A stretch of 63,382 nt of DNA, the filler included, from Sphacelaria rigidula (lineage: Eukaryota), in the NCBI GenBank assembly GCA_964200075.2. It is 5 parts of 5 records of this genome, joined end to end, with 100 filler letters (N's around TTAATTAATTAA, not from the genome) between each part and the next. Parts side by side here need not be neighbours in the genome. Positions count along the whole stretch, not along the records: positions 38,093 to 50,687 come from CAXNAA020003587.1; 4 more parts are not named here. One strand, written 5' to 3'. Within the stretch, counting starts at the first letter, position 1, and the number at the start of each line of letters is the position of its first letter. Of the stretch, positions 1 to 63,382 are shown piece by piece. The notes below the pieces were generated by a model. That model was not told where the DNA came from, did not search any database, and worked only from the letters and a program-made list of their open reading frames with translations. A program made the position numbers and the translations under genes.

Positions 1-136
1 TTTTAATCCTCCGGGTTCTCATCCTCAATCAAAAGCACCATCCTCAACATAGATGATTGGCTGTTATTAGGGAGCATGCGGTCATCTACACGAAAATCGC
101 TGATCGTGACGTTAGGCCAAAGAAAGCACTGTTGAG

Positions 137-440
137 AGTCATGCTACGATAGGGGGTAAACTTATGATCTTGCACGCTGTAATCGCATGGCCATTGACGT
201 CGAATCCCTACAAATAGCCGCGGGACGGAGCATTCCGAGTTTTCACCGGACCAGGCAGTCCCATAAATAATCACCAAGTGCGAAGCGCCGTGAGGTGTTC
301 GGCGGGTCGCGTGAAGAACGAGCTGTGCATCCTAGTAAGATTATTGGACTCGAAGCGCACCGAATATCTTGTAATGGGATGACAGCCTCCAGTGAGTTGC
401 TTCATTGTTTGTTATCGCCACTTCTTGCTACGATACGGGG
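137..440 (+). repeat. Dispersed non-autonomous repeat family A
   Basis: Homologous at 3490-3610, 31690-32110, 62975-63270 and 51100-51225 (-). Starts GAGTCATGCTACGATAGGGGG, like the 24455 MITE TIR. Confidence 0.7.
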
Positions 441-1439
441 GGGGGGTGTTGATTGATTTCACGAAAAGAAGGCTTATAGGTGTGTTGGACGACCTGACAC
501 ACCCAACGACGTTTTCGTGAGATTGAGAGTAGCGCGCTGTTTGAGAACGGTTTTGATCGCTCGCTTTAACTGAGCCAATTTTTCAACCCGTGTGTGCTTT
601 TCTTTGCCTCCATCGCTTGCTTGAGCTCACAGCTACACGTCGATATCCTACTCGGGGATATTTAGGCCTCAGTGACAAACTACTACAGAAGGCATATTGG
701 GCCTCGTGGAGGGGCATTTCGGAATTGAAACGCTCCATTCACTAATAATAATTGACCGCTTTTCACTCTCAGTTGTATCCTCTACTCTCAATTTTACGAA
801 AACACTGACGGTTGCTCGCGTTGTGCTTGCATTTGAGCAATAACGGTGTCGAGTAGTATGAATGAGTGCTATTTATCCGAACAAGAGGATCCGAACAACC
901 GCTCGCTGCTGCTTTCAAAGACGATTTGAAGTTGTTCGGCCCGCTGGGGTTACGCTGGCCATGTCCTTTCCCCACACATATATCTTCACACATACATGCG
1001 TGGGGGTTCCAAAAATACTAGGGCACACCTCTATGTTACAACATGTATTTTCCATTCCAACGCAAAAGCGCGGCTTCCCACATCATCATGCTGGTATATT
1101 TCAAGTGGGTCGTTTTCCCCGGCCAGGTACATCCAGCCATACGCCGACACTTACTTGAGTGTGCTGTGTTGTCATCCAATTTATTGTACACGCCAGTCTT
1201 CAGACCTTTAGGTAAGTGTATGTGGGCGCATCGCAGCCGGGGTCACACAGGAGGAAGGTCAACCCAGACTGGCCCAGAGGAGATCACCTTTAAAAATGAG
1301 GTTGTACCGTATACATCGAAATAATAATTGGGTTTCAACTGCAAAATGTTGCTTTTTCTGACCTGAATAAAGTCATGGCAATTGACTGTTACATAGACGA
1401 CCTCATGCCCCCGACTCCCCTGATACTACTTTTGGGGGT

Positions 1440-2036
1440 TACCCGCCTTCCTTTCCCCCAAAGGGTATGTGCGAAAGCGCCTTTTTGACTCGATTTCGGG
1501 ATGAAAGAAGGGACGCTTTCAACATCCGATCATCGAAATTGAGGATGGAGCTTTTCATCGAGGATGATAACCCGGAGGATGAAAATCGTCGTATCCACAC
1601 CAAATCTTCGAAATATGGTTGGTTATATTTTTTCACCTAGTGGTAGCTATTGGCAACTGCTGCTACACGACCCATAAATTGGATTTCGAAAACCGAAATG
1701 TTGGTGTCTTCAATGAAGAAACGATTTTCGGGAATTTAGGTGATCCGATCGGATCGCCGTAATTCCTCGAAATCTGTTTTGCACCTAGGACCCCAACATT
1801 TCGCTTATCGAAGTCCAAATTTTCATGACATGTAATACTTGTCAATAACTATCAGTAGGTGAAAGAATGGAACCATATTTCGAAGATTTGGTGCGGACAC
1901 CACCAAGATCTTCATCCTCCGGGTTCTCATCCTCAATGAAAAGCTCCATCCTCATTTTCGATGATCGGCCGTCTACTAACCCGAAGATGGGACTTTCACA
2001 CATGCCCTTTGTTCGGGGAAAAGGAAAACGGGAAAC
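1440..2036. repeat. Foldback/MITE-like element with long degenerate inverted arms
   Basis: 1440-1620 is the reverse complement of ~1865-2036; another piece is at 1-130. Confidence 0.7.
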
Positions 2037-2204
2037 CCCCACGAGCAGTGTCAGTTAGGTTGCGGGGAGGAGGTCGTGCAGATGAAAGTTATTTGCCGTC
2101 ATTTATACAGGAAAGACATGGTATTGAAGATGGAGCCCATTTCAATGCTCAACATCATTTTCGAAGATTATTTTTGTTACATGCGTTATTTTTTTCATTT
2201 TGTC

Positions 2205-2455
2205 CACGTTCTCCACCTTCCATCTGCGGTACTCTTCTTTCTCTGTATTGCGGAAAGGATTCAGCAACCCCCTTCCCTCTCGTCGTTCGTGAAGTCGAAT
2301 GATGTGTGCACCTACGATATATCGTCGCTCTCTACTGTTGGGCATGGTGTTGAAAAACAAAGTCTCAGATCGTGCGACTTCACCGAGATTCGAACCCATG
2401 TCCTCACTAACCGTCGTCAGCAGAGTTCGAGGTTACCAACTGAGCCACCGGGACA
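2205..2455 (-). mobile_element. tRNA-derived SINE, 5' part
   Basis: A and B boxes; similar to 5750-5976. Confidence 0.7.
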
Positions 2456-3883
2456 CGAGCGACAGCGATATAATACAAGAATATACAAGACGTGAGAACA
2501 ACACGTCGGCAAAATATGAGTGAAATGAAACGAAACGTAGGGAACCTCCAAAACCCCCACTCTGGGAAGAATATGTCGGGATCAACTTAGATTTCCAAGA
2601 CGTGCAGCATTTGGTTGACTCATTCTGGATGAGGACAGGGGATTTCAATTCGCAGGGAGAGACATGACGTGCAAGACATCTAGGCGCCTAGCCACTATTA
2701 AGCTGGGCGCGGTATACTTTGCTCCACGGGAAACCGTCCAGGGTTGAAGAAGTAGCAATAATTCGTGTGGCGCTCGCAAACCTTTGCGAGAGGTGCGGTT
2801 GACTGTTCCATCATTCGTCTTCAGAGTCACGAACATGACAACTCATTGTTCTTCCCTCGTTTTGGTAACAAAAATACCCAAACAAGGCATAGCGCGTTGG
2901 TACGTTCAAGATCTGTTGCATACACACCCTTGGGCTATTACACATATCTGTCCTGTAGCTGTCAACGGTCAGCAGAGGTGTGGCCTGCTCACGCTTTCTT
3001 CACGTCCGAACAAACTAGCACCGACGGTCAAAGCCCAACTCGTAGCGTTGTACAGTTCGGCCGCTCGATACAAAACGGGCGCCCCGATCCGAAGCGATTT
3101 CGCCATTTTGCCCGGCCGTACAAAAATTGTATCTGTGGCATATGGTCAAATATGTCCCCATGACAATTGGCTCATGGCAAACGTTACAGAATCGGCCATG
3201 TGTAGTCAACAATGTTGTCCCCATAATATGTGGTCTGTAGATGGAAATCACACATGTGAAACGTGCCATGCTTTTTGGGTCAGAGAACTAGGTAAAACGC
3301 ACGACCGCACGAGACCCCCTCACGTAAGAGTCCATCAATATCTCTATTCCATCATTTGCACACGAGCAAATCCCCGGAACTCCGCGAACTCCCCAAGCAA
3401 TCCCTGGTTCATGCTAGGAAATACTGCCGGTGAAGATCAGTAAGGTTTTCGACGTGTCGAACTGATCTGCCAGGTCACCAGTAGTCTACTAAATGTATAG
3501 TGGGGGGTATACTCATGATTTTGTATGCCGTAGTGACATGACGATTGATCTTGTATCCCTACAAGGCGGGACACAGCACGCCAGGGTTTCGCCGGACCAG
3601 GCTCGAGTGGGGGGAGGGGGGTGAGTGGGGGGGGCAGTTTATTACTGCGTTCATCGCTCTCTTGAGCGCCAGAAATATTGGATATTTGGAAGCTAACGAG
3701 CGATCAATCTTCCGTGCAAAAAAGCCCTTCCTACTCCACCGGATACTTCAGCGCAGCAACCATTGGCGGAAGTCATTGGTGCTCCGTGTTTCTCAACGGG
3801 GTATTTTGAACCGACGAAGCCGTAGTGCAAAGCCTGCAATGAGTTCCCGGTAGGAGATGCGTGCCCCTTCGTTGCACGATGAG

Positions 3884-4009
3884 CTACGCGACGGGAATAT
3901 GGCTGAGTTCATCAATGGACGAGGCCATGTCCGCCATAACCTCATCTGACACCTGCTTCCATGGCAGCCCGCCGGGGGGACTGAGGAACAGGCGCAGAGC
4001 TTCCTGGAC
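3884..4009 (-). CDS. MSH5: Probable terminal exon of MSH5
   Basis: cag acceptor, phase 0, VQEALRLFLSPP...IPVA followed by TAG. Confidence 0.6.
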   Translation of the reverse strand, partial: VQEALRLFLSPPGGLPWKQVSDEVMADMASSIDELSHIPVA

Positions 4010-7000
4010 CTGCTTCATGCGGAAAGTGGACAAGGAGTGGGAGACGATGGGGTGAGGGCGGTAGGCGGGGAAAGGAGATAGCCGGGCATCGAGGAAATAA
4101 ATGCATACAGATGAACAGACAGGCGAGCGGACAGAAGGGCAGAGAGGCAGGCACGCGGGCAGGCGGTTAGATAGACAAGCACATAGGCACACAGGCACAC
4201 ACATAGGAAGGTGCAGACAGCCGGGGTTCGGAGAAGCGGGCAGGCCGGCCCCGCGGTCAGATAGCATGGGACAGAGATGGAGACACAGTCGGAAAGATGC
4301 AAGTGTAAGGAAGAGTCAGAGAATCAGTCAGGCAGACCGATGGATGAGGGGGCATACCAACAGAAAAATGAGATACAGATTTAGAGTGACAGAACGACAG
4401 GGAAACAAACTGAGACGTTTAAGGCATACTCCTTAAACCGCCCAGGGTAGTCGTAGTGTCATTTTTGAAGTGAAAAATGGTGCCGGTTTACCGTATGGTC
4501 CGCTTGGGGCGTTGAAAGATTAACCAGATAAACCATCCTGGCGGTTGAAGGGTCAAGGCGCATACACACGGTGGATACGTGTTTTTGACATAGCAACGCC
4601 AACACCCATGTGTACGGAGTCAGGCAGATGAGAGGAGGTGAGCGTGAGTAGTGCGCTGGGCCTAACAATCAGTTATAAATTTCATGTACGTGGGAAAGAA
4701 AAGCGCCTCGGCATGTATTTTCATTCCATCAATCCCTTACACCAGGAGAGGTCAATTTCATCCACTGGGGTGTGATGGTCTCCTTCTCCTAAAGCATGCT
4801 TTTCACGAAACCTACAAGGACTGCCGTGGAGATGGACTTATCATCGAAACAGTTGGAGAGGCGTACTGCACTAATGAAGCAGAGGTGCACGCTTCTTATT
4901 GACTGAGGTTTATGATAGTCTTTGTCGGATGGAATGCTGAAGCACCACACTTCTAGCGCCTCCAAAACGTCAAAACAACGCATTACTTGGAGATAGTCGT
5001 GATGGCGAGAGCCTGCACAGCAGCGACGCTTAAACGTATCGACGTAAGTGGCCATGAGGTCACTCATTTGGCATCAATCGGGAACACCTGGCAATCAGGG
5101 TCAACCCTTTGTTTGGAAGCCAGGATTGTTGGTGTTGTCCGAGTCTTATGGTCATCCTCCAGGTTAAAATGGGGATTCAACAGACTGATAACCTTGGCAT
5201 GAAGAGGTTGACCATCAGATCCAGGTTGTGGATTTGGGTTCGTGAAGAGACAAAATCGTCAAGGGATTGGCGGATATGGCAAAGGCGGGTCAAATGTGAC
5301 GGAGGCCACATCAAGTGGACCTGGGGCGCGCCGGGGGTATGCTCTGGATCTTGCGTGCCTTAACCGTAAGACCATTGAATTCGCTGACCTTGGGGCGCGC
5401 AGGTGACGGGGGGTGGGGGTGTTCAGTGAAGAAATCGGCGCACAGAACACGCCAGTATCCTATGAAATGCAGCTTGGGTCATCTGTGCCCAATCATGCTT
5501 CAAGTACAGCTCATGCTAATTCCACTGTGAACCCCCCCGGTTTTCAGGGGGCGTTGGCCGCGAACCAGCCCAATGAAAATCGATTATCCATTATATTGTA
5601 CCACTCCATGTATGTGTGTACGTGTTGTCATCCCATCTATTCTGGGCGCCAGTCTGCACCTTTCGGTATATTATGTGGGTGCAGCAGCGGGGGTCAGACG
5701 GGAGGAAGGCCGGCACAATATTCGTTCATTTTTTATTTGTTCCAGTTTTCCACCTTCTTGTTGCGTCGCTTGCCCTTTTTCGACACAACAGTGGTACAGC
5801 ACTCCCTTTTTCTAGTCGCCTGTGAAGTCGAATTATTGCGTACCGACAACACAGCAGCTTTCCACTGTTGGGTATTGTGTGAGAAAGAATCCCATATTTC
5901 GACTGCATCGAGATTCGAACCCACGACCCGACCGTCAGGAGGTTTCGGGGTCCCCAACTGAGCCACCGCTGCGACCGGTGTTTGCGCTGAATATGTTTTA
6001 TGGCTCATCTTACATACAGTAAAGTACCCATCTCTTCGCGGTTAACGCGTTACCCTTTCACTACGGGGGCGGGTCATCTGAGTCTGACAGCAATCATTCA
6101 AGTGACTGCCGGATCAAGGGAGGCTAGTATACTTCTTCGAGAACCCCTGTCCCCCTCCCCGTCCCCCACGAGGAAGGGGATATCAGATGTAAAAGGTCTT
6201 GTGTAGTGTATGGACGAAACGTAATGGGCGCCCAGGTGTTGGAGGCGTCTCTATTAGGAGTAAGAACGGTGCTCCGTGTCGCAAGGGATGCGTGGTCAAT
6301 GGTCAAACGACAGAAGCAAGCAATAAATGAGTACGCCCTTGCTCCGTGTCGCAAGGGATGCGTGGTCAATGGTCAAACGACTAAGGCAAGCAACACATGA
6401 GAACGCCCCTCCCCTCTCCCCTCTGTCCCAACGCGAGACCTCCATTACTACGACATACGATATCTTCAGTACAACCTCCATCATCCTTCTGCGGATGTTT
6501 TCGGAAATATTACCGATTATGCACATAGTTCTCCCCAACCCCAACATGCATTCTCAACAGCTGCTTTCAGCGAAATACAGATGTCTTTTTGTCCAGCCGG
6601 CGCTCAGGCATCATCTATTGATCAGGTGATTGATTGATTGTTGCACAGCAACTGATTCCCGAGGGACGCACACGTGGTCACAAGGTCAACGTCATATATA
6701 TATATATATATATAAATATAAATGTGCATGCTAGAGGGCAAAGTCCGGAGTTTTCACGCTTGTTCGAAGCCAAGTATGTATTTCGTACAGTCTATGCGGC
6801 ACCCAGGAATACCAATACGAATTTCCCGGGGAAACGGGACAGGGATTCCCCTCCTCTCGGAAGCGACAGGATGGGAAATGTTCGCGTTGCATAAAAACTG
6901 ACCAAACGAGCCAGGAATTTTTTCCGTTGCCAAAACAATCGAGGGACTGGAGGTGCGCTCCTGGGGACACGACGGGACGGGAGGGGAACAGGGGTGTCGC

Positions 7001-10000
7001 GATCAAACCTTTCCGTCCAGTCCCGTTGTCACGGAGGGGAACGAGTGTCGTCCCCCCATATTCCCACCTCGGCCCATCTCCACAGGAAAAGGAAGACTAC
7101 CCCGTGATATTCCCGTCCCGCCATATCTCGTCCTCATAGGCACGGTGTACAAACACCCCGAAATATGGACGCTAAGACCAGAATTTTGTACGGCCAATGT
7201 TTCCACGCATCATCAAACATAAATCAAACCCCGTGATATTCCCGTCCCGCCATATCTCGTCCTCAGAGGAACGGTGTACAAACACCCCGAAATATGGACG
7301 CCAAGACCAGAATTTTGTACGACCAATGTTTCCACGCATCATCAAACATAAATCATCATGAACTTTGTTCGTATGATACATGATTCACATCTGGCAAAAG
7401 ATCCGCATAGTACTAACATATCAAGATACTTTCTATTTGCTGCGCGATTGGACAGAATTTCTGCTCCACTGACGCAACCTCCTGTTGAGACGGCACGGGA
7501 TGTTTTACAAGGTATAACGGGGAGCACCCACTCGCGTCCCGTGAGGACGAGACGGGATCGGGAACAATCGGGACGGGGTCGGGCCGGGCCGAGAACGTTC
7601 CGGTCTTCCCCCAAAATCGACGGGCAGGACGGGAACGTTTTCCCATGCCGAAACGAACTGCGGGACGTTTCCGTCTCCCCCAAAATCGATAGGGCAGGAC
7701 AGGAAAAGTGTCCCGATGCCCAAGGCTACGGGACGGAACGGGAAATTTGGGATTTTTTTCGGGACGGCACGGGACGGAACTTGCGCCCCTTGACATACTA
7801 CTGAACGGGACGGGACGGGAAGCCCCCTCCTGAAAATGGATGTGACGAGAAAATCATTTCTGTCCCGTCATTTTCCTGGGAGCCTTTCCCACCTGTGCAA
7901 AGCTTCTCTCGATAAGACGTGAGTGCAATTGAAATATGGCGACTAAAAACACAGCATGTGGAGAAACTCATCCCTCACTTTCTCCAAAGTGAAGGGTTTG
8001 GGGGTAGGAGCTTGGAAAATATCTTCACATGCCCCCCTTGGACGGAACGTGATGTTCATCTGCGGGCGCTCACCGGATTCATTGCTGCGAAAACGACCAC
8101 TATCCACCCGGAGAAGGCATCTCATAGGAGATGATAGCTTTCCTTGATCAAGCACAACTCACATACCTTCGGAGATGAGAGTGTAGGTGCCCCTGCTGGG
8201 CGTCCCCGTGGTTTCGCCATTATTGCCTCTCCTCTGCTCTCAGACTGGACCACTTCCCTGGCACGGGAGAGGACATCAGCCGGAATACCTTGCCCAAGAC
8301 AAGGGTTGCCGATGATCCAGAAGTTTATATAAACGCCAGGTTTCGTTACGGAACGAAGCATGCTAATAGTGCACGAAAAAAAGCGGTCAGAAAGTCGAAC
8401 GGCGAGCTTCCACGTGGCAGAATTTCACACAATCCAAATCCCCGTGCGCTGCGATACGAGACAGGCGATACTCCTACCGTTTGTCGGCGGTGGTTGCTTC
8501 GATACGGACCACGCGGGTAAATTCATGTCGGAAGCACATTTTGGATACTGAGTTGCACACTCTCCCATCTAAGACGAGCGTTGTGATACAAACAGTCAGC
8601 TATGATCACACATGCATGTATGTACCGAATAGGTGGGCCATACAACGTGAAACTCCGGATGATAGAGGGTACTTGCACGTCGCCTGAAGAGCGGTCGCCA
8701 GTCATCTGAGTGACGTTATTATCATACGTTAAAGTTGGACAAGCGTGTTTCTGATGCTATTCCCCCATGAGGACCACACGGACTTACACTACATCCTCCA
8801 ATTTTCACTGCACGATTGCTCGTTTCTAAAACGGAGTAGCAGCAAAGCACCCTTGTCTATGAGGCCTGAGATTTCCTACCCTCATCATCAAATTTCACAG
8901 TAGCACTAAAAGCACTCTCGTCGCATGCAGCGTGCGTGGCTGACGAAATATAATAGTATTTTGTGCGCCGTTGGATTGTCCATCGCGCCCGTGCCCATGT
9001 ATGAGTTCCAGTACAGAACAGAATAGAACAGTACCGTACACACTGTGGCTCCCCATCGACGATATATACACGGGGGCACAACAAGTGGCGCTCACTACTA
9101 ATGTATCGGCACGAATTCCGCACAAAAGCACGAGTTGAATTGTTGACAGTTAAAGCTATTCTCTCACCAGCAATCTGCGCGCAAGCAATACCGTGGGATG
9201 TCGAAGTGATACCCGGAGTGAGCTTGAATATAGGGAGAGGCAAAGAGGTGGCTCCATCTTCATCCCCAACCACTCCTTCACCCATTGGGTCTCGCTGCCG
9301 GGAGTGACGCCAAGCAAATGATCGGCCTGCTGAAATGCTTGCTATGGCAAGGAAAACTCGGGCTAAACTCCCGGGCTGCACGATTGTACACACATATATA
9401 TATATATACATGCCGGCACAAGGCCTCGAACTTAGTTGCATGTACGGTAGCTGCCCCGCGCGATTGGGATCCCGTCGGCTACCAGGGACGGGAATATCCT
9501 GTAAGGGAAGGAAAACGCGCCCGCATACTAGTGACAGCATACAGTTGACATCAAACGTGCGTGTGCAACGCCAGAAACGCACCATGGAGATCGAGCAATG
9601 TATCCCACGTAATAGGAGTAGGATCTCCTTGTACATGAAGACAACCGAGACCTGACTCGGTGCGTATTAACGCAGAACTTCTATAGTGAAGCGGTAGGCT
9701 ACCACGCCCATTCTGAGTTGGTGTACATTAATCGTTCAAGCTTGTGGGCGAAAGGATATACGTTTTCCTCGATGTTATCAATGGGTACTTCATAGAGTAT
9801 ACTGCACATGACGCGGGAGGCGGCCGCGCGGGGAGGGTGGATTCACTCTGGTACTGATTTCGTTGGGCTCGAGGCGATGAGAACCGGGTTTGGCGCTTCT
9901 GCTTTCAAAGACGTGACATTCCAAAACACGATGCCCATCCAAAACCAGTTCCAGGGAAAGTCTTGTTCTCCCCAGCATCACCATACCGTGGGACAATTCG

Positions 10001-12440
10001 TAGATTGCGGTCGTTGAACCTCCATGCGGAACACGGTCACCCCGTGGAGCTCCGTCTGCATGTCGTTCTGCCCCCGCACCTTCACTAATCCTTGACTGCG
10101 CACATCACGTAGTCAAGTGACGACGAGTGTATCAAGATCTGGGTGAGCCTAGTCGAATCCAGAACGTGGAGCCTCTCATTCATTCCATCTTCGGTAGTGA
10201 CGCTCGGGCGGCGGCAAGCGGTCCTGAAAAACGCGCTTGAAAGTTTTGCCGATCAACATATCCCCCGCAGCCCCATACTCCATCTACAGGACTGCCTCGT
10301 CCAATCCATCGTATTATTACGCGAGTTTCATCTCACAGAGATCCATCCGTCGGTCTCGACGCTACCATACGGTCTTGAAACGAAATCACTTGGCGACTAT
10401 TGCCGGGCGGGGGGGGGGGGGGTGCGCTGCGCTGAAGGTAGCGCAGTTGCGAAATCAACATATATAGAAGCGGAGACAGTCCAGTACGTCGTTTTGGGAT
10501 CCATTCCCCCACTCGTGAAGATACATTTGGTCATCGAAAGCGCGTGTCCGACAAACCTGGCGGGATATACTTCAGTACGGTATGAGGCCTGAGCCCTCGA
10601 GAGAAGAGTCACATAAAACGCTACATTGTCTCTTCTCAGCCCGTCTCTGTGTTTCTCAAGCTCACCTAAAGACCTCATGGAAATGCAGGGTGAAGAGGCA
10701 AGTGCGACCGACCCTTGACAGATGGCGGATCAAGGCGGCCACAAGGGCTATCCCGTCCACTGGAGCGGTGCCTTTCCCGAACTCGTCGATCAAAAGCAGC
10801 GATCGATCCGTGCTGCTGCGAATCATGTGTGCCACCTGTGAACGTGCATTTTCCTTCTGTTTTGATGCGACCCATGCACCGGTACTTGTTTGATCCTTCA
10901 TCATCTCCACTCCCGCGCTCACTCTCTTAATTTCGACCCCGACTTTGTCAAACCAGAACAGATCAGTCATCGGTGATCTGTGTCTGTATGCATCCCTTCA
11001 AAATACGTTCGTCATTCATCCGTCCATCCATCCATCCATCCATCCATCCATCCATCCATTCATTAAAAAAACACGTTGAATTTCAGTACAGTAGCTCAGC
11101 ATGTAGCTTTCAACACATTCTTGCCCTAGCCGAAGCGGACACCGTTCTTCCATGTAACTGTAGAGACAAAAGGTATCTTATGTACAGCAGATCCTGTATG
11201 ACTATCCATGTCATCCTCCTCCCCGTAACATTCAAGCCCTGTTGCAGTCTCGTAGAGGGTGGTACAGCGGGATAAACTTTCCCTCAGCCGGCCGAAAAGA
11301 CGTTTGCCATTTCTCTAGTCCACAATCACCATCCTCCCTGCGTCTGATCTGCCACCTACCTCACATTTCACTTCCGACAAAGCTTCCGCACGATGAAGTG
11401 ATTCGTATGACACCTCCGATATGCCTCTCATCATGTTCGCGCCTCACCCAACGTGTGAATCTCAGTGTCCGCGCAATCCAGACCGGATTCGAACTCACGG
11501 TAACCCATTGACTGCACGTTTCACCCCCGATAAGCTATTTGAAACTGTCGGGACGAAAACCTCATTCATTGCCTTGAGCAATTGCTATGGGAGATGATGA
11601 ACGCTCGAGAGCAGCGAAGCTTTTACACGGTTCATGGGCTCGATGTGCGCGAGTCGTGTACGATGTTGACAAGACTTTCACTCCGTCGATCGTGACTTCA
11701 AGGACGCACCTGGTTCGCATCTATGGTAAATGCGCTCTGCGGTACTGCCGAGGTCTCCACCGTAGATATTCGTGTGAATATTCTGTCCGTCAGGCCGATC
11801 ACGGCTCTTTCCGCGGGCACGAACGCGCCCACGTGTGCCAGATACACGATCACCCCGACCTATATCACACAGAGAAGTATCCACACACACACACACACAC
11901 GTATCGCAGACTATGAGTTGATGTACAAATACATCAGGCACATTTTGTGTGGGTAACGGTTGATGAATGTCCTGCAAACTGGGTGACAATGCCGCCATGT
12001 ACAATCATCAGATGTTCACACCACCAGCTAAATTGAGTCACAGAGCGCGTTAGAAAGAGACATGAAATATACACACTACCTACCTCGGTTATCTCAAGCG
12101 CCCCGGCACATAGTGACCCTAGTATACGATAGAGAACACCAGCGTACTAGAGGAGTCGCCGTGACAATCCTCCCCTTTCGGAATACTGACCATCGGGTTC
12201 ACTGACAAAAAACTGCTGGCAAAAAAAGGAAGACGCCGACGTCCATCCGTGTCTGTCAACGGAAACGCCACGGGCGGCGATCTGTACGAGACGTGGGGGG
12301 ACGGCATCGTTGAGGGGATGTGCTCTTGCCTGCTTGAGGTACACGCTCTTCCCTGAGCAGTTTGCGCCTGTTATGAGAGCCACGCGACTGCCCTCCGCGG
12401 TGAAGGTATCATTAGGAATGAAAGCATCCACTGTCAGCTC
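3884..12440 (-). CDS. MSH5: MutS homolog 5 (MSH5-like), 3' exons encoding the ATPase domain V and C-terminus; 5' part lies beyond the contig end
   Basis: Exons read with AG/GT(GC) boundaries: 12440-12330 (ELTVDAFIPNDT...ITGANCSGKSVYLKQ, Walker A), 11859-11710 (VGVIVYLAHVGAFVPAERAVIGLTDRIFTRISTVETSAVPQSAFTIDANQ), 10835-10666 (RSLLLIDEFGKGTAPVDGIAL...TLHFHE, Walker B), 10095-10020, ~9330-9168 (FKLTPGITSTSHGIACAQIAG), 8288-8167 (GIPADVLSRAREV) and terminal exon 4009-3884 ending TAG. The SxFxIDxxQ and IDEFGKGT motifs are typical of MSH5. Exon structure between 10020 and 9330 is uncertain. Confidence 0.88.
5610..5976 (-). mobile_element. tRNA-derived SINE, near full length
   Basis: Pol III A box TGGCTCAGTTGG and B box GGTTCGAATC at the head, AC-rich tail. 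Homologous pieces at 2205-2455 (-), 1160-1265 (-) and 51620-51840 (+). Confidence 0.75.
6271..6410. repeat. Tandem dimer of a 70-bp unit
   Basis: gctccgtgtcgcaagggatgcgtggtcaatggtcaaacgac at 6271 and 6341. The same unit forms the core of the 36186 palindrome and recurs at 50610. Confidence 0.85.
6825..7900. repeat. Non-autonomous element rich in GGGACGGGA/TCCCGTCCC motifs with an internal ~129-bp tandem duplication
   Basis: Many motif copies in both orientations; 7100-7225 is repeated at 7229-7355. Confidence 0.65.
8167..8288 (-). CDS. MSH5: MSH5 exon (HTH dimerisation region)
   Basis: GIPADVLSRAREV continues in phase from SHGIACAQIAG; gtatgt donor. Confidence 0.8.
10666..10835 (-). CDS. 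MSH5: MSH5 exon, Walker B
   Basis: cag acceptor, SLLLIDEFGKGT and THFHE-like motif, gtgagc donor. Confidence 0.9.
11017..11060. repeat. (CATC)n microsatellite
   Basis: About 10 units. Confidence 0.9.
11710..11859 (-). CDS. MSH5: MSH5 exon
   Basis: tag acceptor, 50 codons including LAHVGAFVPA and DRIFTRI, gtgcgt donor. Confidence 0.9.
12330..12440 (-). CDS. MSH5: MSH5 exon, Walker A
   Basis: cag acceptor, 37 codons including TGANCSGKSVYLKQ, GC donor (gcaaga). Confidence 0.88.
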
Positions 12441-12599
12441 CTGCGCATGATTCCAACAGTTTCCGTAGTAAGTTAGCAAGGGCACCAGGCCGGACATTTC
12501 CAAGGGTCGGACAAATCAATGATTCGTCTGGAAATTACCTGGTTTTAGTGTAATTGATTCGAATCGAACGAAGCAATCCCTAGGCTTTGTTTTCAGCGT

Positions 12600-12699
12600 N
12601 NNNNNNNNNNNNNNNNNNNNNNNNNNNNNNNNNNNNNNNNNNNTTAATTAATTAANNNNNNNNNNNNNNNNNNNNNNNNNNNNNNNNNNNNNNNNNNNN
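12600..12699. other. Artificial contig linker (N-TTAATTAATTAA-N)
   Basis: 100 bp of Ns around a six-frame stop linker. Confidence 0.97.
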
Positions 12700-14549
12700 G
12701 GAGCCCCTGAACTAGACATAATTTCGCGAAAAAAGTGCACCCCTACCGTAGCATTGCTCTTTTTATTAATACTTTTAAAAAAACGAGCAGAATTTTTCGG
12801 AAAACTGCTTGAACAATGACGCCATTTTATGGAGTACAGTGTGGTACACTCGAGACAAGACAATTTTGCAGTGGTGTGTGAAGAACAGAGCACTACCCTG
12901 AACACAAGACAACACGGCAGTTCTGCCGTGTTTTCTAGTTTTAGAACCTGTCACAGCTTGGTGTACAGAGAGACCACGAGAAATCACGCGCCGTTCTAAT
13001 GTTCCACACGAGAATGAGAAGAAGCAACAGCAGCAGTAGCAGCAGCATCTTCACTGCCAGCAGATGTACTGCCAGTAGATGTACGCGGCTGGGGGTGGGT
13101 CTAAATCAGCCGGTGCCGATTCGTGTGTGTGTCAGCGCTGTCCAGCACGATGGTTATCACTCGCAAGATGCGTGGGTGTTGTCGCACTGTCGACACGCAG
13201 ACCGTCTAGGATCGAGAGCAGCAGCAGCAGCAGCAGCAGCATCGCCGCCGGTTGATTCAGGCTCACCTCCAGTCACGTACATTTACTGGCAATAAATGTA
13301 CTGCTGCTGCTGCTGCTGCTGCTGTTGCTTCTCGTGCGGACGGTCCACGGCACTAAACAGCCCCCCGCACACACACAAGATCTTGAGGACCTATAATAGT
13401 TTGATATTTTTCTGGCGTTGCGTCAGCGGCCCGAAAATCCCCCCCCAGAGCGGAAAACACCCTTTTGGTACACTTGGGTTACTTGCGAGTCAGCATCACA
13501 CTCAAACGCGAAAACCAAACTCGGCGACGTAGCTTGGGTGTGTGGGAAGCGCGCAAGAAACCGCAGCCCAATCCCCCGTTCCGGTGTCGAGTTGTAAGCG
13601 TTGCGCGATTGGCACTTTTGGGTTGCTGCAGTTACGTTGGTGTGTAGCGACCACAACAGCTGCTGTTCGTGCTCTTGTCTTGTTATCTTCGCAATGACGG
13701 TAAACGTGGGGTGGTAGCTCGGGGGCGTGTGCTTCCCGACTGGTACAGACAAAGGCAGGACACTCGCTAGTGCAACAAGACTGTCCATCTACTGATGTGG
13801 AGTGAGCTTATCGGAGGAACAAAATCACCTCAACACTGACCACTGCCAGACTTGAATAAGTGGACTAGAAATATAGTTCATTTCCTATGGCCCAAATCGT
13901 CATTTGTAGGTGACGCTTGTGTTTTCAGTTGATACTGCATGACTCTTTGGATTACCGGCCGCTTCTGACGCATGTTGCGTTCAGCTTGCACTTTCCATGA
14001 ATATAGTACCGAAAATCTGCAATTCCTACCCATAACTGTACTGTCTAATGTTTGGCCGAGAACGAAACTGTTGTAATGCGTGAGAGGACCGCGTGCTTGG
14101 AGGACCGCATAGTTGGGGTCAGGGTTAGGGTTAGTGTTGGGGTCAGGGTCGTGGTACCTGCAGGGACTGGCCCGATAGGTTTTGGAAAACGTCGATACTG
14201 AGGTGTTTCGAGCTACGGTGCGGTTCTCTAAGCACGCGGTCCTCTCACCCACTACACTGTGACCTACGGAAAACGCAAAGGTGCTGCGGAACGGTCTGAG
14301 GTGTCGACATCCGCTGAGCCCTCTTCTCGGGGCAAAAACGACGAACAAGGGTAAAAAAAGCACTTTTCGACAAGTTATATTTTTTTCGATACATAAGACG
14401 TATAACAAGTAGCCTAACAAAAAAAAAAAAAAATCGAAAATTGGAAGCGCGATTGCGAAGCAGAGCAATCTATGTGAAATTGACTCTGATCTGTTTCCGT
14501 GTTGTTACCCCCATCGAATTCACAGTATGAGTACATGTCTGTTACAGAT

Positions 14550-14810
14550 TTATTGGTCATTTTCTAGTCGACTAAGTTTCGTGTGTCATACTTTGTCATG
14601 CTTGGTACCTGATGGGCCATACTACATTGTGTGGTAGAATTGTGATGTCTGCTCTCATGTGTTACAACGTTTTGGACTAGCATCTCAACCAGCAAAGCAG
14701 AAGTTAGCCTGTTCGCCGATAATACAAGAGCATCTACGCCATCACGGACTGCGGTATCAGAGGGGTCTCTAGTCTTTTCACAATGTCAGCCTGACCTCCA
14801 TGCAAAATTT
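14550..14810 (+). repeat. Dispersed repeat, diverged copy at 24960-25225
   Basis: Shared gccgataatacaag...cgccatcacggactg...tctctagtctt...cacaatgt. Confidence 0.7.
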
Positions 14811-14984
14811 GCTGTTCTGGCGTCTGAGCGGCTCACGGGTATGCCGCCCTACGCTGCGAACGCGGGTCGACTCCGCACTTGGTAAAGTCGAACTCGACGG
14901 ATCGATACACTTGATCGTGTTTGGGCGCGACGGCCCAGGTACCCACGAACTGGCACCTTACATCCCCAGACGGTAAGTATCGAA

Positions 14985-15237
14985 GACACTTTCTACGATA
15001 GCCCCCTCCCCAAAACCAGCCTAAAAGTGTCACGAAAAAATCGGCCATACAGCGCCCAATGTTTGGATTCAGGCTGATGAAGCGCCTCATATTGGCGACA
15101 TTGGCGAGAACGAACCCAAACGTGGGAATTCCCAGCTGCTCGTTGTGCTCGGCTTTTCCCATCTCGATTCACGTGAAGATTTTGCCTCTCAAAACCATGC
15201 ACTTTTTTTGGAGGGGGGGGCTATCTTAGAAAGTGTC
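14985..15237. mobile_element. MITE with TIRs and 4-bp TSD (CGAA)
   Basis: GACACTTTCTACGATAGCCCCCTCC ... GGAGGGGGGGGCTATCTTAGAAAGTGTC, with CGAA on both sides. A second copy is at 61245-61485. Confidence 0.85.
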
Positions 15238-17013
15238 CGAACCGTGACATGTTGCCCAATGTGTGCTTGTGTAGAGTAAACCCCGGCATGCTCCTAACAT
15301 AAACTTTCGGAGGGGAGGTTTTTCTGGCGTGTGAGTCGGATCCGGTTAAATGCTACCTCTTTGATATAGAGTAAATAGTGTGCCTGTTCACAATTTGCCG
15401 TTTCCACCGCATATCTTACCTGCAACATCACTTCATTTAGTGCAGTATAAAGTAGACAGAAGACTTTTGAAGTTCACAACTGGGTGTCGTTGATATGATG
15501 GTATGCTCTTGGCTCTCTGCACTTTTTGTTCTGCCGCCTGCTCACCATGCGTACGTTGAGCATAAAAAGTGAGCAAAGTTGAGCATGGGCTATGCAGTGT
15601 AGTGTCCCATGGGTGCCCTGTGCTCCGTATTCCGCCCGCTGCATATTTATCCTCATGCTCAAACAGATCATAGCAGCCTCATTCACGAGTGACCAGGACC
15701 AGGTGCTTTCGCCACAACAGTGTCGCGCCCTACGATATGACGGAGGTAACCAGACGCTCAAAGCACAATGACCTAAGCCGATATAAGAGTGAAAGACTGG
15801 CAAAAAACGGTCGTACGAGCATATCCGAACCAGCTCACGGGGACGCGCTACATCTCGGCGAGATCCCGTATCTTTCAAGGTGCTACATTACTCCGGGCTG
15901 CATCATGGACTGCTTCACTTTAGGGCACCTCGGAGCTGCGGAGCCACTGCCGTTTTGCGGGTGTCCCGTTGCCCTCTGTTGTTGTTCTTCATGCTGCCGT
16001 ACCGCCGTTCTGCTGTTGTTTGTTAGTGCCGTGCCGGTGTTGCGTTGCCCTTACTGCTGTGCTGCCGCTGCTGCTGTTTCCGCTGTGCTTTCCGTTACCC
16101 TGTTTTGTGGTTGCTGTCCCGCTTGAGGTGTTGTAGTTTTTGCGTTCACCGCCTATGGTTGGTTGTAATGTTTTGCTTGCTATAGCCCTGCATGTTGGAG
16201 TGCAAGCGTAGGCTCAACCCTCAAGTCCCCATTACTCATATTGTACCGTGCTCCACTTTGATCGCACGGGGTTTTGTTCGCGAATGATTGTCATGATTAC
16301 ACGTGCCTGAACTGTTACGACTGAGGCTCCCACGTAATTTTTCCCCTGAAATGCACCTCCGCATGGTTATGAGACGGTGTTCGCCATTTTGCCTACTCGC
16401 ATACCCAAGTGACTTCGCCTGCATCGCGTCACCTTCATCTCACCTGTTACTAATTGTTGTTTATTGGTTGTTTGGGAGTTTGAAAATTCGTTTTGAGCCC
16501 GCTGTTTTCCGTAATGTTTACTTTTGCGGTTGTTTCGGTGTGACGTGGCCGCACTTTTTATGACCGGTCCGCCTGGACTAAGCATTTTTTACAGGTGTGG
16601 CAAAGGCGGATCGAAAAAAAGACAGAAAAAATTCATAGAGTCTCAAAGTATAACACACCGTAACACGCAATGCAGGCAATGTAAAGCTTTCACGAGCGGC
16701 AGTTTACCGGCTCACTGTTTATTCTGTATAAAACGGGAAAGCATCATGACACCCAAAGTAACTTTCGCTTGTGAGTGTTTGTAAAATATCAACAGTCCTT
16801 GACCGCCGACTATCATTGAAAGCATGTACTGATCAACGCGATGCTTCCGTTCTTCCCCCTTCTGTCCTGTCCGTGTACTTTTCCCCCTCTCTGCCTTTGT
16901 TGCCATCGATCCATTTTATTGTGACTATGGGGATTGATGAAACACACGTGTCCCACCGCCGATGTTTCATGCGGTACTAGTTGGTAAGTACGGTACATAC
17001 GAAACACCGAAAA

Positions 17014-18831
17014 ATGTCTGGCGGGGGCGCTGAACGCCGTGAGGGACGAGGAAGGCGTCACGATAGACACCGCTCCGATTCCGGATTCTCCTCGGCATGC
17101 CGAAGCCGTTCCGATTCCCGGGACTGTCGCTCCCGCTCTCGCTCTTATCGCCGCCGCTCTGCGTCGCGCCGCCCCTCTACATCGCGGGACTCTCGTAGTT
17201 CTCGCTGTAGCGCCCTCCGCCCCTCGCGCTCTCGCTCTACATTCCCTCGTCGCACTGTGGCCCGCGTGACATACCGCTCCACGAGCCGTCCCACAACGAA
17301 CCGTGACAATCAGTCACACCGCGACAGACACGAGACTGAGGAAAGCATGAAGAAACGAGATGAAGGGGTCGAAGGGGCCGAAGCCAATCAATCGGCAAAG
17401 GTGAACGGGCGGGTACGGAGTCGCATTGCAAACACCTCTAAGATGCCAGTGTACACGGGCACTTCACCGGGTAAGCTAACAATAGCAAACAGTGCAGTAC
17501 TCCTCCAGGAAAAGATCTGGAGTACATTGCGTCATGTGGAACGTGCAGCGCTGAAGCTCCCCGAAGATGCACAGCAGGTTGGAGGAAGGTGGGTCACAAG
17601 AGTCAACAAGCACTCGCCCCGCCGCCGTGATCTACTTTTAGAGTTGCTTGCAGGCGGTGGCACCACTGCCACAGCGCTGCTGTCGGGCGTTCATGTTCGG
17701 GTGCACCGCATCTCAGGTGGTACCGAAGTCGTACGCCACGATCAGGTCACGACGACCGATTGGTTGCGTCTGCTGGTTTGTGAACAAGCCTTCAATTGTG
17801 ACTCCGCCGAAAATGCACGAGAAGCACACAAGGAGGTCACCTTGAAAAACGATGGATATTGGGAACATGCGGCTAAGCGAGTTTTGTTGGTTTATAAAGC
17901 CACCCTAGCGAGCGCAAGCCGTCCACATGCGACTGAGACTGACTTTTTCTGGCGTTTTATTACTAAGGAGTAGCTGAACGAATTGTACGAATGCGTCGTC
18001 CGAGCCGTCTTGCCTGATGAAGTTCGCAGGGATGGCATGCAATCACTTCTCCGCGAGGAGATGAGCGAAGCGGACACCAAGCTCGCCGACATGGCTGAGG
18101 AGCTTCAAACCCCGATGGGGGGACCTATGCGCCGCCGTGGTGAAGTAGCCAAAGATTTGTACGACGAGTTCATCAGAGTTCTTACCGCACGCCCCTCGAA
18201 GCATTACAGGAAGCCAGTTCAAAAGAAAGTAAGTCGCACATTAGGATCAGACCGCCTTTTTTCGCTAGATGCTATCAGGCAAATGTCGCCCTCGCAATTC
18301 TCCGCGCTCCGCGGTGAAAATGAAGGTTTGATACCCCGTGTTGCCACAGCCGCCGCGTCTTCTCCCAGGATCCTACCGCAGATAGAGTACGCGCAACCGC
18401 AGTCGGACGAATAAGTTCAGCAACTGACACCGGCCCTAGCTGCAGCGTTCGACAACACACCAGGGATAACCCCAGGACAGCACGGTGTTCCTTTCGTGGA
18501 ATAGAGACACCGCTCGGCAAGAGAAGTGCAGAGTCAAGGTTGGACAGCGGCCGCGAAAGAAGCGTCTTGGTCGTCTGCTGCATCCACTCCGCTACCAACT
18601 TCATCCTCGGCTGTAAGCACCCGCGATCAGCAAGCCGCTCCTTCCCCGGCAGGGAACCGAGAAGAGGTCATTGATCACCTCCGCAGGAACAAGATCTGCT
18701 TCGGCCACGCTTTCACGGGTACCTGCCGCCGCCGCAATGGCACTCCCTGTCCGTACACACACGGTAGCATCACGCCGTCTTACTACAGGAACGTCAAATG
18801 CCGCCGTAGAGCCGCCGTCCCGCAGAAGTGA
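17014..18831 (+). pseudogene. gag-like ORF (broken): RS-rich N-terminus and C-terminal CCCH zinc finger
   Basis: Collinear ORFs 16981-17973, 17983-18414 and 18526-18831 separated by stops; C-x8-C-x7-C-x3-H at 18697-18762; lies directly upstream of the protease. Confidence 0.7.
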
Positions 18832-19049
18832 CTCGCGGTCCTCACGGAATCCCAATACTTAGCCGCGATCGACATGGGACTGATCAACGAGGATAGCGAT
18901 GGTGGACCGGAGGAGGAAGAAGTAGAGCACGAACAGGCGCCCTCGGACAGCAACAGCGACAAATGAGGGGGCGGCCCAGGTAGTTTCAACTTGGGGAAGC
19001 TGCTAGAGGAGGAGTTGGCGACCATCACGCGTCGTCTCGGAAACCAATT

Positions 19050-22000
19050 GTGGGTGACGGGAGAGATCTGGCACCGGAGCCGGGCTCGGAGATCGTGGCC
19101 ACTCGAGGTACTGTTGGACACCGAGGCAGGTAGGGGCAATTACATATCTGGGTTTTTGTGGCGTTGCCTCATAAAAGCAGAAGTAAACAGACCAAGCTAG
19201 ACACGAACAACGCTGGTGCTATTCGCGCCGCCAACCCCTCGCAGAGTAAGGTATCCCCGATGGCTATAGTTGGATCAGTCGTGATACCCATATTGTTCGC
19301 TAAGGATGGTCGCGTTCGTAAAATAGCAGTCAGGGTGGTAGAAGATCTATCTTACGGCCTCATTTTGGGGGCCGAGTTTTTCAGGGCAACCGTAGCAGTC
19401 TCGAGTTCAAAGCAACAGGGGGATTTCGCCATACCCCCTCCGCACCATGGATTCCGCTTTGACCAACGATAGCCCCCGACATGCGGAACCGACTACACTC
19501 TCTGCCGTAGACCCGCTTAGTGAAGCGCGTCCGCTAGTCACACCCTCCTCCGCACCATATAAGTTCCCCAGTTACAGCGACGTTGCCTGGGAGGACGACG
19601 TCACGAGAAAGTGGAACGTGGGGCTGGCCGAGCGTTTCGTCTCCATCGACGGGTTTGTAAGCATGGCGGTGGAAACGGTGATCATGGGACCCCAACCGCA
19701 GGACAAGCAGCTAGCTCTGATGCTGCCCTTGGCTAAGTATGATCTGGACGGCGGAGCGTTGGTAGGGATAGTCAAAGGAGTATTGTGGGCGGTACAAGGG
19801 TTTCCAGTTTACTGTAAGTTAGTGAACAAAGATAAAGATAGGGCCGAAGTGAAGACCTCCGGGACAATCGCGCGCTTGATAGCCCTCGATGTGCGCAATC
19901 CTTCTCGCTTTCACTCACTTTTCGATGACACACCGTCAACAGTAGACAAACCTACCTTGCCCGCACCCCCGTCGTGCCCCAAGAGTGACCAACTGCCCTC
20001 AGAACCTAGCCAGGTCCGAGTATCGGATGCAAACATGGGACAGTTCGGGGGAACAGAGAAGGCGGAACTTGTCCGCCTATTGCGGAATTTCGTGAAAGCA
20101 GGATTGTTTCCCACGGATCCTAAGCGGGTGCCAGCCTGCATCAAGGGTAAGCTGCTAAAATTGCCATTGATTGACGAAGCTAGCACGCCCTTCGCAGCAA
20201 AACAACGTCGTTTCTCGCCTGAAGAGCGCCGAATGATCAGAGAGGAAATTCATAAGCTTCTTGACCGCGACGTTATCGGCCCCTCAACTTCCCCCTGGGC
20301 CGCGCAATGACTTTGTGTCAAAGTAAAAGATGGTACCTTGCGCTTGTGCATCGACTGCCGTGCTCTGAATAAGCTTTTAGTGTCTGGTAGCGGTGGGGTA
20401 GGCAACATGCAGTCTATATTTGATGGTCTCAAGGGCGAGAAATATTTCACGCAACTAGATCTAGCCTCAGGATTGCACCAAATTGAGACTGCCGAAAAAG
20501 CCCGCCACAAAACAGCGTTCAGAGATACAGATGACCGACTCTTCGAGTTCACCAAGGTAGGTTTCGGACTGATAGTACTCCCGGCGGCGTTCACTCGTAG
20601 AGTAAAATCAACGACAGGCAACCTGACTGGTGTACACAGCTAGCTATATGACATCCTCATAGCCAGCCCCTCGTGGGACGAGCACTTGGCTCTCCTTACC
20701 ATAACCTCGCAACGATTGTCGACTGCAGGGTTCTCGGTGAACTTTGCCAACTGCAGCTTCACAGCACCGTCCTAGGAGTTTCTTGGCATGTTGATCGATA
20801 GCACAGGCATACAACCGGCTCCATCCAAACTCACCGCAGTCGCTAAGTACCGCGTCCACGCACTGTTGAGGAACTCCGCTCGTTTCTCGGACTCACCGGG
20901 TATCTCAGACAGTTTGTAAAAAAGTACAGCATAATAGCCGCCCCATTGACCAACATTCTTCGCAAAAACTTATTTTCCTCACGTGGTGCACGAATGTTGG
21001 CCATTCCGTGGGATGATGATCAGGAAGCAGCGTTCCAGGCACTCAAGTCTTCCCTAACATCACCAACGATACTCGCTTTCCCCGACTTGAACAGCACGCT
21101 CGAATTGCAGACGGATGCCAGCAAAGTGAATGCGGGGGCCACTCTCTTACAGCTAGTGGGAGACGAGTCTCGCATCATCGCATTTGCGAGTCATCGGTTT
21201 TCACGTACACACTCGCGTCGAGCACCCACGGAGAGGAAATCTATGGCCGTAATATAGGGGGTCCAACACTTTGGACCATACCTAGCGGGCAGAACGTTTA
21301 GACTAGTCACCGATTGCTCCGCGCTGACGTGGTTGTTTCGTAGCCGTGATCTGTGTCCCAAGCTCCACAGGTGGGCGCTACGACTCATGGAGTACGAGAT
21401 GGAACTTCGATGGCGGAAAGGAACCCAACACGTGTTACCTGACGCTATGTCCCGTCTCCCACATCAGCAGGAGCCAGGAGATGACGCAGACGAGTCATTT
21501 CCCGACGATTTCACCTTCGGCACAACCTCGGAAGCTGCAAAGTCCCGCGGTCCACAACTGCACGAGGAATGGCTGTCAGAGTTGTCAGCCTATGGTTTGA
21601 AGAGAGAACGCACAGATGCAGTCGAGGCGACATACCTAGGCACCCCGCAAGCACTTCCTTTTGCTGACAGCGCGTCAATAGAAGACGAATCACACCGTCG
21701 TTCCCCCAGAATTCGCCGACCATCCGTGCGCTTGCAGTTCCCCGACGCTGCCCGTATACGTACCATTCCCGCAGATGTCCAGATGAATCTTCAAACACCG
21801 GTAGGTGTCACGCCTATTGAAGCTCCTACGAGGAAGCCTCCCCCCATTACCCCTGCCCCAATCAGCGAGCGGCGGAAAGTGGAAAAGGTGCTCACCGCTG
21901 AAGGGGACAGTCCTTCGACTCCGGTGAAAACCGCAGTGGATACGTCGTCATTCGAGAGGGCGATACAGATGTTGACAACCGCACCCGCGCTGAAACGCCA

Positions 22001-23870
22001 ACAGGAGGAGGATACCTTTTGGGGGCAGGTTAGATCGATACTGAGGGGAGAGAAGGCGCACGGTGCGAGTGACAAAGATGGCGAGAGTATGGTAGGTGCC
22101 GACGAGGTGCAGGGGGGAGAAGAGGAACTCGATAGGAGTGAGTCAGACTGCGAGAGTGTGGTGAGTGCCGACAAGGTGCCACAGGGAGAGGAGGGGCCTA
22201 GTACGAAAAATGACGTCAAGATTACGGTGAGTGACGACGTTGCACACAAGTACAGTCTCGACGATCAAGGTGTGGCGTGGTTTACGAAGGACACGGAGAA
22301 ACCATTGCTAGCCATCCCCTCTGCTATGGTACCCGATATCTTGGCGTTGGTGCACACCTTACGTGGCCATACTGGAGTAGGAGCCACGCTGTCTTTGCTG
22401 CGGGATCGTTTTATCTGACTGTCGATGATCAAGGATACCAAACTGTACGTGTTATCTTGCAGCTGTAGGAGGAGAAAGAAGGCTAGTAGCCGCAAGGTTG
22501 CAATGACCCCTGGACGAGCCGTAGACCCATGGGAAGAAATGGAGATGGACTTGCTGAGCATAGACACTGCCTCGCTTACGAACAACAAGTACATTCTTTT
22601 GATCGTAGATCGAGCGTCTAAGTTCCCATTCAGCTTCCCACTCCAATCAAAGCAGGCTGAAAGTGTAGCTCACATCCTTGCCGAGCCATGTTTGACATTC
22701 GGCGTGCCTCGCAAAATCTGCAGTGACGGAGGAAAGGAATTTAGAGCCAAGGTGGTAACACACCTGTGCAGGTGGCTGAAAGCAGACATTGCTTTCGGAC
22801 CCTCCGATCACCCCAGAGGACAAGGAGCAGTCGAGAGGTTGGGGGGATGGCTACTAGACATGCTGACGAAGCTGTGTAAGTCGTGGCCCCAGAGATGGGA
22901 CGAGTATGTCTCCCCAGCACTCTGGATCAAGCGTACCTTGCCCGACGTTTCCCTACCCTCGGACATGTCCCCGTTTTAGCATTTGTTCCGTCGTAAACCC
23001 CGCACGTCTCTAGATTCGCTTATTCCCCTATATCATGGGGTGGAATCGGGTAAAGGACTGGATGCCCTCGTGGAGCAGCGCAGACAAAACCTCAAGGAGG
23101 TACGTCTAGCTCTTGAGAGAAGGCACGCCGCGAAAGCATCAAATCGTGCAAAAATGAACGCCTCAATCATGAGACCCTCCCCCGGAGTGTCTGCAAGAGA
23201 AGGAGACCTGGTCATGGCACGCGAATCAGACAACACGATACACCGGGACGATAAGGGTAGGAAACTGCAACACGAAAAGTAAAAGTATACGGGGCCTTGG
23301 AAAGTGGCGGAAGTGCTGATGACCGGCCTTATTGTAGAGGTAGTCATGCAGGGTCGTAAACGTCGTACACGTAGGGTAGCCGTCTCAGAGGTAAAACCCT
23401 TTCATGTTCGTCCACCGCACCTCAGGCACTCGATAGCTGACGAGTTTGTCAACACGTATGGGGTTCAGATTGGGAGTACGAAACCACTCCACTCCACACT
23501 CACGAATTCGTCCCCTTGGTGGATCGCCGTGAGATCTACTCCATGACAGGCACGAAACAGTGGGAATATAAGGCGAGATCTTCCGAGGGGAAGGTGTCAA
23601 GCTTGTTGCCCGAGAGCCAGCTTCGGGATAGCTTCTCTCTTTTGGAACTAGACGCTTTCCACGCCCTCTGGCATCTGTATAAGCCCGCAGTTGCACCCAA
23701 TCCACCCTCGCACTCCAAGAATCGCCCCGCTCCTCTGTCGCGCAGTGACGACTGGGAAGAGCTACCCCGCCAGGAACTAGAACACGAACGCGGGAAGAGG
23801 GACACCAACGGTAGACTGCACCGAAAAGGAACACCGACTTTAGACGGCAGCGGGGACGTTAAGGGGTAGT
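19050..23870 (+). pseudogene. pol polyprotein pseudogene (protease, RT, RNase H, integrase)
   Basis: Motifs listed for the element. RT ~20180-20950, RNase H ~21090-21460, integrase ~22330-23330, with in-frame stops at for example 20308, 20641, 22416 and 22977. Confidence 0.9.
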
Positions 23871-24454
23871 CAGTATTTAAGATGGTACAGGAGATCATTG
23901 CACGGGGAAGGTGGTTGTGAAATAAACGAAAGAAAACTTTGTATTGCTGATACCGTACTTTTCAGTCATGAATTGCAAGTATCTCGTTTATGTGATTTGC
24001 GAGTGTTCTCGTTTCTGTTTCTTTTTCGTTTTCTTTCCGGGTGTTCGTGGCCTTGTTTGGTTCCCATTCTGTAACATACGAATACATGTGTAAGCCAAGG
24101 CGCATGGGCTCTATTCTCAGTTTGATCCCATTTTGTAACATACAAGTACCTGTATACCTCTATTTTCATTTATGCCATGTTGATAATAGTTGTTTTTCAT
24201 TTTGTGACATGCGAATTAATGTGTGAGCCAAGGCGCATGGACTCTATTCTCAGCTGCACTCGTGTAACTATTGACCGGTTCGTAGAAACGTTGTTTTTAG
24301 CGAATCCAACCAACGTTGGATGTGGTTCAAGCCCCGCACCACCTCGGAATCCAGTGTACCTGACCTGGCGTGTCGACGCGCGATTAAGCTAATTAGCCAA
24401 TCGTTCTCCAGTCTAACTGAGATCCCGGGAAAACGACAGCAATCGTACTGGTCT

Positions 24455-24707
24455 GAGTCGTCCTACGATAGGGGGGGGGGTATTTTGGGCCACTTCTTGC
24501 ATGAAATTCCAGGTCAAATCGTCCTTGAAAGGAGTAACGGTTGCTCGAACGAGCTTGTTATAGGTACATAACGCTCGTTCATACCGATTGACAGCATCTT
24601 GAACCAATTACAAGCGCACCGCGAATGTGGCAGGTCGTCTGACACACTTTTTAACCTCTTTTTTCGTGCAATCAAATCCCCCCCCCCCCCCTATCGTAGG
24701 ATGACTC
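24455..24707. mobile_element. MITE with GAG...CTC termini and 4-bp TSD (GTCT), Sola2-like signature
   Basis: GAGTCGTCCTACGATAGGGGGG ... CCCCCCTATCGTAGGATGACTC, with GTCT on both flanks. Confidence 0.85.
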
Positions 24708-25297
24708 GTCTGCTGTTTCTGTCATTAGAAAGGGCGTTATAGATTTTTTTTCTTTCCTAACGGATAGGGTTTTCCCCTGTCTAAAACAGGATTTACCTAT
24801 CTAATAGATACCGAGTTTTCCCCTGCAAACTAATATTGCAGGTTTTTCTCGTTTCATTACTTCAGGCGTTGATGTACAGGCTTCATTTCCCCGGCCCTTC
24901 CAGCCCTTTAAGTATGTTTCACTTAGCCTTATAAAAACGCTGGGGGGGGATGTTCCGGACTTATTGGTTATTCTCCAGTCGAGTAGACTCCATGTGTCAT
25001 ACTTTTGCCATGTCTAGTCCTACAGCTCATGTGCCAGTTTTGGAGTCTGTTTCATTTCTAGGGCATGTTGACCCCAAGCTCCCACAGTCTTTGGGAACTC
25101 ACCTCAAGCCACGTTTAGCAGCTACTAGCCTGTTGCCGATAATACAAGAAGCATCCACGCCATCACGGACTGTGATATCAGAGGGATCTCTAGTCTTCTC
25201 ACAATGTAAGCCTGGCTTTCATGCACACGTCGGACGGATCAGGTCGTGACAGATCCGGGTCAGCTCATTTGGGGCATAAATCATGATCTGTACGAGG

Positions 25298-25397
25298 NNN
25301 NNNNNNNNNNNNNNNNNNNNNNNNNNNNNNNNNNNNNNNNNTTAATTAATTAANNNNNNNNNNNNNNNNNNNNNNNNNNNNNNNNNNNNNNNNNNNN
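25298..25397. other. Artificial contig linker
   Basis: Same 100-bp linker. Confidence 0.97.
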
Positions 25398-27588
25398 AAT
25401 AAACTCCGCCGGTGGTGAGTACACGATCTGAACAAGACATACCTATGCCAAACCCGAACGTATAACCGTGTTTTTTTTTTTTTCTCATGGTAATGAAATT
25501 ATCACCGTCTGGAATACTATTGTTCTCGCCACTCCACATTAGTGCTCGGTCGCTGCCGTCACCCCATGCTGTACCTTGACCGGGCAGGATACCTCCGGCT
25601 ACTACATCTTCTGCCAACGCTTTCGATACTGCTCCCGAGTCTTCTGAGTTGGCTCGAACGTATGCGACAAATGCCCCGCTATACCAGTAGGCTTCAGCTC
25701 CGTAAGCGCGCTTAGGGCTTAGCTTAATTTGGGGTTTTCGGGCACAACTAAGCTCTTTTTCGCAAAGCTTATAAAGAGCTTGAATTGTTTGAAAAGCTTA
25801 TGATGTGCTCGAAATGCGCATGAAATTACGATATTTTTTCATGCGCCTCCTGCAGCCATCGTATGAAAAAGTGCCCCCTATGGCCGGTGGCGTGACTCGT
25901 GACTCCTCACCAGACAGGCTTCAATATTCAGTACTCCAAAGTGCCATGATTGCGGGTCTGACCCGAAAAACGTTTCTCTGTGTATTTCATATATTTGATA
26001 CTATGGTACGTTTGATGGTACGTCCGATACGTGTAAGGAACGCTTTGGAGCAAAATGAGTCGGTGCGGGACGAGAGAAAGCGGTGTTTGGAGGTGCATCG
26101 GTCTTTACCACCCCCTACACAACTCCATGGTGTTGCGAGAGACTGATACTCTCGTGATGCATCGCTCTTGACTTCCCTGACGTAGTGTACAAAACCTTGG
26201 GATTATCAGCGTTCTTCGACGGAAGGTTTGGGGAGTCGACGTTAACCTCGTCACCTGAACACCTTGGTCGATGACGCGTTGGAAGAAAATGGACCAAAGA
26301 AGAAAGCCTGGCTTGATTAGACTGTGTTACGAACTATGCCTTGGCTGCCACGGGCTGAAAACCGCTTTGCTGATCTCAGATCAGAAATATCCTGCGCTGC
26401 GTAGTCTATTTGACAAAAAATATATATATCCATGTGTTTTAGAGACCACAAGAAACCTATTGCAACATATTTTGTGTGATTTTATACGTGCTGAAAACTG
26501 AATTATGCGACAGAAGCTTATAAAAAAATACAAATGCCGAGATGTGAAAGCATACTTGCGCTTGAATTCACAGTACGCAGCCCGTACCCAACACTGGTTG
26601 CAAACGTTTTGCGAGTGTTCGAGCACGAATTAAGGGCTGGCCGAAATAATTTCAACTCCGAACACGTACACGAGCAACGTGATACGCGCCCCATCGCTAC
26701 ATGAGGCAAACCTGTGCACCATGAGTGAAGTGAGAGTTCAAGAGAGCTGGGATCCCGCCAACAAGGGCCTATGCGCCGAAGCCACTCTGCCTATTTTATT
26801 GCTTTCAACGGTAATTTCGACCGCACATTCTGTGTTCCAACACCGTGCACACAGTTGGCGATACATATATCCGCACGAAGCCGGGCAACAACATATTGTT
26901 TCCCGTTTCTGTGCAGCTGGGACATATATTGGTGCTTTCAGTGTTGCTGTGGTACACCCTAAGGGTTGTCGTGGATTGGCGTTCAGGGGTGGTGCCGGGA
27001 GCCCCACCAGCGAATATCGCACAGTTTACTGACGCCAAGGGCCGTTCTTGAACGATGGGAGGACTGCTGGAATATTTCATCCTGTTTTTCATTTTCCGCC
27101 CGAAGGCATGGAAACCCCCCCGGCAAGTCATGCTCAACAGCGGTGGGCCTATCCCCTGCATTCCACATTAATTCTGAGTTGTCACGCCAGCAGTGCGAGC
27201 GCCCAGTTTCATCATGATGACATGATCACCCCCAAGGGCGGAAAAATCTTGTGTGCATTCAGTGAAGCCCTGCTGTTTGTTTGCAGTACAGACTACACGT
27301 ACCTTACAGCGTATCAACCAATGAGGGATGCTGGTTATTTGGGGGGTGTCCGCTTCCCTCATCTGGAAGCGGCCAACCAACATTGCGATAGAATATAAGT
27401 CGTGCACATTCTCCCCCTCCCCCCCAAAATAATGAAAAATTAATTATCTATAAAAAATGTGTAAAACTGTGCGAGAATGATCGTGTTTTGCATCGTTGAG
27501 GACGGTGCAAATATTGATTGCATGTCTTAATCCAGGATGGCGCTTTCTGCCCGTCCCCGTTGATTGCGCGCATCGATACCCGTGGGAA

Positions 27589-30500
27589 ATGACAGGCCGC
27601 GATGGAGAGCACTCCGTGATATTTGGTACGAATCTCAGCATAGGGCGGAGAACACCCGAGAACACGAGGCATTTTCTGTTTCGACAGTCAGCGCCCAGAT
27701 CTACGGGCGACAGGGACACTCACCGATGTGACCGCAAAAGCGCAGCGACGGGACATGTTTTCAGTGATGGACCATTCATCGCGAAGGTGTTTGTAGCGGC
27801 GATGATCTTTTCGGCCGTCGTACTGCTCGCTATCTCCGCCGTGGCCGGTAGTCTCCACGGAGCAATGTTCACCGACCCCTTCGAATCAAATCCCCCGCGG
27901 CCGTTATACCCCAAAATAAGCGGGGATTTATCAGGTTCCCTGCAACATCGAGTAACCCCCCAGTACGTGGCGGGAGACACTTTGAACCGGAACAGAAGTA
28001 TCGAAAGGACTATATCCAACGTAGCCGGAGGAGCGGATGACAGCGTTTCACTCGAAGTGGTTCCAGCTGCGGAGAGCGGGGGATTGGTGGGGAGACCGCA
28101 GGGGGTTTGGGAAAGCGAGAAGGACGAGGGGAGGGCACGTGTGTTTCCTTCCCTGGAGGATAGCACGGTTATGTTTCTGCACATCTTCAAGTGCGCGGGT
28201 TCTACCCTGCGGTGAGAGGGAGTTGTGCTTGATTTCTCTTGCGCTTACGCTACCGGAAGAGTGTGCTGTAGAGCGCTTGTTTCGCCCCTGGAATATTGAT
28301 TTTATTCTTGGTAGCACGTTATTTTCCGTTTATCTTTTGTCGCGTCTCGTCGCCCTTAAAGTAAGTTTGAAACCCCATCGCTTTTGCCTCCACAAGGAGG
28401 GAGGGGGGGGGGGGGCGTCGCATGCGATACTTCTTGGGATGTTTTACTCGTGCGATCTGGCCTTCATCCCTGGACTGGAGTGGTCATGTTCAGTCCATGT
28501 ATGCCGACGCAAATGTTCGTTGCTTGATTATCATGTACTGGCTATCCTGCAGTAAAGATCGCAACATACCTACTGCATGCATCTCGAGACAACCGAACAG
28601 CTCGGTTTCGGGAATTGACGGGGCAAACCGCGTGGCGCTGAGACAAAAGTATGATCACGTGCCTGATGCCGGAACACAACAACACGCTGCGCCCAGATGA
28701 AGAGGTTCAAGGACTCCAGCACGCACGGCGCCGTGATGACTGCCGCCTGCCTTGTCGACGAGGCGTTCACACGTTGATGCTGCATGTCTTTAGGTTCAGC
28801 AACTGTTGGCCCCGAAAGGGTTGTGCTTGCCACCCGTACTCAAAATTCTGCATCATGCTGCACCCTGTGGGTGTGGAGCGGGCCTAGGAAAGATAGGGAG
28901 GGCCGGCGCCGGAGGGTCTGGTTTGATTCACTTGTTCAATGAAGGAGTCTCGTCCAGGTGTCGTTGCGTTTGACGAGGTCTTTGGGATCGCTGCCGGTAT
29001 AAAAAAAAGCCACACGCCCTGCATGTGTGTACATCACTTGGCACCGAATCCGTACTCACGAAAAATGCCCATGTGAGCACCGTTTGGTGTTCGGAGACAG
29101 TAAAACACCCGGTGACGGGAAACGAGAGGGGCTGCTGCTGTAGAGTCAGGCACTTGATGTTAACGTGTCGCATGATATTCCACAACGAACGGAATCCGTG
29201 TAACCCGATGAGACCACGATTGACGAGTACTATGTTGTCACACTGTCATACTCGACGACATCGCGTGTGTCACGCTCCAGTCCACTCGGCGGGGTTCTGG
29301 TCTTTCCGACTGCCGACGTGTTTCGCGCACGTGATCGAGAACTTGTGGGTGTTTCGAGCGTACTTTTCAAGTCGGTGTTCTGACACATCTTTTCATTATT
29401 TTCGCAACCTTGGGCCCGAAACGGCAATGTTTCTCCTGTATATGTCATGCTCCACTGAGCTAGGACATTGCTGCTGAAGTGGGCGAGGGCGGAAAGCAAG
29501 AGGGGCGCCGTGGTGGTCGAGTGCACACAGGTCTTCAAGGTGAAAAACGACATTTCGTAAAACATTGACAGCTTTGGTTTTTGCCAGTCCTTAGCTTGTT
29601 GTTTTGGTCGCCAGTTTGCTTCTAGTATGTCAGCTGCCCTGCCATCCTCTGCAAGCGTGGTCAGGCAAGGTATACCCAATGCTCGATATTTTGAAAAGTC
29701 ATACTCTTAGTACCCACACGCTTGAGTAAGTACTGGAATCATACCCAATCTACCCAAAGTTTGGGTTGAGTAGTGCGGGCATGCCGAAGTGATGCTCTAA
29801 TACCCGGGTATTGCTGAGAGTGCTCATCCAAATTTGGGTAGAGTATTTCAGATCGCACCCAATCTACCCAAAAATTGGTAAAGTATTTGAGTCCGTACCC
29901 AATCTGCCCAAACTTCGGGTAGAGTAAATACCCGGGTATTTTGCCCGAGAATTTCAAGGGTAATGCTATTTTCCAAGTCGCGACTTGGAAGAAGTTATGT
30001 CCCCCTCCAGCTGGGATTTGACTACCCGCCCGCGTTCGTCTCATGTGCCTTGCATCGACACCACAGCCGGTGGAATACACACTTAAACAGCCCGTAGCCA
30101 TCGTTCAAACCATCGCACGGTGCAAATGGCCTCGAAGCGGACGAGACGCCTGCTGCACAGTGCTAAAAAATGCCGCCGACCGACTGGTGTGCCCAAGTCG
30201 CGAGTTGGACATAGCTCATGTCCACCTCCAGCGATTGAAATACCTATCTGCGCTTGTCCCATGTGCCTTGTATCGACACCACAGCCGGTGCAATACACTC
30301 ACACAGTCCGCAGGCATAGTTCAAGCTATCGTGCGATGCAAACGGCGTCGTAGCGGACGAGAAACACGCCTGCTACACACAGTGCCAACAAATCCCGCCA
30401 CCCGACTGGAGGTGGACATAAACTATGTCAAAGTCGCGACTTGGCGAGTTAGACATGGCTCGCATCCAACTTCAACGAGTGGAATGCCTGTCCGCGCTCG

Positions 30501-33500
30501 TCCCATGTGCCTTCCATCGAAGTAAATAGGCCATTCTCAAGACATACTCCCCAAGTTGGTGTTGTCAGGGTGATACGGAATGAAAACCTTGTTTACCAAG
30601 AGGGGATATTGACTGTCATTGGTAAAAACAACACAGATTTCCAGCTCTAGCGCAATGGATCGAGAAAATTTCAGGGGAATGTTACTTTCTTTATGTGTTC
30701 ACAACAACGATCGGGATTGATTCATTGGAGCAAAAACACTGAGTACAGCAATAATTTTATTTTCGGAATGTGGAGCGGATGCTAGTATCTCCCGATCACC
30801 CAACCTCGAGATCAAACGTTCAATGCGATAAGCGGTTGCATGCGAAAAAATGTTCGAACATTGCCAACCACGAAGAATTACCAATTTCGCCAGAGTTGCC
30901 GGTGAATACTGTTGGGGATGCGAATCGGGGGGGGGGGGTGTTAGCCCCCGAATTTTGTCAGGCTGTTCGACGAAAATTTTATCGACCACAGACAACTCAT
31001 CCTCGTTTCCTTTCTTGCATGTGGATACACTGAATTCAACACAATATCATTGGAAGAAACAAATCGTGCGTTGAAGCGATGCCCTCCCTGTTCAGGCGTC
31101 ACATACGCGTCCACATCCCTGACACGCATTGCAAGGTAACTTTCTTCCTTCTCAACTCTTCTAGCGTTCTCTACAACTCTGCAAAACAAAATGCCGCCTG
31201 GTGTGACGAGCGTGGGACCTTTCCGGAAAGCGAAGCCATCACAACATGCATTGTGATTTAAAGCACACTACGCAAAACACAGCGCTCGAATCACACTCGT
31301 GGCCGGCGAGATCGTCTCTGATTTAGCAGGCCTATGAATGGACTCTTCCCATCAAGCCACCATCCCCGACAAGAGCAAATAAAATAAAAACCCGCAGGCG
31401 GGACGGAGGCGGGGCAAAATGGGAGAAGGGGCCCGAATCGGAGTAACATTGTAACAAAAAATCAGAAGTGTGCCAGGATATAATCAACTTCCGCCAAAGT
31501 CACTCCCAGAAGACCCCGCAAGAGATACAGTCGTTGCGAGGGACAAGCCCAGCACGTGGGCGATCAACGGGAGCATGTACTCGGGTGGTCTCGCAGCTCC
31601 GGTTTCTGGAGAATTACGATCGAAAGAAAGGGTCGTACTGTTGTCACAATGGTAGCACAAACACAGTTTTGTTTTTGGCCTGAAGGGGTGGGGGGGGGGT
31701 TGGTACTCATGATCTTGCATGCCGTAGTCGTATGACCATCGACCTCGCATCCCTAAAACGCCGGGACGGAGCACGCCGGGCTTTCGCCGGACCACGCTTA
31801 CACTCAATCATCAAGCGCGAAGCGCCGTGGTGTGTTCGACGAGTTGCATGAAGGGTGAGTTGAATCCTGCTAAGATTGTTCGGCCCGAAGCGTACTGCTC
31901 GTCTTGAATTTGGATGACAGCCTCTTACGAGTTGCCACTGCTCGTCTTCGTTTTTTGATACTACCACTGCCGGAGACAGCCACGGGTTACACACCGCATC
32001 ATGGGTGTTTCACCAATGAAACACGACGTAGTATGATCACCCCCTTTGCGCAAAGTTGAGGTTCTCCCACTCCGCACAATATGATCTAGCTCGACCACCA
32101 TCATGGTTGCCGCAAAATAACGCACAAGGGCAAAACACCCCGGTAGACTGGTTGCCTCGCTTACGCAGTGAGTGGCGGGTTTCACAGCGTCATTGCCAAC
32201 CGGCACCAACTCCTTAGGGGGTTTGTCCCTACACAGTCGAGACGGGGCGCACTGGGTTTTCGCCAGGCCCGAAGAACGGGGGAGGGGACTTGGAAGTAAA
32301 CAGCCGCCGATCTAAGCTTTAAGGCAAATCAGACTTCTGGCCTGAAGACGACTCAGTATTGAAGTCTGCTCCTGAACTCGGAATAGGAGGGTGGTTGACA
32401 GTATTTTGAAGTATTCAGGGGAGCTCGACCACGAGTCTGAGATATTGCGCAAGAGTGGACTCGGAATAGGAGGAGTGATAGTTAGCATGCTGCCGTTTTG
32501 CATAATATATGTCAACTCTGGTTTCAACTTGGACGTAAGTGACACGATGTCAAAGTAATGAATATGCCAGTTATATCTACGCGAGCAGCAGTACATGGTC
32601 GTATTCCATTTACGCTGAATGTGTTTCAGGCACTCACTCACGTTCAAATACGATTCGTCGACTAGAGCCAGCCTTTCTGTGAAACATGGATTCGGGGGAA
32701 ATGTTCAGTCCCGCCTCACAAGGTGGTGCGTAGTCCGCAGTAAGGACGGGGCAGGGATGAGCTGATGCTACCCATGCCCGGCGCAGAATTGCCAGCGCGA
32801 GGTGCAAGTGTTGTCTGTATCAGGCATGTTACAAGAGGTCTGATTCTCTTGCCGTACCTGCTTTTCATTTCACCCATACGCATGCAGCCACCATTGGTGA
32901 GGGCGAGCATACATTTTACCATCGCGGGACTCTTTGCCTTCACGCTTCCCCGCCACCTGTACGTTACTTTCCCTATTTTTCAGAACGGCAGAATATGCTT
33001 GAAGAATCACCGCCTGCTGGACGTGCCTCTGCAGGAGCAACATATTGCGAATCAGAAGGTGTTGGCCGGACATTTCTCGTGGGGTGAGAATCATGACGAT
33101 TGGGTGCAGATGGCTGTACAAGCTTGTCAATATTTCCGTCGTTGGCTTTGATATCGTGTGGTGCGGTCAGAGTTTGGTAACGGTGAGATTTGCCGATGTC
33201 ATCTTGATACATCTTGGCACGGATAGGTTGATGATCGCGCCGTCGGACGCTAGGCGAGGGCGCAAGCCCCATCGGACTCCGGTCGCTATCCATGGGTAGG
33301 TATATTGTTTGTTGTTGTTGTTGTTTTTGTTGTTATCGCTGCTTCCTCTCTTCTTTGCTTTCTGACGCCGTTGCTTCTGTCTTTTTTTGTCTCTTCCCTT
33401 CTTTTTTATTTATTATTCTATTCTTTTTCCGCTGCTCCTGACCGCGGGCTGGATTGTTGCATTCAGCTAATTTGAGACAATCAATCAATCAATCTTTATT

Positions 33501-34652
33501 TATGGGTACTTCTTTGTGCCTTGGGTATGTCTCCTGTACCCGCGGCTGCACTTGTAACGGATTCAGCTGATGTGCGATAGTCAATTAATCGATCGAGCAC
33601 GGAACATGATGCTTCACAGCCGCCAACGGCAAACTGGGAATGTCGGTGCCAGCCGCCGGTACTGCATATACGATGCGTCGTGTCGCTTCAAACCCGTTCA
33701 ATATCGGTTCCGATATGCATGCCTAGCTGCGGAGCTTCGGTATTTGGTTTTTCACTGAGGTGATATTTTGGTTGTTTCGCCTTCGAGCGGCACGGGTATA
33801 GCGAATCGTCACCGAAATATGTTTTTGAGCTTTTCAGCATGTATCAGGTGGTACGGATGGAGGAGGTGAGTACATACGCTGTGGGTGATGAATGGTACAT
33901 GCTGACAACTTCAATCCACGATCCTTGTGTTTCAGGTCAATACTTCACGCTGCACGGAGACCAACATCATTTTCTCCGTCTAAACATATTCTGTACACAA
34001 AACTGTCACGGCCGTGGCTGGCGATCTTTTCGTGTGATGAAATTAAAAAAAGTGTGGACACCACTACGACGTACGTAAGAGAGGAAAACTCCCGTCGGTG
34101 TCTGCCGAAAAAATCACCTTTTCACATTGGCGACACCATGATACATTTCTTTAAACTTCATGAGCACGAGATCCCGGGTCGAATCCCAACTCTCACCAAT
34201 ATGACTAAAGATACAACAACTCACCAAAGTTGAGCGGGCGACAGAGAAGTTGGTGTAATTGGTGGCGACTATGGCAAGTCGAGTTTACAAACTCTAGGGT
34301 TTGGTGGCTCTGTAGCTCCGTGTGTATTAAGTGCAAGAGTTGGGGTCCAGGGCTGAGGTTCAAGGAGCAGTTTCGAATAGAACTGTGCACCAAGCTAGCG
34401 GGTGGCCTCTGAAGAGGCAATGAAAGCACGGCGACGAGGCGCGTTACGCGAGTCAGTCGTCTGCTCAGATTGTTTCGTGACAAAATTGTCTCGCGCCAGT
34501 ATACGCGGTGCGCTGCGAGAAGAGCACCACGGCCACCCTTGAAAACACTTCTTACAAGTGCAGAACAAGTATGCAGAATATTGCTGAACGTTCTTGTTCG
34601 TTTCTAAGATGATTGTTTGATATTGTCCTCGGAGCGTCTTCTCTTGTCGTAG

Positions 34653-34689
<37 letters not shown>

Positions 34690-34958
34690 CATTCGTCTTC
34701 TTCTTCCTCTTCTTCTCCTTTCCTCCTCGTTTGCTGCTGCTGACTCCCATTTGTCGTTCTAATTCGGTTGTATTTTCCTCGTTATGTCAGGATTCCAGGA
34801 CCACGTGAAGACACCCGAGCTAATGATCACTATGCTAAGAAACCCGTTGGAAGTATTCGTGTCCGGTGAGCAGTTCCTGTTCCGGAAGGAGACCGATACG
34901 CTAGACAAGGCCACAGCCTTTCTAACAGAGAGCATGCTTCACGGATTGAAAACAGGAG
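27589..34958 (+). CDS. Golgi-type membrane-anchored PAPS-dependent sulfotransferase (Sulfotransfer_2 / Gal-3-O-ST-like), 5' exons; 3' end not in the contig
   Basis: Exons 27589-28211 (TM anchor FIAKVFVAAMIFSAVVLLAISAV; 5'-PSB motif FLHIFKCAGSTLR), 29464-29539, 32984-33083 (VLAGHFSWG) and 34791-34958 (3'-PB-like ITMLRNPLEVFVS). All have GT-AG boundaries with compatible phases. Confidence 0.85.
29970..30520. repeat. Degenerate tandem repeat, ~225-bp period
   Basis: aagtcgcga...catgtgcctt..atcga occurs three times. Confidence 0.65.
31690..32110 (+). repeat. Repeat family A copy
   Basis: catgatcttgcatgccgt...gcgaagcgccgtg...ggatgacagcctc shared with 137-440 and 62975-63270. Confidence 0.7.
33300..33495 (+). 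repeat. Non-LTR retroelement 3' end with (AATC)n tail
   Basis: Pyrimidine-rich tract ending caatcaatcaatc. Related ends in reverse at ~6625-6690, ~51925-52000 and ~58615-58700. Confidence 0.5.
34650..34690. repeat. (GTT)n microsatellite
   Basis: About 13 units. Confidence 0.9.
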
Positions 34959-36185
34959 GTGTGTAACACGGTCTATTGATCGTTGTCTTTTGTTTCTTCG
35001 CGTGTTCATTTGTTTTCCCTTTTCTTTCGCGTAGTTGGTGAATATTTGTGTGTTTCTCCGGCCGGTTGGAGCGAGAGGCGTGGGGGCTTCGGGAAAATGC
35101 AACCCACAGGCACCACTCACCTCGAGGACCAGAGTAACAATCAGTCTAGAAAGTAACTGCACGTTTGCACAGGAGTGGCAGAAGATATGATATGATGCCG
35201 AGAGAATAATGCCGAACACGGCTTTGCTATTCATTCACTCAGCTCCATGTGCATGTTGCGTAGTGCTCCAGGGCCGACCGTTTTTGCGGTCACAGGGGTG
35301 ATGGACACAACAGCAAACATTATTGGAAAATAGAGTTGTGATCATGATGCCTCATACGTAAATGGACTCAAGATATGACCTGCCTCCACATTCTTGCTTT
35401 TCGTACGCCCCTCTCACCGGAAACCCTGACAGAGATCTGTCCGTATTTTCTTCGGGAGCGGCCCTAGCACTGAGACTGGCGGACGATTTTGTTCCTTTTG
35501 TGTCTTTGTTTACTCTGCCTGCGTATCTTGTCCTCTGTTGTTGTGCCTGGTACGGTTTCCTTCAGCGAGTGTCTCCTCGTACATATTTCGCCATGCCTAC
35601 CGTGTGACTGTAGCCAGATTCGAAGTGAATTAGCTTATTTGCGACACTGAATCAAGCAGTCAATTGAGTCAGGCCACTGGCTACATTAGGGAGTCGCTTT
35701 GCACACCGGGAGAGTACTTGAGCTAAGGTTGGGTCCTTCAGTTCTATGTGTAATGCTTGTCGTGGTCGCGTGCTATTTATTTCTTTGGTTATTCCCCCAA
35801 TTTGACTTCTTGTTTTGTCTTCGTGTGTGAGCGTCTCTCGGTATACTGAGGGAGGAGATGAAAAACCACCAAAAGCGAACGCCTGGTTCGTGCGGTATTG
35901 GTTGCTAACATCTGAGTACATGTTTTGTCATTCCACCGGCCGATCGGTCGTAACGTCAAGGGGGATTGTCACCCGCGTAGTTCTCCCCGCAGCCTGTGGC
36001 ACAGAGCGATGTGTGCGGTACGTTTAACCTTTCTGGAACTTGCGAAAAACAGTGCAAACTCTTGTATGCGAGGTTTCGTCACCGGAAAAAAAACGTCACT
36101 TTGAGTTGGGTGCATGAATCTGTCACATGAGTATACTTGAACTGAGAGTGGTGCACCGTTTTGGTGGGCCGAATCATCAACGGTT

Positions 36186-36542
36186 AACAGGGGATTCTAT
36201 AAAACGAGGTTGATCAATGAAATGAGGTTTGAGGAGGCTAGGTGTTATGCGACAAAAGCCCGAGGGAAGTACCGTCCGCAAGTGCCTTCAATCATTTTCG
36301 GGGGGGAGGGAGGGGGGGCGTACTCATTTGTTGCTTGCCTTAGTCGTTTGACCATTGACCATGCCCCGTCTCGAAAGGTCAATAGTCAAACGACTAAGGC
36401 AAGCAACAAATGAGTACGCCCCCCCCCCGAAAATGATCGAATGCACTTGCGGACGGTACTTCCCTCGGGCGTTTGTCGCATAACGGCTAGCCTCCTCAAA
36501 CCTCATTTCACTGAGCAGCCTCATTTTATAGAATCCCCTGTT
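36186..36542. mobile_element. 357-bp near-perfect palindromic (foldback) element, candidate 4-bp TSD GGTT
   Basis: AACAGGGGATTCTATAAAA...TTTTATAGAATCCCCTGTT, arms of about 170 bp and a short loop. Confidence 0.88.
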
Positions 36543-37992
36543 GGTTGCAGAAGAAGAGCTATATCTTGCCCACAAAACGTCAACAATAAATCGTCATTTT
36601 TCCAGCAATGGTTCCAAAAGGGCCAATGTATATGCGCTTGTGCGCGCATTTGGTGTATCCCGATGACGCTGTGGTCCAGCCTTCGTGCCCAAGAGACGAA
36701 TCCGTTACTATTGACACCTTCACGCTTCCTAGAACGAATGTCGTATGAACCGTGCATGTAGCCGAAATTCGCGGTGGCATTAGCACATGAGACAGCAAGT
36801 CCTTTACCGGAGCAGAGCTGACGGCGAGGGACGTCGGAGGAGTGCTCGTAAGCATACAGGTTTAAAAGCACGCATTGTTTCCAGATTGATGGGGCCACAC
36901 TCCTTGTTTGCGTACACGTTTTGCGACTTTTTTTCCCTTTTCTATTTTAGGCCATGAAACACGCACAGGTGACCTTCGAACTGAAAACATTTCCTTGAGA
37001 ATTCCTCGGAACTGTCAGAGCCAATCAACACGTACGATGCTCTCAGCCCTTCGAGCGTCAGCAGATGGTGACCGAAGTCGGGGTAGTCAGCTTCCAAGCG
37101 GAATCGAAGTCGCTTTGAAATAGGAATGCCCTGGGGCGGCCGAAGGATTGGGGAGCTAACACATACCCGACCTCTAACCTAGTCCTCACCTTGGACCCTT
37201 GCACTGCAAGGTAACCGCAGCATTTGTCGTTGTGATGTGGCGACTTGAATTCATGTCCGACTTTTAGTGTCACACATATCTCAAACAAGCGTAGAGGGAG
37301 GAGAGGGCTAACTTATCCTTTGATTGTGATGTATTTATTCAATGAATTCATGCGTCCCGGTGCGATTGCTCTTTGAAGCGGTTTTTCGATGCGTAAGCGC
37401 TTGTGCACCAGTAGAGTTTTTCTATATGTCGACCACGAGAGGGTTACGCAAACAACCATTTTGCATTTCCTGCACGGGCACAGCTATACAGCGCTCCAGA
37501 AGTCGTTCGGTGTCTCGCTGCCCATGACTTTCTTCCGTTGTCCTAGCACTCAAAGTGTTTCCGTTCGGCCGCCCCGCGAAAGGTTTCCCGTTGTCCTGTC
37601 TGTTCTCAGTGGAGACTGCACCATTCTATGATCAAAATCTTGAGGCCAGCGCGTACATGGTTAGAGTACGGAGACTAACCTCGAAATCTACTCCTCGAGC
37701 TCATTTTTCGAGATGTGCGTTCTAGGCTGCGTTTTTTTGAATGGCGTACCCGGAATCGTCTACACGTTTATCCTGCAATATTCGAGAAGGATTTCGTGAA
37801 ATGAAGGAAACCCGTGTTCCCCTGCTAAACTAAAGCAACAAGTATTCGCGAAATACTTTTCAATTGCTGTTTCCAGGATAAAAAATCTCAGCTTCCCCCC
37901 GCTCCCCCCCCCTCCTCCCTGTATGGAAGAAACGTAATGAGCTACGGAAGGAACGTAACTAGAGCCAGAAAGTTGGAGGGGTCTTTATTGTG

Positions 37993-38092
37993 NNNNNNNN
38001 NNNNNNNNNNNNNNNNNNNNNNNNNNNNNNNNNNNNTTAATTAATTAANNNNNNNNNNNNNNNNNNNNNNNNNNNNNNNNNNNNNNNNNNNN
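37993..38092. other. Artificial contig linker
   Basis: Same 100-bp linker. Confidence 0.97.
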
Positions 38093-39625
38093 CCACGGTC
38101 GCCCAGAATGAGCTTTTCGGGAAATTGGGGGGGGGTGAACACCGTTTTCCAGTCTGTAGGGCCCCTTTTCTGGGGGGTAAAAGTTGACTGCCGGTTCGAG
38201 TCGTCCATCTCGGAACAATTTCTCGCCGCGCCCACTGTCTTCAAGCTGACCCAATAAATAATAGCCCAGTATGGTCACCTTTCCTTGATTCGAGAATCCG
38301 GACAGTAGACGTGCCTTCCGTCTTTCATTCCTAGCTCCCATTCTCAACCCGAAACATGAGAGCGTTACGAGGCGCCCCATATCGGGAAATCCATGCACCA
38401 CCGCTACCCGCGGTCGAGAATGAGGGAAATGCCGAAGTCAATTCGGGAAAAACCTCATTCTTCTTATTCCTCCACTAGTATACGGAATTGAACGATCATT
38501 TAGATATCTCCGGGTTCGCCTCAACGTGAGCAGCCCAAAACCGAGGAGTTTTGGTGTGTCAGTTGTTTTTTTGGCGATCGGGGAGCAATTCTGCAGGCTA
38601 GAAAATGACTTTTGAGTCGCGGCGATCACTGGATAATGGAAATTGAGTCCCCCTGGCTTTTACAAGACCGGTTGTTGCCGACCTAGCACTATCGCAGTGA
38701 TACGGCCACCATGCTAAGAAGCGGGGCGTACGACGAACAGTTCTGTACTGCTACTGAATGACTGAAATGGACATGCAATAAGTTGACTGTGCGGTGATAC
38801 CAGCCGACACGAAAATGTTCTGATATTATAGACGTGCACAATGTATGAGTTGCAGATAATCACGTACTTTGCCCGCGTTTGGGCAGACAGCCGTGTTCAT
38901 ACAACGCGTATATCTACATATCGCATTTCATACTGCACAGCGACACAAGAGAGGGAGAAGTTGCAAAGGAGGATGTTATGGACGTGGTGTTGCGAAAAAA
39001 ATATTCAACATCGAGGTAGCGGCAGTCATGAAATGTAATTAACGTGATATTGATATTATTATGCCCACAAGGGCAGATCCATGCAAACTCCCGGGTGCCA
39101 GGCACAACGCCCATACATGGGGATAGATTTATGTAGTGAAATGGGAAATTAAACCAATCAGAGGCCCTCCGGCAAGAATACGGCGGAATTCTAAGCCAAT
39201 GAAATGCGACCTTTGTAGTGATTCATGTAGTGAACTATGCTACTGATTGGCTCGCAGACTCAAGTCACCTCAAGGTGTACGTACTACAGACAGTTCGTTG
39301 TGTCGCGCCGGGACGGTCAGAGCACAGAGAAAACGAAGCAGCAAGCACACAAGCACACAGCGAGTGGTACACTCCTGCGGCAAGGGTCCAGGTGATGCTC
39401 GTGTATCGATATATGCCTATCTTGGCAAGGGCGCTTACATCATGCCGTGGCGGCGAGCCCTGGCACACGCCAGCAACAGCGGTCTGCATGCTTCCGCGTG
39501 CAATCAGCACCCTGGCGATGCAGTATACCTGCGCTGTGCTGTGGGTTGCTCCTTTCATCGGAGCACGGGACCTGGCCCAGCCGGTCGAGCGATATTTACC
39601 GCTGTTTGTCTGTCTCTACCGAGCA

Positions 39626-42600
39626 ATGTTCGGTATCGCGCAAGCAGCGCCAACACCGGTCCCCTCCGTGACCGTGCCAAACCCCTACAACCCTCAAGGA
39701 GGAGTAGCCCTCCCAGCACAGCAAGTTGAACGTGCACGGCAACGGTCGGAGGCTACAGGTACAACGAGAGAGGTCGGCAGGAAGCGAGGGCGTCCCGTAG
39801 GGAGCAAGAACAAGCCGACGGCGTTAAAGCCAGGCAGAAATGCAAGGACCGTTTCGGCCGAAGCAGCGGTCAAGGACACCCGAGAAATTACCACCATGTT
39901 CAGGAGAGATACCGAGTCTCGCGCGTCGACAGGTAGCGCACCATCGCCGAGTGCTCGGAGATCATCCGCAGGTGCAAGCCTACCGTCGCCGAGTGACCCA
40001 AACACCAGTAGTGCCGGAGATCGTGATGGTGGGAGAAGTGATGAATGGATCCGCGAGGACTAACAACGCATCACAACCAAGCACGACTTCGTCAGACAGC
40101 AGCAGCAGCAGGAGCAGCGGCGGCGGCCACCGCACCTCGAACGTGTCACCTCAGCGCCAGTTCATCGAAGAGATCAAGATCAAGATAAAAGCATCCAGGA
40201 AGCACGAGAACGGGGGAGTCTCGCGGATATCGGAGTATCCCTATAATGGCGGATGGGCGTACCCTCCTGTTCCCTCACTACAGAAAGGCGGAGGTGAGTG
40301 ACTCTGTCGCGGACTGGTGAAAACTGTACAGTAGTAGAACTTGAAGGTGTCCTACTGTCTGTAGCACATGGCACATGGCGTAGATCATGCACAAGACGTA
40401 TCACTTGGTGACGGGGTGGTATACCCCGTAGGGATGATATTTTCCGTAACATACCGGACTCCTGACCGTTACAGGTCTACCATGCGTGGAGCCGTTCTAC
40501 CTGAAGAAGGTGTTCACGTGGGTGCCTGAGTACATCTGGGATGAGATCGAGTGTATTCCCTGTCCGCATTGTGGCGGGCGTGGGCAACCGGATGGGTGGA
40601 ATTATGAACCACGGAGAGTCTTTTTGGAGGACGATATCTGCTACATGATCGGATTCAGGTGGGCCTGCCTACACTGCTGTTCATATACTTTCGAGTACAA
40701 AGCGCGACAGATGTTGAGAAACTCTTGTATGGAGCTTGGCTCGGCGTCTTATTTCCCATTTCAGCAGAAATGCGTAAATACGAATTCGTATTGTTCAAAG
40801 AGGTGCAAAACGCCAAATGCTTAATTTTGAAATTCTTATTTTGCACAGGCAGAGGACAAGGGGGCATCCAAGGTCCCCCCTACTCTTATCCTCTGCCAAA
40901 AGAGACTACAGGTACAGTCCTGTGCCGTGCGCCAGTAGTAAGCAGTACGTGAATCTGTGTTGTTCCGAAAGACAAATCGTAACAAAATACAGTACCGTAC
41001 GCGTGTTTGCACAGGTTGTCATTATCCATAGGGTGTCCCAGTAGAGATTATCGTTGTTTGCCAGTTTAAGAGAGGAGGCAGCTTGTTTGGGGGCCTGATG
41101 TAGCCGTGGTGATTGTGAAGGCAATTTCTAATTTTTTTTATCTGTAGTGCATTCTTGTAGATTGTTCCCTGCCGACCCCCTGCCACTTTTAGATCTCTCA
41201 TTATTATTTTCCCCTTGAGTTCAGCACGAATGCTTACCCGTGCATTCTTAAATTTTAAAAAAACAAGCCTGAAATTCTTGACCACGAAATTTCCAACATG
41301 TGTCGCGCTCTGTGCATGAGTACATCCATTGCTGCCGAAGAAATATGTCACTGTTGGTCTCCGCATAAAAGTGCTGCATGTGAGGTGTTTTTTTTCGAAC
41401 CGCGGTCGGTATATTTTATCAAAGTTACTTGCAGTTAAGGATCGCTCGTGGTTGGTACTAAACTCGCGCTTTTGTAAGAGGTACTATTGCAAGCGGTGTG
41501 TCGATACCAACAAGACGAAGCAGAAAGATCAGCGTACAACCACCACATTCAATGCACGGGATGCCGACGTTTTGGCGAGGATGAACGACTTCGTGTCTAA
41601 AGAATTCCCATTCGTCCTGACCAAGAAAGCCGCCATATCTATGACCGTGGTAAACCGTTTAGCGGATGATCTCCTCGAGGGGAAAGGCTTTCGGCGACTT
41701 CAAAATCTCTTGAAAGGGCATACTCTGCAACGTACTTCAAACTCTTCCGTTCGTACGTGTCGCTAGCCAATCACCGTGTGTCTCAACTCAAGGGTTTGCA
41801 GGAGCAAGATTTTGACGTCGGCCCTATCGCAAGGTTTGGGTGTATCGGAGATCCTGTCGGGTTCAACAGCAGTCATCCATCTGCTCACTATCTGCGGGAC
41901 ATCTGGCACAAATGGTTCTACGAAATTCCCATTATACAGGTACGGAGAAGTGAAAGATTAGCAGATTTTGGTGTACGCGTAGTTTGGCTGTATGAATATG
42001 AGAGGAACAGCAGGCGGTGTGGGTAAGGACGAATCAACAGTGTCAGTGTTGATAGTGGCCATGACTTTTGTTTATTCCCTCGGATTGGTATCCCGTCAGG
42101 ATGATGGACAGGCGTGGACGCGTGAAGACTATCTGTAGCGTCGAGCTCAGTTAGTTGACGGTCGGCTGCTGGCAGGCGATGCTTCCTTCAAGTACGCCAA
42201 GGTAGTCCGATTGCCCACAGGACCAGATGGGACACGCGCGCGGCCCGTGTACGGGATATTCACCATCATGAACGAGTACGACCAGGTGGGGGAGAATGCC
42301 GTTCATGTCAACGCGACGTGGTTGCGATTTGCAATTTTTTGTTATCCACCAATTGATGCACAACTCCTCTTTTCTTGACCCGTTTTTTCGGTCGAGGCCT
42401 CACGCTTAACCCTCCCCCGCTGACTCCCTGGGCTGCTTTTCCCGTATTCTAGGTCGTATTTTCAAAGGCCATGAAGACTGGATCAGTCCACGATCTCAAG
42501 AATGATCTTAAAATGATGTTCATCAAGCGCTTCGTGGGTCATGGCTTCTAACTCCCAGTGATCCTTTTCACAGGTACGACACTTGTTTCGAAGAAAGCAA

Positions 42601-45600
42601 ATTGTCTTCGATAAGTAGGCTCCGTTGTTCATAGTGTAGATTATCCCACCGCTAATTCTTGTCTCTTCATCCGTTGTATATGTCTTCGCATCGCAGACGA
42701 ATGTTGCGAGGATCGGGGACTGCTCCTCGCGATGTTCCGAGAGATACTGGAGGAAACTGGTGTCCGTTTGTACGATGCTGCTGACGCCGATAGCGTAAAT
42801 GAAGAGACTACTGTGCCTGAACTCTCATTCCCCTCGCCCACGCGTGGCAAGTACGTTTGGGATCTGGCACCGGGAGCAAGCGCCATCTCGTTGGCGGTTT
42901 CTCAGCTTGCCAAAGGCTGCACTGTTCAAGGGAATGATTTGGGATTCGACTGCGAATGGGAGCCAGCGCTAGGCGGCGCGATACCAAATCCTGTCTCAAC
43001 TGTCCAGCTGTCGCTTCCTGATGGCACCGCCTACTGCTTTCATCTTCAAGGTGGGCAAAATCGAACCACCCCGTCGAACTTCCCGGCTGCCTTGCGACAA
43101 CTTCTGGAAGACCCTTCCATCGCAAAGGTATAGTTAGTGTGCCCATGTTCAAAGAACTTAGGTACAAATGAGGTGTGTGTGCGTTACTCATTCAGTCTGC
43201 CGCTTCCGCTCATCTGCAGGTTGGTGTAAATGTGAATTCTGATGCTTCTCTTTTGGAGCGAGACTATGGCGTCGACGTCGGCAACACCGTAGACGTGAGG
43301 ACTCACGCAAGAGAGTGTTGGGTGGAGACGCCGTCTCGTTCGCTGGCGGGCATGGTGGGTGCTTTGATCGGGAAAGAACTCTTTAAAGATCCGACCATCC
43401 GCTTCTCTCGATGGAGCAGCGGTTCCCTCACAAATGAGCAGGTGGGATTCAGGAAGCTCTGCGCGTTGCTTTTGCGCCTGCAACGATTTTCTTGTGGTAT
43501 CCTTCTCATCACTGCTTAGTTGTTTACTTGGTGCTTTTCAACTTGCTGTTTTCTTCGTGCTCTCATGATGAACCACGCTCTTCTTATGGCCACAGGTGCA
43601 GTATGCGTGCCTAGACGCATCCGCGTCCGTGCTCGTGTACCAGGAAATCGAGAGACTGAAAGACCCCATACGCACCCCCGCACCGACTACGCTGCCGGTT
43701 GGAACGAAGGTGCGAATGCCATGTTTGTATCAGGTGCGCCGAAGCTGTTTGCTTGCGCCGTTCAATCATGTAGGATGTACATCACGATCGCTCGCAAGAG
43801 ATACTGCTATCACGTCCGCAAATTGTGTGTTGTATCGTGCTGTTTTAATAGGTGCGTCTCTACAGCAACAACCATGCCAATTGTGTTGGTCTTGGGGAGG
43901 TGCAGGGTGACGAGAATGCTTCTCAAGCTCTGCGTCGGTGGCGCCCTAGATCCTGGCAACGGTTGAAAGGTGTTATCGTAGTCAACCTGACCGAGGCGCT
44001 CGTGCCTGCTGCGTTCATTCCGCACAAAAATGCACCTTCTGTCTCTGGTGTGAAACGAGTGACGTTGAACGACGTCTTCGACAGCGATAACGGCAGTCTT
44101 GTTCTGTGGGACGTTGCCTATGTTCGCCTCGCGAGGGATTTGACACCACGTCCTCCGACACCGGCACCTTCAGCAACTAAGAGTACAAGTGCCGCTTACG
44201 ATGACGACGCCGAGTTCTTCGCTGCTGATCCACCTTGCCATGTCGTGCGCTCGCCAGGTGAGATCGTGGCCCCTTCTGTGATGGCGTTGTGATGGGTTGT
44301 GAAACCCTCGCATTTTGGGCACTTGGCGCTTTGTTCACGACGATATCGTATTAACCAAACCAGAACTATTTGCATAGTTCTCCCTGTAGATGATGAAGAC
44401 TTGGGTGAGGACGGAGAGGACAGCGATGGGCATGATGACGGTGACCTCGGTCTTAGGCGTTGCGCTTGCCACACGAGAGCCGTGAACGACAGCAATGGTG
44501 ATATCAACATTGGCCAAGATGCCAATGCTGCGAAGGTAGAAAGCGTTTTTTATTGTCAATTTCACTGTTGTCCCTGAAGGTTGTTACCTGCAGACGCCAA
44601 TCATCGGTGTGCTGCCACTGCCGTTATTCAACGTTGGTTGTATTCATCCAACTTTCGGAGGAGAGGAGGCGCATGCTCAAGGTTCGCCTCGACATCTTTC
44701 ACGCGCTTCAGCGTCTGTCGCGCTTGCTGAAGAAGAGCCATGGTGCCTTCAGGCCCTTCATGGCTCGATTGAGAGATGCTTGCTTCATCGTAAATCTAGC
44801 CGACAACAAAGAGGCAAGAGTTGTTGACATTTCGTCTGCTATTGGTCGCGTAAGTGACTTTTGTGAGGATTTTAATATTATGCACAGATTAGTTCCGGCG
44901 GTGTGCTGAAGCTTGCATCGCAACCACTACGCTCGTTCCGATTTCGTTCCCAACCTAGATATCTGTTCGGTAATGACAGGTCGAGTTAGCTCTGAAAGCG
45001 CAAGGCATGAAACCGGAGGAGGTGGCAACTTACAAGAAAAAAAACTGGACCTTTTTTCTGCGGAACTGCCGGCGGTTGGTGCCAAACCGGGAACGTTTGT
45101 CGGCACGTTTCGATTCAGTGATCGACCAATTCCGGAACGTGGTCGACGCGAAATCCGGAGAAGTTCTCCTTCGACCAAAAGCAATGGACGCCATCAACCT
45201 CCTCCGCAAGCACATCGAAGCTGGCTGCCTCAGCGACCCTGACGGAGTGCCGCTGTACTACGCAACAGGCAAAAGCGCAGCCGGGATCACTACGCGTCGC
45301 TGTGTCAGAGGGACCAATAGCACTGAGGTTAGCTTTATATCCAGAACACTAATGGAGATGAAATCAACGAGCCAATCCATCGCCATCAAAAATCATATTT
45401 CTATGTTGGTCGTGTCACGTGTGTGACTTCTCTCCTCAGCTTGGCGATGGGAAAGATTTTTGTAGTATGGACCTGACATGCGTTTTGTTTTTTCGTTCCC
45501 TGTACATGCTTGTTCTCGAAAGGGTTATCATCGTTATCTCCGCAGGTTGCTACTACCATACTGCGCATCTCCCTCGCTGGCTCACTCCATGCTCCTCGAG

Positions 45601-46692
45601 TTCAACCATCGTTGGAATATCAAGATGGCTGTGAAGAACCGCGACCTGCGGAAGGATATTGGAGGATGTTTCGACCAGTTCGATATTGAGATAATTCAGC
45701 GCGAGACATCCACTTGGTACACGGACAGCCCCTTGCTTTCTGAGTGGGTCTCTGCACTTGATGCTGCAGACACGGGTGAGAGGAGTGGGCTTTCGAAGAG
45801 CATATGGGGTGGTGCGATGGGCAGCGTGCCAGCGGATTTCGTTGGTGACCAAGGGATGGTTCAGGAACCGGTGCCCCTCCCGAGGCTCACGCTCTCTGCA
45901 AAGCAATACGCACGCATGATGGACGTTGGAATGCCTGAAACGCCCGTACACAATGCAGTCGAGAGGAGAAAATTCGCCGCCGAGCTAGACGCGTACCTTT
46001 TTATTCCAGGCGATCGGATGGGGAGACTCCAGCAGCACCAGAGTATCAACTTCGATAAGTGGGCAGTAGAGTGGAATAATCACTGTGAATCGATCGAGTC
46101 CGGTCGGACGGAGTGGGAAGCCGTCTACCGGAAAACCTCCAAGCAACTACAGTCTCACTACGAGCAGTTTAAGCAACGCGCCAATGCGACGAACACAATA
46201 TTTACTATACGTCAAACGCATGCTGAATTGCGAGGTTCTTCACAGGAACCAGGAGGGGAGGGGTTGTTTGCTGGTCTAGTCGGTAGTGTAGTACCCCCTG
46301 CTGTTCCGCGGAGTCGTTCTGAGGCAGGCATTGGCGGTGGTGAGGGAGGGGGTGCTGCGGGCGGCGCGGGCCCGTCCGCTGGGAATGATGCAGTGATGAA
46401 CGAGGTTGGGAGATGCGGGGATGCAGAGATGAACTCCGAACCCACGCCCAAGAAGCCCAAGGGCCCATCCCGAGCCCCACAACAGTGCCGTACGTGTGGC
46501 CACTGTAAACAACGCGGCGGTTACAAGCGATTTCACCCGACACCGCGAGAGAAAGGGGCGATGCCGCAATGCAATGTACCGCTACAAGATCGCCGCCCTC
46601 AATCATGTAGAAACGGGAAAAGGAGATGCCGTGGGGGAGATCGGGCATGGTCTCGGTGTGACTGTGAAAAATGCAGAGCAGATGACGCATGA
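39626..46692 (+). pseudogene. Intron-containing DDE transposase (DUF6729-like N-terminus, DxxH class) with inserted DEDDy 3'-5' exonuclease; lightly pseudogenised
   Basis: Exons 39626-40293, 40475-40658, 41481-41939, 42100-42285, 42453-42573, 42697-43127, 43220-43441, 43596-43709, 43852-44257, 44390-44535, ~44651-44813, 44980-45327 and 45523-46692. Motifs: AT-hook RKRGRPVGSKNK; CPHC...YYCKRC; FPFVLTKKAAI; LAGDASFK; FTDECC; VRLDIFH; RGTNSTEGYH; C-terminal CRTCGH...CDCEKC. Lesions: frameshifts near 40050 and 41690, TAG at 42136, TAA at 42549. Confidence 0.82.
42940..43660 (+). CDS. WRN/RNase D-like DEDDy 3'-5' exonuclease domain (within the transposase)
   Basis: Exo I LGFDCEW, VQLS, LRQLLEDPSIAKVGVNVNSD (Exo II), SLAGMV, SRWS...LTNEQVQYACLDA (Exo III YxxxD), spread over three exons. 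Confidence 0.92.
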
Positions 46693-46820
46693 TTGTTGCG
46701 AGATATTCAGACTTGTTTTCAACTGGTAGAGTTGATCTCTGGTGCACTGTAAATAATGAACCAGCAATCGCTTTCAGGAGCGAAAGTGCTTGGACCGCTT
46801 CGTTTTCTTCCGATGTTTAA

Positions 46821-46917
46821 CCCTTCGACCGCGAGGCTAGGTCACCGGCTGAATCGTCATCAATTTCACTCAAAAAAGTATGCGTGATCCAGATAGACTA
46901 CCCTCGCGGTCGAATGG
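46821..46917. mobile_element. 97-bp piggyBac-like MITE
   Basis: TTAA on both sides; TIRs CCCTTCGACCGCGAGG and CCTCGCGGTCGAATGG (15/16). Confidence 0.8.
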
Positions 46918-47375
46918 TTAATGGGTTGACGTGTTATTGCCATGTGTTATGTGATTTTGCCGCGTCAGTTGTCTAGTTGCTCTGCTTACGCCGACTCCTT
47001 CGAAACCATGAGGTCATCCGGTGAATACTCATGTACCGAGCGCAAAAAATCGGGTGGAAATTGAGCCTAATCTCGAAGAGAAACATCAAAGTTTGTAAAA
47101 TTGCCGACTCGGATCGCACGCGCCGGTGGGAGACAAAAGTCCCTCATTGTATATTCAGGGTTAATAGGTTGACGTGTTATTGTCGTGTGTTGTGTGCTTT
47201 TGCCGCGCCAGTTATCTAGCTGCCCTGCTTACACCGACTTCTCCGAAACCGTAAGGTCATCCGGTGGATACTCATGTACCAAACGCAAGAAAGCGGGTGG
47301 AAATTGAGCCTAATCTCGAAGAGAAACATCATAGTTTGTGAAATTGCTGGCTCAGATCGCAGCACCAGTGGGAGA
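46918..47375 (+). repeat. Tandem duplication, 243-bp period, in the transposon 3' subterminal region
   Basis: ttaat.ggttgacgtgttattg starts at both 46918 and 47161. Confidence 0.85.
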
Positions 47376-48140
47376 AACAATTCCGTTGTTACATATGCAT
47401 GTATATTTTAATTATTTACCACCGTGAAAAAAAAATTCGCGCTTCGCGCGAATAATTTATTTCACTACAAATTCATCCCCATGTATGGGTGCTGTGCCGG
47501 GTGCCAGGCGTGCGTGCCCACTTGACGTTCACCCCGTGCAAGACTTCTAGAATCTGCGGCACATTTCCAGCACCGGTACCCTAAGCGCTTTGATCTTCAC
47601 TCCCTGCTTCTGCGGGCATGTTCTTCTCTGCTTGCTTTGACTTACCCCTACCACCGCACCACCTACCGTTTTGGTACACCTGGCGCAGGCCGACGTTACC
47701 GGCAAACACGTGCGGTGCAGTACAACAACTACTATCGCAATCATACAGCGATCAGGGGGTACCCCTCCCATAAAATCGGGTACCCCCCCTCCTTCAACCC
47801 CAAAATGAGGTTAGTGCGGCGAAAGAGGGGGTGGTGCATGGATTTCCCGACGTGGGGCCCCTCGGAGCGTTAGCAGTCAGACGGAAGCCACAAACGAGCT
47901 CCGAGAGTATTAGTAGTCATGATCCAATCCTCGATTATGAAACGCTAGGAGGCATGTAAGTACCGGTGGAGACATGGACTGATTCCTTGAGAAGACGTAC
48001 TCATCCTGAAAAGGGAGGGGGGGGGGGGGGGGGGGGGCCAAACAAGTGGGAAAAACCAAACGGGAAGAAATANNNNNNNNNNGAAGACGGAGAGGGGGTG
48101 TCGGGCGGGGAGGGGCAGGCGGGGGGGGGGGGGGGGGGGG

Positions 48141-48185
<45 letters not shown>

Positions 48186-48263
48186 CTGGTGGCCAAACAA
48201 GTGGGAAAATCCAAACGGGAAGATATATATATCATGATAAAGTACCAGAGGGGTGGCGGTTAC

Positions 48264-48356
48264 CTCGAGACGATCCAAAAAAAATCCCATGCACTCAGCT
48301 CTGACGGGCGGGGGCACTTCTTGCTCAAAGATGAATTGCTCCACCTCCAGCGCATC
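48264..48356 (-). CDS. Isolated probable exon (DALEVEQFIFEQEVPPPVRAECMGFFLDRLE), helical, product unknown
   Basis: cag acceptor, gtaacc donor, 31 open codons. Confidence 0.3.
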
Positions 48357-49431
48357 CTGACGAGATCAACAACAGCCATGATCCAGAAACAAAGACGTTT
48401 CGTCAAGTCATCGTCCATAATGAAATAGCACGCATTTGAACAGCTCAATCATCCGTTCTCCCATGTATCGAAAAATATCAAGTCGTTATTCATCATGCCG
48501 CCCTGTGCTGCATCCATTTAGTCTGTGCTCGTGGGAAAGCAACAGTCAATCGCCCACCAAGATCCTGCGACAGCATCATGTCAACATCTATTAATAGCAG
48601 AAAGAACATGTCTTGTTGGCGTTATGATTCTTCGGGAATCCCATGTGCTCCAGTTAAGGCCGAAAATCGACGGTTCCAACCCTGGCAGATGTGTCACTAC
48701 CATCATTAGCCCCGTCTCTTGAACCCGCGGTCACGGACTTCGACTAGTCTTTTCAGCACCGCCACTACTATATTTTACATGTGTGCTCAGGGTGTTCTTC
48801 CCAAGTGTTTAATACCCATCGTTCGAAACATGAGGAAGTGAAACAGCACAGCAGCGCAGCAGCACAGAGTGAAATTCCCGACAGTCGGCGCGGTCCGGGA
48901 ATGCCGATGTTCATGATGCACTCCTCGGCGGCACCACACCATTAGGCAGGTACCGAACGAGAGGACAGATGGGTTCATCCGTCAACACTACGTACGAACC
49001 CATGTCTGCCGCTGCCATCGCTACTTTGTACTCGGACACCGCAGACCTTACCGTCGTGAGTCTTTTGTTGCCCATGAATGACTGTTTTCGCAATCCACAG
49101 CTCGCCCGCCGGACGTGAGGCATGAGGTGCGGTACTATAGTGTATGTATAGTGTATGTATAGTGTTCACGGTTAGGACAAATCATCACGACTCACAATCA
49201 CCAAATTTACGATTTCTTCGGCGTGATTGCCCAGAAGGGAGAACAAAGTTGATCGCTGGTCCAAGGGGTATCCACGCAAATTTTGCGCCATATCACGTGT
49301 CTGGGCTACGTGTACCTGGGTTGCAACGCTGAAATCAAGCCTGACGATTGATTCGTCACGAGTCGACTCATGATACTAAAACCGAGTAGTTTTCAGACGA
49401 ATCATTATTTGTCCGACCCTTGATAGTGTTT

Positions 49432-49637
49432 CAAGGGTAGGTCGAGTAGAGTACACTCAATTGCGGAGTATTTTGAAAGTCGTACTTGAAGTACACAAAT
49501 TGGGGGGTAAGGTTTTAGGGATCGCTTCCCAGTTATTTTTGGGGTACGGCTTCTAACGCTCTACCCTAATTTGAGTACCTTACGTTCGTCTTTCAAATTA
49601 CCCCGCAATTGAGTATACTCTACTCGACCTGCCCTTG
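49432..49637. mobile_element. MITE with CAAGGG TIRs (hAT-like termini)
   Basis: CAAGGGTAGGTCGAGTAGAGTACACTCAATTGCGG and its near-exact reverse complement. Related elements at 49959-50196 and 29665-29960. Confidence 0.8.
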
Positions 49638-49958
49638 TATAGTGTTTGTATAGTGTATGCCCTCAATCGTACATACAGTTCGCACGCGTACGAGCAGCGG
49701 AGCATTGCGCAAAGTCTCGAGGCATCTACTGGACGCGCCTAGCACGCGCTTTGGCGACTTGGACAGCATAGGCCTCTCTGTGAAATCCCCCACTTCGGCT
49801 GTACAACTTGAGACGTGTGTTGTAAGGTGTTGAGCCTATATGTCCACGAAAGTGTCAGCAGATAGCACTAGAACGATTCACTACTAGCAATAACAAGAAG
49901 ACATGAACCCTTTCCTATTCGCCAGCACGGTGAAATACTGCTGCTAGCAATCAAGTCT

Positions 49959-50196
49959 CAAGGGTAGATCGGGTGGGGTAAATACCCGGGTAGTTTTTCG
50001 CCCGAACTTAGGGTCGCGATGGACCGATCTCCAACCCACCCAAATGCTGGGTAGGGTGAGGTACGATCCCGATACTCTACTCAGTATTTGGGCATTGTTG
50101 AGTACCATCTCAATAATCTACCCGAGGTGTGGGTAATTAGCGCACGATATCTTCAAATACCCAACTGCAATAAAGAACCTACCCGACCTGCCCCTT
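49959..50196. mobile_element. MITE of the same CAAGGG family
   Basis: caagggtagatcgggt ... acccgacctgccccttg. Confidence 0.7.
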
Positions 50197-50687
50197 GAAA
50201 TTTCTTCGTCTTGCCATCATCACTGCTCACCACCCCAATGCCCATTTAGCGCCCATCTACGCCTACAAGAACCATTCTCCGAAAACTCGCGGCGCGGTGA
50301 GTGGACAAAATCTGGGAAGAGGCTACAAGCGTTCAACTAGGAGGGTGGCGGAGGATTGGTAATGGGGGTGCTCCATCACGAGGAGACAGACATGTTCACG
50401 TACCGTCTCCTGCATCTCATCCAAGAATCCTGCAGCTAGCATCAACCGAAGCACCACGCCCGCCTCCCTGTAGATACACAGCAAAAAAAATGCATGTCGT
50501 CATCCATAGCACCGAAGAACATTGGAGGTTTTATGCAGACATTGATGAGTGAATGTCTACTGCATTTGCACGCCTTTTCATGCCTTGCGGAGGAGGTGGA
50601 GGGGCGGGGGGGGGGCGTACTCATTTGTTGCTTGCCTTACTCGTGTGATCATTGAAAACGCATCCATTTCGAGCAGGAAGGAGGGGC

Positions 50688-50787
50688 NNNNNNNNNNNNN
50701 NNNNNNNNNNNNNNNNNNNNNNNNNNNNNNNTTAATTAATTAANNNNNNNNNNNNNNNNNNNNNNNNNNNNNNNNNNNNNNNNNNNN
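50688..50787. other. Artificial contig linker
   Basis: Same 100-bp linker. Confidence 0.97.
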
Positions 50788-51619
50788 TGGTACGATCATC
50801 CCCTTTGTGCGGAGTTGAGGTTCTCCCACGCCGCACAACATGATCTAGCTCGACCACCATGGGGAGAGTGTTTGATTGCACGAGAAACTCGGGTCACAAA
50901 TGTGTCACACAGCCTCACACATTAGCGGTGGAAATTGTTCATGGTTGGAAATGCTGCCAAGTACTTCGACCAGGAAAATGATGAAGGTAACAAAAGCATC
51001 CACATGAATATTTCTGCTTGCAGCGACATCTCAAGGAGCTCCTTCGTGCAACAATTGGCTCAGCCCCCCCTCCCCCCTCCCCCCTCCCCTATCGCCGGGT
51101 CCGGCGAAAACACGGCGTGCTCCGTCCGAGTTTTGCAGGGATGCAAGATTAGTGGTCTCATAACTGCGGCATGCAAGATCATGAGTACACCCTTCCCCCC
51201 CCTCCACTATCGTAGGATCAGTCCAAGCTAATCGTGGTCTGTCGACTAGTCCGTAGTTTCCTGAGGTGTCCCGCATTTCCTTGGCGCCGGTTCGGGGCGC
51301 CGATACGTTGCTAAAATCTGAAAAATTCGAAAAGCTTACCAGATGTTAGCTTCCGCAAAATGCAAATACCAGAATACGCTATACTAAATCGCGTTCGATG
51401 TATGCTGCAACCTCACACATCAGTAGTGAAAATTCTTGACGGGTAGAATATGCGATGTCGTATTTTTTGTACCGTGCGGTATTCGTACCGCTCATGGATC
51501 AGGGTGAGTACAATGGAGTAAGGAATATCTTGTAGGTAGGCGTACATGATTCTGAATCGTACCGTAACCACTATACCGCAACACACGGAAAATGTGTACA
51601 GTATTCGACTTAACGGTCG

Positions 51620-51840
51620 ACGAAGGAGAGAGAGAGTGCTGGCCCCTTCTCGTGAAAAAAAAAGAGGAAAGCACCGCATAGGGAAGTGGGGTACTAAAAA
51701 GAAACATGAAAAAAAAACACTCCTGTGTTGACCTTCCTCCTGTGTGGCCCCGGCTGGCGCGCCCACAAATACCGAAAGGTGTAGACCGGCGTCCTGAACA
51801 GATGGGATGACAACTCACACGACACAACACAGTACAACAC
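51620..51840 (+). mobile_element. SINE 3' part (same family)
   Basis: Reverse complement of the 5615-5720 and 1160-1265 motif, followed by an ACAC-rich tail. Confidence 0.6.
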
Positions 51841-52280
51841 TGTGCGTCAATTCAAGTCCAACATAAGGCATACTATGTTGTGCACAGCATGTCATTGTAC
51901 AGTAACTGTACACACACATTGCGACATGTTGTTGCACTCTAACTGATCAACCAGGGTTCCAGCCGTGGTCACATGGTGGAAATACCCGAGATAAAAACAA
52001 AACATAGAAGATTCAAAACACAGGTTGTTAGGAACACATACCAGGTGGGCCGAAATCATCGGTAAAATCGCTCAGACAATGATTCTCTGAATAATTATTG
52101 CAAAAGGTACTCTAAATAATTGCAGTATCACGCGGTCACCGAATTGTATTAATTCATGCCACGTAATATATTCATAAAATCGCGGCCTCTCCGTGCCTAG
52201 GTGTCGCGTGGAAGACCATATGTCTATTCCGACACTCAAAGAAACGCTGCCGAACAGATGGTGACCCGACGGCAATAATC

Positions 52281-55200
52281 ATGGCGCCCTGGCGCATCCC
52301 TCGGTTTCAATGGCTGCTGGGCATACCCAGTATTCGCCGCGAGATCGATGAGATGCTGAAGGCGCGGGGCGAGTCATGGGATATCAAGTAGGCGACGTTT
52401 GACGTGGGCGTAACTGATGTGCACAGACAGCGACAGCCATTTGTCCGAAATTAGGTGGGCACACCATGCTCTATTTATGAACAGGAAGTGTTTCCTCGCA
52501 ATAAGCTGTAACCGTGGTGCACTGGTTGCGATCTCATCGCAAGTGCGAAGCAAATGGCCCGAGCGGGACCCCGTGGCAGTGAGGGTTGGAATACCGGTCT
52601 ACCGGGGGGCTCTGTGTATTCCGGTTGACAGTTCCTTGATGGGCGAGCCCATTGGTGAGAGGGTTTATTTGCAAACCAACACGCAAACTTGCGGCAACCA
52701 CCAATCCGACTATGCCATTGTTAATGATACAAAAATGATTTCCCTTACTATCGTGTTAATCATCAAAAGTGGTTCCTCTTAATATCGTGTTGATGATCAA
52801 AAGTGGTTCTCCTTACTATCGTCATCGCACCGCTTATGACGGCAATCCAGCCGTACTTGTTTCCACCGACAGAACAGGCGTAGAATAACATACACCATAC
52901 TGCACCAGATTATCGTATACGCCAAAGATCAACACATTGGAGCAGCGGTGAGTTTCTCGTGCCGCTGGAGTATAGGCAACCTTGTTCCGGGTTCTCAAAG
53001 AGACCGTGAGAGGCCGTGTCTGGCAACGTTTCGTGCGCAGCGTGGATTTAAGGGCGCTACGGCTGCGACAAAGAGTTCAGTAACCTACATTTAACACCGT
53101 TGAAACACCCTTTACAGCCGAAAGTCAAGAAACCACACTGTACAGTCTGGAGTGATGTCGGTGCCGACCCAGATTGCCTCAGCTTTGGACGTCTCGATAT
53201 ATTACTGCCAAAACAAGTATTCTGTCCGTGTAGCTGAACAGAAGCTGTGCGCAGGTCAATCACAGGTATGCTGGGACTCGCCGCGGGTGTCGTTAGGCTG
53301 TACACGAAAAACCCCAACCATCAGACATGAACCTGCTAGGCGATTTTTTCCCCCCACGAAAAACACCCTTTGCTGCGTTGGCGCAGTGTTCGATACATGG
53401 ACGAGACGAGGCATGACTTCTGTGGTACAATTAGCATGTTCCTAGAGTGAATCGCTCCAGCAATGCTACATGTAGCCCTGACCAAAGGGTAGCCGTGGTT
53501 GCGTACCTATCGAGTTCTCACCACCGGTACACGTGTCTGTCGTATAGTGCGATTTGGTTTTCGGGCATGAAGGATTGTAAGGTAGAGGTGCACTTTTTTG
53601 TTCAAACGTTTTCTGAGCCATCGCACTAAGGCCCAGGTGTTTTGTTATCCAGGACTCCGACAGCACAGAGCCTCGGAAAGAATATGTGCACCCCTACCGT
53701 GGAACCGCTCGCATTATTAAATTGAATCGGTGTAAACGAGTTGACCCCCTTGACCCAGCCAGCACCATTAAGAAGTGATTCATGACTTTCTCCCAGTGAA
53801 TGATAGATGACTGAGAAAAAAAAAACATTTTTTTTTTGTGCGCAAGGAAAGCGGTTTCGTTGGCACAGAAACGGATCACCGGTGGCTTTGCAGCTATAAG
53901 CATTGCATGAGAAGTTTCAGACATGAAAAAATGATATCATTTGGCTACCGCCGGAAACCACGGAAACATAATTGCATTATAACCTGCAACTGTCGTCTAT
54001 CTGTTATCACAGAGCACAGGGAAAACGATATCCCTGTATTCCATGTGCATCTGGGAATAATCTTTGGTGAAGAGCACGGGCAGGAAATACGAACCCCCCA
54101 CATGCAGTGCTCCGACACAAAACGACTTTAGTACATAACTTTTTTTTCAGTCACATTTTAATACCTCATTTTCCCCGGGACGAGCCCGTAGTCTCAAGGG
54201 ATCAAACCACCTCTCCCCCGGTGCACGCGTTGCATTTTGGTACAGTGGAGGGCACGGTTTCAGAGACGGGTGTTCCACACGAAAGAAACCTCTCTTCAGC
54301 ATGACTTTCTATTGTATCGTTTTAAGAGAGTTTTTATGGTAAACCAGTTGCTGGGTTTAACAGAAAACCTTTCTTAAAACGATATACATATACTGGTTTT
54401 AGACTGGGTGAAATCAAGAGATCTCGAAGGTACGCTTGTGTCGTGGCGCCACATTAAACTAATGAAATCACGTATTCAGTTATTTATGGTGCGATTCAGG
54501 ACCCGCACCCAGCACGATTCCTCCTTGTTGTGATGTAAAGGATCACCACTACTGTATTCCGTGGTCTACAGGGTACTCCAGCATCTGAACATAGCGGCCA
54601 AAAAAAACGAGAGAGAGGACAGAAAACCGCACACGAGTGCTACCGCAGTACAGAAAGCGACTGAAGCCAACAAGGGTGCAAATCAACCTTGCCAGTGACA
54701 ATCAAGAACTCACATCCCTCCTACGTTACCCAGCAACAGACACCAAGACTGCGCTTGTCGGCAGCCCCTGCAACTTTACACGAAGTCTGCCACGGAAGTT
54801 TGTTTCGATTTCCTTAAACTAAACTCGTGCTGCAACGAACCCACTGCGCAAGGCATCGTGCTGCTGCCAGTGAAGCTGTGGGCTGTTTATCAACTATTTT
54901 ACTGCTAAGCAGTACGACGACAGAATGCTGCACTGGTTGTCAACAGCGGGCTATAAGAGCGAGGGAATGACGGGGAGGTACGGTTTAAGAGAAACGGGGT
55001 TCGGTTCCAGAGAGTGGTGTGCCAAGCCGTTTGATCTCTTGAACCGGCATTTCTCTCAAACGTATCTCTCTTAAACCACGGCCCCTACTATATCGCGGAT
55101 TGGATCATGATCACTACTCCCGCACCGCGTCGACGCTCAGACTCGTCATATAAACTCGATCAAACTCTCTTTGCTTACCTCACTTCCTCATGCTTTCAAC

Positions 55201-58200
55201 AACGGAAATCAGCATTGTTCCGGTGAATACAACAATGTGGCTTATGTATATATATATATATATCTTGACACGGTTGTGATGATCCTACAAGTTTGGTCGT
55301 GCCGTACAGTAAACAATGCGGTAGTATATGATTCACGGTTTGAAAATCAGCGGATCATCACATGTTTTTAGTGACTATGTCGCACGTCCTACTTACACCA
55401 CGTGCTTCGTTGCGTAGTCCACAGTCAGCCGCGCCTCCTCAAGTGTGTGCTGCTACGGCGAAGGTGGTGATGGAGTTGCACATTTATTGCGTATTTCGGG
55501 TTGGGGAAACGTGTCGTCGCGCCCCCGTGGTCCCATTGGTACGTGGACGTCAGTTTGAGCGGTTTATATTCGTTGAAAATCCCACGGCATAGTTCTTCTG
55601 TAGTTGCCGTCGTCCGAACGCGTGAGAACGAGAGATGGTGAATCATTATTTTCTGATGAAAATCGACAAGCCGCGGCGAGTGAAACTTTGCGAAATAATT
55701 GCGAAGCAAGTACGTCGAGAATGACGAGGACAGTGAGGTAATAGCACCTTCCAGAGACAAGAAGCGCCCATGCTGGACCAAGAATGAAGTAGGGATTTGC
55801 AGTTTGTGAATGGCGCATGGACTATGCAGTTTTGATGCATTGTAAACACTGCGGTATGGCACTTTGAGGTACATACCGTACGATCATGTCGGAGACAATA
55901 TACTGTATTATTGAACTGTGCGTCGTTCTACGGGAATAGTGCGAGACACAAACCCTGATCATCTTGAAATAATCCTTGTTTCAACAAGACTATTTCAGCC
56001 GTAGCGCAGATGCAGGGATGTCTCGTTTCACCTCGTACTTCCACCTCTTTAGCGTTCACGTGCTCCTAATTTCACTTCCGTGCGATTTACGTGTAACGTA
56101 ACGGAGACGCATGCCCTACGCATACATATGCATGCCTACTTGGCTGAATTGTCTTCAACGATTCCAAGTGCAAGCTTACTGTCCTAGAGAGAGGGAGTTA
56201 TAAACTTCCCACGCGTACTACGACTCACTCTTTCAGTATATATGCCATCATAGACTGTGGATGAAGTGAAACAGTTCCTGTCAGCTGTTTGTCGTGAGAT
56301 TCATATATGCCGTGTCGTCGGCTGACCTACCGGTACGAATCCCGAGAACGCCTGCGGAGTGACTCGCCTCGAAAGCAAAGGTGTCAAGCTACCCAGCGAA
56401 AATGCGTCTGATAGCAAATCTTCTCGGGAAGGAATATTTTCGAGGACTTGCTGCATATCGCTCACATCGCCGGACAAGAAATGAGAAGCAGGAGCGCGAG
56501 GCAGCAGCGGCGAGATTAGGTATTGAGCGAAGCGGGACAAGAGGCGCCGCAAAAACACCTGTCCGGCTTGAACAGGAACACTCTTATCGGTGCGTCTCAA
56601 AAACATAACAACAGTACGGTACAGTCTTCTGGCATTCCCTTCAGTACAGTCGTATCCGTATCTTGTGTGCGTGCCGTCACTCAGATACCACGCGGATGGT
56701 GGCATAGAATATCCTTCTCGGAACAAGCTTGAAGAACACGACAGCTCTTTTGCTGTTACATGCTGTAGTAATGCATGAGTAGTACATTCTGGGGTGGATA
56801 CATGCGCTTATTGATTTCATGTACATGAGAGATGAAAATAACTGGCTTGAGGAGGACGCAAAATGTACATGAAATCAAAGTGACAAAAGCCGAGCAAACC
56901 GAGCAGTTGAGAACTCCCACACTTGCGATCCTTTTCGCCAATGTCACCCATATGAATGAGGCGCTCCATGCAGTCTGAAACCAGCTGTCATGCGCTTCAC
57001 GGTCATTTTCTTCGTGTGACAGCTTTGGGGCTGATTTGGAGGGGCAGGGATGGTGGCATCACTCAAAAGAATATTCGAACGTGCCGCAACCACTAACCGC
57101 AAGTTTAATTGGAGCACACGCCACTCGTTTTCACCAGACCTCTACGAATATTCGAAGCCTTTTGAAGGTGTTTCCAGCTGGGCCTGACCACCGATACCCC
57201 CGTGCCATACCCGTGTCATTATTATGCAACCACGAATTGGGATTATTGCCTACAGAGCAAGGGGTGTGCGGGGGAGATTGAGTTGTCCATGCAAGGACGA
57301 TGATGGTAAAATGTTTTGTTTCGCTCCATATACGGTACGGAGACGGTACAGTCGCAGCAGTTTTCCGTTTCCCGCTGTGATGTGAAATGCTCCAGTGGCT
57401 CTTGGACCGAAGAGAAGGGGTCCGGTAGTCGTCTGGGAGAAAAAATAATTGTCTCCGAGCTGGGCCAGCGTAGAAGCGAATTTGAGCTTGAAAGCGGATT
57501 CCCCACCTCAGTTTTGAGAGTGGTGCTTTGGAGTTTGATAAAGATTATCGCAGGGAAAAAGAGAACGCGTTCTGCACAACATCGAGTCCTTTTTTCATGA
57601 GTTGAGGGCAAAAGGCAAAATACTTTCCTTACAAAACCGAGAACAAAATCTCAACGTGAATGCATAATATACAATGTATTGAAATTAGAATGAAAGCTTT
57701 AAAATGCTATACTTCTCGGTAGATGACGAATGAGGTGAAGGAGAGGGTATATCGATCGTGTCCCTTTCTCTAAATAATTTTCACACCAAAAATCAGCATC
57801 ATCCGCTGATTCTATCGTGACGGGGTTTCCTATAAACGTTAGCGTGGTGGAGATACTTCCGTCCGTCACGGGATTAACTCGACGTGGCGTTCAATCAACA
57901 AAAAAGCATCTGCGCGGGCTGTTGAGTAGATCTGAGATGGGCATTTGCTCCTTGAGTGGGAATTAACAACATGTGCGGACCACATGCCCAATTCGACTTC
58001 GTCGATGAGACATGGTTGCGACAGCTCAAGTCTGTTTTTAGGGTTGCCCTGCTCGTATATATAGCTCGAACTTTATTTTTTCCTTACATTATTGCCAATG
58101 CACACCCCCGCACCGTGCACCAGACCTCCATCTCGCAGTGCAATGCAGTGCAGTGCAATGAAATAGGAGGCGACCACTTGCACTGCGAGACGAGGAGGTT

Positions 58201-59929
58201 CAGATCGGTTGAGTTTAGTCAAAGCATACGTAAGCAAAACGGAACGCTGTCATAGTGCCGCTTCGCGTGTCCAAATTGGAGATCAAGGTGCAAACGTCTA
58301 CGCAAACCATCAAGCAGGGTCTATGGGGCGGGACTCCTGCTTTGATACCACGTGCTTCCATAGACCCAATGGGAGGCGTTGTCGCTCTGTTTGTCAAACA
58401 TGTTGGCCTTTCCGCTCAGACCAGCAATCGGTCAACCCAGAGAAGTGAAAAAGTGAGCAAAGCTGTACATGAACTTGACATACTACGGAGGAGAAATCCA
58501 TCAGAGAGGCATGCAGCAGGTAGCCTACTACCGGTGAAAAAATAATCACGAAGAATGCTGCGTATTTACCCGCTCTCCTCCTTCAATGTACTCTGCCGCA
58601 GCACATGTTGATTTTTATTGATTTGATTGATTGTCACACTTTAACTGACCACCCACGGGTCCAGTCGTGGTCGCATGATAGACGTACCCTAGAAAAGCAC
58701 AACTGAAACACGTTCAAGAAAACGAAGGAGCAGGGAGAAGTCGAACAGAACGACATAGTAAACTAAGACATAAAAAAATATCAAGAGTAATAAAGAAAGA
58801 AAAAAATCAACAAAAGCAAAGCACAGAGGGAGAGATGGCCGACCTGAAAGAAAAGGGGGGGCAGAAAAAATATGTATTGAAAAAAAATAATTCAAAAAAG
58901 GAAAAAGCCCAAGGAATACAGGGCAGCAAAGTAGATACAGACACACACCAGTGGGCACCGCAGAGCCTAAGGACATAATCACATGTATTCGGGGTATACG
59001 CGCTTTCAAACAAAATATTGGAGATGGTCCCCACCACGATCTCCAAGACAGTGGCACTTAATTCTTTGGTAGCTAGCTTGGGTCATCTAGAGAGTCAGCA
59101 TCATCTTCACTTGAAAAACGAATGCAAGACCCAGATGACCCATCCTGGCAGTCAAAACGGTGAAGACACGCTATCTTTCACATTTTCCTCGACCCGCGGT
59201 TAAGTGGACAACTGTCTTCTTTTCACTGCCCACCTACGCACTGCACCCTGGTGCAAGCAGTTCAAGGATTTCAAGGCTCGATAATGCGTTTCTACACTTG
59301 CCGGGCTCTCGCCTAGGCTTTACTGACGTGTATCCGTACGCCCGGTTTCGCTGAAGCTGCGAGATTAACCTTCTATGTTCAACGCATGGAGTTCGAGGAG
59401 AGTGGGACGTCTGGTGAGGAGCGCCTGTGGCCTACCCTTGAGGCCAGTTTGGAGTAGCACTGCGGTAGGAGTGCACAAATAGTTTCCGAGGTTCTAGTAA
59501 TTAAGAGCCCTCTATCCCACCTAAAAAACAACATGCTGTACGAAATATGCGAGAGCACGCCAAAATTAGCATTCCGATGGGATACCGATAATATCTCAAA
59601 TGAATTTGAAAACGGGAATGCCCCTGCGTGAGAAAGATCTGGGGCCCAACTGTGAAATCCCTACCGTAAAATGACTCTTTGATACAGCAAGAGGGTATCA
59701 CTGCGAGCCCGAATGCACAACATAGTACAGCTCGTCAATTTTGTTTCAGGTTTTCTTACAGGTGGTTTCGGGCCGTTCTCGGTGCAAGATCGGCCGCATC
59801 TCCAAGTTGGTGTCCAACATGTCGTTTACTGCAAATGAACTTAAACCGAATTCTAAGGGCGGGGCGACAGCATATAACGGAACTACATTGGCGACGCCCA
59901 GTAGCTCGATCGACCTACAAACGCTGTAG
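52281..59929 (+). CDS. Possible multi-exon gene of unknown function (one exon weakly C2-domain-like)
   Basis: Several open AG...GT-bounded segments: 52281-52387 (ATG), ~53146-53265, ~55425-55538 (IYCVFRVGETCRRAPVV), ~56350-56589, ~58256-58452 and 59762-59929 (stop). A full model could not be assembled. Confidence 0.35.
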
Positions 59930-60306
59930 TGAACATCTCACAACCTGTTCGGCACAAAAGGTACACACATATACAGAATAAGTGGCCAGCTCACAGAGGT
60001 ACATGTGGGAAAAATAGAAACACCTCAGATTCCTATTATATATCTATAAATACTTTTGGACGCGTCGCTTTGAATGACCGCAAAAACCTTGCCCGTCCTG
60101 TTACGTCTTCCTCGACCTACACTGGGTTGAGCTTCATGCAAACAAAATAGCTACATGTGAACATGTAGTGACCAAGCATCTTCGTGTAATCTGACTACTG
60201 GCCTAACCACCCCGTGTTTCTCCTGTTCAAAAATCCTCCTACACTCCTACACATATTCGCGCAAGGAGGGCACGACAAGCCCCCATCCTCCCGTTGAGAT
60301 GAACGA

Positions 60307-62952
60307 TTATTCATGGACAAGCGGCCGGGTCTGCTGCACCAGATACTCGTACGCCTCGTCGTCCGTTCCTTTCAGAATTGGCCCCAGGGTAGATAGCACC
60401 ATGGCATGGTAGCTGTCCACCCATTCTCGCTCTTGCTCGGTAAGCAGGCTTGCGTCGATCAGCTTGTTTGGTTCAACATTTGGCCATCAGTTTTTTATAA
60501 TTTCGGTGCAGCAAATTTTCACGCCAGCAAGTTGGTCGAGACCCAGGAAGAACATCGATCAACGAAGAGTAAATGGAGGGAGGGTGCCGCGGAGGAGCGG
60601 GAGAGGGCGAGGGGGGAGGGGGGGGGAAGGTTCACATCGCACAGATGAGGCGCGTAGCAAATACAAGGTCAATGGTGCTGTGGCAGGCGAGCTTTGAGAT
60701 ATGCACGACGTCACGGACGCTAAGGAAACTTTCAATGGAACCAGCCGAAACCTAATGACGCATCCACGTACCTTTGCTTGGATCGGCGCCATCGTGATCG
60801 TTTCGAACGTACAGGATCGCTTGCCGCCAAAGTTGTGTGTCGTCTCTTTCTCCACGCAAATGCACACACTGCGAAACAGCGAGGCATCGAACAGGAAACT
60901 TTCATGAGGGTACCTGTATATCTTGTCATGTGCTTGTTCCCCCTATCGGGACAAGTATATCGTCATATTTCCAGGAAGGACGGACCGAAATCTACGTCGT
61001 GAACAAAGCTATGGCATAAGATCTTGTGATTTTCATGAAAGTTCGGCAATCCTCTTGTTCCGTCAAAGCGTTTGGCGCGTTATTTCGATCACCCCCCCCC
61101 CCCCCCGCCCAACCTCCACCCGCCACCAGGGTCGCGCACATCGGCCTCTTCAGTCCATGGCACACTCACGCGAATCAAGGCTCATCACTTGCTGCACCAC
61201 ATGCACCAACGGCATCCGGTACTACTGCTGCCCACGACACAGCAGACGCCTTATACGATAGCCCCCCTCCCCCAAAAGCAGCCCAAAAGTGCCACGAAAA
61301 AAATGGTCATGCAGCGCCTGATGTTTGGGTTCAGGCTGCATGAAGCGCCTCATATCGGCGACATTGGCGAGAACGAACCCAAGTGTGGGAATTCCCAGCT
61401 GCTCGTTGTGCTCGGCTTTTTCCATTCCAATTTAATTTCAAGTGAAGATTTTGCCCCCCCAAACCAGGCACTTTGGGGGCTACGAGTACCAGCAGAGGTA
61501 TTCTGAGGCTACGAAATGTGTCTACTGTAATGAAAACGGCAGGATAACGACGCGGTGCTGTCCACTCACTTCTCTATTCTCAAACCGAACAACCCGTCTT
61601 CGTAGTAACCAGGCTCGTTCGATGTCGTCATACCCACCTGTTGCATGGAAACGAAGCAGCAACAGAAACGACAAAAGCACAACGCATCAACTGCAGCTTG
61701 TGGGTTTGTACTACAATAGTGCCACCCACAACGCAAGGCAGTCCACAGCCTCAGGATAAAGAATACGTGATAAGAGATAAACTTCGGGAGATTTTGGACT
61801 GTGAGCAAACCAGGGGTCCAAGCCATTCAACAGTACCGGGAGATCCGCTTGGAGGGGAGAATTTCTTCACGCGAAGATCTGCTCGGGGGACGTCAAGGAT
61901 GGACAAGGGTACAGCCCCTAGCTTGGATCTTGACATCTGTATTCACAGGAAATATTGCCAGAATGCGCCCATATCCACTAAAGTTAATATTGTCGGCCAT
62001 AGAGACGACTCGCGTATAACTCAGTCCCGGGCAGATTACACCACGGCTATAGCACTGAAAAGCTTCGTTGACTGCCATGCGAGCACGGTAACACACATGG
62101 CGACAAATAAGCAAGGTTCGCTACCCGGCATACTCACCTTGATGCCCTGTTCGTTTGGACGTATCCGGCAGTGAATCCCGTGAGGACCCTCGTGCACGTT
62201 CAGGAACGCTCCCACCCCTGGATTTTAGTCCGCGGCAGGTAGGGGGCGCAGAACCATCATGCGAACTCAAATATCAATGGGTACACAATACACAACCCCG
62301 ACGTCATCTTTTTCGCCTGGAGGGCTCATCAGCGAAGTGATCACATAGAATAACCCTCTGCTGCGATATGGGGCACATGTGCCACAGTAACCAAAAAAAG
62401 ACGCAACACGCACCGTGACCCGTCCCGTGTCGGTAGTCGAGCCCGGCTTCCCACAACGCCACTCGGGCCAAAACATCTAGCTTGCTGCCCATCGTGTCTT
62501 CCGGAAACGTTGCTCGCGCCAACGCGATGTGTCCCTGCGCAATGCACCGTGTGTGGAGGACGCACCGGGGTGCTTTGGACGCTCGGATGGTGTACTTATC
62601 GTAGCGGTCTCCACGTACATCAGCCTCAGCGTACACATATATCACAGCGCTCTTTCAGACCTGTCCCATAGTCCAATTTACATTTCACATATGATAATCA
62701 AGTACGGTTGGGAAGCTCGAAGGGGGTGGAGTGAGGTGGGGTGGTGAGTAGGTGGTGTGTACAACAGTAAATCACACCTAGGCCACGAGCCAGGTCTGCG
62801 AGGGGAGCAGGACTCCAGGAAAACTTGGGCCGATCTGTGTACCTCACCTTTAGCACAAGGGTGAAGCAATGTCGCTGGTGCGGCGTTGGTTCTCCGAAGT
62901 GCAGCGTTCGTGTTATGTCGGTCGTACCGTCCTCGTACTGCGCACCCGAGTC
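60307..62952 (-). CDS. Xaa-Pro aminopeptidase (aminopeptidase P, M24B, XPNPEP1-like), 3' exons
   Basis: Exons 62952-62848 ([16 protein letters not shown]), 62534-62414 ([10 protein letters not shown]), 62217-62138 ([11 protein letters not shown]), 61637-61570 ([18 protein letters not shown]), 60868-60772 and 60462-60307 (EREWVDSYH...TAA). All five metal ligands (D, D, H, E, E) are present and phases are consistent. Confidence 0.93.
61245..61485. mobile_element. Second copy of the 14985 MITE family (intron of aminopeptidase P)
   Basis: High similarity to 14985-15200. Confidence 0.8.
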
Positions 62953-62974
62953 CTGGAGACACGAAGAACCAGAA

Positions 62975-63270
62975 GGGGGGCGCCGACAGGGAGGTTGCAC
63001 CCATGATCCTGCATGCCGTGGTCATATGACCATTGATCTCACATCCCTACAAAGCTGGGACGGAGCACGCCGGGTTCTCGCCGGACCAGGCTCGCAATCA
63101 CCAAGCGCGAAGCGTCGTGATATGTTCGGCGAGTCTCGTGAAGGGTGGGTTGCATCCTGCTAAGATTGTTCAGCCCGAAGCGTACTGATTATCTTGCATA
63201 TGGATGACAGCCTCGAATGAGTTACTTCATTTTCTGGTATCGCCACTTCCCGAGACAGTCCGGGGTTACA
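62975..63270 (+). repeat. Repeat family A copy
   Basis: Same shared motifs as the other family A copies. Confidence 0.7.
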
Positions 63271-63382
63271 CACTGTCTTGTAGATAAGCGGTAAGGGGGG
63301 GGGGGGGGGGGGCAGGGGGGATGTGTTGCGGTATGCTCAGGGGGCGATAATTTCTTATCGCTGTGCTTTGTAACGGAGAGGG

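Follow-up and report, generated by a model that had tools for sequence, protein, structure and literature searches.

The Dada superfamily was defined by Kojima & Jurka in 2013, and in the available text of that paper those Dada elements found in Ectocarpus siliculosus and in Laccaria bicolor are described as carrying a DEDDy exonuclease between the second Asp of the catalytic core and the DxxH motif, with processing of 3' ends as its proposed role (PMC3706591). One Dada family is recorded from Ectocarpus in Table 1 of PMC12477816, with 15 copies, one of which is intact.

We analysed a window of 63,382 nucleotides from the brown alga Sphacelaria rigidula, which consists of five pieces of about 12.6 kb each with N linkers between them; the genuine context of the element is therefore positions 38093-50687 only. 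We read this stretch, with a probability of about 0.85, as a decayed cut-and-paste DNA transposon of the Dada superfamily, belonging to those members that bear an exonuclease. The initial annotation had placed a WRN-like DEDDy exonuclease inside the DDE/DxxH transposase of a DNA transposon, after the second Asp and ahead of DxxH, and this is borne out by the same order in an intronless metagenome open reading frame (L001), an Amoebidium ORF and four relatives. The architecture is one already described, the same insertion having been given by Kojima & Jurka in 2013 (PMC3706591). What is new is modest: for the exonuclease lineage of Dada, ends can be defined, with duplications of 8 bp. Identity with Dada-1_ES is judged by the description in the paper and by an Ectocarpus protein. 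The encoded protein matches an NCBI protein of S. rigidula.

Twelve GT/GC-AG introns divide the gene into 13 exons (Table 1), and the read-through product of about 1548 aa runs from an AT-hook and a DUF6729-type zinc/helical DNA-binding module through D1, D2, the DEDDy exonuclease, a beta-barrel, an acidic linker, DxxH and E to a Cys/His tail. The AT-hook, Cys pairs, D1, D2, Exo I/II/III, DxxH, E and Cys/His tail had all been placed on the + strand, and each was located in that order. The candidate start, ATG 39626, is the fifth of six in-frame ATGs and was picked by eye. The exon 2 piece scores 18.6 bits against PF20499, under the cutoff of 27, and exon 2 aligns with the DUF6729 region of P0026, P0060 and P0075. 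Regarding the two splice junctions previously put forward, 42573/42697 is the best-scoring in-frame GT..AG join; 44535/44651 is noncanonical, its intron ending in AA, and an in-frame GT..AG alternative exists at 44544|44661. In run X1 a contig passes from 43127 straight to 43220, omitting the 92 nt between them (GT..AG). The deposited model P0001 omits the Exo III motif.

Table 1. Coordinates of the gene, the two sets of ends and the trailer repeats, as positions in the window.
Feature	Position	Strand	Remarks
Outer target-site duplication, left copy	38360..38367		GAGCGTTA; identical 8-mer at 47865-47872; abuts outer TIR
Outer TIR, left arm, 35 nt	38368..38402	+	32/35 complementary to 47830-47864
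Left arm of outer high-copy ~1.1-kb non-autonomous element	38368..39092		Word depth and contigs of X2-X4
Inner target-site duplication, left copy	39093..39100		GGGTGCCA; identical 8-mer at 47499-47506
Inner TIR, left arm, 30 nt	39101..39130	+	Probable true left end of transposase-bearing element; 26/30 complementary to 47469-47498
Exon 1	39626..40293	+	AT-hook 39776-39796; low-complexity Ser/acidic region; frameshift at about 40043
Exon 2	40475..40658	+	Start of DUF6729-like module; first Cys cluster 40552-40572; intron GT..AG
Exon 3	41481..41939	+	Second Cys pair 41488-41499; remainder of DUF6729-like module; frameshift after 41688
Exon 4	42100..42300	+	In-frame stop 42136-42138; D1 (first catalytic Asp) 42178-42180
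Exon 5	42453..42573	+	In-frame stop TAA 42549-42551; first base of D2 codon 42573
Exon 6	42697..43127	+	Remaining D2 codon bases 42697-98 (second catalytic Asp); Exo I 42948-42956 (D 42948-50, E 42954-56)
Exon 7	43220..43441	+	Exo II, D 43241-43243; PF01612 18.7 bits on ORF piece
Exon 8	43596..43709	+	Exo III 43602-43616 (Y 43602-04, D 43614-16)
Exon 9	43852..44257	+	Small beta-barrel module (putatively SH3-like), Pro-rich stretch; homologous L001 residues 374-460 all-beta in model
Exon 10	44378..44544	+	Acidic linker; least certain exon borders of the gene
Exon 11	44661..44813	+	DxxH, D 44691-93, H 44700-02
Exon 12	44980..45327	+	Helical region ending in catalytic Glu 45325-45327
Exon 13	45523..46692	+	Conserved helical C-terminal region; Cys/His tail 46486-46689; stop TGA 46690-46692
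Inverted-repeat unit, 105 bp	46817..46921		3' trailer; arms start and end with TTAA
Two direct repeat units	46916..47384		About 227-243 bp, 87% alike
Inner TIR, right arm	47469..47498	-	Inverted repeat with 39101-39130
Inner target-site duplication, right copy	47499..47506		GGGTGCCA
Right arm of outer element	47507..47864		Includes outer TIR at 47830-47864
Outer target-site duplication, right copy	47865..47872		GAGCGTTA

The lesions to which the initial annotation alluded number four in this copy, all inactivating: an extra base at about 40043, a missing base after 41688, and stops at 42136 and 42549. Three of the four sites are open in other copies, as represented in sequencing runs with the same organism label. 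A copy lacking the extra base at 40043 occurs in X3 (depth 20.8/44.4), a T is inserted after 41688 in X2 (114.7/234.1), X3 (43.9/99.5) and X4 (28.6/28.6), and position 42136 is C, not T, in X2 (151.6/151.6) and X3 (47.8/47.8). The first stop codon corresponds to Gln in P0092 of Ectocarpus fasciculatus and the second to Lys in three Ectocarpus proteins. On the stretch lie 1705, 1488 and 1428 contigs of X2, X3 and X4 respectively, about two thirds of which are only 95-99% alike. This copy is unable to make a full transposase and would be movable only by enzyme from another copy.

Four full-length relatives align end to end with the read-through protein, as seen with P0060 (an Amoebidium transcript ORF of 1538 aa), P0075 (1348 aa) and P0076 (1560 aa); Ectocarpus and chytrid proteins align in part, and the domain order is the same in the Amoebidium ORF, L001, the chytrid proteins and the Ectocarpus proteins, including P0002 of E. 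siliculosus. DUF6729 and PF01612 both exceed their Pfam cutoffs in P0060, P0057, P0075, P0076, P0026 and the single ORF of L001. Among relatives covering the respective columns, D1 is kept in 5/5, the D and H of DxxH in 6/6 and E in 4/5, the gene model of P0002 stopping just before it; the D2 column is conserved as well. Against the Dada reading, no Pfam transposase family was found on the core in any of eight proteins, even at E up to 10, and in two AlphaFold2 models the RNase H core is of low confidence (pLDDT <60 around D1 and D2, <50 after E).

D2 is separated from the helical insertion domain that bears DxxH by three extra parts, namely the exonuclease, the small beta-barrel and the acidic linker. 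All five DEDDy catalytic residues of the exonuclease are intact and line up with WRN, the D-x-E of exon 6 having been aligned to WRN Exo I by way of P0009, and PF01612 is present in all ten relatives scanned. A PDB profile search placed WRN exonuclease domains at the top (E 1.9e-44 and 8.6e-43), followed by EXD2 and Mut-7, and the AlphaFold2 model of a homologue superposes on the WRN exonuclease with TM 0.85-0.89 and rmsd 2.3-2.5 A. A WRN-like fold is confirmed for a homologue by the two AlphaFold2 models. The equivalent of the beta-barrel in the L001 model has a pLDDT of about 85-90.

The limits of the element differ from those first proposed. An inverted repeat does exist at the 40-bp TIRs reported earlier (38363-38402 / 47830-47869; 40 nt, 88%), but blastn and direct reading reduce the true TIR to 35 nt, the outermost 5 nt of each arm being part of a perfect 8-bp direct repeat, GAGCGTTA. 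The window contains exactly two occurrences of the 21-nt core of this outer repeat, where 100 shuffles give an expectation of 0.01. These TIRs had been taken as the gene-bearing element's own; most likely they belong to a high-copy non-autonomous element that hosts it, and an inner TIR with a perfect 8-bp duplication pair, absent from the initial annotation, was found. Since this 30-bp TIR pair is flanked by GGGTGCCA duplications, the gene-bearing 8.4-kb element is probably nested within the high-copy ~1.1-kb element, a reading drawn from one copy and contig summaries. The gene-bearing unit would be an element of 8,398 bp (39101-47498), presumably inserted into a ~1.1-kb copy that comprises 38368-47864 minus the insert. 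Contigs of X2-X4 pass from about 39090 directly into 47499 onward, without the 8.4-kb insert. Summed word depth in X2 is 22,000 over the left outer arm versus 200-500 in the interior; contigs have loose ends at 39103 and 47497-47499, and joints at 39048>47499 and 39051>47708. Within the 3' trailer, the 105-bp unit is probably another small nested repeat; X2 depth in the bin 46672-46993 is 16,525 versus 442 and 677 in the adjoining bins.

The same ends could be read as those of a single autonomous element of 9.5 kb bounded by the outer TIRs, with the ~1.1-kb form as its internal-deletion derivative, which would have arisen through recombination, or an aborted gap repair, between two 13-bp direct repeats (39091-39103 / 47497-47509), and the inner repeat as a subterminal transposase-binding repeat. 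Deletion derivatives that retain nothing but their ends are the usual source of non-autonomous elements, the joint 39051>47708 contains five filler letters in X2, X3 and X4 and resembles a repair footprint, X2 depth falls stepwise (22,000, 7,300, 1,500, 260) and not at one point, and the outer duplication contains GCGTTA, which resembles the GCG-initial duplications described for Dada families in the available text of PMC3706591. We nevertheless consider this unlikely: a 26/30 inverted repeat with a perfect 8-bp direct repeat outside both arms is the signature of an insertion and not of a deletion end point, and a contig links 47498 to 39101, with six letters between, exactly at the inner TIR tips, as expected of element ends. 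Nor does the likeness of outer to inner TIRs rise above chance (score 19-20, compared with 14.5 on average in controls, sd 3.3; a score this high was reached by 12% of 2000 random stretches).

That the exonuclease comes from a host gene, captured or adjacent, which gene models and the splicing of the initial annotation wrongly fused to transposase exons, we regard as very improbable. P0001 and the Ectocarpus models cover the gene only in part and disagree over which exons to include, and no sequencing run recorded as RNA contains the stretch; against this, L001 holds every module from DUF6729 through D1, D2, the exonuclease and DxxH to E in one uninterrupted frame of 1407 aa, the Amoebidium ORFs of 1533-1538 aa derive from assembled transcripts, the intron just ahead of the exonuclease exon interrupts the D2 codon itself, and the same fusion is described from two further taxa (PMC3706591, in its available text). 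The shared order in L001, the Amoebidium ORF and the four relatives is therefore no artefact of gene models or a captured separate gene. Equally hard to credit is an immobile, single-copy host gene domesticated from a transposase as a WRN-like repair factor, as might be supposed from an Ectocarpus relative annotated 'similar to Werner syndrome protein'; the copy bears four inactivating lesions and TIRs with duplications, many diverged copies occur in the sequencing runs, and the distribution is patchy (brown algae, fungi, an ichthyosporean) and includes multiple near-identical cluster members. For the exonuclease-bearing Dada transposon that we favour, the N-terminal module would bind the element ends, the DDE site would cut and join, and the built-in exonuclease might trim 3' ends made in excision or insertion, the role suggested by Kojima & Jurka.

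Among known systems, WRN (PDB 2fbt, 2e6l), EXD2 and Mut-7/Nibbler have in common with the present exonuclease PF01612, the DEDDy residues and, on the homologue's model, the fold; their domains are free-standing or helicase-fused, whereas here the domain lies within a transposase. KolobokD is likewise a C/DxxH-class DDE transposon that supplies an exonuclease of its own, and there too the proposed task is to degrade the 3' ends of transposition intermediates, but that enzyme is DEDDh/DnaQ (TREX/ERI1-like) and not DEDDy, while KolobokE has a lambda-exonuclease-like nuclease (Kojima & Bao 2022, PMC9587614). Both belong to another superfamily with TTAA duplications, and the available text of that paper terms the exonuclease an accessory protein and describes no insertion inside the DDE core. 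IS256 and ISCth4 similarly have an RNase H-like DDE domain split by a helical insertion domain with C/DxxH, 8-bp duplications, and TIR-TIR junctions whose spacer measures about 6 bp (Kosek et al. 2020, PMC7780238, as far as its available text goes); their transposase is prokaryotic, about 47 kDa, exonuclease-free and copy-out/paste-in, and the PDB profile search and Pfam detected no sequence similarity to it. The six-letter junction from 47498 to 39101 may correspond to the IS256 spacer, as a lead only.

Closer are the Dada families themselves, as described in the available text of PMC3706591. Dada-U6, Dada-U1, Dada-tL, Dada-tA and the Perkinsus Dada-t share D, D, DxxH, E and zinc fingers. These small-RNA-gene-specific families are without the exonuclease and use fixed sites in U6, U1 and tRNA genes, whereas no tRNA or Rfam family, snRNAs included, was found at the outer or inner insertion site here; Dada-U6 and Dada-U1 have 9-bp or 7-bp subterminal repeats only, in contrast to TIRs of 30-35 bp, and Dada duplications are 6-7 bp as against 8 bp at both sites, differences that tell against the Dada reading. 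Dada-1_ES and Dada-1_LB / Dada-2_LB agree with our element in the DDE triad with DxxH, the N-terminal Cys4, the C-terminal Cys/His fingers and the introns, and equally in the position of the DEDDy exonuclease and its proposed role. The host of Dada-1_ES is also a brown alga, although of another species, the matched stretches of P0002 being 51-85% identical to the window. Where the available text gives no definable ends for Dada-1_ES, Dada-1_LB or Dada-2_LB, the present copy has 30-bp TIRs and an 8-bp duplication.

The gene spans 39626-46692 and comprises 13 exons separated by 12 introns, all with canonical borders (11 GT..AG and one GC..AG). Exon borders were set by scoring in-frame GT/GC..AG joins against related proteins, and the candidate start, the ATG at 39626, was picked by eye as the fifth of six in-frame ATG codons. 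Translation across the breaks, with X placed at each, yields a read-through protein of 1548 residues, and the open reading frame (ORF) pieces of the + strand hold every module named in the initial annotation, in the same order. Two splice junctions had been singled out there: 42573|42697 is indeed the top-scoring join, its intron interrupting the D2 codon (second catalytic Asp), but 44535/44651 had to be abandoned because its intron would finish in AA, and a canonical in-frame alternative is available at 44544|44661.

Four lesions interrupt the coding sequence (see the table). At three of the four sites the open state is found in contigs of public sequencing runs with the same organism label (X1-X4): the extra base of the first lesion is absent in X3 contigs, a T is inserted at the second in X2, X3 and X4 contigs, and the first stop codon reads C instead of T in X2 and X3 contigs. 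The fourth site is absent among the run variants shown. P0001, the deposited protein of this locus from the brown alga Sphacelaria rigidula (NCBI, 995 aa), is 99% identical to residues 1-260 of the ORF of the last exon, over 94% of the query; its model opens only after the last of the four lesions and leaves out Exo III. The window copy is a gene-inactive element that has retained its ends.

Features of the locus, in window positions and in residues of the read-through protein
Feature	Window positions	Residues	Remark
Outer direct repeat	38360-38367, 47865-47872		GAGCGTTA, perfect 8 bp
Outer terminal inverted repeat (TIR)	38368-38402, 47830-47864		32/35 matching; end reading and self-blastn
Inner direct repeat	39093-39100, 47499-47506		GGGTGCCA, perfect 8 bp
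Inner TIR	39101-39130, 47469-47498		30 nt, 26/30 matching
Lesion 1	~40043		one extra base
Lesion 2	after 41688		one base missing
Lesion 3	42136-42138		stop; Gln in an Ectocarpus fasciculatus protein
Lesion 4	42549-42551		stop TAA; Lys in three Ectocarpus proteins
AT-hook		51-57
Cys clusters	40552-40572, 41488-41499	250-256, 288-291	in DUF6729-like region
D1		D465
D2		D546
Exo I		D630, E632
Exo II		D697
Exo III		Y766, D770
Beta-rich module		~800-890
Acidic linker		~916-960
DxxH		D1003, H1006
E		E1159
Cys/His tail	46486-46572	from C1481; C1481, C1484, H1497, C1509

Alignment columns of the four presumptive catalytic positions (D465, D546, D1003/H1006 and E1159) are conserved wherever a relative spans them. 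The protein also carries the two zinc fingers typical of Dada, a superfamily of DDE transposons that has its DxxH motif in common with hAT, Kolobok, P, MuDR and IS256 (Kojima & Jurka 2013, PMC3706591). An N-terminal CCCC finger is formed by the two Cys pairs, the first of which is missing in some relatives, and a C-terminal CCHC finger by the Cys/His tail, where the residues are spaced more widely than PMC3706591 reports for Dada-U6_DR.

The description of the inserted domain as a WRN-like exonuclease is borne out by Pfam, by its DEDDy columns, by a PDB profile and by a homologue model, the fold being that of the metagenome locus L001 and not of the window copy. In P0001 the family PF01612 scores 38 bits vs a cutoff of 23.6; a single exon piece alone gives 18.7 bits, under the cutoff. 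Exo I (D-x-E), Exo II (D) and Exo III (Y-x3-D) are all intact, as was first proposed, and their five DEDDy residues share columns with WRN residues when aligned via the protein P0009. When the PDB was searched with a 37-sequence profile, 39 sequences matched at E up to 1, headed by WRN exonuclease domains (1.9e-44 and 8.6e-43) and then EXD2 and Mut-7; none of the 39 is a transposase or integrase by name. The exonuclease of the L001 AlphaFold2 model has pLDDT 80-95, and Foldseek aligns it with WRN structures (2fbv, 2fbx, 2fbt, 2e6l) at TM 0.85-0.89 and rmsd 2.3-2.5 A. At a second metagenome locus (L006:3349-5979) the Exo III Asp is replaced, giving Tyr-x3-Phe, and PF01612 went undetected in the ORF piece of L006 (877 aa) that spans Exo II-III. 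Going by the sequence of this locus, some lineages may carry an inactive exonuclease.

L001 carries an uninterrupted, intronless ORF of 1407 aa with DUF6729, D1, D2, exonuclease, DxxH and E, and because a single ORF holds the whole order, the fusion there requires no assumed splicing. The read-through protein itself aligns end to end with P0060, from Amoebidium, and with two other relatives, P0075 and P0076, keeping the D, D, DxxH and E columns. A HMMER search of the protein library with the exon spanning D2 and Exo I returned 53 proteins with E no higher than 0.001 (20 at 1e-10, nine at 1e-30), most of them short fragments; among ten of these scanned with Pfam, PF01612 was present in every one and DUF6729 in one. 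Named sources of relatives include Ectocarpus species, the chytrid Quaeritorhiza haematococci and Amoebidium parasiticum (transcript-derived ORFs), and Amoebidium ORFs of 1533 and 1538 aa exceed the Pfam cutoffs for both DUF6729 and PF01612. Scanning metagenome contigs (alignment A2) gave 11 related loci from 189 pattern matches. Word-indexed protein searches returned nothing beyond the relatives already found when made with alignment A1, and three proteins only when made with P0060. As leads only, two protein atlas clusters of 134 and 58 members contain PF01612 in 87-91% and DUF6729 in 70-86% of cases, and fungal phyla are the commonest recorded taxa among the related atlas rows.

Two AlphaFold2 models were obtained for L001 (790 and 1200 aa, from 37 and 44 alignment rows); neither has a confident RNase H-like core, pLDDT being <60 around D1/D2 and <50 after E, and Foldseek on the first model retrieved exonucleases only. 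Directly after the exonuclease the model has an all-beta module (residues 374-460, pLDDT ~85-90), followed by a disordered linker and then by a confident helical region that begins with DxxH. DxxH-class transposases have a helical insertion domain, described for ISCth4 (PMC7780238), and from this module order the exonuclease, beta module and linker would lie at its N-terminal edge. Assignment to the Mutator/IS256/hAT clan, made in the initial annotation, stands as far as the common C/DxxH signature goes, but finds no counterpart among family models: no Pfam transposase family (MULE, Transposase_mut, hAT dimerisation and others) was detected at E up to 10 in any of eight proteins. No Pfam family covers the Dada core, for which weak HHpred similarity only, to integrases and Mu transposase, has been reported (PMC3706591).

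Two pairs of inverted repeats enclose the gene. The outer pair had been described as 40-bp TIRs, and an inverted repeat of 40 nt at 88% does exist; the proper TIR, however, is 35 nt, the arms having been drawn overlong because their outermost bases belong to the 8-bp direct repeat GAGCGTTA, the target-site duplication. The 21-nt core of the outer repeat occurs exactly twice in the window vs 0.01 times expected (100 shuffles). The inner pair contains the whole gene and is flanked by its own perfect 8-bp repeat, and its likeness to the outer TIR is not above chance. We favour, with a probability of about 70 to 80%, the reading that a Dada element of 8,398 bp lies nested within one copy of a non-autonomous, high-copy element of ~1.1 kb. 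This reading draws on the inner TIR with its duplication, together with run depths and contig joints that fit an insertion. Summed word depth in X2 is 7,000-22,000 across the outer arms vs 200-500 in the interior, these depths being sums over contigs and not copy numbers. In X2, X3 and X4, contigs starting at 47497-47499 have in front of them the letters found before 39091, and a contig ending at 39103 continues with the letters after 47509, and so represents the outer element without the 8.4-kb insert and with one copy of the 8-mer.

The same depths and joints would also follow from a single 9.5-kb element whose 1.1-kb form is a deletion derivative between 13-bp direct repeats. What such a deletion fails to explain is the signature of TIR plus duplication at the inner ends and the tip-to-tip junction in an X2/X3 DNA contig (one sample), in which six letters separate 47498 from 39101 and the join falls exactly on the inner tips. 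The nested arrangement is therefore preferred. That junction could be likened to the circle/junction products of the IS256 family, whose copy-out/paste-in hallmark is an 8-bp duplication with a 6-bp TIR-TIR spacer, in circles or tandem dimers (PMC7780238); it could also be a tandem pair, and its duller reading is two adjacent insertions.

Other features of the ends were observed. At 38409, ten X2 and seven X3 contigs leave this copy's sequence after the outer left TIR, which they have in common with it, and continue as poly-C, so other genomic repeats use the same terminal 40 bases. A degenerate direct copy (17/22) of the outer TIR core lies within the left arm of the outer element, at 39064-39085, just before the inner insertion site. 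Among the metagenome relatives, no terminal inverted repeat was found in L001, and L006 has a 28-nt inverted pair without flanking duplication.

The window consists of five pieces of ~12.6 kb each, joined by linkers of the form N44-TTAATTAATTAA-N44, with TTAATTAATTAA a 12-mer, at 12600-12699, 25298-25397, 37993-38092 and 50688-50787. The element's piece is 38093-50687 (12,595 bp), so that its genuine context amounts to 275 bp on the left and 2.8 kb on the right. An apparent inverted repeat between poly-C at 37895-37930 and poly-G at 48001-48180 pairs across a linker, between unrelated pieces, and is meaningless. In the right flank, 48001-48180 is a long G-rich tract of low complexity, interrupted by a 10-N gap (48073-48082), and no long ORF was found within 48200-50687. 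In the 3' trailer, 46817-46921 is a 105-bp inverted-repeat unit with TTAA at the start and end of its arms, where the depth bin is ~25-35x that of neighbouring bins; this unit is probably a small repeat in its own right, of high copy number, that lies nested in the element. The trailer also has direct repeat units at 46916-47142 and 47159-47384 (227 bp aligned, 87% alike, period 243 bp).

In the Rfam search, no family attained its gathering score anywhere in the window and the flanks gave chance-level rows only; the tRNA search with ARAGORN came back empty for both the window and the rebuilt empty site. A 'tRNA-???' call, made only at a relaxed ARAGORN threshold and ~150 bp off the insertion point, was set aside as doubtful. 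The insertion site of the inner element is another repeat. A fixed insertion site in an snRNA or tRNA gene, a Dada trait, was not seen at this locus; the trait is true of Dada families with defined ends and is not stated for Dada-1_ES or Dada-1_LB. Regarding expression, none of the runs recorded as RNA holds the stretch. One contig of X1, whose RNA nature is only a guess, passes directly from 43127 to 43220, skipping a 92-nt GT..AG intron within the exonuclease, and its other interior pieces are exonic; the joint fits a spliced transcript of some copy, covering part of the gene only. Junction 42573|42697 is covered by no contig joint in the runs.

By family membership, the AT-hook and the zinc/helical module at the N terminus would bind the element ends, the DDE site would cut and join at an 8-bp staggered target, and the DEDDy domain would remove nucleotides from 3' ends made in excision or insertion; processing of cleaved 3' ends has been suggested as the exonuclease's role (PMC3706591). 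Were the inner-tip junction an intermediate of the IS256 kind, the element would be a eukaryotic DxxH transposon with a circle/junction pathway, which the built-in 3'-5' exonuclease could serve. The exonuclease-bearing Dada lineage, with its 30-bp TIRs, 8-bp duplications and insertions untied to RNA genes, might differ in mechanism from the small-RNA-gene-specific families, a reading that we regard as very improbable.

The architecture had been presented as not mechanistically characterised in a transposon system. An exonuclease inside a DDE transposase, between the second D and DxxH, was published in 2013 for Dada elements of Laccaria and of Ectocarpus, a relative within the same algal class (PMC3706591), and hence is not countable as a discovery. 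The term 'DUF6729' appears in none of the papers covered by the full-text literature search. The Ectocarpus siliculosus protein P0002, annotated as 'similar to Werner syndrome protein', is 51-85% identical to the window over the matched stretches, and its layout is that described for Dada-1_ES (PMC3706591), the two being likened by description and not by Repbase sequence. A 2025 survey of Ectocarpus repeats lists in its Table 1 one Dada family of 15 copies, one of them intact (PMC12477816). Introns are reported in all Dada elements except those of Perkinsus (PMC3706591). The initial observation was largely right and its interpretation right; the locus adds a member to a known kind.

The small-RNA-gene-specific Dada families insert at fixed sites in U6, U1 and tRNA genes, make 6-7-bp duplications and are without TIRs (PMC3706591), whereas both elements in the window, seen in one copy each, have 8-bp duplications; apparent 8-bp repeats were also met by the same authors, who argued for 6 bp (PMC3706591). 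Because the passages of PMC3706591 drawn on here give no ends for the exonuclease-bearing families, the 8-bp duplications and TIRs extend the Dada description without contradicting it. To that lineage the locus contributes a full exon map with intact DEDDy residues, candidate ends (30-bp TIRs and an 8-bp duplication) and evidence that it is not confined to small-RNA genes. Dada is one of five C/DxxH superfamilies, among which certain Kolobok lineages also have exonucleases of their own (Kojima & Bao 2022, PMC9587614), and such nuclease partners in other C/DxxH transposons (KolobokD, KolobokE) point to a recurring putative need for end processing.
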